Shown: positions 1 through 64,000 of the stretch, piece by piece
Layout of the letters: the number at the start of each line of letters is the position of its first letter
Numbering within the stretch: the first letter of the stretch is position 1
Assembly: GCA_040285825.1 (NCBI GenBank)
Contig: JAUPSS010000006.1
Span: forward strand, 248,001-312,000
Source of the DNA: Eukaryota sp. TZLM1-RC
Lineage: Eukaryota; Protista; Metamonada: BaSk clade
Reading direction: 5' to 3'
Length of the DNA: 64,000 nucleotides
The notes under the pieces: generated by a model
What the model was told of the DNA's origin: nothing
Seen by the model: only the letters and a program-made list of their open reading frames with translations
Databases searched by the model: none
Position numbers and translations under genes: made by a program

Positions 1-571
1 ACCACATCACATACTTTTCATCAGAAAATGAAGTTTAAAATTGAATTCGTATTTTCAAATGAATAATTTTAAATGGTTTACATGCTGTATTGGAAGAAAT
101 TCTATTTCATTTGTCAACCCGATCGATCGGAATTTGCTGTTTGAAACAGTAACTGTAAACATTACAGAAATCCTTTCAAGATATCCTCTGAAACCTTGCC
201 AACCCAACTCTCTTCATTCTTGGTTTAGTTCTTGCACTTTATCTGCTTTCCTTACATCACCTCCAGTCATCTTGTTCTTCTAATGGTGTTGGTTGTTCTA
301 CACCATCCTCCTCTGTGAATGATGCTTTGAAAACTTCTGCCATCTCATTTTCCTATTGAACTATTGTCATTACCTCAAGTCTCCCCATGCTTTGTGATCT
401 CAAATATTATCCTTTCTTTCACTCCAATCACTCCTCTCCGACTCCACATTCTCAACTTTCCTTCCAGTTGGTGTACATGATATCTTTTATTTTGCATTCC
501 CTAGCTGTTGTTCTATTCCATTTCATCAATCAATGTCAAAGGATCAACACGTGGAAGGTTGGGTAATTTTT

Positions 572-602
572 TGGAAGTACATGGGACTCGAACCCAGAAC
601 CC
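572..602 (-). repeat. tRNA-like 3' half (T-arm/B-box GGTTCGAGTCCC, ending CCA) within the dispersed repeat; not a complete tRNA
   Basis: Reverse complement reads ggttctgggttcgagtcccatgtacttcca; homologues at ~13609, 31488, 39220, 44907, 53221 and 60301. Confidence 0.7.
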
Positions 603-1335
603 TAATTGGGTTATTTTGCTTCAAATTTTGAATTTTCAATCTTCAGTGGTCTTTGTCAGCTGACATGTGACCTTTTCTTCTTTTGCTGGTTTTTTCGTTG
701 TTCAATTTTCAAATTGTTCTAATCTCAAACTATTGTTGCAAGGGATGTCAACATAAGAAAAACTTGTGTTTATGCTTCAACTAATCATTACTTTTCAACT
801 AGTTCAATGCTGGGTACGACTGATATTGAATTTGAGAATGTTGAAAGTTTTTGATTTCAGGAGTGATATCCATGTCAAAACTCCAAATTATGACTAAATT
901 ATATCACCACTAATAATGATTTTTGTCACTATTTAGCTGATATAATTTGGAGTTATCATCGACGTGTTGAGCCATCATGTTCATTTATTACTTCAGCAAA
1001 GTTAATCATTATTGAAACTGCTGCATTTAATTATCAATTTGTGTAAAAAAAATTGTCTTCATGTAGAAACTGTTGTTTGTTTCAACGAAGTTAATTCTAA
1101 ACAATTAATTTTATGGACTCAATTTTACATTGCACATATTTTACTTGCAAAATATTTGTTTTGTTGTTGGAATTATAATCACAATGGTTCCATTTGGTTT
1201 TATTTATTTGGTTATTTGGTTTTCAGGACCAATTCTCCGCACACTTGGTTATTTAGAAACTGTTCTTGTTTGTGGTTCAACTACCACAGATGATTACCTT
1301 GAAGTAACCAAAACTACTTGATTTTTTTAAAATTT

Positions 1336-1590
1336 AGAGTCTCTACAAAATATTGAGAGTAATTCTCTTTATTTTGAATCTCTATTTATAAATACATAAG
1401 CGACTGAGTAATCATCAATCATTCAGTTTGTAATTGATTGAGGTTGATTACGGTCAAGAAAGATTTGAATACGTGTGTCTGTATAGTCTACATGTTTTTG
1501 GATCTTTGTAGGTTTAATGCTTACAACAATTTTATTAATGAATTAATTTGAGGGTTTCTTTTTTTACCTCGACATGATTAATTCATTTTT
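1336..1590 (+). repeat. Conserved ~250 bp block of a dispersed repeat family. Other copies: ~14368-14620 +, 30950-31217 -, 37918-38125 -, 44123-44340 -, 53719-53970 +, 60909-61096 +
   Basis: Shared agagtctcta..gagagtaattctc..gactgagtaatcatcaatc..acgtgtgtctgtatagtctacatg..gtaggtttaat in all 7 copies. Confidence 0.92.
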
Positions 1591-3855
1591 TTCTTTTATT
1601 TATTTTTATATTTAAGATAGGTTTAATTATGAGATGACTAAAGCAGCATCGATCTTTTGAATTTCTTCCTTTACTGTCATATTCTCTTTTCTAAAGATTA
1701 TCAATTTTCTGAAAAAATATATTCCTCCATTTTATTTTCACAAAACTACAGCACTTCTAAACTTCTGCTTGTTCAGTAGCTGGAAAGTTTATTTGAGGGT
1801 TAAAACAATGTTTAACATAAGAAAAGATACTTTTTCAAGAAATTGTTGCTCACAGATGTATTTCGTACATATCTTGCTCGTACATGCTGCTTGAATCGAA
1901 ATCATTCTGATTGTCCTTCTTAATCAAAGTTTGGTTAAAAAGATACAATATTCAAGCCTGATTGAAAGTTTGTTGCCGCAGACTCAATCAAAGTTTGGTT
2001 ATCTTCATTTTCCTCGGAACAACAGGCACATTAAACCTCAGTGACCTACAAGAAATCTTTGAAGGAGATTCAAGATAAACTTACATGCATTTAATAAAAA
2101 GAATGTTCCTCTTGAATTATTCAGATTGAAATTGATGTAGTGTTCGAGAACAGAATCAACAACTACTTCTTCGGGTTGGGCTAATGGTTCATCTGGCAAG
2201 AGAGAGAGGATAATTTGCACAGACATTCGTTTTATCTAGAGCATTACAATGAGCACGAATAAAATTTTTTTGTCCAGGATTGACAAGTTTTAGGTAGACT
2301 TGTCTTCACGTTAGACGCTAATTGACGAGCCCGACAAGCAAGGTAAGGAAAAAGCCCTTTTCTATTGATAAAATTACGTTTCTGAGACTGCAGCCAAGCA
2401 TTGAGAAAAAGATTGAATGAATTTCTATAAGGCACTAAACAATTTTCCCATGAAGAAACAAGAGACCTGTCTTGTTGATGCCGTAGGTTGGAAAAGTGGG
2501 GTTAAGATAAAGATGATTTATTTTCTATTCATATTATAAAAGCCTAAGGGCACCAACACTGCTTCTCCCCTTTTCAAAATCAATCGGCTTTGTAATGAAT
2601 ATTCAACTAACATCAATAACTAATAAACTAATTCTTCTTATTTCTATTACTACGTCTTGGCCGTTTAGGGGCGCTAGACTCATTGGAAGGATCTCTTCTA
2701 TTAGAAGTACGTTTACCAACTTTTCAAAAATTGCTGGACTGTCGTTTGATTTTGAAGTAATACTTGTAACAAATAACCATGTTTTGATCGAATATGATGG
2801 ATTTTTCAGAAGAATCCCTTATTTTCAAAGAACAGAAGATGATTTTCAACGTCAGTTGCTAAACGATCAATGGAAGGATCTTAAGGCTCAAGTAATGGAA
2901 AATGTATTGATACATATTTTGTACACAATACCAAATGAATTGATTCCTTCAGAACTAGATCAAATTCTGAATGTGGATTTCATGCATAATTTGATTGAAA
3001 ATCAACAATGGGTTTATCACTGTGATGAATCCCCTTACAGATCACTTCGCAGTAGTTAATTTGTTTATTTATGGTGAAACAATACAATAACGTTGTTTAA
3101 TTTGTGTGGATTAGCTGTTTTGGGATATGACGATTTTTTTACCTCAACAGGATTAATTCATTACTTTTTGTATTTGGTTCGGGAAAAATTTCCGGGATAG
3201 GAGAAAGGCTTAATATTTAATATTTACTCAAAGTTGGATGAATGGTATTGGCATGTTTCATGTGATCCTTGTACAATGTCATGATATTTCTTCTTTTAGT
3301 AGTTTTAAAGAATTTTAAAATTTATTAATTTCTCATTATTAACCTCGGGTAGCTGTTGCAGCAAGGGAATATCATGCTGAAGGTGATTCCCATTTTCATT
3401 TACTATTCCGAACTAATCCTAGATTACAAGTGACAACCCGAAAAAGAATCTGTCGTGAGCACTTTTTTTACGCTCAGGAGAAATGAATGAAACTTTTTTG
3501 TCTTCTTATCACAAAATCAAACTTATTTCGTCTCAAAGTTCTCTCTGTACTATTGGTCACAGTTTGGGAAACCAAAGAAATTGTTTCCTGCTCATCATTC
3601 CTTATCAGTGAAGCTATTTCAATGAGATTTCAATGAGAGTCACTATTTTCCAAAAAAAAGTTCAATTCATTTTAAAACCAACAGCTTGCTATTTGTTCTG
3701 CCATGAGTCGATGAATTTTTTAGTCTGTTTGGTAGCAAATTTCGGCACAGTGAAAATTAAGTAAGGGTTCTTTCATAGTGTTTTTGATGTGTTTTTTGTT
3801 GTAAAAAAAGTTCAAAATTTTCAGAAAAGGAAAAAATAGGCTTCAAATTAGCAAG

Positions 3856-4209
3856 TTATGATTGTTCGTTTTTTCTAAAGTTTTGGGGAAATGCTAGCTC
3901 AAGTTGGTTTTGGATGGTCAATCCACATAAGAGAGAAGGGGACTTCTGTCGGGATTCGGCCGGGCCTGAACGTGTTCCAATACTGGAACCACATAGATTT
4001 GAGTGGTTGGGGTCGATGGCCCAGAACATCATTTCCGTTTGGTCATCAGGTGCCTGCCACTCAATAGCTTTTGGTTTCTGGCGAGGTCGTGGCCGTTCAA
4101 CCTTGGCTTGCAAGGTATGTTTTCTATTTCGAGTGGTTTCGTGGTAATCAAGTTCCCCTCTGGATCTCTTATCAGCCAACCAAGGACTCTCCACAGGTTG
4201 AGAACTCAT
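3856..4209 (-). pseudogene. Unknown family member with an AIDPNHxNLCGxSI motif (paralog of 28693-29109)
   Basis: FWAIDPNHSNLCGSSIGTR versus FCAIDPNHKNLCGYSIETR. Confidence 0.6.
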
Positions 4210-4739
4210 GTCGAAAAGGGGACAAAAACAGGCTTCAAACTAGTGATGGGAGTGGGTCTATGTTGTCTAAAGGTATGTGGAAAAGCTTGGTGGAATTATT
4301 AGTAGAAGAAGCAGGAAGAAGGTTGGAAGTATCATCAGGATGCAAAGGTACAATATAATTCTCGTAGAAAGGCTTGCTGTGGAGTTGCAATAGATTTTTA
4401 AATCGGTTAATAACAGCCAAAAATTGTCTCAGGTTGACTGTTATTGGTGAAAACCTTGGACCAATCTCTAAACAATGTAGCAACAAATCCATCCAGAAAG
4501 CAAAGTATCTTCTTGTTGAACAGCACAACAATGATTGATTTTAAACTTCAATTCATAATCAAATTAATGGCAAAAGAATACTTTAATATATTTTTCAATA
4601 TAAAAATATTTTTCATCGTAATTATCATCGTCACAAAGGGAGTTAAAAATGGTGATGAATACAGATTCGCCATTGCCACTAACTTTCATCAGCCACCAAT
4701 ATACCTCGCTTCTGTGGAGCTTCAGCTTAATGGTCTCAT

Positions 4740-5704
4740 GTAACAATATCAATGATATCTGATTCTTGAGCAGGACCATCATGGGGATTAGTGCTGACAA
4801 ATTCAGCTGTAAATGGAGAATCAAAATGCTAGAGTGCAAACCGAGATTCAAAAGCAAATTTCTGATCTTGATCAACCGTATCTATGATAAGTAATAATAA
4901 AATACAAACCTAAAACAATCTCCTGAATTGTCAAATTGGATAAAAAAATTGTTGGTAGATTTTGCATCTTTTGGACATTATAATACCGAGCATTGACGTT
5001 GATTGTTCTGTGGTTAATAAAAAAAATACATACCCTCCGTCTAACCAAGCGAGCCAATGAACAATACCTGTGGTACCAATTCGAGTTGGCTCATCTGCCA
5101 CACATACATCGTATTTGAAATTACAAAAATCTTCAAACTTACCGGCTTCAGGAGCCATGTATACTTTGAGACCAGCCTAAAATTATAACCAATAAAAACA
5201 TACTTTTTGTAAGAGACGAACCACGGTTGTTTTTTCAATAGAAGATGGACCAGAGATGTACAAATGTTTTTCACGGAATGCTCGTTTAAAACCAATGGGG
5301 AATTCAAAGCGGCTATCAATCACTAGGTAACCCATGGTTTCAAAGCTAGAGTTAGATTCGGAGATGCCGACAGATTCAGCTTGCGCTTTAGCTATTAGAA
5401 TACTTTTGGCCTTTCTAATATAAAAGTTCATAAAATTAAATTGAATGTCATGATGGTCATAACCTATGATTAGTTTTAAAAAAAACAAACCTTGAGCAAA
5501 AACCTCTCGACACTTTAACAAGATGATATTGTATAATGACCAAGTACAAAGGACTACAGAAAGATCACCCTTGTGGTTTAAAATGCGTCCTTGTGATCTT
5601 GAATAAAAAAGTAATAAAATTTGCATTGTAGATCTAAAATAAACATTGAAAACCAATATGCCCTGATGATATACAATATGATTACAATAAAACACTATCA
5701 ACAC
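4740..5704 (-). pseudogene. Intron-containing SF3 (Rep/NS1-type) helicase; introns at 5177-5203, 5008-5033, 4882-4909 and probably 5464-5490
   Basis: Spliced product has Walker A LYISGPSSIEKTT (G>E), Walker B VCVADE, B' INVNARY, motif C PTIFLSN and Arg finger AFESRF; TAG at 4829-4831. Confidence 0.8.
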
Positions 5705-5706
5705 AA

Positions 5707-6708
5707 TTATTTATTAAAAACAGAAATATTACCAGCAACTACTTCAGGATTGGTATCAGCAACCCAATACAGAATAGTTTTTTCATATTGGACGTAAAGT
5801 TCGTCATCAGCATTAATATCTTCCGCAGCAAAATAAGCAATCAAGGGATAAGTTACACCATCAAAAGATCGTTCCAAGTCGATGGCATAAACATTAATCT
5901 TTTCCTCGGATGAGGTGTTGACCATCCAGCCAGGACCATATTCCCAGAGTCGTGCCCTGGCATCAATGAAATAATGGTCGTTACAGATTGACCAGGAGAG
6001 AGAATATTGGTTGTCTGGGATTGACCTTTGGCGGAGCTGCATGGCCTTTTTGTCAACTGAGGATTCCTTGGGGTATACTTTGACCGTACACATCGGTAAG
6101 TAATACCCCTTGGAATTGTTATTGAGAGGAGGAGGAGACATAGGGGGATACACTCCTTTAAAGCTATGCGCATCATACAGTGATAGAGAACGAAGCTGAC
6201 TAGTGTCCCTGTACGGGAAGGCTGAAATTAAGGCAGTACGGCCAAGGTAATGGTTTACAAAGGCATCCTGCGAGAGCGTGGGTTCTTGGCAAATGTTGCC
6301 CACCACCCATCGACCATCTAGGAATTGAGCCATCACCGGTAATGAAGAGGTATAAACCAGCCAGACAGGATCGAGACCTTTGACATCACGCTTATGTGCA
6401 ATGACAATCGGTGCATCGCCATCTAGATGTTCTCGATGCCAATAATCAACATTACTGGCAAATGCCTTTACTTGTTGACACAGGTAAGAATTCCTGTAAG
6501 GCGGAATGAACAAGGGGGTGATCCGGGCTGGTTCATCTTGGACAGGCTCTAGTGGTGGCAAGCAGTCAGAATCGGAGCCACATTCTGCATCCCGTCTTGT
6601 TGCTTTGGTGGGTGGCTTTCTCTTCACGGAGCATCCATCTCTTCTGGCCTTGGATTGCCGTGTACTCACCCCCGATTTGCGCTTTCTACATCGTGTGGCA
6701 GGAGGCAT
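5707..6708 (-). CDS. SET-domain protein (divergent lysine methyltransferase), 333 aa, basic N-terminus
   Basis: YFIDAR..GPGWMVNTS..NV..YFAAEDINADDELYVQY matches SET C-terminal motifs (NHS-like and ELxxxY). Confidence 0.75.
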   Translation of the reverse strand: MPPATRCRKRKSGVSTRQSKARRDGCSVKRKPPTKATRRDAECGSDSDCLPPLEPVQDEPARITPLFIPPYRNSYLCQQVKAFASNVDYWHREHLDGDAPIVIAHKRDVKGLDPVWLVYTSSLPVMAQFLDGRWVVGNICQEPTLSQDAFVNHYLGRTALISAFPYRDTSQLRSLSLYDAHSFKGVYPPMSPPPLNNNSKGYYLPMCTVKVYPKESSVDKKAMQLRQRSIPDNQYSLSWSICNDHYFIDARARLWEYGPGWMVNTSSEEKINVYAIDLERSFDGVTYPLIAYFAAEDINADDELYVQYEKTILYWVADTNPEVVAGNISVFNK

Positions 6709-7007
6709 TGAGGTTGTGAGTAATATATAGGTTGAAATAAAAATTTCATTTACATGGAAGCTATATATTCCATTTCAGTTAAATGTATGGAAGCTATATA
6801 TTCCATATAACTACTCTCAAATTAAAACCTAAAACTTGCATCATTATAAACCCAAAACGTCATAAAAAGCATGGTAGTGTACATGTCTTGTTCAAACAAC
6901 TGAATAAAAATTATAAATTAAATTGAATTAAATATTGATTTAAAAATGCAAAACAAGCAGTAATTGAATAAAGACAAATACAAAACAAGGTGTATAATTC
7001 TAGTATC

Positions 7008-7230
7008 ATGAGTGATACAGATAAAGTATGTTTATATGTTGGATTAACCGTAGAAGACAGAGAGTGCTCAATTAGAGAGTGCTCAATCAGAGACAGAGAG
7101 TGTTGTACAGGGATCTAATCCACCCAATGTACCAACTCTACAGGACGCCCACGAGTCGAGTACTGATGATAGTTCTGTATGTAATCCTCTTGTGCTAACC
7201 AGAGATTTAATCTGTGGGGAAGCCCACGGC
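7008..7230 (+). pseudogene. 5' fragment of the telobox-Myb family gene (paralog of 39889); 28-nt introns at 7026-7053 and 7177-7204
   Basis: MSDTDK|KTESAQ..ESSTDDSS colinear with 39889-40070. Confidence 0.7.
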
Positions 7231-7429
7231 AAAGCACTTGACGATTTCTTGACGTGTAATCTTAAGTTAAATCCAATTACAGTTTATTATTCAAGAATCT
7301 CGTTACTGGTTCAATGTCTACGGCAAGTATTCATCATTATAAACTATACCTCTCTGACTTCCCTAAAGAAAATATAGATTGGCACAAGAACATTGCTGCC
7401 GGTGATATGGAAGAATCTGTAATTTTTAA

Positions 7430-7666
7430 TTAATCAGCCGGTTGTTAACCAACTCGCAAAAGAACTGGCCGACAAACCACTTTCGGACTGAGGTTAGCTT
7501 GATAGGATTACATAAAGAACTATCATCAGAGCTCGACTTGGAGCCTTCTTGTTGGGTTGGATTTGAGTCTCCAACAGCACTCTCCAATTGAGCACTCTCT
7601 GTTGCACCACTCTCTGACTTCTATGCTTAATACATTATGACAACATACTTTATCTGTATCACTCAT
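7430..7666 (-). pseudogene. Second, inverted 5' fragment of the same gene family; intron at 7621-7648
   Basis: Exact reverse complement of atcatgagtgatacagataaagtatg; reads MSDTDK|KSESGA..SSSDDSS. Confidence 0.65.
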
Positions 7667-8217
7667 GATGGTAGAACTATATACAATGTTTTGAATGTGT
7701 TTTTATTCATTTACTCCTTTATTGGTTCTTTAAATAAATATTTGTTATTGATTTTTTTTGATTTTTTAAACACTTGTTGAGAGACCACAATTCATCCAAT
7801 GTCTTTAAAATGGGTGTATACACCAAAAAGACACCATTGGGAGTGATTAAATGTGATATGTAATTAGGAATATACGATGTTGCCTTTTTTCCAAACATCC
7901 AATTAAACGATGTTGCCTTTTTTCACAACATCTTTCAAAATTTCAATTCATCTCTATGCCTCGTCCTAAAACTCTCTAGAAACCAGCTTTCACACCTTTT
8001 ACTACTCAGCTAACTGCTTTTACCAATGCTCGCCATCCCACCCATCATAACACTCCTTTTGATTGTGTCTTTGCTTGAACACTACTTGATACTGTGTTGA
8101 AGTTTCGATCACTCCAAGATTTGTCAACAAACACTGCTTAAACTAAGACTGAAGAACAAATTATCCAATTTATTGGTAAAAAATGAAAAAAATTGAAGGA
8201 AAATCAGGTCAATTATT

Positions 8218-8835
8218 TTATTTTTATTCAACAACAAATATGAAATACACAATTAAAACTCCACATCCTCAAAACCTGCCTCCCCTACATCAAAACAATT
8301 AATCGCTAAAGATTCAGAAAATTTCCCAAAAGAAAATAGTGAATCAGAAATTAGTTTTACCATTCCCTTAAAAATAGAAAATACAATCCTGTTTTGCCAG
8401 TAAATACGATTGAAAATTCTTCCAGTTCTTTCCTTTACAACTACAACAAAATCCTCAAGGAAAGCCATAGCAGCCTTACCTAGAGATCCAAGCAAAGAAA
8501 AAACAAATGGACATAAATTATATTGGGCATGGGAATTTTCATTCACCGAGGAAATGGGTTTCGCATATTTAGCAATTTTATATTTTTCGCCTGCAAGAAG
8601 AGGATTATTTACATCCGAGTTAATGAGATGTTCGTTAGAGGAATTACAAGGGTCGATAGACATGGCGTCCAAAATAGTAAAACTACCATTTAAACCAGGA
8701 ACAACTAGATCACCTCTAGTCAGACCCATAGAAGCTCTGTTGTAACGCGTACTATCATTATTGGGATCATCAAGAATTAATTTTGATAACAGCGGTTCCA
8801 AAAAGGAATCTACTCTATATGATTTGCACATTACA
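8218..8835 (-). mobile_element. 5'-truncated non-LTR retrotransposon, restriction-like endonuclease (RLE) C-terminus with A-rich tail
   Basis: EPLL..RGDLVV..ILDA..EKYKIAKY..PFVFSLLGSLG pattern; the flank 8090-8217 continues without this element at 47112-47250. Confidence 0.7.
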
Positions 8836-9986
8836 TAAAAAATAAATTTTGAATTTTGAATTTTGAATTTTTTCAACCATGCTGCTATTTGCGTCTTGTT
8901 CTTAAAAATAGACAATAATGTTCTGACGTGGCACGTCAAGCCATTAACCCAGAATTGTTTACAGATGTCCTTAATAAGTAAGTTAAGTGAATGAGTGACG
9001 CAATGACTCGACAACACAATGTTATTATCCTGGAGAGTTTTGAAAAGACCAACAGCTGCTGCGTTGACCGTAGCTCCATCTAAGGTCAACCAAATGATCT
9101 TCTGAGCTTCTTCCACAATCTTTCTTCATTTCGTCAACCCCACTAGATTAGGATCAGAATGTATCTGTATCAATTTAGCCACTTCAGTAGCACCAAAGAC
9201 AATTATATCAGCTAGATGGTCTTGGTTCTGCTCTCGACAGTCCGCTGGTATACAACCGATGTAGAACGATCGTCCGTTCGAGGCAGCAATGATATTGTGA
9301 CGAGGTGTCATACCTGTAGAATAGCCATCAATAGAAAGTTCAAAGGAGTGTGAGATGAGTGAAGGAATAAAGCACTCGGCAATGAGAAGTTTAACTGTTT
9401 GATGGAGCTTTGGAAGAATTGAGTTGGACAGCTGCTGACGATTTGGACCCAGAAAATTAGGTTTAACTTGTTTAGAACGATGAATCTGAGCAAAGTAACG
9501 TAAGAAATCCTGAAAGGATTCCTTTTCAATAGTATTAAAAGATATCCCGGAAAGAGCAAAGGCGAGACATGCTTTCTTTCCTAAAGTTGCTTGAACGTCA
9601 TCTTCTACAAAAAAGTCATTAGTCTCCATTGGATCAGTTAGAGTAATTGCTTCACTAACAGAAGCTGACTCGATATAAGCCTTGTTGTTTTGTTCCTCAA
9701 TGGCTTTTTTTACCTTTTGTTCAGCTAGAAACATAGAAAGTTCTTTTGTATTTTCCCAACCAGAGCATGACGGGATATGGAGAGGTCCCCAGCGACAAGT
9801 GTTCTGCTTGGCGAAAACCTTACCACAGCCTCCACACCACACATCCATGTTGGTGGTGGTCTTCTTGTTGGCGATTTTCACCATTCGCCAGATCGTTTTA
9901 TTGCTATTGACGATATGGGTCTTAAAACCGGGAGGAGGTTCAAGTTTGAAAGACTCCCGGTAGCGGGGGGTGGAGGAAGATGTCAT
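8836..9986 (-). mobile_element. hAT-superfamily transposase, one in-frame TGA at 9126, 3'-truncated by the RLE element
   Basis: BED-like CxxC..H..C, ISFNTIE..F, PNRQQLS, first catalytic D in LSIDGYS, second D in LTLDGA, CxxH motif CVTHSLNL. Confidence 0.8.
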
Positions 9987-9994
9987 AATCAGAA

Positions 9995-10116
9995 TGCAAA
10001 AAAATACAAATCAAAAAATACAAAAAAATACAAATATATCGAAAAAAAATACAAATACAAATACAAAGAAAATACAGAATACAAATAAATACAGAAAATG
10101 GTATTTTGCAAGTATG
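9995..10116. repeat. Degenerate (AAATAC)n subterminal repeats and probable left end of the hAT element
   Basis: Repeated aaatac units ending in tgcaagtatg; absent from the homologous inverted copy at 26620. Confidence 0.55.
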
Positions 10117-12990
10117 ATTGAAAACTGTTTAAACAAAATTGTCAAATACTTGGCAATGTTGTCGGCAGTATTAGAATAAAGTAATACCGAAATGTGTAAA
10201 ATCACCGATTTCAATTGCCAATTATCACCGATCCAGTGAAGAATAGTTATAACTTAGTGGTGGGCAACTTATGGATATGTGTGAAAGTCCCTTCAATACG
10301 TGGCGCAACAATCATTAGCGTCTGCTTTTGCCTGTTAGAGAAATTGGTCTGTGTTTGAAGCAATCCACGCTGAAGAGAAACCGATTGAACGCTAAAATTT
10401 ACAAAATCTAATTTTCATTGACCACAACGTGAAATTGGTGAAAGAAGGTACTATCAGTAGACCTTACTGGTTTAGAAGTAGCTTCTTAATCTATAGTTGA
10501 TGAAGACTACGATGATCTACAGTGAAGAAGTGTACGAAATGGATTCTGACTGGGATAATGAGGGTGTGGAAGATGAAGATAATGAAGAGCAGAATGGTTT
10601 GCTGAACCTCCATTTGATATATCCTTGATAGATTAATTACTAGTGTATCTTGTTTTGATGATTTGACCAATGTTTATTTTTAGTAAAGATTATAAATCTA
10701 CTGTATTAAATATCCAATAAAGTCAACCAGTTGTGAAATTGATTTTATTTATCATTATGCAGACTACTATCTAATGTACCCAATAAGTGTACCCACATCC
10801 TTCAACACTGGAAATTGTTATAAATAACACATTTTTATGGTTTTTCGATACAGTAGCTTCGGTTTGGTTTATTGTGCTTATATTTTGTAAAATGTACTCT
10901 TCACAAAAACTGCAGTAGAGAAGAACTGAGCAGCACTTGGTGGAACTGTCGCCTTACTGTTGTTATTTAGTTGCTCTGGACGCTTAACCTCCCAGGGGAG
11001 TGCACGCCTTCGACGGGGAAACTCATTTGACATTGGGAATGTCAGTCGATAAAAACAATCAGTCATTCAACAATTAAATTTCATTTATTCACATCTTTGT
11101 TTCTGTAAAAATTTAAAACATCAGCAAATTGATAAATATTCACTATACTATGTGATACTTGAACTACTTCAAGTATTTTCTTTCTGAAAAAGGTTACAGT
11201 TGAAGGAGCTGTTTTTGGTGAAAACAGTAACTTATTCAACCAAGAAACGTGTTGTTTCACCGAGTTCGTAAAGTTGTTTCACAATAAGATCAACTTTACA
11301 CACTTTACGTCTCAACCAAATTCCTTGTTTCTTGAACCGTCGCATTTGTTTTCTCTACATTAAATGCTTCAACGAACATTATAGATATTTCATCTTCCAA
11401 TCATACCTTCAAAAACAAGCACATCTCTGGTTCCTGCATGAAGTTCTTCTATGTGGATGATGTGGTCTGTACCTCAGCTTTCGACTCTCTCGCTCTTGTC
11501 ACGTCAGAAATTAATTCCTCGTCCTTTGAACCGTGTCACTGGTTTGTTGAAACCATCACTTCATTGTCCATCTTTCTTTCATTTATTTCTTTTCAATACT
11601 TTGTTGTCTCTACCTTCTCATGACACAACTTTCTTTAATCAGGCGTTTCTAACTTTGAAGGAAAACCCAAAGATCGTTATCCATAAGGTCATTAAACTGT
11701 CGTATCAATACTCATAAGGAATAATGTATCTCTCCCAAGACAAGAGCACTACACCGCTGGAAATAATTAGTCTAACTAATCAGTATCACTGATTTTATTC
11801 TGGGCTCTTTTCAAAACTGACGAAGACAAGCTAATCAAATGAACCTTCAGAGGAATACGAGCTACTCCCAACTCCCCTAGCTGACCAAACGGAGATCGCC
11901 TACCCTTTGGTCTTTGGAAAACTGGCATTCTTTTTAGAAATAAACCACCAAGCTCACTTACGTCGACTTGACCCTTGTTGTGCTCCTATGTGAGAATTCT
12001 TGCATCATGGAATGTAACTTCCTTAAAAAAAGCGGTATTTTAACTGACAAACACCTGTTCTTAAACCTTTACGAGAAAAAATAGAATTATTTAACTAAGT
12101 TAGCATTTGATTATATTTTCTAACGATGTACACAGTTTCTGCAATTACGATTCCAAGTCAAAAGAACTTAACATGTTACGAAGAGAGGGAAAAGTTGACT
12201 TCTCTTTGATCTTTTTTGGTAACTGAAGCAATAAAACATGACAAAAAGTTTTATTGTTATTGTCACCATTAATGTGTTCAGAATTACGACAGATGACATT
12301 AAATCACATTATACTACATGGGATAAATTCATAAACTACATTGTCGAATGCCCAATATTATCTAAATTGACAGATGAGTCTTGTTGGATAGCTTAATTTT
12401 GAGCAGACTCTTAGTAGTTAGAGACTCCACTAACATGTCCAAATTGGATGACAAACCGACACAAAATTGGAATGAATTTGTTGATAAAAATTATTGAAAA
12501 GTTCAACTCTAGCTAAATTATTTCAAATCAAAGAGAACGAATAAGATGATGAAAGATTTTGACATAGAACAGTTAACGTAGATATTGTACTAGGATGCCT
12601 AAACAATTTCAATTGATGCTCTATCGAACTGTCGAATACACAAACATTTAAGGTTTATATTGTTACATTTATGAATGTATCATCGGAATTGATACGTTTC
12701 TTTGCTATTGACAGTCAAAGGAAGTATCACATTTGTATGGATCATTTCTGTTCCTTACTCGCATGTTTTTCAAAACAAAACGACTATTGAAGCAAGTGGA
12801 TAAGTGTATGTTTCTATTTGATGAATTATTTTGTGAATAAATTAAATTTATATATTTAAATAAGATGTTGTTAAAACATTTTCAAATTAACTAATAATTA
12901 TAATGCAACATATAACACATTCACAACAACATCACTGTGATTTGACATGATGTCAATTCTAATTGTCATTGGTTATTAAATCCACTTATT
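10115..12990 (+). repeat. Segmental duplication, inverted copy at ~23590-26620
   Basis: Colinear reverse-complement match; ~128 bp extra in the second copy at ~24877-25004. Confidence 0.93.
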
Positions 12991-13046
12991 ACTGACAAAT
13001 AGCATTATAAGCAATGAATCAATGAGGGAAACTGGATTTGCATACA

Positions 13047-15623
13047 CCACATCACAAACTTTTCATCAGAAAATGAAGTTTAAAATTGAATTCGTATTTT
13101 CAAATGAATAATTTTAAATGGTTTACATGCTGTATTGGAAGAAATTCTATTTCATTTGTCAACCCGATCGATCGGAATTTGCTGTTTGAAACAGAAAAAC
13201 TGTAAACATTACAGAAATCCTTTCAAGATATCCTCTGAAACCTTGCCAACCCAACTCTCCTCATTCTGGTTTAGTTCTTGCACTTTATCTGCTTTCCTTA
13301 CATCACTTTGTTCCTCTAACGGTGTCTGTCGTTCTACACCATCCTCCTATGTGAATGATGCTGTGAAAACTTCAGTCATTTCTCTTTTTCCTATTGAACT
13401 ACTGACATTACTCTAAGTCGTCTCATTTTTGTGATCTTATGAATTATTGTTTCTCTCACTCCACTAACTCCTCTCCGACTCCACATTCTTCACTTTCCTT
13501 CCTGTTAGTGTACATGGAATCTTTTATTTTGCATTCCCTAGCTGTTATTCTATTACATTTCATCAATCAATGTCAAAGGATTAACACGTGGAAGGTTGGG
13601 TAATTTTTTGGAAGTACAGGGGACTCGAACCCAGAACCTTGGTGTTAAGCAAATTGGTTGATTTTGCTTCAAGTTTTGAATTTTGAATTTGCTTCAGTGG
13701 TCTTGGTCAGCTGACCTTTTCTTCTTTTGCTGGTTTTTTCGTTGTTCAACTTTCAAATTTTTGTAATCTCAAACTATTGTTGCAAGGGATGTCAACATAA
13801 GAAAAACTTGTGTTTATGCTTCAACTAATCATTACTTTTCAACTAGTTCAATGTTGGGTACGACTGATATTGAATTTGAGAATGTTGAAAGTTTTTGATT
13901 TCAGGAGTGATATCCATGTCAAAACTCCAAATTATGACTAAATTATATCACCACTAATAATGATTTTTGTCACTATTTAGCTGATATAATTTGGAGTTAT
14001 CATCGACGTGTTGAGCCATCATGTTCATTTATTACTTCAGCAAAGTTAATCATTATTGAAACTGCTGCATTTAATTATCAATTTGTGTAAAAAAAATTGT
14101 CTTCATGTAGAAACTGTTGTTTGTTTCAACGAAGTTAATTCTAAACAATTAATTTTATGGACTCAATTTTACATTGCACATATTTTACTTGCAAAATATT
14201 TGTTTTGTTGTTGAAATTATAATCACAATGGTTCCATTTAATGTTATTTGGTTTTCAGGACCAATTCTCCGCACACTTGGTTATTTAAATACTGTTCTTG
14301 TTTGTGGTTCAACTACCACAGATGATTACCTTGAAGTAAACAAAACTACTTGATTTTTTTAAAATTTAGAGTCTCTACAAAATATTGAGAGTAATTCTCT
14401 TTATTTTGAATCTCTATTTATAAATACATAAGCGACTGAGTAATCATCAATCATTCAGTTTGTAATTGATTGAGGTTGATTACGGTCAAGAAAGATTTGA
14501 ATACGTGTGTCTGTATAGTCTACATGTTTTTGGATCTTTGTAGGTTTAATGCTTACAACAATTTTATTAATGAATTAATTTGAGGGTTTCTTTTTTTACC
14601 TCGACATGATTAATTCATTTTTTTCTTTATTTATTTTTATATTTAAGATAGGTTTAATTATGAGATGACTAAAGCAGCATCGATCTTTTGAATTTCTTCC
14701 TTTACTGTCATATTCTCTTTTCTAAAGATTATCAATTTTCTGAAAAAATATATTCCTCCATTTTATTTTCACAAAACTACAGCACTTCTAAACTTCTGCT
14801 TGTTCAGTAGCTGGAAAGTTTATTTGAGGGTTAAAACAATGTTTAACATAAGAAAAGATACTTTTTCAAGAAATTGTTGCTCACAGATGTATTTCGTACA
14901 TATCTTGCTCGTACATGCTGCTTGAATCGAAATCATTCTGATTGTCCTTCTTAATCAAAGTTTGGTTAAAAAGATACAATATTCAAGCCTGATTGAAAGT
15001 TTGTTGCCGCAGACTCAATCAAAGTTTGGTTATCTTCATTTTCCTCGGAACAACAGGCACATTAAACCTCAGTGACCTACAAGAAATCTTTGAAGGAGAT
15101 TCAAGATAAACTTACATGCATTTAATAAAAAGAATCTTTCTCTTGAATTATTCAGATTGAAATTGATGTAGTGTTCGAGAACAGAATCAGCAACTACTTC
15201 TTCGGGTTGGGCTAATGGTTCATCTGGCAAAAGAGAGAGAGGATAATTGGCACAGACATTCGTTTTATCTAGAGCTCTACAATGAGCACGAATAAAATTT
15301 TTTGTCCAGGATTGACAAATTTTAGGTAGACTTGTCTTCACGTTAGACGCTAATTGACGAGCCCGACAAGCAAGGTAAGGAGAAAGCCCTTTTCTATTGA
15401 TAAAATTACGTTTCTGAGACTGCAGCCAAGCATTGAGAAAAAGATTGAATGAATTTCTATAAGGCACTAAAGAATTTTTCCATGAAGAAACAAGAGACCT
15501 GTCTTGTTGATGCCGTAGGTTGGAAAAGTTTTTGAGATAAAGATGATTTATTTTTTTATTCATATTATAAAAGCCTAAGGGCACCAACACTGCTTCTCCC
15601 CTTTTTCAAAATCAATCGGCTTT
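13047..15623 (+). repeat. Second copy of the 1-2592 duplication
   Basis: Direct sequence match. Confidence 0.95.
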
Positions 15624-16283
15624 ATGAAATATTCCAGAGCTTGTTGATTAAAAGGAACAAACCCTGGAACTTTGGTGGCAATTGGGGATAAGGCATGTCT
15701 TCGAAATACATTTGGGCATGTACTTTCTAGACGATGTAAAATTGACAATCCCCAATGGCTTATCAACCAACAATTATAAACAGTGACATCCAATTCATCA
15801 CGCCTCAGGGCACGCGTATACAAATCATTAGATGTTACTGTTTGGTTCCAAATTTCGGAAATATGAAAATGATATTCATCATACCATTGTCTTAAATTTT
15901 CAGAAATTGTGGAACCGGAAACCACACAACTGGCATACTTTGATGGAGCAGGACACTCCATCTGCTTACCCATAGACCTGAAGAAATTCAGTTTTCAGGT
16001 CACAGGGCCATCGGTCAGCAGCTGTCTGTGAGCTGATTCGAGTTGAACAGCTCTATTGCTAAAAAGAGCAGCCTGACAAAAGGGTGGATGTTCTTGGCCC
16101 TCTACTAACGGAGGCCACGGCCAGGTAGCACTTGATGTCATATGCATAAAAGCCTCATAGACATCAGGGTTAGTGCTCTTGAAAGGCTCCCTAATTTTAG
16201 GTCGACTGTGGGTGACGCAGTCGAAGCACTGCGACCAGAATTGACGGTGAGCGAGCCAGCAGGACAGATGCGGATAGATGCTC
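15575..16283 (-). pseudogene. Unknown 'DGPVxWKxNFF / CPxPxKYA' family member; TGA at 15995, 5' end replaced by Ty3 sequence
   Basis: QFWSQCFD..WPWPP..LLTDGPVT*KLNFF..CPAPSKYA..QWY aligns by eye with the 33362 ORF. Confidence 0.75.
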
Positions 16284-18204
16284 CTTGCAGAAATCCGTGC
16301 AACAAGTTAAGAGTGTCCTTAATGAGTGATTTGGGAATCACTATCTTGTTGTCGAGAGTCATGTATAAATCAAGATGATTGTTATGAACACTGTTGTTGA
16401 AAGAGGGGTCTTTGGAAGCTTCGGCAAGCTTCTGTTCCGACCTAATCCTACAGAGCCATGGCTCGAAAATAGGGAGGTCGTTGAAACATCGTTCTTTGAT
16501 GACCATGATACGTTCGAAATTGTTTAAATCTTCTATGTAGTATCTTCCGTTTTCTGTTCTATCTATTTTATCGATATAAAATATTGGATGAAAATTTGGA
16601 GACATTTGATGGGACAAATGATTGATCTCTTGATGGTCTATAGGCGGAACTATTCGAGACAACATATCAGCCCAGAAGTTATCTTCCCCTTTGGTGTGTA
16701 CCAATTCAAAGCAGAATTTAGAGAAAATGGGTAACCATCAGGTTACAATTCTGTTCTTGTCTGGAGCTGTGAACATGTAGGTAAGGTTTTGATGGTCTGT
16801 GAATATGACCAGTTTCCTTCCTTTCAAGTAGTTTTCGAAACCACTTTGTGTCAACATCAGTAAGATGGCATAGAGTTCCTTTTGGTTTGTTGGCCAGTTC
16901 TTTTGCGAGTTGGTTAGCAACCTGCTGAAGAAACTGATGGGCCTACATTTCCTGTTGATCAGGGGAGTACCGGGGTCGTCGACTTGTTCGATTTGTTCCC
17001 ATATGACGCCGCCTACAGCAATGTCGGATGCGTCGCAACTTATTAAAATTTGATTTTCCAGTGGAGGTAAGTTGTACGGCATGTGCTGAGCTATCAGTTG
17101 TTTGATCTTTTGAAGGAGTCCGTCATGCATATCCATTGTAGGCGTTGCGCTCGGGGTTTGGGTTTAATGTTGGCGTTGTTCCCAACCTTCTTAGTCAATC
17201 TGATGATAGGAGCAATGAGCTCAGATACCTGAGGAAGCCATTCTCTAATGAAGTTGACTGATCCTACGAGGCTGCGGACGTCTTTGATTGTCTTTGGTCT
17301 AGGTAGATTCAACAAAGATTCAACACGAGTGGGATCGAAGGTCCGTTGTTTGTTTTGGAAAACACTGCCCAGTATCTTGATGGGGTGTCTGGAAGACACG
17401 AAATGGCACTTTGGAAGTCCCAATGAAACTCTTTTGCATCTAGTTTGATCGAGGACGCGTCGGAAACGCTCGATGAATTCGTCAAAGGTTGAACCTATGA
17501 TTATGATGTCATCTATATAGATGAATACACCGTCTCCAGAGAAGATGTCAGCCATGACGTTTTGGAAAACGGCTGGGACATTTTTGAGGCCAAACGCTGC
17601 ACGTTTGCACATGATGCTTTCACCAGGAATGCTCAGGGCTGTTTTGTGCCAGTCCTTTTCAGCAATCTTGAGTTGCCAAAAGGCTTGGGGGGGGGGGGTC
17701 GAGGGTGCCTATGTAGTTTGCTTGAGAGAGAAATACCAGCACATCGGAGATCCTTGGAAGGTTGGGCTCAACAGGAATGGTGTTGGCGTTGACTCCGTCC
17801 TTGCCACTATAATCACCAGTAAGGCGGGGCTTACAGTGATCTGGGTAGACCACTAGACAGACAGGGGAGCTGAACTCATGGTTCGATGGAACAGCAAATC
17901 CAGAGTCTACGAGTTCGTCGAAAATTTGGTTAGCGACCTCTAGCCTGGCTGGATTCAGGGTCCTGGGGGGTTTTCTAACTCTGACGTCTTCATTGTAGAA
18001 GTTGATTTCCATGGGATTGGTGGGCAGACCAATCTTTCGCCTACTAATACACAGGGAGAAGTCGGGAGCCATTGGTATCTCACATGCCATGTCCGGATTA
18101 CTCCAATACTTTGCAAAACCCACCAGGTTTCTGGTTAGTGCTTTCAATAGCCTATTGTAATGTAAACGGTATTGGTGGTCCATGAGAATGGGGATATACG
18201 TCAA
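16284..18204 (-). mobile_element. Ty3/gypsy LTR retrotransposon pol (RT, RNase H, start of integrase), frameshifted and truncated
   Basis: FSSPVCLV, FGLKNVPAVFQ, YIDDIII (RT); CDASDIAVG, FFSRLL, ELYAI, FTDHQNL (RNase H); GEDNFWADMLSR; RT-RH-INT order. Confidence 0.93.
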
Positions 18205-21200
18205 GATGCAATTTCACCTATATTACTCTAATGATCTTAATGCTTTTTCCATGTTAATCCTTCCTGACGTTCTCTTGCTGAACAATGTTAGTCTTTCATC
18301 CAGCAGCTGATCTACACCCATATTTCAAAAGAAGGAAATGAACCATTGTATTTGATTGTATGTTGTGTTGTACATGGATACATAAATCAGTATTGGTATT
18401 TATTTTTGTTTCAACATTTTGTCAACACTAGTCAACAATTGGCAATGTTCCAATTATCGGGGTTAATGCTCAGATTTAGCAAGACATTGTATTTGGATAT
18501 AATTGTATACTATGACATGACTACTGCAATTGTGTTTCTTGTATCTGAAGAACAAATGCAACATTTTATAGATTTACATGGTATTTATAGTTTTGTATAT
18601 TTGATAAATAAACAAGGTTGTAATAGTCTTTATTATTGAAGAGTATTAGAAAACTAAGTATTAGCCTAGAAATAGGCTATTCGTATCCTTACAGGTGATA
18701 GGCCCATATAAATAGGCCCAGATAGATGTTTGTTTAATAAAATTTTAAAGTTTTACACCTCAAATATATTTCCAAGAAATTGCTCTCGAAAAAATGGAAA
18801 TTCAATTTGCTTGTATTTTGTTGTACAATAAAACAAAACTTAGTTAATTTATTTTTTACGTAATAAATGTTTGACACTTTTAGAGATTTTATGACAATTT
18901 ATGGGGAGGTTAATGATAATGAATTATCTTTAAAGAAAACCATTATTATTACATAATATATTGGTGAATCTATTATGATATTAAAACGATATTCTCCACG
19001 TTCATATCTTTCATAACGAAAATACCAAACTTCGATAGGATAGGATCGATAGGATTGACACATGAAATTAAATTTCTTCCAATAAAGCATGTAAACAATT
19101 TAAAATTATTCATTTGAAAAGGTGAATTCAATTTTAAACTTCATTTTCTGATGAAAAGTTTGTGATGTGTTGAACGCAAATTCATTGTCCTTCATGGATT
19201 CATTGACCATAATGCTATTTGTCAGTGATCAGTGGACCAATGACAATTAGAATTTATTCAATTCCAATCTTCGCCCACAAAAACATAGACGAGATTTACT
19301 AAAAAAAATTTTTGAAAAAAAAATTGTTGTTGAAAAATTCTATTTTTGAATTTCTCGATCGTTTCCCTGAAGACATTCATTTGCTGCTGAATCCATCATC
19401 TACGCATTATTTGTATGACCTTGATATTGCTATTAATAAAATTACACCAGAAATTGGGTTGTTCTTGCAATGAATATAATATATCAAATGATAAATTATG
19501 TTTGAATTGTGTAATCATGTTGAAAATATTCAAATAAATATTAATTCATCGACAAACAGATTGAATTTGTAGACAAGTGTTTGAATTGTGTTGACAGAAA
19601 AAGTATATATTAATAGGGAATTGAAAACAACTAACTCTGAACTTATGACAGGAGCTTTATTTTGTAAAAAATTGGCCAATACACAGTGAATCAGCTGATG
19701 TTAGTTTGTCAATGATCCATACCAATCTCAGTTTGTGTCAGAAAAAATGTTAAAACAGAGACCAGAATCAATTTATTTATATCGGAAATCTCCTTTTAAA
19801 TGGTAATCACCAATCAGAAATAATAAAACAAGAATATAGGCAACTCACTAGTGAGCTGACTCGTGGGTACTGTCAGGAGACATGTAAGATACTGTAAATG
19901 AATAAATGAATTACTCAATTACATACATTCCTTAAATGTCATAAAACTACTCCTCTAGTGACATCACTTCTCAACACATACTTGTCAAAAGATGTATAAA
20001 AACCAACCAAGAACAGCATGAGCTCATTTTTCAGTGGCTTTGTTTTAGTATTTGTAACTATCAATATTTGTTGTACCTTGAAAATAAACTCTTGGTGTTG
20101 CCTTATGTTTAAATGAGTTAGGAAAATTGGATTTATTTTCTATTTCAAAGTAATTTTTTATTTTACCACATTATATAAGAATTAAGGCTCCACCACAGCT
20201 TCTTCCTTTTTTCAGAAATCAATCATCTTATACGAATATGAAACCAAAATATAAACAAATAAATAAATAACTATCAATACTGAGAACTAGCTATGGTTCC
20301 TAATTCTATCACTACGTCTAAGAAGTTTAGTGGACGTAGCGTAGGACACTACCTATGGTCGAAATTTTCGATCTTTTTTTGGTCAAACATTTTTACAAAC
20401 ACGGTACTTTATTCTACTACCCAATAATTAATACCCAAACATATAATTAATTCCATCAAGGTCTTTAGGTACCCATTCAATGGTTCACTGTTAAAGAAAA
20501 GAGGTATGTAAAAGGACGTAGCACACAATGTGATCCTGTTGAAAGTTAAAAGACGATGAAACAACCTTGACAGCGACCATTTTTTTACGAGCGTTTGGGT
20601 GTCTAGTTCATTCGGAACGACCTTTTCATATAAGCAGCAGAGCAGTGAGATTAGTAAAACCAGGTGATACATCCAAAAGAACTGCACAGGGGAGCATTTG
20701 TAGCAAAGCAGCTTTTGCCGTTTGATGCAAAGTTTTTTTTATCACTGATTTTGGACCGACGATGTTCATAAGAGATGTCTAGGTGTATATCAACCATAAA
20801 AATTGTAGATAAGATAAATAAAAGGGACTAAAGGTCATCCGCAGAAGCGTGTGGTACTTTTTAACGTATTATATCGTTCAAAGAACGAAGTAAAAGGTCA
20901 GCTTGTGTATTTAGTCCGGACGACGGAATAGATGATAATCGTCTTCCAGAAAATGACACTACTGAAGGAGAAACTAAGGAGAAACTAAGTATAGATATTA
21001 ATAGATACTCCCCTGTAATTAGAAAATTAGTTTATAGATATGTACAAGTCTAAAAAGCTGAAAATTGAAAAGAAAAATGAAACAATGAATAAATACCGTA
21101 TAAATAAATACTTTACTACTGACTAACAATAAATTTACATATGATAAATAGAATAATAATAATAATAATTTTTTATTTGTTAAAATATGGTTAATTTAGA

Positions 21201-23589
21201 TGATATATAAATAAATAACAATATTTGTATGATGATAGTATTATAAAGGTTTAAAATATTTACGTTAACGTTTTTAATGGTATGAAGAGAAAAAATAGCA
21301 GCTGAATTCAAAAATATTAGTAGTTTGTCAAGTATTTGGTTGTGAGGATGATAGAAGTTTTGTTAATGGTTAATTCTAACGGTTCATTTGTTGATATTTA
21401 TATAACATCCGAAATCTACACATTTTTTGTTGAAAACTTTTATTATATTTTAATTAAAAAAACAAGTAGAAAATTGAATGGTTAAATAAAACAGGATTTA
21501 GACAAAGACGGTACAAGGGACACGTACCGCCATATAGTTTAAGATGATCAGCAAACTGTTCATAAACTTGTTAGTCAATGTCTAAACTCTCTGTATATGT
21601 ATCATATGGTATTATACCAGTATTCATTACGGTAAATTGATTTTTGTCAATGGTTTGATTCGAGTAAATTCATTAACCACTTTTAATGTCTCTATTCACT
21701 GCTACGTTGACAGACTGAGACATTTTCGGACCACGTTGTGGTTTTTGCCTTCATTTTTTTGGATTGTTGTGAGTCGAAAACTGTTCACAATACGTCTTTG
21801 GTCAATTTTAAGTACAAGGTATTTTTGTTTTAATAAGCAAAAAGACAAAAATTTTGGTTTTAATTAGGCTAAAGCGAAAAGTACTTTAGTTTATATTATA
21901 TAGCTTCAACTCAAATTATCCTCATCCTAACCCCCATTACATTATACATCTCCACTCACAGATAGCAAATATGCTTTTCAAAAACACTAGATTTCAAAAT
22001 ATAATACAAGATAATTACGGAATTTTATACAAATAAACATATAGGATATATAAATTTGACACATGTAAAAATACAGTCGCCATTTTATGTTCGAAAACAT
22101 ATTTTTATTGGGGTGGTATTACATATGTGGACAGACGAACACTATATATTTGTAGGTAACGACTTATCCAACAAACCACTTTGCATAACATTGTACAAGA
22201 ATTATGAAATAAAAAGACCGACAACTAATTAATGATATGTTTTGATGTGGAATTAAATTAGGTCTACTCATATTAAATAAAAATTGCTTAGATTGGTGAA
22301 ACATAAATAAATACCAATATTGCTTTATTTCACAGAAATGAAAAAGAAAAAATTACTAAATCAAAACAGAATACAATATCAACTACAAAAGTATCTAGTA
22401 AAGACATAGTTAAAAGCATAAATCTCAATAAATTGCCAATATATATCCCCCATGCTTCGTGAACGTAAAAACAGTGCTCTTGCTCTTGCACAAAAATGTA
22501 CAACTTAGTGTTAAATTCTTCGGCTTCAACAGATTAAAGAAGTTACAACCAACTTGATCTGCTGGCCACATAAAAAAGTCAGACAATCACAAAGATTTCC
22601 AAGTCAAGAAAATTGGTCTTCTTCTCCTCAGAATGAATCTTTTAATTTCAATGATTTTAAAAAAAACTTGATGAATGAAGGCTTCGATGGATGTTTCAGA
22701 TGTTTCTTAGACCAAGCAGAGTACTGTATTTGAAAACAGAAGTTAAATTTATACTTTCAAATAACATTTTGTTATAAAAATTTCCAATTAACTTATAGTT
22801 ATTTTACACCATGTAACACAATAACAACAGCTTTAACATGGCAATTATAATTCTTATAATTATATAGTTCACTTATCACTGACATGCTTTAAAGCCTGAA
22901 CGCCTTGAAATGTAGTTATTTTTGTTCTTCAATCAGGATTTTTGGAACACAGAAACTGTTAGAAAAATTGGAAAGAAAAAGGATTAATTAATGTTAAGTT
23001 TATTATAAAAAACTAAATAATTTGTTGAATTTCTGAACACGAAACCTATCAAAATTGGGAGAAAATATTGATTCCAATATATTGCAATATGGATCAATCA
23101 ATTCAATTTATATTGATAATTCATTCACCAATTTAATTCAAATTGGTGGACCAAATTTCCAGTTCAGTATACTGCAATACAATAATGAGAAACCCTGGAC
23201 ACAACTGCTTAAACATTATAATGATGTTTTTGTCCCAAATACTGTTGTGAAAGACTTGTATCAACAAATATTTTGGGGTATTGTATACCCCTATGATCAG
23301 CTCTTGCAGAAACTTCCATTTTTGAAGAGAACACTGGAATCTCAATTTCCATGTATTGACCCTTCTATGAAAGTGGCACTTTTTAAAAAAAATCATCTTC
23401 TGAAATCTCCTACGCTGCTGTGGATAAAGTGAGTATATTTCAAACCCGCACACTGTCTCCTGGGTTATAAGGGAACTAGTATCAAAATTATCGTTGCTTT
23501 TTCAACTTGACTGAAAAAGAAAATTAAATTTTCAAAAATCAGATCTAAGGGTATTCTGTAGCATAAAAAGCGTAGTCAGTAATAATTGG

Positions 23590-26500
23590 ACTTAATAACC
23601 AATGACAATTAGAATTGACATCATGTCAAATCACAGTGATATTGTTGTGAATGTGTTATATGGTGCAAAATAATTATTAGTTAATTTGAAAATGTTTTAA
23701 CAACATCTTATTTAAAAATATAAATTTAATTTATTCACAAAATAATTCATCAAAGAGAAACTTACACTTACCCACTTGCTTCAATTGTCGTTTTGTTTTG
23801 AAAAACATGCGAGTAAGGAAAAGAAATGATCCATACAAATGTAATACTTCCTTTGACTGTCAATAGCAAAGAAACGTATCAATTCCGATGATACATTCAT
23901 AAATGTAACAATTTAAACCTTAAATGTTTGTGTATTCGACAGTTCGATAGATCATCAATTGAAATTGTTTAGGCATCCTAGTAAAATATCTACGTTAACT
24001 GTTCTATATCAAATCCTTTCATCATCTAATTTGTTCTCTTTGATTTGAAATGATTTAGCTAGTGTTGAATTTTTCAATAATTTTTATCATTAAATTCGTT
24101 CAACTTATTGAGTCGGTTTGCCATCCATAGTGGACATGATAGTTGAGTCTTTATCTACTAAGAGTCTGCTCAAAATTAAGCTATCCAACAAGACTCATCT
24201 GCCAATTTAAATAATATTGGGCATTCAACAATGTAGTTTATGAATTCATCCCATGTAGTATAATGTGATTTAATGTCATCTTTCGTAAATCTGAACAAAT
24301 TAATGGTAACAGTAACAATAAAACTTTCTGTAATGTTTTTATTGCTTCAGTTATCAAAAAAGATTGAAGAGAAGTCAACTTTTCCCTTTCTCCGTAACAT
24401 ATCAAGTTCTTTTGACTTGGAATCGTAATTACAGAAACTCTGTACATCGTTTGAAGATATTTTCAAATGCTAACTTAGTTAAATAATTCTATATTCTCTC
24501 GTAAAGGTTTAAGAACAGGTGTTCGTCAGTTAAAATACCGCTCTTTTTAAGGAAGTTACATCTTTTGATGCAAAAATTCTCATATAGGAGCACAGCAAGG
24601 GTCAAGTCGACGTAAGTGAGCTTGGTGGTTTATTTCTAAAGATAATGCCAGTTTTCCAAAAACCAAAGGGCAGGCGATCTTCGTTTGGTCAGCTAGGGCT
24701 ACTTCAAGGAAGTTGGGAGTAGCTTGTATCCCTTTGAAGGTTCAGCTGATTAGCTAGTGTTCAAAATGGCTAGTCTTCGTTTTGAAAAGAACCCAAGATA
24801 AAACTAGTGAAACTGATTAGTTAGACTAATTACTTCCAGCGGTGTAGTGCTCTTGTTTTGGGAGAGATACATTATTTAAATGTTGAATTAAAAGTTGTTT
24901 AATAAATTCTTTATAAAAACGGTTGATGACCAATCCAAAAACACTATTCCCAATAAGATACAATTCTATTTGCCAGTTTTTTCACATTGAATGTGAACAC
25001 TTCCTCCTTATGAGTATTGATACGACAGTTTAATGACCTTATAGATAATGACCTTTGGGTTTTCCTTCAAAGTTGTAAACACCTGATTAAAGAAAGTTGT
25101 GTCATGAGAAGGTAGAGACAACAAAGTATCGAAAAGAAAGAATTAAAAGAAAAATGGACAATGAAGTGATGGTTTCAACAAATCAGTGCCACGGTTCAAA
25201 GGACAAGGAATTAATTTCTGACGTGACAAGAGCGAGAGAGTCGGAAGCTGAGGTACAGACTACATCATCCACATAGAAGGGCTTCATGCAGGAACCAGAG
25301 ATGTGCTTGTTTTTGAAGGTGTCATTGGAAAATGAAGTATCTATAATGTTCGTTGAAGCATTTAATGTATGAAAAAACAAATGCGACGGTTCAAGAAACA
25401 AGGAATTTGGTTGAGACGTAAAGTGTGTAGAGTTGATCTTATTGTAAAACAACTTTACGAACTCGATGAAACAACCCGTTTCTTGGTTGAATATGTTACT
25501 GTTTTCACCAAAAACAGCTCCTTCAACTGTAACCTTTTTCAGAAAGAAAATACTTGAAGTAGTTCAAGTTTCACATAGTATAGTGAATATTTATCATTTT
25601 GCTGATGTTTTAAATTTTTACAGAAACAAAGATGTGAATAAATGAAATTTTATTGTTGAATGACTGATTGTTTTTATCGACTGACATTCTCAATGTCAAA
25701 TGAGTTTCCCCGTCGAAGGCGTGCACTCCCCTGGGAGGTTAAGCGTCCGTAGCAACTAAATAACAACAGCAAGGCGACAATTCCACCAAGTGCTGCTCAG
25801 TTATTCTCTACTGCAGCTTTTGTGAAGAGTACATTATACAAAATGTAAGCACAATAAACCAAACCGAAGCTACTGTATTGAAAAACCATAAAAATGTGTT
25901 ATTTATAACAATTTCCAGTGTTAAAGGATGTGGGTCCACCTATTGGGTACATTAGATAGTAGTCTGCATAATCATAAATAAAATCAATTTCACAACTGGT
26001 TAACTTTATTGGATATTTAATACAGTGGGTTTATAATCTTTACTAAAAATAAACATTGGTCAAATCATCAAAACAAGGTACACTAGTAATTAATCTATCA
26101 AGGATATATCAAATGGAGGTTCAGCAAACCATTCTGCTCTTCATTATCTTCATCTTCCACACCCTCATTATCCCAGTCAGAATCCATTTCGTACACTTCT
26201 TCACTGTAGATCATCGTAGTTTTCATCAACTATAGATTAAGAAGCTACTTCTAAACCAGTAAGGTCTACTGATAGTACTTTCTTTCACCAATTTCACGTT
26301 GTGGTCAATGAAAATTAGATTTTGTAAATTTTAGCGTTCAATCGGTTTCTCTTCAGTGTGGATTGCTTCAAACACAGACCAATTTCTCTAACAGGCAAAA
26401 GCAGACGCCACTTGTGTTAATGATCGTTGGGCCACGTATTGAAAGGTCTTTCACACATATCCACAAGTAGCCCACCACTAAGTTATAACTACTCTTCACT

Positions 26501-26620
26501 GGATCGGTGATAATTGGCAATTGCAATCGGTGATTTTGGACATTTCGGTATTACTTTATTCTAATACTGCCGACAACATTGCCGAATATTTGACAATTTT
26601 GTTTAATCAGTTTTCAATCA
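23590..26620 (-). repeat. Inverted copy of 10115-12990
   Basis: Reverse-complement match. Confidence 0.93.
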
Positions 26621-26780
26621 CTGACAAAATAATTTTGATTACCACCGATAAGGGAATGAACATTGTCAACGCCACAAAAATTCTAGAAAAACAATTAGAA
26701 CTGATTCCCTGCAGATGATGTGTGCCCACGTCCTCAATTTAGTTGTAAAAAGTGCTGATTTGACGTATATTAATTCCGAA
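26480..26780 (+). pseudogene. hAT transposase fragment (second family)
   Basis: NTADNIAEYL..KIILITTDKGMNIVNA, then frameshift to CAHVLNLVVK. Confidence 0.7.
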
Positions 26781-26899
26781 AACGGTGAAATTATTTGACC
26801 TGGTTAAAAAAGATAAAAAAATGCCAAAGTTCAGGATATACGTTGCAAAAGCGGAAAGAATTATTTACCCAATATTTTCCTGGATACTGCTGTGTGACA

Positions 26900-27345
26900 A
26901 TACCTCAAGACGTTTCAACTCGTTGGAACTGATGTACCTACACGCACACTCCAAATGGCGAACAATTTCTGTCAAATAATGACAAATGACCCAATTGTAT
27001 GGAAGCTTAACTTCTACAAAACAATGGCAGTCTTCTTTGACTGTCCAGCTCCGAAAGGATAAGCTGCTGCCGTTCATAAAGATTCCGCCGTTTCTGAGCA
27101 GGTACTTGGTTGGTATGACAAACATCATGCTCACATAACTGACTGATTTAACTAACAAGCAGGTGACCCTGCTAGGTTCCAATAGGTCAACCCCCTCCTG
27201 GAAGAAACTGACATCCAACTAAACGCTGACTCGATGACTTTTATCTTCTCTGCCGGCATCCAAGTAGTTTGTCCTTCCTCGAGAACATGCCCGGTGAAAC
27301 AATGAAGAGACACGCTCTCGCTCCATCCGCAAGCTACTCACCAGG
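26900..27345 (+). pseudogene. Degenerate DGPVxWK-family copy
   Basis: LQMANNFCQIMTNDPIVWKLNFYKTMAVFFDCPAPKG*, with several stops. Confidence 0.7.
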
Positions 27346-27489
27346 TTTTATTTCTTTCAGTCAACAAAATGAAAACACTTCTTGCGTTTAAATCCAAATC
27401 GACATCTACTCAGAAATTCATTCAAGCTCTTCAACAAAAAAACTTTGCCCTTGGATACACTTGCATCAGATGGTTTATCTCTCAGGTTA

Positions 27490-27684
27490 ACATTCTCAAC
27501 AGCTTCTGAGAGAACCATGAATCGCCGCTCAGCCAGAGAATTTGAAACTGCCATAACCAGTTGACAACACGATATGCCTGCCAAGATTCGGAAACGCAAC
27601 TCCAGAGTTCAACAACAGGTCCGTGCAAGGCAACGCCGAAGAACTGACGACGCCTATGAGCCTCCTCCAGTTGATCCAATTTGA
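27490..27684 (+). pseudogene. Partial copy of the 28693 ORF
   Basis: Identical RKRNSRVQQQVRARQRRRTDDAYEPPPVDPI-coding sequence. Confidence 0.75.
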
Positions 27685-28029
27685 ACTTGTGATTCCGAAT
27701 CTCAAATATGAAATTGAAACCCATTCTTTTAATAAGTGATAAGTACACCTTCAATCAGCCACTCAGACTCCACAACTGTTGATGTTGTTAATTTTCTGAT
27801 CGTAAATGAAAATGTTGTCATTAAGTTTTCCTTAGAAAATAAGTTACAGGATGAAGTAGAAGATTTAATTAATACCACGACTACAAAGGTTGACGAAAAT
27901 ATTTCTCCATGACATTTTCTGAAAATTTTATCAGCTGTACCACTGAATAAAATCAGCAAAACCCAAACAGCACGGAACTTATATGGTGTGCAAAATGACC
28001 AAATCATTTTAAAAATTGTGGATAAATCC

Positions 28030-28600
28030 ATCTTGGATTATATCAACAGCAGTTTTGGTATCAATGCCAAGACTTTGTAATGGTACCTCATCCGAGTGTG
28101 AGACTCCCCTTCGAGAATCATATGGAAGTGCACTGCGCACTCTATGATGTATCTTTCCGACCTGGCTGGCCGTTTCCTCCTATTGGCTTTCAGAAAGGAA
28201 CCGACAACTGGTGCCACTCTGACATTAGAAGCTTTCGCGCACTGCAAATGGCGAACAACTTTTGTCAAATACTTACTGATGGTCGTGTCTACTGGAAGCT
28301 GAACTTCTTCCGGACAATGGCTACCGTCTTTGAATGCCCTTGTCCAAAAAAATATGCTTCAGTGCTGAACACGACTGCAGCCACTATTCCTGACTCTTTG
28401 CAAACATGATATGATGCTCATTACGAGTACATACTGGACCTATTTACTCACCAAGTTGTCGATCCTCATCGTTTCCACACTATGTTGATGCTGGACAGTG
28501 TTAATCTCAATCCAGACAACACCACCTTCATCATCACTGCTGGGTTAAATATTTTATCCTTTCTCGAGAATACTGCATCTGATGCCATGATTTATCTCTT
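28030..28600 (+). pseudogene. DGPVxWK-family copy, TGA at 28407
   Basis: QFWYQCQD..GWPFPP..FCQILTDGRVYWKLNFF..CPCPKKYA..GLNILSFLE. Confidence 0.75.
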
Positions 28601-28692
28601 TTAGTCAAAAACTGGAAAATCATTTTCTTTCTTTTACTGCCAACCTTTGTCTGCTGATGAACCCGTTTGCCTATTTCAGAAAATAAAGGTAT

Positions 28693-29109
28693 ATGACTTA
28701 CACACAAAATTCAGATGCTGTTTCAATCCGCTTTTCATTTTCCTTTGCCCCCAAAAAAACCAAAAATCGCCGGATAGCCAGACAATTGGCAACCACCATA
28801 GCCAGTGGACTACATGATATGCCTACCAAAAGTCGGAAACGCAACTCCAGAGTTCAACAACAGGTCCGTGCAAGGCAACGTCGAAGAACTGACGATGCCT
28901 ATGAGCCTCCTCCAGTTGATCCAATTGAATATTCATTTTGTGCAATTGATCCTAACCACAAAAATTTGTGTGGGTATTCAATTGAAACAAGAATAAATAA
29001 TGAAAATGTTGACCATCAACTTTCGCACCTTGTTCTAAATTTAAAGGCAAAGAAGATCATTCAACCAACTGACCACAGCTTGGCTCAGTCTTGTTTTGCC
29101 TTTTTATAA
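28693..29109 (+). CDS. Unknown basic protein, AIDPNH family
   Basis: ORF track plus paralogy with 3856 and 27490. Confidence 0.5.
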   Translation: MTYTQNSDAVSIRFSFSFAPKKTKNRRIARQLATTIASGLHDMPTKSRKRNSRVQQQVRARQRRRTDDAYEPPPVDPIEYSFCAIDPNHKNLCGYSIETRINNENVDHQLSHLVLNLKAKKIIQPTDHSLAQSCFAFL

Positions 29110-32100
29110 TTTGGAACCATACGTAATTTTTGGGGGATCTATTTGGTACTTGAACATTCAGATTCTAAAGTTATGTGATTTTCTTATTTGAAAAAACTCC
29201 GTGGTTTGAATACCAGCAATTAACATACTGAACATCTACTTTATCTGTTTTGTGGTGCACGTGGAAATCCTAAAACAAAAATGACATCAAGAAATGCCGG
29301 ATGAACCAGATAATTTGAAACCTGATTTTTGCCGAGATGTGTTGTACTGTGTACATTTGTCATAGATACTTCACTAGTGATAACCTTTATAAAGGTCGGT
29401 GGATTTAGTAAATGATCTTTATCCTTTTACCTGTTACGCAGCATGTCTACAACAGCATCATTAATTAATGGCTTAGGCGGCCATGATGTGAACAGCAATC
29501 CTCCTCACCAGGAGAGACCTGATACAAAGGAGAGTAATCCTTTCTAAAGAGTAGTCCTTACATTTGGAGAAGTAATCCTCCGCCTGAGGAGAGAAACACT
29601 TCATCTACGAGGAGCGCTCCGCATACAGAAAGTAACATAGACGACCACACCTATGACCCAAACAACAATCTCCCAAATGGGATGAAGTTACCTCTTGGTG
29701 TGAGAAACCAACAGCTTCCTTCGAAAGTGACGGAAGGAGATGGAGAGGATATCTCTAACACGAACCCTCCTCCCTCCCCGTCCGAAAAAGCTCATAAATA
29801 CTCGTCTTCTGTTACTGTTACCTCCCCTCAGACGGGAACATCTAACCCAAACGATGGGACTGGAGATTGGAATGGTGATAAACCCCCCACTGCGCCTTCT
29901 GATATTCAATGGACGGACACAGAATACCGCACTTCTCAAGAGTGGTACCGTCGAGAATTGAAGAAGAGAGTCGCCTATACGGTTATAGACTTCTTCCGGT
30001 CTATCATTGCTAGCCTACCTGATCAAAGATTGGAGCGATGATGAAATCGTGGCTGCCATCGAGAATGAATCCAATATTATTGTGGATTCTTCTTGTATAG
30101 AGGAAAGGGAGGAGTTTCCAAAGAAACGATGGCCTTTCCTATTTGGTAGCTCACGTGGACAAACGCAGCACGACTTAGTTCTCGAACAACAAGATCAAGA
30201 AGTCAATTTTTTGGAACGATTGGATCAATGTTCAGAGAGCTCGGTTAGTTTTGTAGCTGAAGATCCTGGAAATTGTTACTATGACGCACCGCGTACAAAA
30301 TATCAGGCAGCTACTCCGAAACCTAAATATTGGCACAGGGATGCCATTCCTGACGAACGACTCCGCATAGGAAACTAATATCCGCGGAAGTGATGAGTAT
30401 GAGGACAGGTTGTTTTGTATCGCCAAGATGTATCCTCACCATCACAAAGGTCCATTACTCAGAGGAACGGTAAGGCATTTTCTAGTTGAAAATGTCCACC
30501 CAAGAGAGAGAATGATTAAGGTTCTCTTGCTGTTGGGAGGTCGATTCGTTGCGGATAGAGGTGACAATATCCAATTTCATCCTGATGAAATCTTTGTTAG
30601 AACTAAACTTGCTGTTAGAAACAAGGTGCATGTGCGCCATGAACTCGGATACAGTGATACCACTATCAAAATGAAGTTCAAAATACGAGTTCAAAATGTG
30701 CACTCGGTATGACTTTGGTGGCACCATCAATGGTGGTATAATCTCATCATTAGCTTTAGAAAATGCAGAAATTCAGCATCCTCAACGTGACTTTAATTAT
30801 CAGGATCAATGTTAATTATTAATCTCAGAAGTTAAAAAAATCAATGCACGAGTTGGATCAGAAATATAGGTTAATGGATTTTGATTTGAAACAAACGGAC
30901 ACATGAGTGTTTGTATTAACTCCTCAAAAGTAATGAATCAGAACTGGAATTTCGTGTTAACAAAACTAAAATGAATTAATTTTGTGAAAAAAAAAGAAAC
31001 CCTCAAATTGATGCATAAATAGAGTTTTATAAGTATTAAACCCACAAAGATTCAATAACATGTAGACTATACAGACACATGTAATCAGATCTTTCATGAC
31101 CGTAACCAACTTCAAACAGTTAAAAACTGAATGAATGATGATTACTCAGTCGTTTATGTATTTATAAATAAAGACTCAAAATAAAAAGAATTACTCTCAA
31201 TATTTGGTAGAGACTCTGTAAAATTCAAAAATCAATTAAATGAAAAAAAAATGCTTGGGTATGCGAGCTAAAAAAAGCTAAGTTTGTAAAGCTATAAGTG
31301 CAGCTTGTAAATTAAGAAAGAGATTTTAGGGAAAAAACTACAATAACTTGAGAAATAATTGTTTAGAAGATTTCCCTCAATAATTGCTGATAAAAACCAA
31401 ACGTCAAGTCGGTAAATAAAACCAACACACAAAAAAGAGTAAGTTTGGGAAATAGCGAGATAAATCATCACAATTAGAATCATCCATCTGCGTTCGAGTC
31501 CCACTATGCGACTTTGATTTCATGTCGAACTTTTACAGATGAGAGTAGATTGAACAATGCATCACAGAGGAGATGAGTGTTACGGAGATTTACATCATCA
31601 AGAAGAGATACGATGAAGGAGAGAAGATAGAAATTATTATCGGAAGTTCAGTAGCAAACCCGGTATTTATGGAGATCGGGGGTGAAGGAATTTGATGCAA
31701 GCAAAGGAAATGAATAAAAGAGCCGAAACTAACCATAACAGAGTTGGGTTGGCAAGGTTTCAGAGGATATCTGAAAAGGGTATCTGTATTACAGTGTTTG
31801 TTGGAAAGCGCAAAATGCTAATTTATTTATTTTTTGGCAGATACAGTTGCACCAATCACCGGTAGTTTATGGTATTTGTATCAAGGTACTGCCAACGGTT
31901 AGTAACATTGTACTGTCTTACTTTGCGTGAAATGCACTATGTGTAAAAATTAGAGACAGTGCTGCTCCCTTTGCTTTACATACAAAACCTTTTTAACCTG
32001 CAATTTCTTGCTTAGATTGTTGAAACATAAATGAATACCAATATTGATTTATACCACAATAATGAAAAAGAGATGATACATTACATATTCCTATTTTTCA

Positions 32101-33361
32101 TGCCTCCTCAACGTAAAAAGGTGCTCGTGCAGTAATTCCCCGTATGGTTTTAAGTGATAATAAATATTATTTTTATATACCACCAACAATTTGTTTAATA
32201 TTGAAGATATAAACATGTACAAATTTTGTGTTCAAAGCATGAAATGGTCTAATAGACTGCGAATGGTATAATAATGTTGTTAATGTTCTTATTACTTTGG
32301 TTGAACAGTCTCAAACCAAACCTGCGGAAGCCTGAGAATTTTCATGGAAGTATATATGAACCATATTGAGACATCTTGTAAGCTCGAGACACAATGTAAA
32401 ATAATAAAATATGTTTTTTCATAGTCCAAATTTCAAACTTTACCACGTGAAAAATACAAAAAAATGACCCGAAAAAAATGAACGTGGAAGATTGATCACA
32501 ATGATCAACCAAATCACGCAATTGTACTGTTGTACATTTGAACAGGGTTAACCTGAAAAACTGTCTGAAAAATGTAATGAAATTTATTACGAAGAGGAAT
32601 TGTATTCTCTCTTCTTATACTATACGGCGGATACTAAATAAACTAAACTATTAGCTATAAATACTATTCAAGACTAACATCTTGGAATCTCAGCTCCCCA
32701 ACTCTCACAACTCTCAATCTTTAAACGTCGATTCTGGCCAATCTACATCCAATGTCGACAAACCATTATTTGGAAAAGTCTTGTCCACCAGTGGATCTGT
32801 ACTATTAGAGGTATTTGCATGACTTTTGAGTATTTGCGTATGTTGGATAAATCACACTAATGAGTATTAATGATGGTTTTAACCATTTCCAACTCTTGTA
32901 GTTGTTGTTTCAAACTTGAAAATAAATATTGTTTATCCAAATGTACTGATAACAAGCTAGTATATACAAAAATGCTCACAACATTATCAAGTATGGTTGT
33001 ATGTGAAGGACAAGGCGGAAGAAGATGTGAACAAGGACGCCAAACAATATAGCCAACGATAGTTAGTGTTTGGACAAGAGATGAGTTGAAAGTGAGATCT
33101 GGAATTCAGTCTTGGAATTTCGTGGTTTGAAATCACATTAGTGAAATTTATTTTTCTGGCTAATATTATGCAAAATCGAAATGATGTGCCCCCTGGTGAT
33201 CATCAACGCCCCGTCTGGGGATCAAGTGAACCCGGTAGACCACCCAGTGGACTAGAATGGGGTCAACCAGTGCACCACCCAGTGGACCACCACCCAGTAT
33301 ATCATCCATATTTGACCAAATTTTAAGGGATGCAATAGGTGAATATGGCATTCCGAAACTA

Positions 33362-34294
33362 TTATTGATATTCAAAGGTCTCACCGCGGGTCCCAGTAGC
33401 CCGCATGGGTAGAAGCATAAAGACCAACTGGACAGTGGAGAGAGAGTGCCTTTTCATCACATCAGGGCAGTTATCTTCTAAAAAAGTTAAAATGTTCAAG
33501 CCAGATTGAACGATTGTTGCCGCAGACTCCATATTGATGGGAAATCGTTCGTTTCTTATTGAATTTTCGAACAAATTTTCACCACCACCAATATAGGCGT
33601 TGGCTGTCATATTGAGCCAATGGACCAAGATATGCTGGTGTATTTCTTGATACCATTGTAAAATTGGCTCATCTGGCTGAATCCCTTGAAGTACACAGTC
33701 GGCGTACTTCTTGGGCCAGGGGCAATTTAGAAACTGAGCACAGCTCTTGAAAAAATTGCGTTTCCAGACAACAGGGCCGTCAGCAAGCAACTGACAAAAA
33801 GCTTCTCGCAGTTGGATGGCTCGACTGCCAAGAAGAGTGGAAAGACACCAAAATCTACCACCGTCGGCTGAGGTGGTTTCATTCAGCGGTCGCCAGGGCC
33901 AAAAGTGCTGAACAAGGTGTTGCAGCGCTTGGTAAACCAAAGGCTGGTTCTCAAATGACCTCCTTTGTTTAGGCTCACTTTGGCACCCAAAGTCGAAACA
34001 GAGGCTCCAGAACTGGCTTTGAGTAGGCCACATAGAGTGTTCTGGGTATTGGAGCACAAAGAGTCGTGCTAGGTGAGTAGCATGAGCTCCAATACTAGTA
34101 AAAACTTGGAACTGGCGTTCCATAGCTTCTTGTGCCTCTGAGTCGAAAAACTGGTTGACAGACGCTCCCACAGTTGTAGTTTGTAGAACGTTATCCATGG
34201 CAGTCAACACAGAACGGAAACAGTCAGAAATGATTGAAAATTTGTTTCCTAAAATTGAAAATTTGTTGAAGTCAATCAATCTTATAGTTGTCAA
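33362..34294 (-). CDS. Intact member of the unknown DGPVxWKxNFF family (310 aa; true start may be MDNV)
   Basis: Long, GC-richer ORF; three decayed paralogs in the window conserve its W/C/P motifs. Confidence 0.75.
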   Translation of the reverse strand: MTTIRLIDFNKFSILGNKFSIISDCFRSVLTAMDNVLQTTTVGASVNQFFDSEAQEAMERQFQVFTSIGAHATHLARLFVLQYPEHSMWPTQSQFWSLCFDFGCQSEPKQRRSFENQPLVYQALQHLVQHFWPWRPLNETTSADGGRFWCLSTLLGSRAIQLREAFCQLLADGPVVWKRNFFKSCAQFLNCPWPKKYADCVLQGIQPDEPILQWYQEIHQHILVHWLNMTANAYIGGGENLFENSIRNERFPINMESAATIVQSGLNILTFLEDNCPDVMKRHSLSTVQLVFMLLPMRATGTRGETFEYQ

Positions 34295-34746
34295 TTCAAA
34301 GTAAAGTTAGTTACAAGTGTTTATTAATGATACATATCCTTTAAGATTACTTTCTGAATATTTTCCTTTCTTCAGACAAGAACTACATGTTACAAAAGTT
34401 GGTGAGTGGAGTTTGGTTGGGTTGTCATCATTCCCCAGATTCATAATTGAATTTCATTTCATCACTTACAACATTTCATCACTTACTCTACTACGAACCT
34501 TCTCCCTACAAATAACACTATGGTCACGCCTTCTGACACCACAAATCTAAGATTATGTCGGCCGTTGGGTCGGAGATTTTCAAACACAAGTACTTATAGA
34601 TGGGGTCAACCGAGTGGACCCTATATATATATATTAAGAACCTTCTCTATCCTATCTTAACATTGCATAACTTTCATCACTTTGTATTTCAACTTCATTA
34701 TGCCTTCTGTACTCTCATTAATCATTCTCTAGTCATTCCATAAACT

Positions 34747-35394
34747 TTGCTATTGTGTCTCGTGTTTCTCAATACAACACCTTACTTAGTTCCTTCCTTC
34801 GACTCTATGACTTCACTTAAGCCAATACATCTTGCCTCCACCAACGATGACAGCAGTGACGATGACAGCAGTGACGATATGGTACTCAGACGTAGCCCCT
34901 TACCTAGGGCCTACCCCTCTGATTCCAACACATTGAATGCAGTACTTACACAATCACAACTTACTCCCGGTGAATTAGCCCTTCAACAGGAACGTAACAA
35001 ACTTTCCCTAACAAGAGGTTCTTATCAGCTACGCCCTCTTCGTCGACGTGCTGCTAACCGTGATCAAATAACTCTTCCATCTTGGATTAACAATAAGCCG
35101 TATACCACACAGATTGCACTCTTTTGCAAGCGATCTTTGTCTAATTTTAAGATATATTTTGCTCGCTCTCTCTATCTGCAACATCACAAATGTTTAGGGT
35201 TGGGCCTCTATGCTGGTGAGAACATTCCTCGTCATGATTTTATTTGTCCACACAAAGGTGAAACCCATTATTTCTCATCCGTTGCTGAAGCTGATCAGTA
35301 TTGCGATTTAGTTGATTCATCATATTGCTTTGTATTCCCTTCCACCATTAAAAAAGGTCATTATCTTGTAGTTGATATGGGGTCGACCCTTTGA
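34747..35394 (+). pseudogene. SET-domain N-terminal half, truncated
   Basis: GLGLYAGENIPRHDFICPHKGE..YCF..VVD. Confidence 0.7.
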
Positions 35395-35469
35395 ACCGAC
35401 ACCATTTCCCGAACTTGATGAATATGTAAGGGATGCAATAACTCAATATAATATTCTAAAAGTACAATA

Positions 35470-35790
35470 GATCTTTACAAAAATACAGTTGTGAGCCACG
35501 ATTTCTTGAAAAAGTATCTTTCTTATGTTAAATCTTGTTTTTACCCTCACCTAGACCCTGAAGCTGCTGAACATGCAATTGATTTTTACTGTGAATTAAG
35601 ATCTAAATACGAGGGTCTAGGAATGAAGAGTCTCACCCATTTGCTGTACCAATAACTCCAAGATCCTTGGAAACAATATTTCGATCAGGTTCCGCTCCAT
35701 ACAAAGGTGATGTGCAGTGGGGTTGTTGAGGTTAAGGATGTTGAAGCTGCCATTGAAATAGCCAATGCAGCTTTGGAATCACCATTTACT
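35470..35790 (+). pseudogene. MCM helicase C-terminal (AAA+ lid) fragment, frameshifted
   Basis: HDFLKKYLSYVK..PHLDPEAAEHAIDFYCELR..PITPRSLETIFR..VEVKDVEAAI. Confidence 0.75.
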
Positions 35791-36092
35791 AACTTTTATT
35801 CTGATACTAGTACAAATGGAGAAGTAGATCAAAATCAATCGCAACAACGTCGCAACAGACGTGATAGGGTATATATTACCTTAGGTATTAACTCAACACC
35901 TTTTCCCATCCTTAACGTCCTTCACATCCAAAGCATCAGTGCTTTCTCCCCTCATATTTACATAAAGACACATGACCCGTCTCGGTTCTGGGTTTTGCAG
36001 ATTTCATTTCATTACCTTGCAATACCGTCCATTTTTTTCTTCCTACAGCTCTTGCATTGTCAAGCAAATGATAAATGTTTTTATTCTTATAG

Positions 36093-36138
36093 ACATGGCA
36101 TATGGCATATGGCACATGGCACATGGCACATGGCACAT
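36093..36138. repeat. 7-bp tandem repeat (CA[C/T]ATGG), about 6 units
   Basis: catggcatatggcatatggcacatggcacatggcacatggca. Confidence 0.9.
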
Positions 36139-36618
36139 ATGTATATATCAATTATTTGAGTTATTGATAAAATCAACAATCTGGTTCTTGCTCTAGAACG
36201 TCTGTCAGTGAGCCCTTTTCCCTTTACGATGTATCATTTTCCTCCTTTACCAGCCATTGATTGAGAATTGTTGATATAGATAAATGAATTTTTGTTTGAA
36301 TTGTTGAGTTTAAGTTTCATTGAATCCCACCAATGAACTATATTTATAAGAATTGCCGTCGTCCCAATGTTGCTACTTGTTTCCTCAACATTGAGTCTCC
36401 TCCATTAAAACAACCTCGTCTTAAATCTTCTCACAAATCTTCACCCTTATACCTTACTTCTTCTTTGATGAAGCTGATTTATTGGTACCTTTTAACCAAC
36501 ATATACAAGACCTGGAACCACTATCCGTCTAGAGTATTGTCGCTCTTCACTGAACGAAATTGCATTAGCAAGAGGTTTAGAAGTCTTCCAAATTCATCCT
36601 ATTTGTTTCAAAAAATGC

Positions 36619-37075
36619 GTGAAGGATCCTTCGGATTTCATTCTGCATCAAAATATTCATGACTTGGATGTCATATTTGAAAATCCAGTAAGAAACCTGA
36701 CAGTTATCAATAACAATATCAAGATAATTGACATTGACTTGTTCAAAGTGAAATATCAACCTCAATTGTTGTCTTTTTGTCCAAAGGTGGAAGTAATGCT
36801 TGGAGGGTCATTCACTTTGGATTTAAATCGTGTGAATTTGACACATTTATCCAATTTGAAAAATCTACATGTTAATTTCAATTGTAATGTGCAAAAATTA
36901 CCTCCTTCACTGATCAAGCTCATTATCAGTTGCGGTGATGTCACAGATTTAAGTAATTTGACATCATTAAAGGAGTTGGTTATACATGAATCCACTTTAG
37001 GATTGAAAATCTCAAATGGCCAAGTGGCTTTATCTCAATCTATTGAAATCTTTATTGAAATCTTTATTGAAATCA
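36619..37075 (+). pseudogene. Leucine-rich repeat protein fragment
   Basis: NLTHLSNLKNLHV, KLPPSLIKLII, DLSNLTSLKELVI; ends at a 12-bp tandem repeat. Confidence 0.65.
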
Positions 37076-39888
37076 ATCTTTCTTCTCTTTCGACTGCGTT
37101 CATGTCGAAGGAGCCAAGAACCACTGCGCCGACTATTTGTCTTGAGCCAACTTTACGAACTCCGTCCCCAAGAAGAAGAAAGAAGAGAAGAAGACCAGAC
37201 GTATCTTTGATAACCCTGCCCCTGCCCTGTGTCACATGATGACTCACCAAGATCAGACCAAATCCCTTTTGTGGAACTATCTGAACCTTGATGATTTGAG
37301 ATACAACTCCTCCCGTCATTGGTATGACATTGCTTACAGTGTAGTGGCTTATCTGAACTCTTTGAAACACCTTATTCACTATAACGTCAACCCAGAACAT
37401 CCCAGGTTTTTCTGCATGTACCATTTGCAAATCTGTGAACAGGTGGAACCAGTCACCTGTTCACCTACGCATGTACACCATAAGGCATTTATCCAACGAA
37501 ATCGAAACAAATGCTCATTTACTTATTGTGACAAAAATGTTACAATTGAAAATGTGAACCCAATGACCCATCAGTAGCCTGGTGATGTTTTAAAATGTGG
37601 GTACTGTAATTTATCAGAAGTTTTTTTTGAGTGGGGAAGGTGTAGCTGTTACAATCAACGTCAACTTCATTGACGTGGACAAAGAAACGTACAAAGCGTG
37701 GCAGCAAGAGCGAGTACAGCAAGAGGTTATCAAAATGCAAGTTGAAGATTTAAAAGAGCTCAGCACAGGTTTATTGGCTCCATTAACCATTTGGAAATAC
37801 TGGGCCTCTCTTGTGCTGAAGATACAGATGACCCTTATTTGGCGTGTGCTTAAACGTTGAGAAATGGTTACAGTGCGTGGTAACAGTGCTTCTCATTCGT
37901 TATTGCAAATGAGGAAATAATTCATAACCAAAATTGTTGTAAGTATTAAACCTACAAAGATCCAAAAACATGTAGACTATACAAACACACGTAATCAGAT
38001 CTTTCTTGACCGTAATCAACCTGAAACAGTGAAAAACTGAATGATTGATGACTACTCAGTCGTTTATGTATTTATGATATGAGACTCAAAATAAAGAGAA
38101 TTACTCTCAATATTTGATAGAGAATCTGATAAAAACGAATCAATTTAAAAATAAAATGAGGAACAACGAAATCCAAAAAAATAAATGTTGCATAGGTGAT
38201 CTTGTAAATCAGAAAATAAAATTGAAGAGAGAAATTCAACAAACGTAACTGAACAATTTAAAATTAATTAAATGGCAACATAGATGAAGCAGAAAAGATT
38301 CATGGTAAACAATATTAAAATCAGTAATAGTAATTGATAATAATCAAATACAACAACAAATGAAATGACAATTATTATGCAATAAAAGCAAAATACATTT
38401 GAATAAGGAGAAAAAGAAATTAACAAAGTCTTTCCAGTCTTAGAGGTAGTGACACTCATCCAAAACCACAGGAAATTAACACTAATAAAAAGAGATTAAA
38501 AAAATCCAGAGTGAGAAGCAGGAAAATAAGTAAACATCATAGAAACTAAAACTCAAATTCAAAGTAACCATTAATAGCAGTTGAACCACGAACAAGAACA
38601 GTTTCTAAATCAAAAGTAGATTCAGTAACAATAGATTGAAATTGACAACCAACAACAACCTAACCTCGGTTAAGGCAAAATGTGACAACATTCATTGTCA
38701 GTTCCGATAAACTAGTAGTAAACAAACAAAGTAGAGACTCTATAATTCAAAAAACAATTGTTTTAAAAAAGTCAACACAAATTCAGACTAGGCTGAACGA
38801 AAAAAAGAACGTAAACCTATTAAGCCAAAAAGATATTCGAAAGAACAAAAACAATTGAAGGGTCAAGTTAAGGGTTGAGCAGACAAAGTGGGTCATGATG
38901 GATGGTGTTGCAAGCTTGCTACAATATCATAGTCAGTAATGGTAAGTGATAATAAACAAATCCAAGATCAAATGAAGAGGTTCATCAATAGCGAATTCAT
39001 TGATAACTTTAGAATTAGAATCAACTGGACCTAACATTTGACATTGGTGAAATCCAAAACTTTGGCCAATTAAACCTTGAAGAAAAAAAATTTTGGGACA
39101 AAATGGCAAAAATCCAAAAGTATTCGGGCACAAAGTTTTTACAAGCACGGTATAGAAAAAAAAATTCCGACATGTCGGCTGATGGTTGAATTATGAGGAT
39201 GAATAAATGAAAAACACCAATGTCCCAGGTTCGAGTCCCACCTATTCCAAAAAACAAAACAAGAGTCCGATTTTCAAGTCTCAGTAATGAAGAATTAAGT
39301 TGTAAAGCAAGTTGTAAAGCAAGTTTTGAGGTTCAATGATGTTGAATGAAACAAATAGCGGTCGACTGACGGGACAATAGGGAGACAACATGATGAGCAT
39401 TGATCCGAAAGGAAACGAGCATCAAGAGAGAAAGAGATAATTGTTAGCAATGACAACAAAAACAGAATCAAGAAGAGAGATCAAGACCAAAAGCAGTATC
39501 GAAATGATGTTGACGGCAGCAGAACAGAGCGTCTACCATTCTGTGTAGATGAGGGGAAGAGATAAGCAAGTACAATCCCAGAAGGATCAATACCAAAGGA
39601 GAAAGGAGTTGAAGAGGGAGTTGAAGAGGGGAAGTGAAAGTGAAAATCACAGTCTGCTAGAAAGTTCAAGTTCCCAACTTCAGCATCGATATTTGCAACC
39701 AAACCAAACTAAAACTTGCATCAATATAAACTCAAAACGTCTTGAGATTCATGGTAATCCACATATGTTTTTCAAACAACTGAATAGAATTTATAAATTA
39801 AATTGATAAACAATATTTATTTAAAAATGCAAGACAAGTAGTAATTGAATAACAACAAATACAAAACAAGGTGTATAATTCTAGTATC

Positions 39889-40562
39889 ATGAGTGACAAT
39901 ATTCAAGTATGTTTATATAATGGATTAACCATAGAAGACAGATAGTGCTCAATCAGAGACAGAGAGTGTTGTACAAGAATCTAATCCACCCAATGTACCA
40001 ACTCCACATGACGCCCACGAGTCGAGTACTGATGATAGTTCTGTAAGAATTCCTATTGTGCTAACCACAGATCCAATCTGAATCCCCTGACTCTAGTTCT
40101 GAAGAAGTTCTAATCCATTCACCACCACCTCCTAGGGACACACTACTGAAAATAACTCTAGGTAGTTTCATCAGTCATTTTGGTGTCCCAGCAGTACTTA
40201 CTACTGTTGCTGATATGGTGGATGTTAGAGCAAGAAGAACTGGTAGCAGTGTTGAACCAACTAAAACACAAAGGACTGCTATTCAGCCGGTGAGCGATGA
40301 AACCAGTGTACCCGTGTCTACTAAGAGAGTTCACTGGACCCCCCAAGAAAGTAAAAACCTGTGGATTCTGTGGAAAAACACAGATCCAAATCCTTGCCGC
40401 AGAAACAACTGGAAACGAATTCTAGAAACTGGACACATGCAAAGTGCTTTTTGTGCTGATCGCAACCCTGGTAAGCTCAAAGACCGTCTCCGTTGGCTCC
40501 AGGACAATCCTCATTATGGTAAAGAGCAAGATTTCCCAGAGGATGAGAAAGAGGATCAATAG
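39889..40562 (+). CDS. Intact spliced telobox/TRF-like Myb protein, 205 aa; exons 39889-39906, 39935-40042, 40071-40562
   Basis: Two 28-nt GT..AG introns give one open frame; C-terminal HWTPQESKNL..NWKRIL..F..RNPGKLKDRLRWL. Confidence 0.8.
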
Positions 40563-42731
40563 TTTTGTCTTGTTTTGGTTGAATAAATTTTGGATTGAAT
40601 ATTTGATCTTCTTATTCCGATTCATAAACTTCCTGTTTTATTGTTTATGAACACTAGTGCACTGAAACCAACAGTAATTACTGTATACCCGAGAAAATCC
40701 ACTCCCGTCTCTGCCTCCGCCAGCGTAGCTTTAGTAGCCCCGTATTTAGAACATACCAGTCAAAAATCCATCTCCCGCTATGTTGAGGTTTATTAACCTC
40801 AAATAAACAATATTGGGAATTGTTTTTATCACAACATTTTCTATTAATAAAATTGCATCTCTTTGCCTACAGCAAATCAATAATTATTATATATTTTTAT
40901 TATATTAGTGGTTTTATTTGAAACTTTCACATATAGAAAAATGAACTAGAATTTAAATTCAATTATTCAATTAAAAATGATATCTTAAAAAAACAAATAA
41001 CTTACAACACAACTTTGTCTGAAGATAAATCTACTTCTAACTTTCAAAAACAATTTAAAATATCTTTAGTAATATATAATCTATTCCTGGTGGAAAAAGG
41101 AAATACATAATACGTAATGGAGATGAGAATGGAAATATTAGTGAAAGTAAACTGATTGTTCTTGAATCATCTATCTTTGCTGAAATAATTATTTGGGAAC
41201 AATATTTTAAGATACAAATAAATAAAATTGGTTTCATTTGATACCTTTATTATATTAACATTATTCTTTTGAAAGGGAGAATTCAAATTGAAACTTCATT
41301 TTTTGATTTTAAATTTGTGATGTGGTATACGCAACTCCAGCATCCTTCATGGATTCATTGACCATATTATCATTAGTCAGTGATAAGGGAACTGTATAAC
41401 TATAGAAATTATAATTGTCATATTAAAGCTCAATCATATTGTTGTTATTGTGTTACATGGTGTAAAATAACTATAAGTTAATTTGAAATTTTTATAACAA
41501 AATGTTATTTAAAAGTATAAATTTAATATATTCGCACAATAATTCAGTTAAATAATAACATAAATTTACCCACTTGCAGAAATTGCCGTAATATTTAACA
41601 AATATATTACAAATATATTAAATCCTGTAACTGTTTTTTACAAATCATACTGACTTTTGATTGGTATCGTATTATTTATTTCAATAAATTACCTAGCTTT
41701 GAGACCAAAACAGTGGGAGGCGACTTCAATCTCTTGGAGTTTGCTGTTCATCCTCCAACAACCGTAACCACTGTAGAAACAGCAATGACATGGACTTTTG
41801 AATGTCTATTGGCTATAACTACCCCTTATTATATCCAAGAATATTGCCATTGCTTATTCCGAGTCATGGGCTTTCAATTTGCGGATAGGTGATACTAGTC
41901 AGCAATTGGGAATGTTCCAATTATCGGTGGTAATGCTCAGATTTAGCAAGACATTGTATTTGGATACAATTGTAAAGTATGAAATCACTATTCCAATTGT
42001 GTCTCTCATATCTGATGAACAAATGGAAGATTTTATAGATTTCCATGGTATTTACTAGTTTGCTATATTTGATGAATAAACAAGGATGTCAATGGTCATT
42101 ATTAATAAAGAGAAAGTGGAGGAAACATAAAACTTGTTTGAATCATCCTTTTCTACGGACTGGGCATATTGAAGATACTCAAAATACCCAGGTCTTGGCG
42201 TTCTTTCAATGACTCATTCATGTTTATATAAAACAATGAATTACAAGGGTTTTCAGTAAATGCTTGCAAGAATATGGTAGATGCTGATACAGAAGGTGTA
42301 GCATTGGCAGTGGAAGCATCATTATGTTGTATAGTAGAGTGTTGTTATTGGACTTTGTAGACACTGATTGAATTGAAGTTGTTGATAAAAATTTTGAACA
42401 AATAGGAACTGATCTTTATTTGGATGTTCTATCATCCATAGTTTGTTTGCCATTTCTTGTAATAAACCATATTCCCCTTAATTCATTTTATTTGTGATTC
42501 AGTGAAACAAAAAATATATAAACATTGGTCACCACACTTTTTTGGTGACATTTTTGGTATGGACTTGACAAATAGACGAATCTGAGAACAAATGAAAAGT
42601 TTCATCAATAGCGCATTCACTGTTACCTTCAGAATCAGAATTAAATAGACCTAACATTCTTGACATTGGTTCAACAGTAAATGATTCAGTAATAAACTAA
42701 TGAAAAATCTGGTGAAAAATAAATTAATTGA

Positions 42732-44122
42732 ATGGGGAACATGAAAAACCGACAGGTCGCTGACCTATTGTTCGGTGTTCGAGTCCGGGTGGGTGAAATC
42801 GACAGCTGGACTCGTGTTCCTAAGGACCACTTCGAGCAGTTCATGATTCAGATGTTTCTAAACGAGTCTCCTCCTCGGATTCCTTCGGTTGAAGAAGATG
42901 GAGACAACTTTAAGTTCTTGCTGATGCCCCAACCCTATGATCCATTGACTCATCCAGATCCGGATTGTCTCATGGATTTCTATCCATTCCGTTTGGATAG
43001 AGAATCAGCAGTCGAACCTAATCCAGGCCAAGTTTTCGCCGCTCGTAGTGCTTACGGTCAGGAGCTCTCGAGAGTATGGAACTCGTTGGAAAACCCTCCT
43101 CCTCTCAGAAGTCTCCCAGCTAATCCCGAAACCACTCCCATAGCTTCTGGTCAAGAGAAAGTAGCTGTTCATGGTGAGGATGAAGACGGTAACCCATGCG
43201 TTTTCTGGGTACCCAGGAGTCAAGTTCTCTCTCCTGATCCCTCCATCCCGAAACCTCTTTCTGGAGATTTGTCCGTTTCGGATCTCATGTCAAAATGGAT
43301 TGGAATATCTCCAATTACCAGAGTAGATGGATAAAATTCATATCGCAGGTCGGCTTCGTCGTCAATCAATCTATGGGTATGAGAGATACATTAGCTATCG
43401 ATCGCTTCCAACCCCATCAAGAGGTAATCAAGCTCGAAGAATGGGACCTTGCGTTCTCTATTCTCGACAACCTCGAAATTGACCCTCTCTTTAACGAGCT
43501 TTTCAATCATTGGACGTATTCTTCCGTCTACGTTAAACGTCGTTTAAGTGATTTCATTGATGTCCTCTCCAAATTTTATAACAACTGGTGTAATACCAGA
43601 ACCTTCGAGGAACAAAAGCGAGCTCGGAAATCTGTCAGAAACTTCTCTGGTCGGGGAGCTCAAGGTCCTATGTTCGGTGGGAGACCCCATCCCCAAGACC
43701 AAAAGCTCGTCGACACATATGATTATGTCGAACAAATATCGACCAATAAGGAGCAGCTCAGACGCAGAGTCAAAAATCTAAAGAAACGCTCTGTCAAAGA
43801 CGATAAGTCCGCTGCGTTTTCTTCTGACATCTGTGAATTTTGCAAAGAACCTGGACACACGGTTAAAGAATGCCTTCATCCTCACTGCAAGAGATCCTCA
43901 GTTCCCAAAAACAAGCGTCGTAGTTTAGATAGTTTTAGTAGTGATAACAATAAACGTTCTCGTAGTTATAGAATCAATACAATCAAATACATCAAATACA
44001 TCGCAGATTCACTCTCTACCAACGTCAATCCATCTTCAGATCATACTACTGACTCTTTCAAACAATCGTTTACGACATCATCACATTCTCCTCCCAAACG
44101 CCTCTTAAATCCTTTGAGCACA
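42732..44122 (+). mobile_element. LTR retrotransposon gag-like region, frameshifted, cut off by the repeat block
   Basis: CX2CX4HX4C zinc knuckle CEFCKEPGHTVKEC; GC-richer than the flanks. Confidence 0.7.
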
Positions 44123-45756
44123 TCCTCAAATTAATTCATAAATGAAGTTGTTGTAAGTATTAAACCTACAAATATCCAAAAACATGTTGATTATACAAAC
44201 ACACGTAATCAGATCTTTCTTGACCGTAATCAACTTCAAACAGTTAAAAAGTGAATGATTGATGATAACTCAGTCGTTTATGTATTTATTAATAGAGACT
44301 CAAAATAAAGTGAATTACTCTCAATATTTGGTAGAGACTCCAATCAAATAATAGTAAACAAAAATCAGCGAAAAAACACAAAATCAAAATCAAAAATTCA
44401 CATAAATTAACCTTATAATGCATAATGCATTTCATTTTGTTCTTTCTTTCTTTTGACTCCATTGGAATCAGAAACCGATTCTGGTAACAATAGATAGTTG
44501 TAGTGGTAACAATAGATTGAATTCGCAACCAAAAAATACATTACCGAAATCAACATGAGAATCAGCAAGTGTAAAAATCTCATTAATAGCACATCTACTT
44601 ACATCATTACCATTAGAATCAACTGAACCAAGAGTTTTAACATTAGTGAAAACCAACCTTAAGTCATGTACAGTAATCAATGATTAATTTTAGATTCATG
44701 GTTGAAATATGGGTTGTTTAATGATTGAATTTACATAATTTCCAAGATAAATTTGAAAACGAAAATGGTCATTATACATAAAAAATTACAAGTAGAAAAT
44801 GGAAATATCAGCAAAAAATGATCAGCTGTAGATCAGCTGTAAGGGACCACTGAAGCAAATTGAAAATTCAAAATTTGAAGCAAAAACCCAATTTGCTTAA
44901 CAATTAGGGTTCTGGGTTCGAGTCCCATGTACTTCCAAAAAATTACCCAACCTTCCACGTGCTAATCCTTTGACATTGATTGATGAAATGTAATAGAATA
45001 ACAGCTAGAAAATGCAAAATAAAAAATTCCATGTACACTAACAGGAAGGAAAGTTGAGAATGTAGAGTCAGAGAGGAGTTATTGGAGTGAAAGAAAGGAT
45101 AATATTTGAAATCAGAAAGCATGGGAGGACTTAGGGTAATGTCAGTAGTTTAAAAGAAGAGAAATGATTGAAGTTTTCACAGCATCATTCACAGAGGAGG
45201 ATGGTGTAGAACGACAAACACCGTTAGAGGAACAAGGTGATGTAAGGTGACGTAAGAAAAGAAGATAAAGTGCATGAACTAAACTAAGAATAAGACGAGT
45301 TGGGTTGGCAAGGTTTCAGAGGATATCTGAAATGTTTACAGTTTTTCATTTTCAAACTTACGATCGATCGGATGGGCAAAAGAAAATAAAATTTCATCCA
45401 CAAGAGCATATAAACCCTTTAACATTATTCTTTTGAAAAGAGTAATTCAATTTTAAACTTCATTTTTCGCTTTTGAATTTCATGATGTGGTGTACGCAAA
45501 TCCAGTGTCCTTCATGGATTCATTGACCATAATGCTATTTGTCAGTGATCAGTGGTCTATATAACCAATGACAATTATACCCATGCCTTGAGTTTCGCAT
45601 TCCATGCATCAGGATACACCAATTTAATCATTTTCTGTCCGACCCGTTGCTCTTTCAGTTCAATGGTTCTGGAATAGTGTATGTTAAAATAGTGTTCGAA
45701 TTCACCTCAGCTCACTTTACCTCACTTCACTTTTTTTTGTTCTAAATTGTTCGAAA

Positions 45757-46330
45757 TTGATAACTTATCGTTCTTCATTACATAATGCTGTTAGAGACAC
45801 TGTTTGTAATATGACACAAACTGCAAGAATATTGTGTATCAAAGAACCTCTGCTGAATGAAACCCTGTCTCTGAATAATTTTGGTTCTGATGATAGAGGT
45901 GATGTATGCTGTGATTGTATTGATAACTTTGAAGCTATTGTTGACTTTGTCTCATGTAATGTTGCAAATGACACTTTGGTTCACAGAAGAAAACTTAATC
46001 TTGTAAGTGCTCTTGAATTTAAAGCAAAAGAAAAACATAGAAAATCTGACAAAGATATCGAAGAAGCTAATGCTGGTAGAAATACAGAACTAGTCTTTAT
46101 TGCTTTCCCATTTTCGATAAACGAAAAACTATCAGTAGAAACAGAAACTTTTTTGGATGACTTTTAAAAAATGGTTCAAGAAAAAACAATGAAAAGATTT
46201 GGTATTTTTCATGGCGCTTTCAGAATCAATTTGCAAATATTGATAAATTACCTCGGTTTTTCAATCGAATAAGAGAAGCTTTAGCTAGACAGCAAGCAGA
46301 TCGAGATTTTGTAGAGGAAGTCTTGGTTCA
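45757..46330 (+). mobile_element. Second RLE non-LTR retrotransposon 3' fragment
   Basis: LHNAVRD..EPLL..RGDV..VDF..KEKHRK..PFSI. Confidence 0.65.
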
Positions 46331-47712
46331 ATGATATTCGTCCCATTAGTAATGAATTAAATTAATTAAATGTACATGTTCAATAAATATTAATTACTCC
46401 TCGTATTGCATTTTTAAATAAATTTTGTTTATCAACTTCAATTTTTCAAACACTAGTCAATAAATTAAAATACATCCAATGTGTTTACAGTGGGTGTATA
46501 CAATATTGGGAGTGATTTATTCTACTATTTTATGAAGAAAACCCGACATTGAATTCTTTCTTAAACTCCAATTAACCGACACTGACCTTTTTCTCAATCT
46601 CACTTAAACACATGTCTGATTTTCATGTTCAACAATCAACGTCTCTGGAGACCATCTCGCGAACCCTTTTCAACTCAGTTGACTGCTTATACCAGTACAC
46701 GAAATCCGTCATACTCAGATACTCCTTTCGATTGCGTCTTTGCAATCAGAAACGCCATTGCCAGAAGAACAAATGACCATTGGTTGGTGTACATTCCTTC
46801 TTCAGGTATCGTATCGTTTCTTCTTCAATCTAGCAAATTTAGATTGAATCTCGGTATTTAACGACGACTCAGACGTTGAGCGTTGAAGAAGTCTTTTGGA
46901 TATTGCCTGGATCTGATTTGGGGCTGTTAGTGTGTGTGGGGCAAGTTCCTGTGAATCTGATGGAGAAGTGGATTGGTCATCACGTTGATCGTCAGAGGAT
47001 GAGTTGACAGAGATGTGAATGAAAGAATAAACTTGTCAATTACCTGCATTCCTGCAATGTTCACAACCTATCAACAAATTGACTAAACTTCTCGGTATCT
47101 ACTTGTAAAACACTACTTGATACTGTGTTGAAGTTGCGATCACTCAAAGATTTGCCAAAAAACACTGCTAAAACTAAGACTGAAGAACAAATTATCCAAT
47201 TTATTGGTAAAAAATGAATACAATTGAAGGAAGATCAGTTCAATTATGAAAAGAGTTTATTAAAGAAAATTGATATAGAAATTGCAGAATTTATTCACCT
47301 TTTACTTGTTTCATTTCTTTGTCCAACTGAACTTTCAGAAAATGCGGAAAACCAATATGATTATAGTACTGAATTTGGAAGTTAGTTTGAATTCATTTCT
47401 CAATAAACAATTTTATTCATTTTTTCAATTTCAAGTGACAATATCTATTCACATATACACAGTTTAAATGATACAGAAATAGCCATAACGTTTTATCGTG
47501 CTTACCAGGCATCTGTAGCCAAATGGAGAAACCAAGTGTTTTCTCTATCACTGGCTTCTACACAAAGAAAAGTATTTTTGATGTTCAATTGTATTTTATA
47601 TTACACTTAACCCAGATTTTACATTTTTCTTTCTGTTGGTAAATTTTTTCAGTAGATAATTTTGTCTAACAACTTTATTGAACATACAAGCGAAAGATAC
47701 GGTTGGTGCATT

Positions 47713-48240
47713 CTAACAAATGCAAAATTCACAAATGGTACTAATGTGGGATTTAGGGATATATACTGGATTTCGAATTGGTGATTTGATCGAAAAAAGG
47801 ATGTGATTAATCAAAACGGTACGCCTAAGCGACATCTGACTCTCCAGGAGGAAAAAACAAATAAACTGCGGAAGGCTGTCTTGACCAAACCCATCCAAAA
47901 AGACATATTGGCCAGTTTCAGCAACAGAGCTGATCCCAAGAAAAATTTTTATTTCCAGCATTTATGTCAACATTCATCAGTTCCCCTCCATAATAGAGTA
48001 TTAAGGAGCCCTTTGTGATTTCTTCATCTGCAAAGACACTGATACCTACACCCTGAAAGTCAGACTCTTTAGTACAGAGCTTGTCACAACAAAGTGGCAT
48101 GAAAAATGATGTGGTATCATTGTTTCTTGCTGGAGGGGTGAGATGGGGGTATACGGGGAGATAAAACTCCATGTTGGTAATATCAGCAGTTTTAGGATGA
48201 TTGAGTTACACGGAGCTGGAGAAGGAATAACATATAGCAA
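47713..48240 (-). pseudogene. SET-domain pseudogene
   Basis: KESDFQGVGISVFADEEITKGSLILYYGGE, then a frame change to YVFLDG..PQFI. Confidence 0.65.
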
Positions 48241-48549
48241 GTTAATATATATACCAAGTCAATGGATTGAAATTGTTGTAAACAACACTCAGAATTTCTT
48301 CACAGAACATATAAATGATTTATGAAAGAGTTGTATGACTTTTGGAAAAATGTGTTTTTAATCAACTTTATTTCAAAAAATTAACTACTGCTTACGCTTT
48401 TTAATTTTGGTTCGTTGAACAACAGGAGGTGGACGATTTCCTGGAATAATCTTCTGCTGAGGTTTCTTCATTTCTTTTTTCTACCAAACTGTGTTGATGT
48501 GAAACAGAACTGTTACTATTAAAATCATTATTTATTACAAACAATAAAA

Positions 48550-48890
48550 TTATTTAGGAACAGCATCAGAATCACGGTTTAAACCAGAAATGGAGTTTGG
48601 AAGAGGAGCACCATCAGCCAAGTAAGACACAAATAGTTCTTCATCTACTTCAATTCTTCGGAGAGCACGATATGCAATGCCTGTAATTACATCTTCTTCA
48701 TTCACTCCATCATTGATCGTGACATCTTCCACAATTGCATACACATTACATTGATTACCCATTGATTAGGCGGTATTTACCATCCACCCTGGTCCATATT
48801 CATTTAATTTACGGCTAGCGTCAACATGAAGATCATTATTTTCGTCAATTGTCCATTTATAACCAAAAATACCTTCTGGATTTGCATTCT
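48550..48890 (-). pseudogene. SET C-terminal half, paralog of the 5707 ORF
   Basis: HVDAS..EYGPGWMVNTA*..NVYAI..IAYRALRRIEVDEELFVSY. Confidence 0.75.
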
Positions 48891-49614
48891 ATTACAACGG
48901 TGTTTAACTGTTTTCAATCGGACCAATTGGTGTTTATAAATTCACGGATGGATGTGAAGAAAAAATTTGATGAAAATGAACAAAATTTAATGGAATATGT
49001 CAATTATGTTAAACAACCTTTTGTTAATTTATCAAAAGAAAATATAATCAATCAAATGTATTTTGATATTCGACAATATAAAAAAACCACAAAGGATTAT
49101 TTTGAAGATGAAACGAATTTAGAAGCACATCAAACTCGACAATTTACACCAAATGAAATCATTTAATGTTGAAATCAATTCCATAAATTCAATTCAAAGC
49201 CAACTGATCGAGATTTTTTTATTCATTGGGTTTGATAATTCATCTGAAATTAATTTTGAGGGTTGTTTGTTTTGTTATGATTATCCAGTATGGAAATGTG
49301 AAAAACAAGAACGAATAGTTTTGATTGATGATCAAGAACACAAACTATATACTAAACACATGATTCAATTAACAATATTACCTTGTTGTAAAATTTTAGG
49401 AAATGGTTTTCATTCCTTCTTTATTTTACCTGGTTACGAATTTTTAATAATGGATGAAACTCATTATATTGTTTTGCTAAAAAATGATCGTGTAAAAAAA
49501 GATGAATTTAATTAACTAAAATGTCACCTCCACACAGAAAAGGTAAAACAAGGAAAATCTCAAAACAATCTAAATTGATTAAAAAGCCATCGAGAAATGT
49601 TGTTAACAATTATT

Positions 49615-50508
49615 GTTAATGCTCGGTATCACAACGTTTAAAAATACCAAAAGTTACCCACTATTTTTCTCTCAAACTTGTCAATTAATGAAACTCCGCA
49701 CGTCCATTAACGATAAAAATAACAGCCAATTGATGGACATATTTATGAATATTTGGATTGATAAATTTGATACGAGTAATGAGAAACTGGTGATGATATT
49801 TTCAATTTGGAAAATGTATTTGTAAACAAGGTCAATAGCCTTGAATCCTCAATATAATCAAAACAGCTTTTGGCAAACACGCCCCCACGCAATAAGGACG
49901 AAACCAGTTAAAAGGTCCTTTTCAAAGTTCTAGAGAGAATTCTAGAAGTGGTCGACCCAAATCTTCAGAGCAAAGGTGTAGCTTATGCAAAACCAACAAA
50001 CATCCTGAAGAAAAATGTTTTAAAATGTTGGGAAGACCTGGTTCAAAAAAGCGCGAGGGAGGAGATAAACGTAATAGTAAACGTAGTACAAATAAATCAG
50101 ATGAATATACATCTTTTAATAATAACCTTACACATAATTCAGTCAACAATATTTATACAATGAGCAAAATTGATACGAATTATAGACACCTCAATCCATT
50201 AAAAAGATTTAAAGAGTCGTCCAATCCTGTCGGTTCAATCCACAGTGCTAGACTATTCAGGGTGACAGGAGACTAAACAAGTTCTAACGGGGAACTTTGG
50301 TTGAACTGTTCAATAAACAATGTGAAAGTACAGGGCGAAATTGATAATGGAGCTGCATTATCAGCATTATCAATGGTTGATTAAATATCCGATGAGAAAT
50401 TTTGCTAAATTTAGAAAACAACCAACAATACTAGTCAAATCAGTTTTTTGAAGATATTCAATAGTTGATCAACAACCACCATTACAATTAGTTTCAAGAA
50501 GTCCTCCA
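49615..50508 (+). repeat. Duplication, inverted copy at ~61645-62527; begins with an SF3 helicase B'/C fragment
   Basis: Near-identical ORFs 49613/62317 and 50025/61860; VNARYHNV*KYQKLPTIFLSN. Confidence 0.9.
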
Positions 50509-50629
50509 AAATTAACACAACACCAGCTTAAAAAAGATGAAACTAAAATAATGATTCACTATGAATTGGTAAAGGTCCAACTACTCTGGATTTTCAATAT
50601 AATATTTCAAAAAACATATTCAATAAAAT

Positions 50630-50960
50630 GATGATATATTTTCCAGAACAATGTGAGAGTAACATTGAAAGACTTGCTTAATTATGTGTTAAACGTGATG
50701 CAAATCCATACCAAATCACACACATGATCATTCCTCCACAATCTGGTTCTGTGACACCTGTCGAAAAAATATTAACAACAGATGTTTCCCCAAAATATGT
50801 AAAACGATTGAAAGAACATGATTTAGTTGTATTGGGGTGGATTCATACTCATCCATAAAATGCTACTCTCTCTCCCTCAGTAACAGATGTGAAAAATCAT
50901 TCACAATTCGCACTGAATGAAAAACACATTGGAATTATTATGAATGTATTACTACGAGGT
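50630..50960 (+). pseudogene. JAMM/MPN+ (AMSH-like) deubiquitinase pseudogene
   Basis: ITHMIIPPQSGS..LVVLGWIHTHP*NATLSPSVTDVKNH. Confidence 0.75.
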
Positions 50961-53900
50961 GAGTTATGGTCAAAAGATTAGCGAATGCAAGATATGGAAA
51001 AATTTAAAAGAATTTATGCTCAAAACAAAGTAGAACGTGTTTGGGCTTATGTAGAAAATGTAATTAATTTAAATTGGATTATATAAACAAAAAAAATGAA
51101 TTTTATATTGATAAATGATTATCCCTAGCGCATACTTTGATTATTTCTTGACTCAAGATCCATCCAATTTTGACTTGTCAATTTTTGAATTGAAATTAGC
51201 AGTTATTTGTTAGTGACATGAGAGAATTATTAGAACAAAAAAGTTTAGAGAAATTTAACTCAAAATATTTTTTTTCCAAATCATTCCAATCAGGAATTTC
51301 AGGTTTTACATCCTCAACAACCTCTTCTTTTGATTCATCACCCAAGAAAAGAACACCACCACCACCATCATTATCAGATTCCTCTTTCGGTTTTTTTTCT
51401 CTTCATCAAGTTTTTCTAGACTATTACCACCAGATTTTTTTGTTGAGGTTTTGGCTTTTGGTCAAAATTTTGTCAGGATTATTCATTAATGAATTTGATT
51501 TGAAAATTGAATTATGATTCATGAAATTCTCAACAATTGGTTCGTATAAAAGCTCTCCATCACCAAATTCAAATTGTACAACTTTGTTTTCATTATTTCC
51601 TTCCAGGAAACGTTCATATTGTTTGACAATTTTTCTGGTTTGTAAATTTTTCTACCACCAGTGATGAAATCAATTCCCTCATCATTGTGACGATGTTGTA
51701 CTAATTTTCTCAATTCAATAGCATTTTGTTTTAAAACATCACTACCATCAAATCTATAATGTTGACAACCACCAGGCAGTGAATTTCACCTCTGAATTCT
51801 CAGCTCACCAACTTTCAATCTTTAGACACCGATTGCGCACAATCTATAGCACTTAAAGGTCAAGTTTGATTTAACAAAATGTTGTACATGAGGGGACAAC
51901 TATTTGACGGACTCATTAATAAACGGTTTAGTTTTGCTCTATTTCACTGTCTACCGCTGTCTATAACAAAAACCAACAGTCAATAAACCACAAATGTAAC
52001 AATGTCTCAATTATTGAATAAATCTACATGTCTCGTATGTTAATAAGGATTTAAATCACAATAGTGAAATTCATTATTCCGGCTGATATTATGCAAAGTG
52101 GAGATGATGTGCCTTCTGGTTATCATCGACGTCCCGAACTGGAATCCATTGAACCCATTAGACCACCCATTAGACCAGTTTGGGATCAACCAGTAGACCA
52201 ACAGCAAACTCTGAAGTTGATGTAATTTAAAAAGAAGCAATAGCTGAAAATGGCATTGGATGCTATTCAAATGCCTTATGGATGCTTTACCTATATAAAG
52301 GTGTATCTGTAAGTACTAACTTCTTTTTTGCCTACAACAAAGACACCGCTCGGAATTGGGGATGGAACCATCATAGCAAATTAAGTACATGCGATTTAAT
52401 TGATCGACCACAACCTGTTTAAGTATTTGGTTCTGAAATGCTTAGAAGTTTTTAAACAACTTTGACTTTGTAATGATTTTCATTCTCCATCCCAATACTC
52501 TTTCTTTTTCACTCCATACGAAAGTTTGTAGTTTTGAGGACACTTCCCCCTTCCCGTCGTCCACTCTTAACGCTCGACGCTAACGGTCCATGACATCGGT
52601 ATTTTCTTTGCATCAGCCATAATGATTGTCTCCTTTCTGTTGCATAACCTCCGATGATACATCTCCCCTCTCAAATCTCTTCCCTTAAACTTAAGACCAT
52701 CGTCTTTCTTTTGCGATACATTACCCACATAGACTCTCTCAAACTCTTTTCTGCTATTTCTGGTTCACCATTTCCGTTGTTCATCTTCCTTGAAAAATCC
52801 TTAACGAAATTTGAACTCACACAGTTGGAGTCGAACCCAGACGGATGTGTCGGCCGACCTATCCATTGTTTACATACTTTATTGATTTGATTAAATGTTT
52901 TGTGTCAATCCGATCGATTGGAAGATTGAAACAGAAAAACTGTAAACATTACAGAAATCCTTTCAAGATATCCTCTGAAACCTTGCCAACCCAATTCTTT
53001 TCATTCTTGGTTTAGTTCTTAAATTTTATCTGCTTTACTTTTACTGAAACTTTCTGCTGCTGATGAACACTGATGAATGACCTCTTGCTCTGCCCAAACT
53101 TTCTACTCCCAGTCATGAAACATTCTTGTCTACCCTTCACCACCAACTCCTCTTTGCTGGCTTGTACATCTTGCTTCGTTTATCTTCTATGACTCATTTG
53201 GAATTAATCAATTAATTTTTTGATCTTGGTGGGATTTGAACCCAAGAACATGGTGCTGTTATCAGTCTCAACCTTTGTTCTTCCCAATATCAACACTTTA
53301 TGTCCAGTTGAATCTGATGGTAAAGTTATTGATGGATGTGCTATTGATGAACCTCTTATTTCCCTTGTCAAATTTGATATTGTTTTTGATGATGCAGTTG
53401 TTAATATCTATTGTTGCTAGTGATTCCACTTTTGATTCTAAAACATTTTTTATTCATGATTTGGCTGCTGTTGATGCTGTTGATAATGACTATGAATTGA
53501 CTAACATGTATTAAAGTATGAATAATTCCAACTTCGTCTTATTTATGATTTTTTGTCCAAAAAATGACTAGTGACATATTATTTTTATTATTTCATCTTA
53601 TTTCTATTCATATTTATTTTTTTCAACTCAGTAAGGTGTTTGAACTAGTTTTACATTTTCTTCAAATTAATATAATTTTGAGTTAAATCTTTATTTAGAT
53701 AATATTTTTGAATTTCGCAGAGTCTCTACCAAATATTGAGAGTAATTCTCTTTATTTTGAGTCTCTACTAATAAATACATAAACGACTGAGTAATCATCA
53801 ATCATTTAGTTTTTAACTGTTTGAGGTTGATTACGGTCAAGAAAGATCTGATTACGTGTGTCTGTATAGTCTACATGTTTTTGGATCTTTGTAGGTTTAA

Positions 53901-55412
53901 TACTTACAACAATTATATTTATGAATTAATTTGAGGGTTTCTTTTTTTACCTCAACAAAATTAATTCATTTTATTTTCTTTTTGTACTACAACAATTTAA
54001 ATTGATTTTTTTTGAAAGATAGAATGAGGATAGAATTGTCCTCTCCGCTAGAGCTGGAGGAAGACTGAGCGTTAGCGGAAGGAGGATATCTTGTCATGCC
54101 AGTCATGACATGATTTGACATACGAGACGCGTAAATCTTAAGAGCCTCAACTCAGCGGGAGATGGATTCTCGACCGGTATGTTCTAAATACAGGGCAACT
54201 GGGAAGGAGAACGTATCCTTCTTGAAGATTCTGGAGTGATCCTTTCATCGACGAGATATGGACCAATTCTGGGAGAGATCCATAATCCTAAGTCGTTCTC
54301 GACTTTAGGACCGTAGAAAGGAGGACGTTTGTTGCTCATCTCCGTGGGAGGGATGGCTTCTGGGTCCTCCGGAAGGACCTGTGGATCCCTATAACGTGCA
54401 TAAGGATTGTGCTGACGGGAAGCACCGTGATGATGAATACTAGAGCTAGCGTGGTAGCTTGTTTGGGTGGGAGTGAATTGAGCAGGTGTAGAGGATGTTC
54501 CTCTTCTAGCTTGAATCATCCACCGGTGGTGTATTGAGAGCAGACTGAACACTGTTATTGGTCTGAACCACAGACTCTCTGAAAATTTTCCTCCTGACGG
54601 GAACTCTGCGCACTATCTGCAGTGGAGTTTTAGTACAACTATTAAAACTATCAATTAATTAAAACGAACTTTTTTTAATGGAGGAGGAAGGGTGTTTTTC
54701 GGTAACTTTGGAAGTTTCAACTTTGGTGGGCTCTGCAACTTTTGGGTGGTTATCAGAATTGTACTGACACCAAATGCAGTCTGGGTCAGACTCAGTAGGA
54801 GGATTTGGATCATTCAAATCCAAGTAATCATCGTCTTTGTGATTTAAAAGGTGATGGGTTCTGTCTCTATTGTTTTTACACGTTTGACAACGATGTCTGT
54901 TGTGAGTAGAACAAACAGTAGCACCTCCATATGTCTCGCCTACAGATTGAGATGAGGATAGTTCTGAGAAAGAGCGTTCTGCATCAGACCAGTCTTCTAC
55001 CTTTGCAAGACCGGGACGAGGAGGCGAGGGAGGGCAAACAGGGTTCTAATGTTAATAAAGCGATGGTCACATACATCAGCAAGCTGAGTAGCATCTTGGA
55101 TATGCTGATCCTGGGTGGATGTGCATCCATGGGTTCATCATTTGTGCTGATAACAGCAACAACACCAGGTACGGCAACAGCAGATGTGACACAGTCAAGT
55201 AGCTCTTGGAGAGTGTACTTGCCAGTTAAAAAGACTTCGCGGGATAAGTACTGTGATTAGTGAATGTGTCGGAACCCGACATACTTGGTTAATCATAACG
55301 AGAATTATGGGATATGAAAATTCGAAATTTCATTCATGCTATTTAAATATTTAGACAGTATAATGGTGTGGAAAAATTTTAAATTTATTTTTATACGTGT
55401 GATGACGTGTCA

Positions 55413-56330
55413 CTATTTAGATCTATTAATATAAAGGATACGAGTACCTCCTACTGCTTCAATAACTGAATCTGATGTGATTTTACCTGGGTCTGTCATA
55501 ATCATCATAAGTAACCGGTTGCGTTTAGCAACATATGGGTTTCCTCCTTCAGAACAAGACTTGGAGTAATCTACCCATAAATTAAGTGCTGAGGCAACAT
55601 TGAATTCTGCAATATGATTAGTTCCTGTGTGATCTGTTGGTTTAAATTCGACTAATCTATCTTGAAGTACTTGGAAACGTTTGAGCATGAATGCATGACT
55701 GAAAACATCAACCATTGGTTGCTTTGGGTCATAATTAAAATTACGATAAGCAGCATCGTGGTGATTGGAATCATATGATGCAAACATACATGGAAGTATG
55801 TCATGTGCGAAGGAAGTTGGTGCTTCTGGAAAACCATCAGCTTGAAATGTTTGATTACCTGGTTCAAGTTCCTGGAATTTAGCATATCTTGGCATGTAAC
55901 TTGGGTTGTTAGGTTCCTTATATATAAAAAGGATAACACGTGCACGTGGATGAGAACATTTAGTTGCTTTAAGAGCAACGCGTGATTCAATACCTTTGAT
56001 AACAATTGCCTTATCTAATGTGTTTGTAGATTGAGAATTAGCTTGAATTTGTGTTAAATCTTGAATAGTCAACCATTTACCATCTTTAGAATAATAAGGT
56101 GCAGATTGTGCAAGAAGATTCTTAACTGCCTGTTTTGAAGAATCAATTGTTGGATTTAATGGAAAAATTGCATGTTCCAATGGAGTACTTTTACGAGGAG
56201 CATAAGTGCGAGAAGGAGGAGGTTTGTAAAGAGATCGTAAAGATCTGCGACCATATGCACCATAACCAGCATTACGTGCCCTACGATTAGGAAAACGTCT
56301 TCTGCGACGAAATCTACGACGAGGATACAT
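55413..56330 (-). CDS. cap: CRESS virus capsid protein (Arg-rich arm, jelly-roll), virion sense
   Basis: MYPRRRFRRRRR N-terminus; RVILFIYK, RFQVLQD and C-terminal RILY resemble gemini/genomo/STNV-type capsid strands. Confidence 0.85.
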   Translation of the reverse strand: MYPRRRFRRRRRFPNRRARNAGYGAYGRRSLRSLYKPPPSRTYAPRKSTPLEHAIFPLNPTIDSSKQAVKNLLAQSAPYYSKDGKWLTIQDLTQIQANSQSTNTLDKAIVIKGIESRVALKATKCSHPRARVILFIYKEPNNPSYMPRYAKFQELEPGNQTFQADGFPEAPTSFAHDILPCMFASYDSNHHDAAYRNFNYDPKQPMVDVFSHAFMLKRFQVLQDRLVEFKPTDHTGTNHIAEFNVASALNLWVDYSKSCSEGGNPYVAKRNRLLMMIMTDPGKITSDSVIEAVGGTRILYINRSK

Positions 56331-56368
56331 GTTGTGAAAAAAATAATGTTATTTTTCTGATTTCTCTT

Positions 56369-57403
56369 ATGACACACGAACTTGCTTACTCAAAAACTCA
56401 AACTGATGCTGGTAATCTCTGGAACCTTGGTTTAACCAAATATAATGGTGGAAAAAATGACGTGATAAGAACAAAAAGATGGAACCATACCGGTACCATC
56501 GGAACAACTGACTTTATGTGGGTCATGTACAACACTCACACGAATGCTTTGAATGAATATGTATGGCCATGCACACATGTTCTAGATAATGATAAGGCCA
56601 AAAACGGAATTTTCAATCGAACATATTTAAAGTGGAATGAGGATTCAGAAGATGATGAAGAAATAACTAATGATGCAACCAGAAGAACAGTTGCACCAGC
56701 TAACAGACCAATGGTTGTAAGTAACAACAATGGTTTTGACTTTGGAGAAGGAACTGATTTTTCAAGAACAAGATTGTACTTCCGGATGACGTTAGATACT
56801 ATTTCATATAGACATGGATATGGAATAGGAAATGGTGCCGATCAATTAATAGAAAGACGGCATTTTGTCAAAACTGAAGAACATTATGATTGTGACTACA
56901 TGGGCAGGTTGATTATTTGGATAGACAACACAATGGAAGGAGAATGCGCTCTGATAAATAATGAACAATGGTGTGAAGATATTCAAAGAAGTCCAGAAAG
57001 GGAAGATTTAGTTGCTAATGACTTTGAATATAATTGGTCTAAATATTGGACCAATGCAACAACTGGTATGTTGCGTTATAGAGGTAAAAACACTACTGAA
57101 ATACTGAGTGCAAAGTGTAAAGGTAAAGTTCTTCATGATGAAATCTTTGATATTAAATACAAAGAAATGAATGTTGTTGAAGGTGTTGTAGAAGGAATTG
57201 CTGATAGGAGTGAAGGACCAAACTTAACTGATGAAGGTCCTTTAAAGTATACACTTATAGTTGGAGGTATGAGAGGAGGTGTTGAAACGAATTCAGCTTA
57301 CTTTGAAGGAAATTGGGGTACGTATGACCCTGAACCTTTTGCTATAATGGGTAATGTGCTGAATTATAGTATGGTGTTTGATTTTAGATTTAGTTCAAAA
57401 TAA
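56369..57403 (+). CDS. Viral 344-aa protein, putative second jelly-roll/minor capsid
   Basis: Intact ORF; GRLIIWID, KVLHDEIFDI and terminal VFDFRF parallel the capsid strands; no basic arm. Confidence 0.55.
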   Translation: MTHELAYSKTQTDAGNLWNLGLTKYNGGKNDVIRTKRWNHTGTIGTTDFMWVMYNTHTNALNEYVWPCTHVLDNDKAKNGIFNRTYLKWNEDSEDDEEITNDATRRTVAPANRPMVVSNNNGFDFGEGTDFSRTRLYFRMTLDTISYRHGYGIGNGADQLIERRHFVKTEEHYDCDYMGRLIIWIDNTMEGECALINNEQWCEDIQRSPEREDLVANDFEYNWSKYWTNATTGMLRYRGKNTTEILSAKCKGKVLHDEIFDIKYKEMNVVEGVVEGIADRSEGPNLTDEGPLKYTLIVGGMRGGVETNSAYFEGNWGTYDPEPFAIMGNVLNYSMVFDFRFSSK

Positions 57404-57408
57404 ATGAT

Positions 57409-57822
57409 TTATGGTAAACCCATATATGGGCGGCGTCTACGAGCTGCTATAAATTTCTTTCTTCTAGTTACAAAGTTAATAAAATCTTTGTTCTTAAAGT
57501 TTTTCTTCCAATCATCTGTAAATTTTTCTCGTCTGTTGACTCTATCATTTACACGTTTTTTGTGAAAAAGAGAAGATGGATCTTTAGGTTTATGAAGTCT
57601 GGACCATTCATAATATAAACCTTGTTTGTATTCACGACCGAAAGATGGAAGATGTTGATTGGGGTCAGGATCAGGAATATATGAATATTCCACTTGGGGA
57701 TATTTGGGTGTATGAAGTGCTCCTGCACTGTCTCTTTCCTTGTAAACGTCTGTATGAGGTTTTTTAGGTGGATGATAACCTTCCCATTGGGGAACAAATG
57801 TACCTATTCTTCTTTTACCCAT
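57409..57822 (-). CDS. Viral basic protein, 137 aa, in frame with the upstream ORF
   Basis: Intact, K/R-rich; its stop is 5 nt from the convergent ORF's stop. Confidence 0.65.
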   Translation of the reverse strand: MGKRRIGTFVPQWEGYHPPKKPHTDVYKERDSAGALHTPKYPQVEYSYIPDPDPNQHLPSFGREYKQGLYYEWSRLHKPKDPSSLFHKKRVNDRVNRREKFTDDWKKNFKNKDFINFVTRRKKFIAARRRRPYMGLP

Positions 57823-57909
57823 ATAAGCCTTTTGATATGTAGGATCAGTTTGTGCCTTTTCGGCATCAAAATCAGCATCGAAATATCTATTATGATGATA
57901 ACCAACTAG

Positions 57910-58710
57910 TTAGTTCTTAAGATGAGGGTGTTGAATGTCGTCCCACTTGACTTCGCCTGGAGCATGGCGAGTGTTGATACCTGGATCTCTTTTAAACTGT
58001 TTTTCTGTAGCGTGTTCAGTAGCATGTGTTGATGTAGATACAAGAGATATCTTACCATCTTTACCTTTAGATATATACTGTGGCTCAGTAAATTGATGAA
58101 CCATATGGTCTCTTCTACGTTGATTAAGTTCTGCACGACTTCGCATATAATTGCGATGTCTACGATAAGATCTATAAATAGACATTGGAAGATTAAGGGC
58201 CGTGTAAGGCATATTCCTTCTTCTATAATAAAATTTGGGTCTATAAGATCTTTGTTGATAAGGAAAACTACGGAAACTATAATTGTTTCCAAGAGGTTGA
58301 TGAAGAGATGATATATGTAAAGGCATATGATTATTTCTGGAAGGTATAGCCCATTGGGGTCTATTTTTCTCCCAATAATGATTTGTGATTCTATCACCAA
58401 TAGCACCAATAACTTTTTGGTGCGTAAAAGGATGTGATAATGTAGAATAAAGGACTTGACCATAAGGAGATTGGGTTGTAGACATCCATTTATATGATTT
58501 GGATGCTAAACCATAACCTTCAGGAGCTAGGGAACCTAGAGCTGCCATTCCTGCACTCTTTGGATAATCGCGCCAATTATGGTTTGATTTTCCAAAAGTA
58601 TTTTTGAAAAATTGATAACCAGTGCCGATAACTGCACCAGTTAAAGCCCTGGTGAAGGGATTTGCAACAACGGGATAAAGTGTGTTAGGTTGTAATTGGG
58701 GTATGTTCAT
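57910..58710 (-). CDS. Viral 266-aa protein, Gly/Ala-rich N-half and Arg/Tyr-rich C-half
   Basis: Intact ORF starting 56 nt from the origin stem on the virion strand. Confidence 0.7.
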   Translation of the reverse strand: MNIPQLQPNTLYPVVANPFTRALTGAVIGTGYQFFKNTFGKSNHNWRDYPKSAGMAALGSLAPEGYGLASKSYKWMSTTQSPYGQVLYSTLSHPFTHQKVIGAIGDRITNHYWEKNRPQWAIPSRNNHMPLHISSLHQPLGNNYSFRSFPYQQRSYRPKFYYRRRNMPYTALNLPMSIYRSYRRHRNYMRSRAELNQRRRDHMVHQFTEPQYISKGKDGKISLVSTSTHATEHATEKQFKRDPGINTRHAPGEVKWDDIQHPHLKN

Positions 58711-58765
58711 GAAGGGAAATAAAATGAAATTAAAAATTGCATTTGGTGATGACGTGGCAACACTT

Positions 58766-58798
58766 GAAAAGCGTGGGTAATACTAATTCACGCTTTTC
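58766..58798 (-). promoter_or_regulatory. Rolling-circle origin: perfect 10-bp stem with TAGTATTAC nonanucleotide (58777-58785, minus strand)
   Basis: gaaaagcgtg-ggtaatactaatt-cacgcttttc. Confidence 0.95.
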
Positions 58799-58843
58799 TA
58801 TCATTCTCACTGTGTGTGTCATCATCATCTTGATTCACTATAG

Positions 58844-59185
58844 ATGGTAAACCGAAACCCTGTCAAGAGCTGGTTCTTCACTTTGAACAATCCAAGCGAA
58901 GAGGAAACGAATGCTTTGGTCGATGACTTGAAAGGATTGGCAAGATGCGCAACTGTTGGAAAGGAAGTAGGAGAATCCGGAACACCTCATCTACAAGGAT
59001 GCTTTGTGCTGAGAGATGCCATGAAACTAAAAGATTTGAAGAACAAGCTTAATGAAAGAGCCCATTGGGAACCTATGAAGAACGTAAAGAAAAGCCGTGA
59101 ATATTGTAAAAAGGAAGGTAATGTAATCTTAGACTTTGGATATCCTGAAGCTAATATTGACATCAATAAATTAAAACTGTTGTAA
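58844..59185 (+). pseudogene. rep: CRESS Rep, HUH endonuclease domain only (helicase lost)
   Basis: Motif I FTLNN, motif II PHLQG, motif III YCKK; the last ~11 codons derive from the flanking repeat. Confidence 0.93.
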
Positions 59186-61096
59186 GCAAAACATAGAATT
59201 TGTTTGTAGAAATTAACAAAGATTTATGAAAGAGTTGTATGACTTTTTGAAAAATGTGAGATTTTAAAATAAAATTTCAAATTCTCTATCAAATATTACA
59301 AACTCTTATATACCATTTCATACTTGCAAAAGCTTATACAATACACACATAATTAAAAGGTTTTACAGTTCCATAGTTTATTTTGAAGTTATGCAAAATG
59401 ATATTCTTCCATAAATACCCAGTAAAATTCTTACCACTTGAACGACATAAATTATTATAACAAATCTGAACAAAGTTTTGTTCAGAGTAGTTTCACTAAC
59501 ACAAATGGTGCGAGGCAGTACATTCAAACAAACGATGTGAGACGTTAGTGTGGATGAATGAAAAGTTAGTCTTCAGTGGGATCAGCCGACCTAAATCTGA
59601 CTCACGTTGACCATTGAAATGTTATTGGACCATTTATTGCACTAATTGTGTACATTCTAAGTTTGGTAGTACATGAAATCTTAAATATTCCTTAATCCAT
59701 CTCTAACTGATCGGCATTGAATCTTCCTCATGTCTCATCACCCCGTTTAAAAACTTATTGACAAGGTGACTTCTGATCCAAACACGAAACATGTTAAGTC
59801 GTTATTCACAAGTTGACTTGGCTTGATATGATTTGACTTGAGTCATTAGATAATGTTAGTTGAAAGTTCCATTTATTGAAATGAAAAACACACTATTTCC
59901 ATCTCCAATCCCTTTTGTTTTATTGTACCGAGCCCCCTGGAGTCGGGCATGCTTAGGCCTTCCCCTTTTATTCCGAGAATGCATGACGCTTTCTTCTTCC
60001 GGCGTCAGCACCTCATATATGCTCATCGTTCTTGCTTTTGATGTCTGTCACACCCTTGATGTTGTTGTTCTTGCTTACGATCGTTTATTTCTTAGTTCTT
60101 TCTTTAGTTTTTCTTGTTCTCAATTGTTGTTTAGAGCAGTCCTCACCAAGCCACACACTCAGTATCTCAGTAGATCGACGTCATTTGTCATTCTCAACTC
60201 CATCATCTTTTCGTTCAATCTTTAGCAACATTTGTGCTTTATCATTTCCTGAGTTTTTTCCTTCATTGGGACTCGAACTCGTGACTCTTTTGATTTTTTT
60301 TGGAGTTGGTGAGATTCGAACCCAGGACCTCAGTCTTGTCCAATTTTGATGAACCTGGAATTTGACCAATGTCCAATGTCTAAACTTTAGGTCCAGTTGA
60401 TTTTAATAGTAATGTTATTGATGGATGCTATTTACCTCTTATTACCCTTGTTAAATCCATTGTTGAGTTTGATCATTTAGTTGTTGTTGGTTGTTCAACT
60501 TAATCTTTTGCTACTGATTAATCCATTGAATTAAACTATGTGGGTTTGCTACTCATGACCATTTTACATTAATCAAAATTAATTGGATTATGATTAATGA
60601 TGTGTTTCTGAATCTTGTTATGGTTTATTTATCAATGTAGATGACTCAATTGTGGATTTCACCAATATTAAAACTTTAGGTCTAGTTGATGCTGAAGGTA
60701 AAGTTATTAGTGGATGCACTAATAATTTTCCTCTCATTACCCTTGTTAAATCTAATGTTGATCCTGTACTTGTTGTTTGTTGTTTGTTGTCAATCTCAAT
60801 CTATTGATGCTACTTATTCTACTACTGATTTCGAAACTGTTGTTGTTGGTGGTTCAACTTGGATGATTACCTTGAATTAACCAAAACTACTTTGAATTTT
60901 TTAAATTTAGAGTCTCTATCAAACATTGAGAGTAATTCTCTTTGTTCAGAATCTCTAATAATAAATACATAAACGACTGATTAATCATCAATGATTCAGT
61001 TTTTAACTGTTTGAAGTTGATAACGGTCAAGAAAGATCTGATTACGTGTGTCTGTATAGTCTACATGTTTTTGGATTTTTGTAGGTTTAATACTTA

Positions 61097-61420
61097 AAAA
61101 GACTCTTTTTAGGTCACGATTTATACATGAAACGGTAGCTCCAGTGTCTACCATTTCATTCAGCACGGTTTTTGAGTCTACATGAATTTTCAGATGAAGC
61201 AGCTTCTTATCAATAGGCTTGTTGAGTTCCTTAGTGGTCAGAGAGATGAAAGGTTCAGGATTCTTGGTTGAGGCAGGTCCAGTGATCTTCTCAGAGTTAG
61301 CGTCAGGAGAGTTCTTAAGGGAGGAATCTAAAGGCTCACAGGTTACTCCACCGTGGTGCCGAGCACAGTATGCGTCGATCATCCCTAGTTCGGTGTTGAG
61401 GTCGGAATCCCATCGGTTGT
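61097..61420 (-). mobile_element. Retrotransposon aspartic protease fragment
   Basis: MVDTGATVSCI; cut by the repeat block at 61096. Confidence 0.7.
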
Positions 61421-62439
61421 CAAAATTGTGAAATTACAATCATAATCACACGCCATGACAGGATAATTAGACGCCTCAAATATCCCACACAATAATTAAT
61501 AATTTCAGGCTGTTTCGAAGGTTGTACAACTCTGAGTCATCCTCAACATGATGATCACTCTCTTTATGGGGAAGGTCACTTTCTTTCTGACTTCTCTCAG
61601 CGGGAAGTTCACTCTCCTTTGGAGGACTCTCCTTATAATTGAAACTAATTGTAATGGTGGTTGTTGATCAACTATTGGATGTCTTGAAGAAACTGATTTG
61701 ACCAGTATTGTTGGTTATTTTCTAAATTTAGCAACATTTTTCAATGGATATTTAATCAACCATTGATAATGCTGAGAATGCAGCTCCATTATCAATTTCG
61801 CCCTTTACTTCCACGTTGTTTATTGAACATTTCAACCAAAGTTCCCCGTTAGAACTTGTTTAGTCGCCTGTCACCCTGGATAGTCTAGCACTGTGGATAG
61901 AACCGACAGGATTGGACGACTCTCTAAATCTTTTTAACGGATTGAGGTGTCTATAATTTGTATCAATTTTGCTCATTGTATAAATGGTGTTGATTGAATT
62001 GTGTGTAAGATTATTATAAAAAGATGTGTATTCATCTGATTTATTTGTACTACGTTTTCTATCACGTTTATCGCCCCCCCCCCCCCGACGCTTTTTTGAA
62101 CCAGGTCTTCCCAGCATTTTACAACATTTTTCTTCAGGATGTTTGTTGGTTTTGCATGAGCTACACCATTGCTATGAGGATTTGGGTCGACTACGTCTAG
62201 AATTCTCTCTAGAGCTTTCAAAAGGACCGTTTTACTGGCTTCATCCTTATTGCGCGGGGGCGTGTTTGCCAAAAGCTGTTTTGATTAAATTGAGGATTCA
62301 AGGCTATTGACCTTGTTTACAAATACATTTTCCAAATCGAAAACATCATCACCAGTTTCTTATTACTCGTATTAAACTTATCAATCCAAATATATATAAA
62401 AATGTCCATCAATTGGCTGTTAGTTTTATCGTTAATGGA

Positions 62440-62845
62440 CGTGCGGAGTTTCATTAATTGACAAGTTTGAGAGAAAAATAGTGGGTAACTTTTGGTATTT
62501 TTAAACGTTGTGATACCGAGCATTAACATTAATTGATCTGTGATTAGTAAGAAAATTCAAACCCTTCATCTAGCCAAGCTAGCCAATGAGCAATACCGTT
62601 GGTTTCGACTCTGTTGGGTTCATCTGCAACACAAACATCAGATTTTTAGTTGCAAAAATTCGCAAATTTACCGGTATCGGGAGTTAAGTAAACTTGGAGA
62701 CCAGCCTAAACTTAATAAAAAATAATTACAAACTTTTTGCAAAAGACGCACAACAGTGGTTTTCCCAATGGAGGAGAGACCAGAGATATATAGACGTTTC
62801 TCTCTGAAAGCACTTTTAACTCCAATAAGAAATTCATCATTTAGT
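62440..62845 (-). pseudogene. Second intron-containing SF3 helicase copy; introns at 62706-62733 and 62538-62562
   Basis: LYISGLSSIGKTT, VCVADEP, HWLAWLDEG|SINVNARY, PTIFLSN; two TAA stops. Confidence 0.8.
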
Positions 62846-64000
62846 TTGTTATTACCCTACAAATTATCCAAGATTTCAGAATAAAGTTAACAAATAGATT
62901 AAGGATGAATAGATATTTGATAAATAGAATCAAAAATATTAAAATTGTTTAAGATTAGTGATGAGATATAAAAATAAATAAATATAAACGTATTACAAAG
63001 TTATTAAAATTAATTCATATAATTATTTCAATTTTAAAAATTCTAATAAATATATTGCTGACAAAATTGAAGATTAACGTCGACGGTTATAATGGTGTTG
63101 TTAATAACCTGTTTCTCACAGATTGGATGCAATAACCTTTTTGTGAATTTTGGCAACTCTGTGGGATAAAATAATCTGCAACAACAATAATTTGTTTTCT
63201 TTAAATTGGGCTTCACAATAAAATAAAATAAATTCAAGTGTCTGTCAGTAACTAACCATAGGTCGTCTCTTTGATCTGATGCATTGTCTATACAATATAT
63301 ACAATCTCTATCTCTGTGCAGAACTACCTTAGCTTTCTCAGTGGCGAGTGGTATGTTGGAAATCCACATAGTGCCGTGCCTCCTCTGGATTTTTATGGTC
63401 CACAACCTGGTGTATGCCATTCCTTCAACAGTTCCGTCTTTCTACATTACCCCCAACCATCACATACTTCTAGCTTGGTCTCTTTTCTCTCTGTATATCC
63501 ACACTCCAGCCCTTCAGCAAGTAATAATGATAAATAATAAGTTCATCTTTTCAACAACGTTTCTCTAATGTCATCCTCTGACGAACATCTTGATAAACAA
63601 TCTATCACCAATCATATTCAGTATCATAAAAAAACAGTAATGATTTAGTTTATGACCAAAACAAACATTAAGCCAAAAGGAAAATAACCAATGCAAATAT
63701 GCTGATCCCCATATTTCTACACAGTGACTATCTAGGATAAACCTTGACAGAGCACACTGGTAGATGAAAAGTATCGGTACAGTTGTAACAAAAAGGCACT
63801 ATTTGAACGAACTTATATGCGCTCACAACGAAATTGAGAAAGGTTTTCAATATCGACATATATTTCAGCAAAAGGAGAAACTTCAGGTGAAGTTTTGACG
63901 GACTGTGGTGAATCAGTCCTTGGTATATTGGATGATGGATCTTCTATAGTTTTGATAAACTCCTTCTTTAAATACTTGTGGAATCTATCCCTGATTGATT

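Follow-up and report, generated by a model that had tools for sequence, protein, structure and literature searches.

The window analysed here, a stretch of 64,000 nucleotides from contig JAUPSS010000006.1 of Eukaryota sp. TZLM1-RC, carries on its minus strand the remnant of a Rep with an SF3 helicase (4736..5626), a pseudogene of five predicted exons (5626-5491, 5463-5204, 5176-5034, 5007-4910 and 4881-4736) which is referred to below as copy 1. Its reading frame is broken over three frames unless it is spliced. When four GT..AG segments are taken out, the motifs that we take to be Walker A, Walker B, B′, motif C and the Arg finger become collinear in a single frame. An earlier note on this DNA had claimed that the fragmented helicase regains its motif order in this way, and the claim was confirmed; P0003, a public gene model, and the spliced product of copy 1 agree in every residue up to the premature stop (229 of 229). 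P0003 is the prediction of an RNA-trained annotation pipeline (PMC11316075), the splicing itself being predicted, and the five searchable supplements of that paper gave no expression value for the gene model.

The four predicted introns begin with GT(A/T)TGT, are AT-rich in the middle and end in TAG or CAG. Intron 1 (5464..5490, 27 nt), which P0003 also treats as an intron, has a branch-point-like CTAAT beside its 3′ AG. Intron 2 (5177..5203, 27 nt, phase 0) contains two in-frame stops and is shared, like intron 3 (5008..5033, 26 nt, phase 2), with a second copy of the gene. Intron 4 (4882..4909) is 28 nt long. The Walker A motif (5228..5251) is degenerate, with Glu at 5236-5234 in the place of the Gly of viral Reps and of copy 2, so that the Walker A reported in the earlier note has its place in the order of motifs but is altered in sequence. 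Walker B lies at 5087..5101, and motifs B′ (about 4997-4983) and C (4949-4935) occupy 4935..4997. The Arg finger (4849-4838) is followed by a premature TAG at 4831-4829 (together 4829..4849), past which the frame runs on for another 30 codons and ends at 4736. In a rough pattern match, 17 of 22 viral Reps continue for 15-27 residues beyond the Arg finger, and the premature stop of copy 1 falls short of the end of the helicase domain. Since a short-read DNA contig is identical to the window over 5094-5251 (0 differences), a stretch that spans intron 2 and the altered Walker A, these two features are not assembly errors.

Tests of the Predicted Introns

The junctions were tested with a Rep profile made from nine free viral Reps only, all frame-keeping deletions serving as alternatives. 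For all five testable introns of copies 1 and 2, including intron 4 of copy 1, the GT..AG deletion was the top-scoring one of its kind at its own junction. Alternative deletions that scored better numbered 5/1029, 0/980, 21/980, 9/980 and 4/980, the second value belonging to intron 3 and the third to intron 4. Intron 1 (5490-5464) is beyond this homology test because residues 1-105 of copy 1 are not matched by the viral profile, their score being no better than that of shuffles (67/1000). An assignment of these residues to the oligomerisation region of Rep was rejected, as the similarity was not significant. Segments of the GT..AG type with 25-28 nt showed only a weak excess over shuffles in the window as a whole. 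The segments, whose removal restores a collinear frame, are predicted spliceosomal introns.

The host is the type isolate of Skoliomonas litria, described as a free-living metamonad of soda lakes (PMC11603281), with a genome reported to be 35.8% GC and 55.4% repetitive (PMC11316075); the window is alike in both respects. The words "virus" and "viral" are absent from the main text of the latter paper. An unrelated repeated small gene of the window has a 28-nt GT..AG segment a few codons past its start in three copies (about 7026-7053, 7648-7621 and 39907-39934). The branch-point-like motifs near the 3′ AG resemble the fused signals that have been described for diplomonads (PMC6679479). Judged from these few cases, 25-28 nt would be the usual intron size of the host.

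Identity of the Protein

The earlier note had proposed a virus-type SF3 helicase, and the proposal was supported and narrowed to the Reps of CRESS-DNA viruses with a geminivirus-type HUH. Pfam assigns the spliced protein of copy 1 to no family. Compared with the viral-only Rep profile, P0003 aligned over residues 101-227 with an hhalign probability of 99.5% (E 1e-22). A HMMER search of 1.84 billion representatives returned 10 matches, namely three host models, one LysM protein and six CRESS-type Reps (E 1.5e-5 to 9.4e-4), Gemini_AL1 being found in three of these six; for one of the three host models the common part is an unrelated C-terminal stretch only. Walker B, B′, motif C and the Arg finger follow one another within about 120 residues, as in SF3 helicases. 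The predicted structure, which had viral Reps in its input alignment, reached a pLDDT of 63-88 over residues 91-229, and all 25 matches listed in a PDB fold search were SF3 helicases; searches of the atlas and of viral structures likewise gave SF3 helicases or CRESS Reps. Taken together, these results identify the predicted protein as the helicase part, of SF3 type, of a CRESS-DNA virus Rep whose HUH is of the geminivirus type. In the atlas, the two feature-nearest clusters are mostly eukaryotic with Rotifera commonest, an observation which suggests that similar Rep-like families exist in rotifer genomes.

A further proposal is that the gene has decayed and the segments are merely errors of assembly or indels due to chance, or else that the protein is an AAA+ ATPase of cellular origin. 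This proposal can draw on the predicted nature of the splicing and on the lack of a Pfam family. It has to face the junction test, which favours the GT..AG cuts, the identical intron sites in two copies, the short-read contig that spans one intron with no difference, and profile and fold searches dominated by SF3 matches, and we consider it scarcely credible.

Free relatives were gathered with two of the six Rep matches and one fetched locus as queries. In all 22 free loci obtained, the Rep is a single uninterrupted HUH-SF3 open reading frame without an intron, accompanied by a capsid-like open reading frame on the opposite strand and by a TA(A/G)TATTAC site. The loci measure 2.3-2.7 kb, with one of 4.1 kb, and 20 of the 22 have terminal repeats; the capsid of one of them (L001) is Gemini_coat. 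For comparison, genomes of Geplanaviridae and Geplafuvirales are given as 2.3-2.9 kb (PMC13689118). The helicase domains of the free relatives are 29-38% identical to that of copy 1. A quick tree was made from 45 helicase domains, with 14 outgroup rows out of 120 listed. The three host rows group together in it (SH-aLRT 99) within the free-virus Reps, set off by a stem of 1.8 changes per site, and the tree carries a long-branch warning. Free relatives of the host copies themselves were not found in scans of one set of viral contigs and one set of metagenome contigs, in which near-exact words were required, nor with P0008 and P0005 as further queries.

Further Copies and the Age of the Introns

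Copy 2 (62447..62856, minus strand) is broken off past motif C, where a repeat cuts into it. Its Walker A (GxxxxGK[T/S]) is intact at 62781-62758, and it has lesions in the form of a TAA at 62648 and another at 62503. The two introns of copy 2, at 62733-62706 (28 nt) and 62562-62538 (25 nt), occupy the same codon positions as introns 2 and 3 of copy 1. Because the lengths of the shared introns differ by one base between the copies, the reading frame is kept only by splicing. Copy 3, a piece with motifs B′ and C at 49607..49695 on the plus strand, was duplicated along with the flank of copy 2. It is identical to copy 2 in 88 of 89 nt and lies inside an 897-nt duplication at 92.6% identity, and for this reason is no independent copy; it is the third fragment that the earlier note had placed at 49615. 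Two host gene models, P0001 and P0002, are near-identical over their first 110 residues and have a lesion in Walker A unlike that of copy 1. The gene is multicopy, as had been claimed, in the form of three diverged lineages (copy 1, copy 2/3 and P0001/P0002), and all helicase copies seen are on one contig. Each lineage has lesions of its own, every copy seen in the window and among the annotated models being broken. It was also observed that the Gly-Lys of Walker A is altered independently in two of the three lineages (5236-5234 in copy 1; P0001 and P0002), which may be a matter of chance or may mean that an inactive ATPase was selected for.

Compared across 108 codons, copies 1 and 2 show 19, 13 and 53 differences at codon positions 1, 2 and 3, respectively. 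The corresponding pS is 0.71, which is near saturation, and pN is 0.12, with a ratio of 0.12-0.25 (bootstrap) and a corrected dN/dS of 0.06. Purifying selection acted between copies 1 and 2. The earlier note had described introns at the same two positions with diverged sequence between conserved exons; the positions were borne out, while at the DNA level the introns (75-77% identity) are no more diverged than the exons (73-75%), conservation being seen at the level of protein. If all 30.5 replacement differences had arisen by neutral decay, about 1.8 stops would be expected, and two are seen; about 11 silent differences would be expected as against 51.5 seen, and it follows that the silent divergence arose in a working gene. 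Our main result, from the comparison of the copies, is that the predicted introns were present in an ancestor which diverged under purifying selection, the decay of the copies having come later. This age of the introns is equally compatible with a viral ancestor, with a transposon and with a gene of the host. As the introns are older than the divergence of the copies, they could equally have sat in a free virus.

Strong purifying selection between the copies would also be expected of a domesticated host family, in which helicase paralogues without HUH, possibly ATPase-dead decoys that poison the rings of viral Rep, have in part begun to decay. The annotation of copy 1 as a model of 229 residues is in line with this explanation, as is the fact that Walker A has been altered differently in two of the three lineages, and intron gain would be expected in old host genes. 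Nevertheless, every copy seen is broken and copy 1 stops inside the helicase domain; an HUH remnant beside copy 1 (see below) points to a whole Rep, and no match was found in other eukaryotes among the protein collections searched, which may lack sister species. Domestication is, in our estimate, unlikely.

Flanking Sequences and Neighbouring Elements

The earlier note had found no HUH upstream of the helicase, and this holds. Downstream, a motif II remnant of the geminivirus type was detected on the plus strand at 3343..3480 (Gemini_AL1 E 0.0055, below cut-off; 15.9 bits, 0 of 1000 shuffles as good). It lies 1.3 kb downstream of the helicase on the opposite strand, HUH and SF3 thus not being in one gene, and decayed Fanzor/TnpB-like pieces (4173-3934 and 3599-3453, minus strand) are found between the two. 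Motif I was not found upstream of the motif II remnant. A candidate motif III at 3481-3531 was dropped, since this stretch proved to be the reverse strand of a Fanzor-like piece. Also rejected was a Rep that had been split from the outset, its HUH and helicase converging at both copies. The HUH beside copy 2 belongs to the circovirus type, and in the comparisons made it did not resemble the remnant that accompanies copy 1. The place directly upstream of copy 1, where the HUH would be expected, is taken by a SET-like open reading frame (5707..6708, minus strand; Pfam SET E 0.0021, below cut-off).

A profile of 27 capsid-like open reading frames from the 22 free loci gave no match above 2 bits across the window, in which the flanks of the copies are overwritten by repeats. 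An origin hairpin was looked for around copy 1 without success; the site at 2757-2764 forms no stem-loop (z 0.84), and TAATATTAC is absent from the window. The element termini whose definition the earlier note had proposed were sought around the copies, and neither terminal repeats nor clear ends were found.

Several repeated families surround the copies. The SET-like family is multicopy (5707-6708, 34744-35394, the latter by eye only, 48062-48879 and 63286-63784), and two copies compared had pS 0.79 and pN 0.40. Fanzor/TnpB-like sequences form five diverged remnants in the window (34198-33422, 28032-29076, 26913-27666, 16315-15677 and 4173-3453). In the protein collection, the Fanzor-like family is an 18-member cluster at 90% identity with members of about 600 residues on several contigs, and may have been active recently; a close sibling of copy 1 is not present in the same collection. 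In the full-length Fanzor-like members the pattern described in PMC3627910 recurs with a somewhat larger gap ahead of the zinc finger, and their PF07282 scores of 24-26 bits fall just below the cut-off. What remains of a hAT-like transposase (DUF659, E 0.003) lies at 8253-10010, and an LTR-retroelement remnant with RT and RNase H at 16138-18213.

Three kilobases from copy 2, at 55413-59185, there is an unrelated CRESS-like insertion of at least 3.8 kb. It has TAGTATTAC in a stem-loop (about 58758-58793, z -5.6), a circovirus-type open reading frame of 113 residues that encodes HUH only (Viral_Rep E 1e-15), an Arg-rich capsid-like open reading frame (56330-55413) and three further ones without Pfam families. 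The capsid-like frame (55416-56330) had no PDB match, and its predicted model was unusable. The open reading frames of this insertion are long and unbroken. Its presence means that such viruses do enter the host genome. On another contig, P0020 is a second circovirus-type HUH, 53% identical, which also ends about 20 residues past motif III; there are hints in this shared ending of either an HUH-only protein or a spliced Rep. A 28-nt intron after the HUH of the insertion was considered and rejected, as splicing leaves a stop and the score is 130.1 against 130.3.

Origin of the Copies

CRESS Reps nick the origin and unwind the DNA as a ring helicase. The explanation that we prefer, with a probability of roughly 0.5, is that the copies are fossils of a CRESS-DNA virus lineage of the protist whose Rep already had host-sized introns. 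Such a virus would replicate in the nucleus of the host, where the spliceosome would take four introns of 25-28 nt out of the Rep transcript, splicing in vivo being deduced from the gene structure. The spliced HUH-SF3 protein would then nick the origin of the circle and unwind it as a ring helicase. Diverged viruses of this kind, presumed to have existed in free form, would have integrated separately and decayed, and later insertions would have broken up the flanks of the integrated copies. This explanation is favoured by the finding that the closest non-host proteins are CRESS Reps whose relatives are capsid-encoding circles, by the fact that the lineages died each in its own way with copy 1 left without a close sibling, and by the nearby unrelated CRESS insertion with its origin hairpin. 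Against it, a Rep intron is seen in none of the 22 free relatives, though these are distant from copy 1, and the window holds no capsid remnant and no origin hairpin near copy 1. The helicase copies seen cluster on one contig, and four introns exceed what the two-exon Reps of cruciviruses have (PMC7468197). Moreover, the other CRESS insertion has long unbroken open reading frames, and introns are thus no necessity for viruses of this host.

A less probable alternative is a capsid-less rolling-circle transposon or episome derived from a CRESS Rep, which would have gained four host-type introns in skoliomonad nuclei, diverged into subfamilies and is now dead. The missing capsid remnant and the long stem of 1.8 changes per site that separates the host clade from the free viruses would both be accounted for, and the same type of 28-nt intron recurs in a multicopy non-Rep family of the window. 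From fungi, transposons that resemble geminiviruses and have Rep-like genes have been described (PMC3198968). SET-like pieces occur upstream of both copies; however, the window has many SET-like and Fanzor-like pieces, so that their adjacency may be due to chance, and the Fanzor-like gene is not near copy 2. Terminal repeats, clear ends, young copies and a close sibling of copy 1 would be looked for in a transposon and were not seen. A more specific version, in which a CRESS Rep shed its capsid and became a skoliomonad rolling-circle transposon, an SF3 analogue of Helitrons with four micro-introns and Fanzor-like cargo downstream, seems quite unlikely to us. Helitrons and other DNA transposons are known to carry Fanzor-like nuclease cargo (PMC3627910), while Helitrons are recognised by a Pif1-family helicase (PMC8788227) and the helicase here is of SF3.

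The suggestion of the earlier note that the gene belongs to a long-resident element or is domesticated goes beyond the evidence, since all copies seen are broken, no termini were found and the introns could equally be viral. It is likely that a virus, or a mobile element derived from a virus, relied on host splicing before the copies were left behind. Under either the viral or the transposon explanation, a viral gene would have gained several introns of host size, which makes this a datable case of intron gain. An unclassified CRESS lineage would also be tied to a free-living metamonad. Virus discovery based on open reading frames is blind to such genes, and the viruses of hosts with micro-introns may be undercounted.

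Comparison with Known Systems

The unclassified CRESS-DNA viruses gathered here (L001-L022, P0005-P0008, P0010 and P0011) have the same motif order and the same type of HUH motif II as the host copies. Their Rep is, however, one open reading frame accompanied by a capsid and a nonanucleotide, whereas the host gene has four introns and no capsid remnant, and its HUH lies apart. Endogenous CRESS Reps of the protists Entamoeba, Giardia and Blastocystis are reported to occur, as here, in multiple Rep-like copies, mostly without capsid (PMC3198968, PMC9615429); in Blastocystis, 37 of 38 elements are given as Rep-like. In the main texts of these two papers the word "intron" occurs 0 times, and the host in our case is a free-living metamonad. 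A search of titles and the opening parts of abstracts, in a literature with few subscription papers, returned no description of multi-intron endogenous CRESS Reps.

The geminivirus-like transposon of Tuber melanosporum (PMC3198968) resembles the present case in having a Rep-like gene in a repeated chromosomal element. It differs by the transposase, the 37-bp terminal inverted repeats and the near-identical copies reported for it, none of which was found here. Mirusviruses are a precedent for nuclear viruses of protists with many spliceosomal introns; they are nevertheless unrelated, being large dsDNA viruses in which intron length is reported to peak near 80 bp (PMC12768974). Dependence of Rep on host splicing is described for cruciviruses and maize streak virus, a spliced Rep being predicted in 36 crucivirus genomes (PMC7468197). 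Those crucivirus Reps have two exons with sites of the maize streak type, whereas the predicted introns of copy 1 number four, are 26-28 nt long and, in three cases, fall within the helicase motifs or directly behind them. Precedents thus exist both for CRESS Reps that are endogenous and for Reps that are spliced. New here is the presence in one Rep of four such introns (26-28 nt), at sites that were kept across a near-saturated silent divergence, when the 22 free relatives have none.

What the first reader, a model, noticed from the sequence alone, without database searches (positions are those of the whole stretch)
55400..59150. Recently integrated CRESS virus with an unusual multi-ORF ambisense genome
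Seen: a perfect TAGTATTAC stem-loop, Rep motifs I-III and four other uninterrupted ORFs packed with 5-87 nt gaps. The order is cap(-), ORF344(+), ORF137(-), ORF266(-), ori, rep(+). Known: circo-, cyclo- and genomoviruses usually carry just Rep and Cap in ~2 kb; a nonamer on the strand opposite rep is the cyclovirus-type polarity. Inference: with a full Rep the genome would exceed ~4.3 kb, so this may be an undescribed protist-infecting lineage with a direct host link. Intact ORFs amid heavily decayed DNA suggest recent integration.
Basis: partly seen in the sequence, partly recalled or inferred. Interest (0 to 1): 0.9.

Follow-up and report, generated by a model that had tools for sequence, protein, structure and literature searches.

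The report
Orphan ssDNA virus fossil in protist
A transposon-rich eukaryotic genome holds most of a small circular-DNA virus (capsid gene, replication origin, a cut-off replication gene and three more reading frames with no relatives found), likely a recent insertion from an undescribed virus lineage of anaerobic flagellates, in which two of those frames are predicted to be spliced into one gene.

Summary
The anatomy is as described: cap(-), ORF344(+), ORF137(-), ORF266(-), a 10-bp hairpin with TAGTATTAC, rep(+). Rep is cut at about codon 102 by a host repeat; no helicase is in the window, so the circle was at least about 4.3 kb. Cap is predicted to be a gemini-like jelly roll. Cap and ORF344 found only themselves in large protein searches; ORF266 found nothing in smaller ones. 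The closest Rep is a fragment in the genome of the skoliomonad TZLM1-RC (53% identity, 97-98% branch support); family placement is unstable. New here: ORF266 and ORF137 share one frame, and ORF266's stop sits inside the element's only host-type branch-point/3' splice signal, so they are likely one alternatively spliced gene (266 or 383 aa; about 50%). Reads show viral depth like unique flanks, but no junction-spanning read was seen. Five-ORF ambisense genomes, this polarity and Rep+Cap insertions in protists are already known (Kirkoviridae, Vilyaviridae), so the architecture is less unusual than claimed. Verdict: likely genuine, young insertion of an undescribed cressdnavirus lineage; interest 0.6.

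The parts
55384..55409 (-). Left end of viral DNA: AATAAA after the cap stop and first copy of the 11-mer GTGATGACGTG; exact left junction not fixed (between the host repeat starting at 55312 and here)
55413..56330 (-). cap, 305 aa, Arg-rich N-terminus, predicted gemini-like single jelly roll; virion sense
   Evidence: (0.97; TM 0.56)
56331..56368 (.). 38-nt AT-rich gap between the divergent starts of cap and ORF344 (likely bidirectional promoter)
   Evidence: function inferred
56369..57403 (+). ORF344, acidic (pI 5.0), rich in beta-forming residues, no relative found; AATAAA overlaps its stop
57409..57909 (-). ORF137 plus 29 open, coding-like codons upstream of its ATG (166-codon frame); predicted second exon (57905-57409); basic, C-terminal Arg cluster
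57906..58055 (-). Predicted 150-nt intron: donor GTAAGA at 58055, fused branch point and acceptor ACTAACTAG at 57914-57906 overlying the ORF266 stop
   Evidence: splicing not observed
57910..58710 (-). ORF266, basic (pI 10.3), Gly/Ala-richer N-terminus, Tyr/Arg-rich middle; no relative found; virion sense
58746..58756 (+). Second copy of GTGATGACGTG, beside the origin (2 copies in the window, 0.06 expected)
58766..58798 (-). Origin hairpin, 10-bp stem, nonamer TAGTATTAC at 58785-58777
58844..59149 (+). rep, HUH endonuclease domain only (motifs I-III), cut at about codon 102; complementary sense
59148..59310 (+). Host repeat forming the right junction (81% like window 48259-48354; held by run X2, which lacks the viral words)

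Best explanation
This is a 3.75-kb piece of a circular Rep-encoding ssDNA virus (cap, three further frames, origin, the front third of rep) lying in transposon-rich eukaryotic DNA, likely inserted recently into the chromosome of an anaerobic metamonad-type flagellate and likely from an undescribed lineage whose closest known trace is a Rep fragment in a skoliomonad genome. Shown: the ORFs, the hairpin, Rep's HUH motifs, the cut in Rep at a host repeat, the sister relation to P0003. Inferred for the free virus: Rep would nick the nonamer and drive rolling-circle copying of a circle of at least about 4.3 kb; the - strand would be packaged; cap and ORF266/137 are virion-sense, rep and ORF344 complementary-sense, each pair of starts facing away from a short AT-rich gap. 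ORF266 and ORF137 are likely one gene (about 50%): the unspliced RNA would give 266 aa, and removal of a 150-nt intron whose branch point contains the stop would give 383 aa. Both products are basic and are predicted to be internal DNA-binding minor capsid proteins (about 45%). ORF344 is most likely a second beta-rich virion protein on the outside (about 35%). The insertion is inferred to come from repair-mediated capture of a broken double-stranded replication form, because neither end lies at the nick site. Without the helicase half of rep this copy would not replicate on its own.
For: Rep. Cap: independent Atlas model matches Cressdnaviricota capsids (0.97, TM 0.56); own model pLDDT 62 with geminivirus capsids on top. 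Sister Rep: best of 72 hits is P0003 from Eukaryota sp. TZLM1-RC (type isolate of Skoliomonas litria), 53% over 85 columns, 15 identical residues across motif III, 97% and 98% SH-aLRT in two trees. Flanks: reverse transcriptase, hAT-like and SET-like remnants, repeats 71-94% alike. Reads: 6 listed viral pieces in run X1, 0 differences, depth 2.0-3.4, against 2.5 and 4.4 for two flank pieces. Age: chance of all five frames staying open is 0.06 at 2% substitutions, 0.03 at 1% with indels. Splicing: 1 of 180 TAA trimers in the element has the RCTAAC..YAG context and it is the ORF266 stop; the only consensus donor in ORF266 is in the joining phase; the host DNA has 4 tiny GTA[AT]G..RCTAAC..AG elements against 0.04 expected, the fused type described for diplomonads and parabasalids; the 29 codons behind the stop look coding (GC1 0.59, GC3 0.14); no AATAAA lies between the two ORFs on their strand.
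Against: No junction-spanning read or contig was seen (one search showed 16 of 75 pieces), X1 covers only 0.24 of the words and may be the source sample. The window's host was not determined; the skoliomonad link rests on one Rep fragment and on intron style. The intron pattern was drawn from the same sites it counts, two of the four sites are copies of one repeat, and removal opens a long frame at only 1 of 4. The predicted viral intron is five times longer than the host-type ones and has no special fold (z 0.48); donors are common (5 on that strand). The cap model used an alignment of gemini-like capsids at 8-18% identity, which leans toward that fold. ORF344 and ORF266 roles rest on composition only; ORF344 scored no better than shuffles against capsid profiles.
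Confidence: 0.78

Rival explanations
1. The virus is a free circular genome in the culture (infecting the protist or another organism) that the assembler joined into a host contig.
For: All frames are intact and identical to the reads; no spanning read was seen; both ends abut repeats, where misjoins occur.
Against: Depth equals unique flank depth, with no excess; a third of the circle, including the helicase, is absent from the window and no near-identical full Rep was found among 72 longer hits; each of the five proteins is on record once, on one 1.52-Mb contig; a sister Rep fragment sits inside another megabase protist contig.
Confidence: 0.1
2. It is a divergent member of a named multi-ORF or metamonad-infecting family (Kirkoviridae, Vilyaviridae, Gandrviridae).
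For: Po-circo-like viruses have 3.9 kb, five ambisense ORFs and rep opposite the nonamer; kirkoviruses infect parabasalids and vilyaviruses Giardia, both metamonads; a Gandrviridae Rep is the sixth hit.
Against: Po-circo-like Rep motifs are CFTIND/PHIQG/YCTK against FFTLNN/PHLQG/YCKK here; their other ORFs are 112-186 aa and the origin lies at the 3' end of rep. Vilyaviridae average 59% GC against 37% and have circovirus-like capsids; Gandrviridae have 468-aa bacilladna-like capsids. No named kirko- or vilyavirus Rep was in my trees, so this is not a phylogenetic exclusion.
Confidence: 0.08
3. ORF266 and ORF137 are joined by stop-codon read-through, not splicing: the stop is followed by CUAG, a leaky-stop context (recalled, not tested).
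For: Same frame, TAA-CTAG; coding-like codons on both sides.
Against: It does not explain the ACTAAC branch-point match or the in-phase donor; the recalled context is best known for UGA.
Confidence: 0.12
4. The TAA is damage acquired after insertion in a 433-codon gene, or ORF137 is a separate gene with its own ATG.
For: One break is expected at 0.5-1% divergence; ORF137 has an ATG; in-frame adjacency with 29 open codons has about 4% chance, not negligible.
Against: A random stop has the acceptor context about 0.5% of the time (14 of 2952 host TAA). ORF137's leader has 8 T in 25 nt, the mean of internal ATGs (7.1), against 16 for ORF266 and ORF344; but cap and rep have only 10.
Confidence: 0.25
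5. The element is old and kept intact by host selection (domesticated genes).
For: Intact frames amid decayed DNA; all five are gene-called in the NCBI record.
Against: Viral layout, origin and A/T-ending codons are untouched; each protein's cluster has one member, so no orthologue at 90% is on record.
Confidence: 0.04

Closest known systems
Rep fragment in Skoliomonas litria TZLM1-RC (P0003, KAL0205753.1)
   Same: Sister HUH domain, 53% identity, shared 15-residue run across motif III, also ends shortly after the endonuclease domain.
   Different: Embedded in a 410-aa host gene model without motif I; its neighbourhood could not be read, so whether cap and the orphan ORFs accompany it is open.
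Kirkoviridae / po-circo-like viruses 21, 22 type (PMC8307498, PMC9615429)
   Same: About 4 kb, five ambisense ORFs, rep on the strand opposite the nonamer, metamonad (parabasalid) hosts shown by endogenous copies.
   Different: Other Rep motifs, much shorter extra ORFs, origin at the 3' end of rep, CAGTATTAC; no 305-aa cap plus 344-aa ORF.
Vilyaviridae, Naryaviridae, Nenyaviridae and their endogenous copies (PMC7493932)
   Same: Rep+Cap insertions in anaerobic protist genomes; Vilyaviridae infect Giardia, in the sister group of skoliomonads and barthelonids.
   Different: Described with Rep and Cap only; Vilyaviridae 59% GC with another capsid group; hosts are gut parasites.
Gandrviridae (Sthenivirus nowtis, P0008)
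   Same: Large CRESS genomes (5.2-9.1 kb); Rep 45% identical over the HUH domain.
   Different: 468-aa bacilladna-like T=3 capsid against a 305-aa gemini-like one; not a supported sister in either tree.
Spliced CRESS genes (crucivirus Rep and Cap introns, PMC7468197; mastrevirus RepA/Rep, recalled)
   Same: Intron retention or removal giving two products from one locus.
   Different: Here the predicted intron is in a non-Rep, non-Cap gene and uses a fused branch point/acceptor that contains the stop codon.

Membership tests
Cressdnaviricota | HUH Rep endonuclease with motifs I-III | tested here: met
Cressdnaviricota | SF3 helicase fused to the endonuclease | tested here: inconclusive
   Absent from the window because rep is cut at the junction
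Cressdnaviricota | Stem-loop origin with NANTATTAC | tested here: met
Cressdnaviricota | Single jelly-roll capsid protein | tested here: met
   Predicted:
Cressdnaviricota | Circular ssDNA in virions | not testable with these tools
   Only an inserted linear piece is seen
Kirkoviridae | Rep clade membership | not tested
   No named kirkovirus Rep was among the fetched sequences
Kirkoviridae | Rep motifs of po-circo-like viruses (CFTIND/N, PHIQG, YCT/SK) | tested here: not met
Kirkoviridae | Gene order and ORF sizes of the 3.9-kb type | tested here: not met
   Table 2
Vilyaviridae | High GC (mean 59%), circovirus-group capsid, Rep and Cap only | tested here: not met
   37% GC, gemini-like fold, extra ORFs; family values
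Vilyaviridae | Rep clade membership | not tested
   No named vilyavirus Rep was among the fetched sequences
Gandrviridae | Large bacilladna-like capsid protein (about 468 aa) | tested here: not met
   305 aa, geminivirus-like top hits
Gandrviridae | Rep groups with Sthenivirus | tested here: inconclusive
   Far apart; same unresolved 7-row fork (91)
Circoviridae (Cyclovirus) | About 2 kb, two ORFs, circovirus-type capsid | tested here: not met
   family traits recalled
Endogenous viral element | Reads or PCR spanning both virus-host junctions | tested here: inconclusive
   Depth like single-copy flank, no spanning piece among 16 of 75 shown

The most novel reading that the evidence does not exclude
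This is the near-complete record of a new cressdnavirus family infecting free-living skoliomonad-type metamonads, for which my searches found no virus described. Its virion would use four proteins (gemini-like capsid, an orphan beta-rich outer protein, two isoforms of an internal DNA-binding protein), the isoforms made by alternative splicing at a host-type branch point that doubles as the stop codon.
Probability: 0.3. Interest if true: 0.8.

Novelty: new variant of a known kind. Interest (0 to 1): 0.6.

Why it matters
Most CRESS viruses have no known host. An insertion that keeps cap, origin and accessory genes ties a whole gene set to a host and gives probes for the free virus. The host lineages named so far among metamonads are gut parasites; a link to free-living soda-lake flagellates would widen that range. 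The accessory proteins have no relatives in the searches run, and the predicted stop-in-branch-point splice can be tested with one RT-PCR or one related genome.

Tried and rejected
No relatives: ORF344 (IMG/VR; 1 of 1744 candidates, itself; Atlas best 0.77; PDB), cap (1 of 328, only itself among 1.84 billion; metagenomes; one search reported 2 passing stretches but returned 0 loci, unexplained), ORF266; PHROGs nothing under E 0.03; none of 709 ORFs from 188 Rep-bearing loci under E 0.07. ORF137 was only scanned against Pfam, PHROGs and these loci. ORF344 single-sequence model pLDDT 28, so no fold search was run. My eye-read likeness of ORF344 to capsid strands was not borne out (score 11.7, shuffles up to 18.1). 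Cap plus ORF344 complex: no verdict. A short-linker placement of Rep appeared in one tree (91) and reversed in the next (99); rejected as unresolved. TAA/TAG = Gln was considered and dropped on reasoning: none occurs in frame in over 1100 codons other than the stops. Origin-motif scan of IMG/VR gave one 35-kb contig, not examined further. Rfam: none. No RNA holder listed. Left junction not found by alignments within the window. Earlier notes: none relevant.
Full report
Observation. The origin is a perfect 10-bp stem with TAGTATTAC in a 13-nt loop on the - strand, the only copy in the window; the region folds at z -4.82. Rep matches Pfam Viral_Rep (E 1.4e-15) and solved Rep domains. Nine proteins, seven of them Rep relatives, searched against the window found Rep sequence only at 58844-59176, so no helicase is present.

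Ends. A host repeat, 81% like window 48259-48354, aligns from 59148, and run X2, which holds next to none of the viral words, has a contig matching from 59152 with other DNA before it. Rep is therefore cut at about codon 102. On the left, both runs have contigs that match from 55312 onward; AATAAA at 55389 and an 11-mer shared with the origin region (2 copies, 0.06 expected) suggest viral DNA reaches about 55384. The exact left junction was not found. Neither end is at the nick site, so capture by host repair of a broken double-stranded form is more likely than Rep-led insertion (inference). Adding 165-245 missing codons (top Rep hits of 268-346 aa) gives a circle of about 4.3-4.5 kb or more.

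Real insertion or misjoin. In run X1 the six listed viral pieces have 0 differences and depth 2.0-3.4; two flank pieces have 2.5 and 4.4. This fits one copy per genome, with no free virus in excess. It is not proof: 16 of 75 pieces were shown, none crosses a junction, and X1 may be the source sample. Each of the five proteins is on record once, on a 1.52-Mb contig. The flanks hold reverse transcriptase, hAT-like and SET-like remnants (Pfam hits for 3 of 18 frames scanned, two below cut-off). Under neutral decay all five frames would stay open with chance 0.06 at 2% substitution, or 0.03 at 1% with indels (300 runs each), while nearby repeat copies are 71-94% alike. The insertion is thus young relative to its surroundings; no date can be given.

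Relatives. Of 72 longer proteins matching Rep, the best is P0003, a host gene model of Eukaryota sp. TZLM1-RC whose last 90 residues are a Rep fragment; TZLM1-RC is the type isolate of Skoliomonas litria, a free-living anaerobic metamonad (PMC11603281, passages). The two share 15 identical residues across motif III and pair at 97% and 98% SH-aLRT in quick trees of 148 and 74 rows (the second a random subset; 101 columns). Their deeper place flipped between trees, so no family can be assigned, and no named kirko- or vilyavirus Rep was included. The sets were picked for likeness to this Rep. I did not determine the window's own host.

Cap. No sequence relative was found. The Atlas placed it with Cressdnaviricota capsids (0.97; TM 0.56). 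A model built with 45 gemini-like capsids reached pLDDT 62, with geminivirus capsids as top solved matches (E 6e-7) and CRESS capsids as top predicted ones; that alignment leans toward this answer. ORF344 is acidic and beta-rich with no relative or fold; an outer virion protein is my guess at about 35%.

ORF266 and ORF137. They share one frame split by one TAA, and the 29 codons after it look coding (chance of in-frame and open about 0.036). The TAA lies in ACTAACTAG, the only RCTRAC..YAG site in the element on either strand and 1 of 180 TAA trimers with that context (host rate 14 of 2952). The only consensus donor in ORF266, GTAAGA at 58055, is in the phase that joins the frames, giving 383 aa. 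The host DNA shows four 26-33-nt elements GTA[AT]G..RCTAAC..AG against 0.04 expected; one has the same one-base spacing, and removing another opens a frame from 12 to 163 codons. Fused branch point and acceptor are described for Giardia, Spironucleus and Trichomonas (PMC6679479, passages), which also fits a metamonad-type host. Against: the pattern is post hoc, two sites are copies of one repeat, three of four open no long frame, the intron is long for this host and unstructured, spacing is strict in the described species, and no RNA was available. I put splicing at about 50%, damage or a separate ORF137 at 25-30%, read-through at 12-15%. The products are basic (charge by segment); an internal DNA-binding role is inferred by likeness to minor capsid proteins recalled from memory.

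Comparison with the known. Rep+Cap insertions in Entamoeba and Giardia are described (PMC7493932, passages and section 7), as are kirkovirus insertions in parabasalids (PMC9615429, passages and section 8). Po-circo-like viruses have five ambisense ORFs in 3926 nt with rep opposite the nonamer, but other motifs, ORF sizes and origin place (PMC8307498, passages with Tables 2 and 3). Gandrviridae reach 5.2-9.1 kb with larger capsids (PMC11945456, passages and section 21). Spliced Rep and Cap genes are predicted in cruciviruses (PMC7468197, passages). In my loci 83 of 188 have the nonamer hairpin opposite rep, 63 on the same strand, 37 none, 5 both. I found no report of a virus in skoliomonads: searches 'Skoliomonas' (11 papers, 9 listed), CRESS/endogenous/metamonad/Barthelona and cressdnavirus/endogenous/protist/free-living (0); 'virus' and 'viral' occur 0 times in the main texts of the two skoliomonad papers (supplements not seen). 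The library lacks most subscription papers.

Verdict. A likely genuine (about 0.85), young, partial insertion of a cressdnavirus that matches no family on the features I could test, with a likely link to skoliomonad-type hosts and a predicted spliced accessory gene. New variant of a known kind; interest 0.6.

Noticed in passing
L106 (18-kb contig), L093 (27-kb contig), L040 (15-kb contig): Full CRESS-type Rep among many packed ORFs, some looking by eye like SET-domain and exonuclease proteins, plus a shared ORF family of about 280 aa also in 4.8-6.4-kb CRESS contigs L014, L044, L048. Possibly very large CRESS-like genomes.
   Followed up: no
window 7177-7202(+), 40043-40070(+), 31921-31889(-), 19722-19695(-): Tiny intron-like elements of 26-33 nt with fused branch point and acceptor; they point to a metamonad-type spliceosome in the host.
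   Followed up: partly
window 58844-59149: Rep has more G/C at third positions (41 of 102) than the other viral frames (239 of 1081; p 1e-4); the gap exceeds that in 53 of 54 control genomes. May mark a recombinant rep.
   Followed up: partly
window 55399-55409 and 58746-58756: The same CRE/G-box-like 11-mer stands at both intergenic regions in the same orientation, each followed on the - strand by an AT-rich run; a further gene may have followed cap.
   Followed up: partly
window 16138-18213(-), 8253-10010(-), 5707-6774(-): Broken LTR-retrotransposon pol (RVT_1 E 5e-10), hAT-like transposase pieces (DUF659, weak) and a SET-like frame (weak).
   Followed up: partly
window 36496-37239(+): Leucine-rich-repeat-like frame without a Pfam hit; resembles repeat families recalled from anaerobic flagellate genomes, untested.
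   Followed up: no
P0003: This second Rep fragment also stops just after the endonuclease domain; chance, or a fragile or spliced site in this lineage's rep.
   Followed up: no

Follow-up and report, generated by a model that had tools for sequence, protein, structure and literature searches.

Two genes that stand head to head in the window analysed here, a 64-kb stretch of AT-rich, repeat-laden eukaryotic DNA, raise the question of whether one single-stranded DNA virus encoded two capsid-like proteins. The first-pass annotation had taken ORF305 for a capsid protein and ORF344 for a duplicated or captured jelly-roll employed as a minor capsid protein or spike. That both genes are real, open and divergently transcribed was borne out: their starts lie 38 nt apart, and the 344-codon open frame is beyond chance, the longest frame in 2000 shuffles having 190 codons. 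Their assignment to one ssDNA virus stood in so far as they belong to a CRESS-virus element with a Rep gene and an origin, but this is not a free genome. It is an element of approx. 4.5 kb placed between host repeats on a 1,524,069-bp eukaryotic contig, from which both proteins are recorded. From left to right, the locus comprises a host repeat, ORF-X (−), ORF305 (−), ORF344 (+), ORF433 (−), the origin stem-loop, Rep (+) and a second host repeat (Table 1).

Table 1. Features of the viral element and its borders (positions in the window unless given as residues).
Feature	Position	Strand	Remarks
Host repeat, left of the element	53705..54517	.	copies within the window; contigs of runs X1 and X2
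ORF-X, in pieces across frames	54658..55329	-	open stretches of 90, 128 and 52 codons, each in another frame
CACGTCA motif upstream of ORF-X	55403..55409	-	putative promoter element
ORF305, predicted gemini/STNV-type single jelly-roll capsid protein with Arg-rich arm	55413..56330	-	nonamer strand
ORF344, intact acidic armless orphan	56369..57403	+	Rep strand; head to head with ORF305
ORF344 candidate strands	residues: D ~132-150, E 178-189, F 250-263, H ~322-329, I 331-343		
CACGTCA motif ~130 nt upstream of the ORF305 start	56458..56464	-	inside the ORF344 coding sequence
ORF433	57409..58710	-	266 + 166 codons of one frame, interrupted by one stop codon (57910-57912)
CACGTCA motif upstream of ORF433	58750..58756	-	
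Rolling-circle origin stem-loop	58766..58798	-	TAGTATTAC at 58777-58785
Rep, HUH endonuclease domain only	58844..59160	+	PF02407, E 1.4e-15; motifs FTLNN, PHLQG, YCKK
Host repeat, right of the element	59152..59500	.	repeat copy; X2 contig; right junction ~59152-59163

The left junction of the element falls between about 54520 and 54650, and many variant X1 and X2 contigs reach 54510-54517 with loose ends there. On the right side, an X2 contig matching from 59152 onward carries unlike sequence before that point, and a self-comparison of the window revealed 81% identity between 59163-59258 and 48259-48354. A target-site duplication was not found, the two edges of the element having only AT-rich 9-mers in common. 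In a Pfam scan of 15 ORFs of the window, four gave matches, including a reverse transcriptase (PF00078, E 4.6e-10), an RNase H (PF17917, E 7.6e-22) and, weakly, SET and DUF659. The window contains a decayed LTR-retrotransposon pol with RT and RNase H (16141-18213, −), a DUF659-like transposon remnant (8256-10010, −) and a SET-like ORF (5710-6774, −) with a possible second copy (34744-35391, +). A repeat of approx. 280 bp (53705-53982), possibly an LTR, occurs in at least seven copies of 86-94% identity, one located 0.7 kb left of the viral element and further ones at 1325, 14357, 30963, 37915, 44124 and 60898.

With a truncated Rep and two disrupted genes, the element is likely an integrated, decaying CRESS virus fossil in a eukaryote chromosome. 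Host sequence on both sides and decay of the viral genes, as in endogenous viral elements, were both found. In the simplest reading, one circular genome would have broken within Rep on integration and two genes would later have been lost to mutation. Such breakage, with loss of the helicase half, is very probable. The stretch retained between the host repeats, about 4.5 kb without this half, exceeds the mark of approx. 3.5 kb of multi-capsid CRESS genomes, and we infer a circular parent genome of at least 4.5 kb, or about 5 kb given a Rep of usual length. All five genes of the element display a positive G-skew (+0.13 to +0.26) as compared to −0.07 and −0.09 in the outer flanks; the host piece 54000-54650 is positive as well. 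In run X1, which may be the source sample, seven short contigs are identical to parts of the element. One of them, 151 nt in length, covers 56297-56447 and thus has the start codons of ORF305 and ORF344 on one contig. Three sequencing runs from a single study are listed, and none of the contigs compared covers 56448-57403; at a depth of 2-3 this absence proves nothing. Likewise, no joint closing the element into a circle was present among these contigs, whose depth cannot show absence. A different 151-nt X1 contig is about 80% alike (29 differences) to 54872-55021 within ORF-X, hinting from its sequence at a second, diverged virus copy in the X1 sample.

The three Rep motifs align with those of seven CRESS Reps, and identity to the fetched CRESS Reps ranges from 36 to 50%. 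Rep ends directly after the endonuclease domain, with host repeat DNA from 59152-59163, and no Walker A or helicase motif was detected near the element. We also considered that Rep may natively lack a helicase, and rejected this because host repeat DNA begins right past the endonuclease domain. In a quick tree built from 60 endonuclease domains, the best of the 113 fetched, and computed without family references, Rep fell into no supported set. Because none of the fetched Reps comes closer than 50% identity and the tree leaves Rep unplaced, the virus appears to be new within a known kind. The nonamer TAGTATTAC of the origin has its sole exact copy in the 64-kb window here, and the stem-loop (−10.2 kcal/mol, z −5.6) was matched by 0 of 200 shuffles.

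As a rule, the strand carrying the nonamer is the virion strand. Accordingly, ORF305, ORF433 and ORF-X are virion-sense genes, and Rep and ORF344 are complementary-sense genes. ORF-X is likely a viral gene; its 128-aa piece had no Pfam match. ORF433, whose end lies 5 nt from that of ORF344, gave no significant Pfam or PHROG match, and no related locus was found for its 266-aa part. The C-terminal part of ORF433 is basic (35 R+K in 166 aa), and an Arg-rich stretch is present in the middle of the protein. Each of the three genes on the nonamer strand is preceded by the motif CACGTCA, which is absent upstream of ORF344. Three of the nine copies in the window fall within the element as compared to 0.45 expected (Poisson P 0.011), and at two sites, upstream of ORF305 and ORF-X, the motif is followed by a TTTTTCCAC..CATTATA stretch. 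Judged from this distribution, CACGTCA may be a viral late-promoter element. A scan for sigma-70 promoters remained at chance level (16 found, 16.9 expected).

The capsid assignment of ORF305 held up well, and the protein is supported as the predicted major capsid protein of the virus. An HMM of 58 capsid sequences built without ORF305 recognized it with an E value of 1.8e-8 (0/1000 shuffles), and comparison with Cressdnaviricota capsid clusters yielded an Atlas feature score of 0.97 and a TM score of 0.56 over residues 39-303. The narrow capsid profile barely detected it, 7 of 1000 shuffles being as good. For these profiles, we collected CRESS genomes through their origin and Rep patterns and used 120 of the 197 capsid homologues; the proteins of the window were left out. 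ORF305 is distant from gemini/STNV-like capsids, with 10-25% identity in a capsid alignment and a long E-F insertion. It has no Pfam match of its own, and direct searches returned no homologue; one of them counted two matching stretches without returning a locus. The crucivirus-type S-domain was found in neither protein: PF00729 matched neither ORF305 nor ORF344, and the scores with an HMM of five S-domain-type ORFs were reached by 166/1000 and 225/1000 shuffles, respectively.

The description of ORF344 as acidic and devoid of an Arg-rich arm proved correct. Its first 45 residues contain 6 R+K as compared to 16 in ORF305, and its pI is 5.0 as compared to 10.0. Without a basic arm and with this pI, ORF344 would not condense DNA as ORF305 would. 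The two proteins share 13% identity in another capsid alignment. ORF344 is an orphan: it found none but itself among 5.8 billion clusters (1744 candidates), nothing in 1.84 billion representatives, and no homologue in viral contigs, metagenome contigs, phage records, PDB sequences, Pfam or PHROGs. Nor did it match an enzyme family, so that the proposed capsid relationship was not overturned from this side.

The annotation had based this relationship on three pairs of motifs. All six motifs are present and in order, at residues 131, 219 and 297 of ORF305 and 179, 252 and 337 of ORF344, but the likeness is within chance: chained, the three ORF305 motifs scored 34 in ORF344, which was reached by 84 of 300 shuffles. 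In the form quoted, two of the pairs have negative scores, and the first pair has to be shifted by one residue. Pairwise alignment of the two proteins in four settings gave z values of 0.5-1.1, and BLASTP an E value of 1.7. Standard profile methods were negative as well. The capsid HMM that finds ORF305 assigned −1.4 bits to ORF344 (390/1000 shuffles as good), pairwise hhalign returned a probability of 0.2-0.3%, and none of 15 cluster HMMs from the fetched CRESS genomes detected the protein (best 74/1000). With the broad profile, ORF344 reached z 0.1-0.9 for the block chain and −0.7 to 0.9 for the glocal score. In MAFFT placement, 62 of 120 shuffles scored as well as ORF344 and all 16 held-out CRESS capsid-like ORFs scored higher. 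The Atlas language-model search assigned no capsid cluster to ORF344 (best 0.77 as compared to 0.97 for ORF305). These negative tests do not refute a jelly-roll, because capsid-like ORFs held out from other CRESS groups frequently fail them as well.

Positive signals came from custom tests of strand content and order. The narrow profile gave z 3.0-4.0 for the eight-block chain on ORF344 (0-3/200 shuffles), a result that none of 67 partly redundant decoys surpassed, and z 2.0-2.9 for the glocal score. A chain of the four strands D, E, F and I, which were picked after seeing the alignment, was matched by 2/1000 shuffles; corrected over 70 strand choices, this becomes 73/1000, and 8 of 50 decoys reached it. 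The chain of all eight strands was reached by 45/1000 shuffles. The independent best matches of six of the eight capsid strand blocks lie in the proper order in ORF344 (64-75/3000 shuffles; 1/50 phage decoys), and 5-6 of 3000 shuffles remained when strand I was additionally required to lie at the C-terminus. ORF305 itself scores 6 in this test, the same as ORF344, and depending on the setting 11-13 of the 16 held-out CRESS capsid-like ORFs fall below ORF344. These positive tests are custom, few among more than ten and dependent on the profile, and hence are to be read as hints; the support from the strand-order tests is borderline (p about 0.02-0.07).

Structure prediction left the matter in a similar state. 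From the single sequence, AlphaFold failed on ORF344 (pLDDT 28). On a 76-row capsid alignment, run without a negative control, it produced a partial jelly-roll with a mean pLDDT of 54.6 and a pTM of 0.51, in which four candidate strands (D, E, F, I) had block pLDDT values of 71-86 and strand H was absent. This threaded jelly-roll is circular because the capsid alignment imposes the fold. Both of its capsid matches remained below the bar of 8 set by VIA, from which the Z scores derive: Z 7.0 for the maize streak virus capsid (rmsd 5.4, 163 aligned; Foldseek E 0.046) and Z 6.9 for the STNV capsid (rmsd 4.0, 152 aligned; Foldseek E 0.062). Foldseek against PDB gave no match under E 0.001 for the threaded model. 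In BFVD, 16 entries matched at E ≤0.001, of which the four with a name are coat or capsid proteins. The claim that ORF344 is a second jelly-roll is thus neither proven nor overturned: the standard tests are negative, the strand order is borderline and the model is driven by its alignment. Overall, we find a jelly-roll fold of ORF344 slightly favored.

How these observations are best combined is finely balanced. We give an even chance to a gene-rich CRESS virus, now integrated, in which ORF305 was the major capsid protein and ORF344, a diverged capsid-derived jelly-roll, served as a minor, outward-facing virion protein. A capsid gene would have been duplicated or captured, and its product would have lost the basic DNA-binding arm and gained an N-terminal extension of about 80 residues and long D-E and E-F loops, so that a small number of ORF344 copies might be placed in or on a shell consisting mostly of ORF305. 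If ORF344 has this fold, the extra N-terminal residues and long loops of the model would suit an outer minor protein, and a genome above 3.5 kb points to a changed virion architecture according to the sections of PMC7000223 drawn on here. Given the fold, a virion role has slightly better than even odds; fold and virion role taken together are doubtful. Counted against such a role are the location of ORF344 on the Rep strand and the lack of the CACGTCA motif that precedes each of the three genes on the capsid strand. The same two features, together with the missing basic arm, the pI of 5.0 and the low identity to ORF305, would fit a capsid-derived but non-structural protein acting early in trafficking or host interaction, by analogy to 30K movement proteins or geminivirus BR1. 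Precedent exists in the 30K proteins (PMC10306228, in the part considered) and in PF00844, which joins coat protein and BR1, and the evidence for the fold is the same as for a virion protein. The fold is unproven, however, cell-to-cell movement would be useless in a single-celled host and the genome size argues for altered virions, which makes the non-structural role unlikely though hardly far-fetched. The virion role is slightly favored over it. A more specific version of the virion role, clearly unlikely in its entirety, would have ORF344 as the armless acidic jelly-roll spike or vertex protein of a two-protein, microvirus-like shell in an unsampled five-gene CRESS lineage, with a paralogue beyond sequence detection and the integrated copy as host link.

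ORF344 might also be an accessory viral protein unrelated to capsids, its capsid-like motifs being ordinary amphipathic strands matched by chance. This is a serious contender, if somewhat short of an even chance: every standard sequence, profile and language-model test was negative, the original motif pairs are within chance and the positive results stem from a few profile-dependent custom tests among many. Yet the strand order is stable across three settings and finishes at the C-terminus, as it does in the capsid family, and the majority of the held-out capsid-like ORFs fall below ORF344, several of them failing other tests too. Since such ORFs score below ORF344 or fail, the tests evidently miss true capsids of other families. 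It is very improbable that the two genes stem from separate molecules brought together by integration or misassembly, or that the element is co-assembled free virus DNA. No contig bridges either host junction at the depth of 2-3, but an identical X1 contig spans both start codons, upstream motifs are shared, strand skew is uniform and the motif of ORF305 lies inside ORF344. Moreover, the disrupted genes and the truncation of Rep by a host repeat are consistent with an old insertion.

One capsid gene per CRESS virus, as the first-pass annotation assumed, holds as a rule and has published exceptions. In the sections of Tisza et al. 2020 (PMC7000223) used here, three STNV-like capsid genes are reported for one CRESS genome (ctdh33) and two each for ctba10, ctcc19, ctbj26, ctcd34 and ctbd1037; five of these six genomes measure 3.5-6.2 kb, and the finding is called the first in ssDNA viruses. 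On the strength of these sections, the two-capsid layout itself is not new, and our literature search for other multi-capsid CRESS viruses returned this as the sole relevant report. The present element resembles those genomes in its CRESS Rep, a size within the 3.5-6.2-kb range and an STNV/gemini-type capsid gene next to a candidate second one. It differs in that HHpred identified the ctdh33 paralogues at 97-99%, with 28-30% similarity among them, whereas ORF344 is below detection. In contrast to unclassified gemini/STNV-like relatives with PF00844/PF03898-type capsids (e.g. L058, L021), which have 2-2.7-kb genomes and one capsid gene, the element is gene-rich, although its ORF305 has a similar Arg-rich arm and aligns across the core. 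Larger genomes with CRESS-like Reps were also encountered. A 7.4-kb IMG/VR contig (L126:1-7416), a gene-rich CRESS-like genome, encodes a CRESS Rep together with an S-domain capsid ORF (PF00729, E 7.9e-11) and no fewer than six other ORFs, four of which were scanned without a Pfam match. A 6.2-kb contig (L102:1434-6070) carries Rep, an S-domain capsid (PF00729, E 1.3e-12) and, adjoining the latter, a 382-aa ORF whose N-terminus is basic and which gave no Pfam match. A 19.6-kb GenBank virus (L065, OP947160.1) is annotated with two replication-associated proteins (3773-4369 and 14523-15416), a sulfhydryl oxidase and a methyltransferase, and its Rep is 36% identical to that of the window.

A jelly-roll gene put to another use has precedents. 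The part of PMC10306228 consulted derives 30K movement proteins from jelly-roll capsids via duplication or capture, and the Pfam description of PF00844 unites coat protein and BR1, the geminivirus nuclear export factor, in one family; a coat-protein origin of the nuclear shuttle protein is not stated in the corresponding part of PMC7156597. Like these, ORF344 would be a second jelly-roll gene with new terminal regions beside the capsid gene of an ssDNA virus. However, 30K proteins and BR1 belong to plant viruses, and ORF344 has no sequence match to these families. Microviruses possess two jelly-roll proteins in an ssDNA virus, the major capsid protein F and the spike G, the second without a DNA-binding arm. 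They are bacteriophages, though, and ORF344 has no PHROG match. Should ORF344 be a jelly-roll, the orphan genes of large CRESS genomes may in many cases be unrecognized capsid paralogues. This would be relevant to how CRESS viruses fit in more DNA than is usual for a T=1 shell.

Beyond the two-capsid layout, interest remains in the armless acidic orphan on the Rep strand, with its fold and role, and in the possible link of a gene-rich CRESS virus to a host. As in the endogenous cressdnaviruses of Blastocystis and Histomonas (Kinsella et al. 2022, PMC9615429, in the portion drawn on), CRESS sequence resides in a eukaryotic assembly and offers a usable link to a host. Of the 38 Blastocystis elements listed there, 37 are Rep-like and one is Cap-like, whereas the present element has retained five genes together with the origin in their order. 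The multi-capsid genomes of Tisza et al. 2020 are described as free circles from mixed animal-associated samples; a near-whole copy integrated in a chromosome-size contig would, in contrast, tie a gene-rich CRESS lineage to its host.

Follow-up and report, generated by a model that had tools for sequence, protein, structure and literature searches.

A lone TAA followed by CTAG in a 433-codon frame of an endogenous CRESS virus element

In luteoviruses the MP gene is overprinted on the CP gene. CP and MP are expressed by leaky scanning, and an extension of CP is added by readthrough (PMC3542737). Readthrough sites of type II mostly possess a 3' stem-loop (PMC3542737). In OPRL1, replacement of UGA by UAA reduces CUAG-dependent readthrough about 6-fold from 31% (PMC4132726); in the viral contexts of type II UAA is read at background level, and it is not employed by any of the four genera of animal viruses reviewed (PMC13517186). 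Among the viral readthrough cases in Table 5 of PMC3542737, UAA appears in 2 of the 18 rows and UAA-CUA in none, and in mosquitoes a stop codon that is TAA throughout counts against readthrough (PMC5100048). Endogenous cressdnaviruses have been reported from gut protists, including Kirkoviridae in parabasalids, CRESSV1 in Blastocystis, and the Naryaviridae, Nenyaviridae and Vilyaviridae (PMC9615429). The literature searched, including the available parts of PMC6330207 and PMC11437466, yielded no case of readthrough in a CRESS virus, and a search for viruses under the genus name of the organism with the most similar Rep led only to other subjects.

Here we analyze a CRESS virus element located in a 64-kb stretch of eukaryotic DNA (hereafter the window), in which two ORFs are separated by a stop codon with CTAG behind it. 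The interrupted frame is real and well-defined, and the ordinary explanation, a nonsense lesion, is ahead of its competitors.

The endogenous element and its surroundings

The original prediction attributed the two ORFs to a single-stranded DNA (CRESS) virus that had become endogenous, and the Rep gene, the replication origin and the capsid gene bear this out (Table 1). The element measures about 3.8 kb (about 55350-59151) and is otherwise intact apart from Rep, which after about codon 102 is joined to the middle of a host repeat beginning at about 59152, and in which the SF3 helicase domain is absent. The remaining part of Rep contains FTLNN, PHLQG and YCKK, which we take to be motifs I-III. 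A search with this sequence returned 327 matches, the best of them, at 53% identity, an annotated fragment from Eukaryota sp. TZLM1-RC, with which it forms a clade (SH-aLRT 98) in a quick tree calculated for the endonuclease only (121 rows, 117 columns). In this tree, whose set includes few named rows and no kirkovirus reference, it does not fall near the Sthenivirus (Gandrviridae) row. Taken together with the host intron type described below, the pairing with the TZLM1-RC fragment suggests an anaerobic protist of metamonad-like kind as the host. The Rep described here and the TZLM1-RC fragment both end within a few residues past the same C-terminal motif of the endonuclease; the host repeat begins where the former ends, which may be either a coincidence or a break point shared with the latter.

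Table 1. Features of the element and of the interrupted frame (window coordinates)
Feature	Position	Strand	Remarks
Capsid (Cap, ORF305)	55413..56330	-	305 aa; intact; Arg-rich N-terminus
ORF344	56369..57403	+	Acidic orphan; intact; convergent with ORF137, stops 5 nt apart
ORF137	57409..57822	-	Orphan; C-terminal tail rich in Lys/Arg
29-codon spacer	57823..57909	-	Codon bias of viral type, strong in the frame shared by ORF266 and ORF137
CTAG after the stop	57906..57909	-	TAG (57908-57906) is the ORF185 stop; with the preceding bases also reads as branch motif plus AG
ORF185	57906..58463	-	+1 frame of ORF266; GRAVY 0.78, 19-residue window up to 2.26
Candidate frame-keeping introns	57906..58064	-	Donors 57980, 58055, 58064; common acceptor 57906; poor fit to inferred host spacing
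Single in-frame TAA	57910..57912	-	Short-read contig covers the site without difference
ORF266	57910..58710	-	5' part of the 433-codon frame; orphan; basic; Tyr/His/Pro-rich (composition)
CACGTCA promoter-like element	58748..58758	-	Upstream of ORF266; putative function
Rolling-circle origin	58766..58798	-	Perfect 10-bp stem, z = -6.4, 0/200 shuffles
Rep, HUH endonuclease domain only	58844..59151	+	Pfam Viral_Rep E 1.4e-15

The loop of the origin contains the nonamer TAGTATTAC (58785-58777), which occurs once in the window. Cap has no sequence match in Pfam or the PDB and no homologue in the sequence collections searched; it is assigned to the capsid clusters of Cressdnaviricota (Atlas features 0.97, TM 0.56) and on this basis counts as the jelly-roll capsid protein expected of this group. 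A scan of viral contigs with Cap reported 2 stretches encoding a capsid relative and returned 0 loci. Searches with ORF344 revealed no family and no relative, and its single-sequence fold has a pLDDT of 28. The scans led by Rep recovered 7 distant CRESS loci (33-50% identity) together with 7 chance pattern matches, and none of these 14 matches the orphan proteins or Cap; a pattern scan of metagenomes gave 0 loci and Rfam 0 matches, while a sigma-70 scan is inapplicable to a eukaryotic virus. The viral and metagenome collections searched contain no free relative, and the element is known here as a linear, truncated, integrated copy. Its contig depth (2-3.4) is like that of the few exact-match host pieces, and it is a dead insertion, likely present in a single copy. 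It belongs with the endogenous elements of Cressdnaviricota, with no family assignable.

The CACGTCA element upstream of ORF266 recurs at 56458-56464, upstream of Cap, and at 55403-55409, and there is none before ORF137. GATGACGTG occurs twice in the 64 kb, both times inside the element (the shared motifs lie at 55359-55410, 56441-56465 and 58748-58758), and TATAATGGTG followed by GAAAAA is found in two copies, each of them near a TGACGTG; both motifs are possibly viral promoter elements. Pyrimidine tracts precede the starts of ORF266, ORF185, Cap and ORF344 (pyrimidine fractions of 0.75-0.92, with 0.42 for ORF137 and 0.50 for Rep).

Outside the element, the window consists of degraded transposon and repeat DNA. 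It includes a SET-like ORF at 5707-6774 (Pfam E 0.002, under the cut-off), a remnant of a DUF659-like transposase at 8253-10010 (E 0.003) and a broken retrotransposon pol at 16138-18213 (RVT_1 E 4.6e-10). To the left of the capsid gene, the minus strand carries a gene (54659-55296) with two candidate introns of the host type and a last exon rich in Cys and His, in which the second consensus intron requires a 1-nt frame change in exon 2. Its GC content, which is above that of the virus, and the host repeat downstream suggest that it is a host transposon. Since it sits behind the same CACGTCA element as the viral genes, it is uncertain where the virus ends on the left.

The interrupted frame and ORF185

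ORF266 and ORF137 had been assigned to a common frame with no strand named. They do share one, which runs on the minus strand (stops are plentiful on the plus strand), and a lone TAA divides its 433 steps. CTAG lies directly 3' of this codon, and the gap up to the ATG of ORF137 comprises 29 open codons that encode the peptide originally given. As far as can be judged, an assembly error is to be rejected as the origin of the TAA, because a short-read contig of run X1 (record 5, depth 3.4) spans 57773-58016 with neither a differing letter nor a gap; X1 is possibly the sample behind the assembly of the window, and the agreement is to be read as a check at the level of reads, not as an independent copy. 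The idea that TAA is a sense codon in this element is likewise rejected: one internal TAA stands against 1,183 sense codons, and ORF137 and ORF344 end convergently at TAA.

The openness of the spacer is unremarkable alone, as 2,020 of 20,000 base shuffles are also open. Its codon bias, however, scores 16.6 bits when the model is trained on the other genes of the element, a value reached by 0 of 20,000 shuffles, and 14.9 bits when training is confined to Cap, ORF344 and Rep. The five other frames of the spacer score negative or near zero (-2 to -38 bits), and genuine coding windows of equal size taken from ORF266, ORF137 and Cap score 4-19 bits. There is no drop in bias across the stop (0.53 bits per codon in the spacer versus 0.32 in ORF266), and the GC content of 0.34 resembles that of coding DNA, two of the three intergenic stretches measured having 0.21-0.26 and the origin region 0.35. 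The spacer is or was protein-coding and continuous with ORF137, as had been proposed, and from the strength of its bias it follows that both halves are, or were, one gene. As for the context of the stop, CTAG follows one of the 411 stop-reachable codons, namely the TAA site itself, and any classic readthrough context follows 4 of them; CTA is rare among the Leu codons of the element (6 of 74).

Tyr, His and Pro abound in both halves of the frame, which are basic and hydrophilic, and an Arg/Lys tail closes the frame. Counting from the origin along the virion strand, ORF266 comes first, behind the CACGTCA element that it has in common with the capsid gene. The 433-step frame belongs to no protein family in Pfam, retrieves from 5.8 billion proteins and from 1.84 billion representatives only the proteins of the window itself or nothing, has no relative in viral contigs, metagenome contigs, phage records or the Atlas, and gives no match to the PDB (all E above 0.2). 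Similarly, ORF166, which consists of the spacer and ORF137, has no homologue beyond itself in the collections searched, and the single-sequence fold of the whole frame (pLDDT 45) is uninformative. We infer that the unbroken gene would encode a basic, largely disordered protein with an accessory or minor structural role and a tail rich in Arg/Lys, and our best guess is that it binds DNA. Small DNA viruses have minor capsid proteins that it resembles, by analogy and not by homology.

The original prediction missed ORF185 (185 aa), which overlaps ORF266 from an ATG at 58463 and terminates at the TAG of CTAG. Its frame has 197 open codons, a length attained by 4 of 5,000 codon shuffles and by 0 of 5,000 synonymous permutations; it was the only one of ten frames tested with p < 0.05, and allowing for the ten frames its significance is about 0.01-0.02. 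A stop in the +1 frame is avoided at all 11 positions where synonymous choice could make one (4.6 expected, p = 0.0018), which is matched by 16 of 20,000 resamplings. The start of ORF185 has a pyrimidine tract like those of ORF266, Cap and ORF344, and five ATGs on the same strand lie upstream of it. ORF185 is not called in the protein collection and has no homologue in the sequence collections searched. Judging from its sequence, it is likely to be a hydrophobic gene overprinted inside ORF266. As such it would give CTAG a role without any readthrough; yet two stops 1 nt apart look deliberate. A frameshift from ORF185 into the frame of the spacer is rejected, as reasoning from the sequence finds no re-pairing at the junction.

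Readings of the stop codon

Programmed readthrough and a single nonsense mutation were the two explanations originally offered, and they are still the leading ones. What did not stand is the position of readthrough as the front-runner: its hallmarks are missing (the stop is UAA rather than UGA or UAG, and there is no 3' structure), and the TAG within CTAG does a separate job by terminating ORF185. With a probability of roughly 0.5, we propose that ORF266, the spacer and ORF137 are a single 433-codon gene broken by one nonsense mutation. An intact gene of this length in a CRESS virus would have acquired the TAA by one substitution, either in a defective genome copy that integrated or later in the host chromosome; the present-day stop would end translation after 266 residues. 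CTAG would be present because its TAG ends ORF185, and the adjacent stop would be a coincidence of the order of 1 in 100 to 1 in 400. Decay is the usual prior for lone stops in endogenous viral elements, and the element is dead, with its Rep truncated within a host repeat. Also in favour of a lesion are the bias of the spacer, which is at the top of the true-coding range and seamless across the stop, and ORF137, which has no start signature of its own (neither a pyrimidine tract nor CACGTCA).

In the 1,183 intact codons, 5.1% of single substitutions lead to a stop, TAA being the commonest (254 of 539 routes), and therefore one stop is to be expected after about 20 substitutions, or 0.5% divergence. 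The copy of the host repeat that adjoins the element is separated from other copies by 1 of 75 and 5 of 146 bases (1-3%), which is of comparable order, though either the virus or the repeat may have been inserted first. Besides the TAA and the truncation of Rep, neither the 1,183 codons nor the origin stem nor the motifs of Rep revealed a further lesion, so that decay has barely begun. The difficulties for a nonsense mutation are that the CTAG context is improbable for a random event (1/411, a cost of 0.25-1%), that CTA is a rare codon, that overlapping frames ending 1 nt apart look designed, and that no homologue carrying a sense codon at the TAA site was found in the collections searched. 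The verdict is drawn from internal evidence. By our own rough estimate, the prior odds of a lesion versus a lesion-free readthrough virus are about 12 to 1, and the likelihood ratio of UAA-CUAG, estimated as roughly, favours readthrough by about 2 to 14; hence the lesion leads by about two to one, with a wide error.

Programmed readthrough is a tentative alternative. According to it, the TAA would mostly end a protein of 266 aa, and in a few percent of cases translation would pass, aided by CUAG, and add a basic extension of 167 residues; equally tentatively, the overprinted ORF185 would in that case end at the TAG of the CTAG motif itself. The rarity of CTAG under random mutation, the otherwise lesion-free state of the element and the strongly coding spacer all speak for this possibility, as do the observation that UAA-CUAG in OPRL1 is weakened, not abolished (PMC4132726), and the precedent of a gene, an overprinted gene and a readthrough extension in luteoviruses (PMC3542737). 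It is opposed by the identity of its stop codon, UAA being the weakest for readthrough and at background level in type II viral contexts, and by the prediction of no 3' stem-loop: the sequence after the TAA has z +0.84, with 159 of 200 shuffles folding as well, and none of 14 windows falls below z -1.64. Of the type II features, one of the two triplets expected directly 3' of the stop, CUA or CGG, is present (CUA), whereas the UGA stop and the 3' stem-loop are not, and the junction thus lacks two features that define the class. We consider it somewhat more doubtful still that a CRESS virus of anaerobic protists combined UAA-CUAG readthrough, yielding short and tail-extended forms, with a +1 overprinted membrane protein ending on the TAG of the motif, in a luteovirus-like module of three products.

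Alternative splicing is improbable, for reasons other than the one originally given. It had been claimed that no nearby GT donor would keep the frame, which is wrong: only the GTs 41 and 46 nt upstream break it, while donors 75, 150 and 159 nt upstream keep it with no internal stop and would give products of 408, 383 and 380 aa, respectively. In this scenario ACTAAC-TAG would be a branch point fused to a 3' splice site, with the unspliced mRNA encoding ORF266 (and ORF185) and the spliced one a protein of 380-408 aa, so that one motif would account for the TAA and the TAG as well as for the offset of 1 nt between them. The donor at 58055 reads GTAAGA, a type shared with one of the introns inferred for the host, which appears to use introns with fused branch point and acceptor, some of them longer than 36 nt, and CRESS viruses with intron-containing Reps are known (10.1101/687855). 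However, AG follows the branch motif at a spacing of 1 here and of 3 in the inferred host introns. Giardia and Trichomonas keep this spacing invariant, and splicing is abolished when it is shifted (PMC6679479). We see no folding in the candidate introns by which they would become shorter. Weak evidence against splicing also comes from the protein collection, which carries ORF266 and ORF137 as two separate unspliced NCBI proteins.

Judging from genomic DNA, the introns of the host are apparently very short (26-34 nt), with the branch pentamer fixed 3 nt before AG. Short candidates with spacing 3 and GTATG or GTAAG donors number 7, compared to 0.8 expected (0 of 40 simulations), or 11 versus 3.7 expected with a looser donor. 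Spacing 1 is not clearly enriched, either among short candidates (3 versus 1.1 expected, 3 of 40 simulations), one of which has a second AG at spacing 3, or among those of 37-200 nt (8 versus 9.4). Removal of two 28-nt introns restores a host ORF of 205 aa at 39889-40562 (+), with a paralogue at about 7010-7250, and further host intron candidates are found at 5033-5008, 19722-19695, 55284-55251 and 55074-55046 (-). At the introns inferred for the host, runs X1-X3 exhibit no joints; the runs behaved as DNA contigs and are silent on expression. The main text of PMC11316075, as far as available, contains no intron statistics. A short intron of the host type over the TAA is rejected, as none of the 12 candidates listed for the element is near the stop.

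Even less probable are two separate genes, with ORF266 ending at the TAA, ORF137 expressed from its own ATG by reinitiation or from a shorter transcript, and the bias of the spacer left as a relic of recent gene fission. ORF266 and ORF185 do end together, like a real gene end, and ORF137 starts with an ATG and stays open for 137 codons, both ORF266 and ORF137 being called as proteins. Against this stand the undecayed bias of the spacer and its GC content of 0.34, which fits coding DNA, and neither CACGTCA nor a pyrimidine tract precedes ORF137 (the tract is missing in Rep, too). A non-AUG start inside the spacer is rejected, as its 29 codons include no near-cognate CTG, GTG or ACG. Any explanation beyond lesion, readthrough, splicing and separate genes is very improbable.

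If the stop is a product of decay, the locus is of modest value, as a near-pristine record of a CRESS lineage that is gene-rich, unclassified and linked to a protist host, with Rep, a capsid, three or four orphan proteins, one of them likely overprinted, and a sister Rep in Eukaryota sp. TZLM1-RC. If readthrough were true, this recoding strategy would extend to CRESS-DNA viruses, UAA would be able to serve in a natural CUAG context, and the junction could provide a compact reporter of termination fidelity for a deep-branching eukaryote.

Comparison with described systems

The element resembles the cressdnavirus elements of protists (PMC9615429) in the combination of a Rep endonuclease, a nonamer stem-loop and a capsid gene in eukaryotic DNA, here a repeat-rich contig of 1.5 Mb. 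It differs from them in that at least three orphan genes, on both strands, lie between the origin and the capsid gene. The fused introns of Giardia, Spironucleus and Trichomonas (PMC6679479) share with the junction the placement of ACTAAC directly before YAG, and the host appears to use introns of the same type. However, the spacing is 4-5 nt in the consensus of those organisms (PMC6679479), 3 nt in the inferred host introns and 1 nt at the viral site.

With the type II sites, UGA-CUA(G), of alphaviruses, OPRL1, AQP4 and MAPK10 (PMC4132726, PMC3542737), the junction has in common CUAG 3' of an in-frame stop and a coding-like extension. Unlike them, it has a UAA stop and no 3' stem-loop, and it belongs to a DNA virus of a likely protist host. 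The module of CP, MP and readthrough extension in luteoviruses and poleroviruses (PMC3542737) offers the same arrangement of a main ORF, a second ORF within it and an in-frame extension past the stop. The two are not homologous, though: the capsid protein of the present element is ORF305 and not ORF266, and the stop context is UAA-CUAG, as opposed to AAA-UAG-GUA in luteoviruses.
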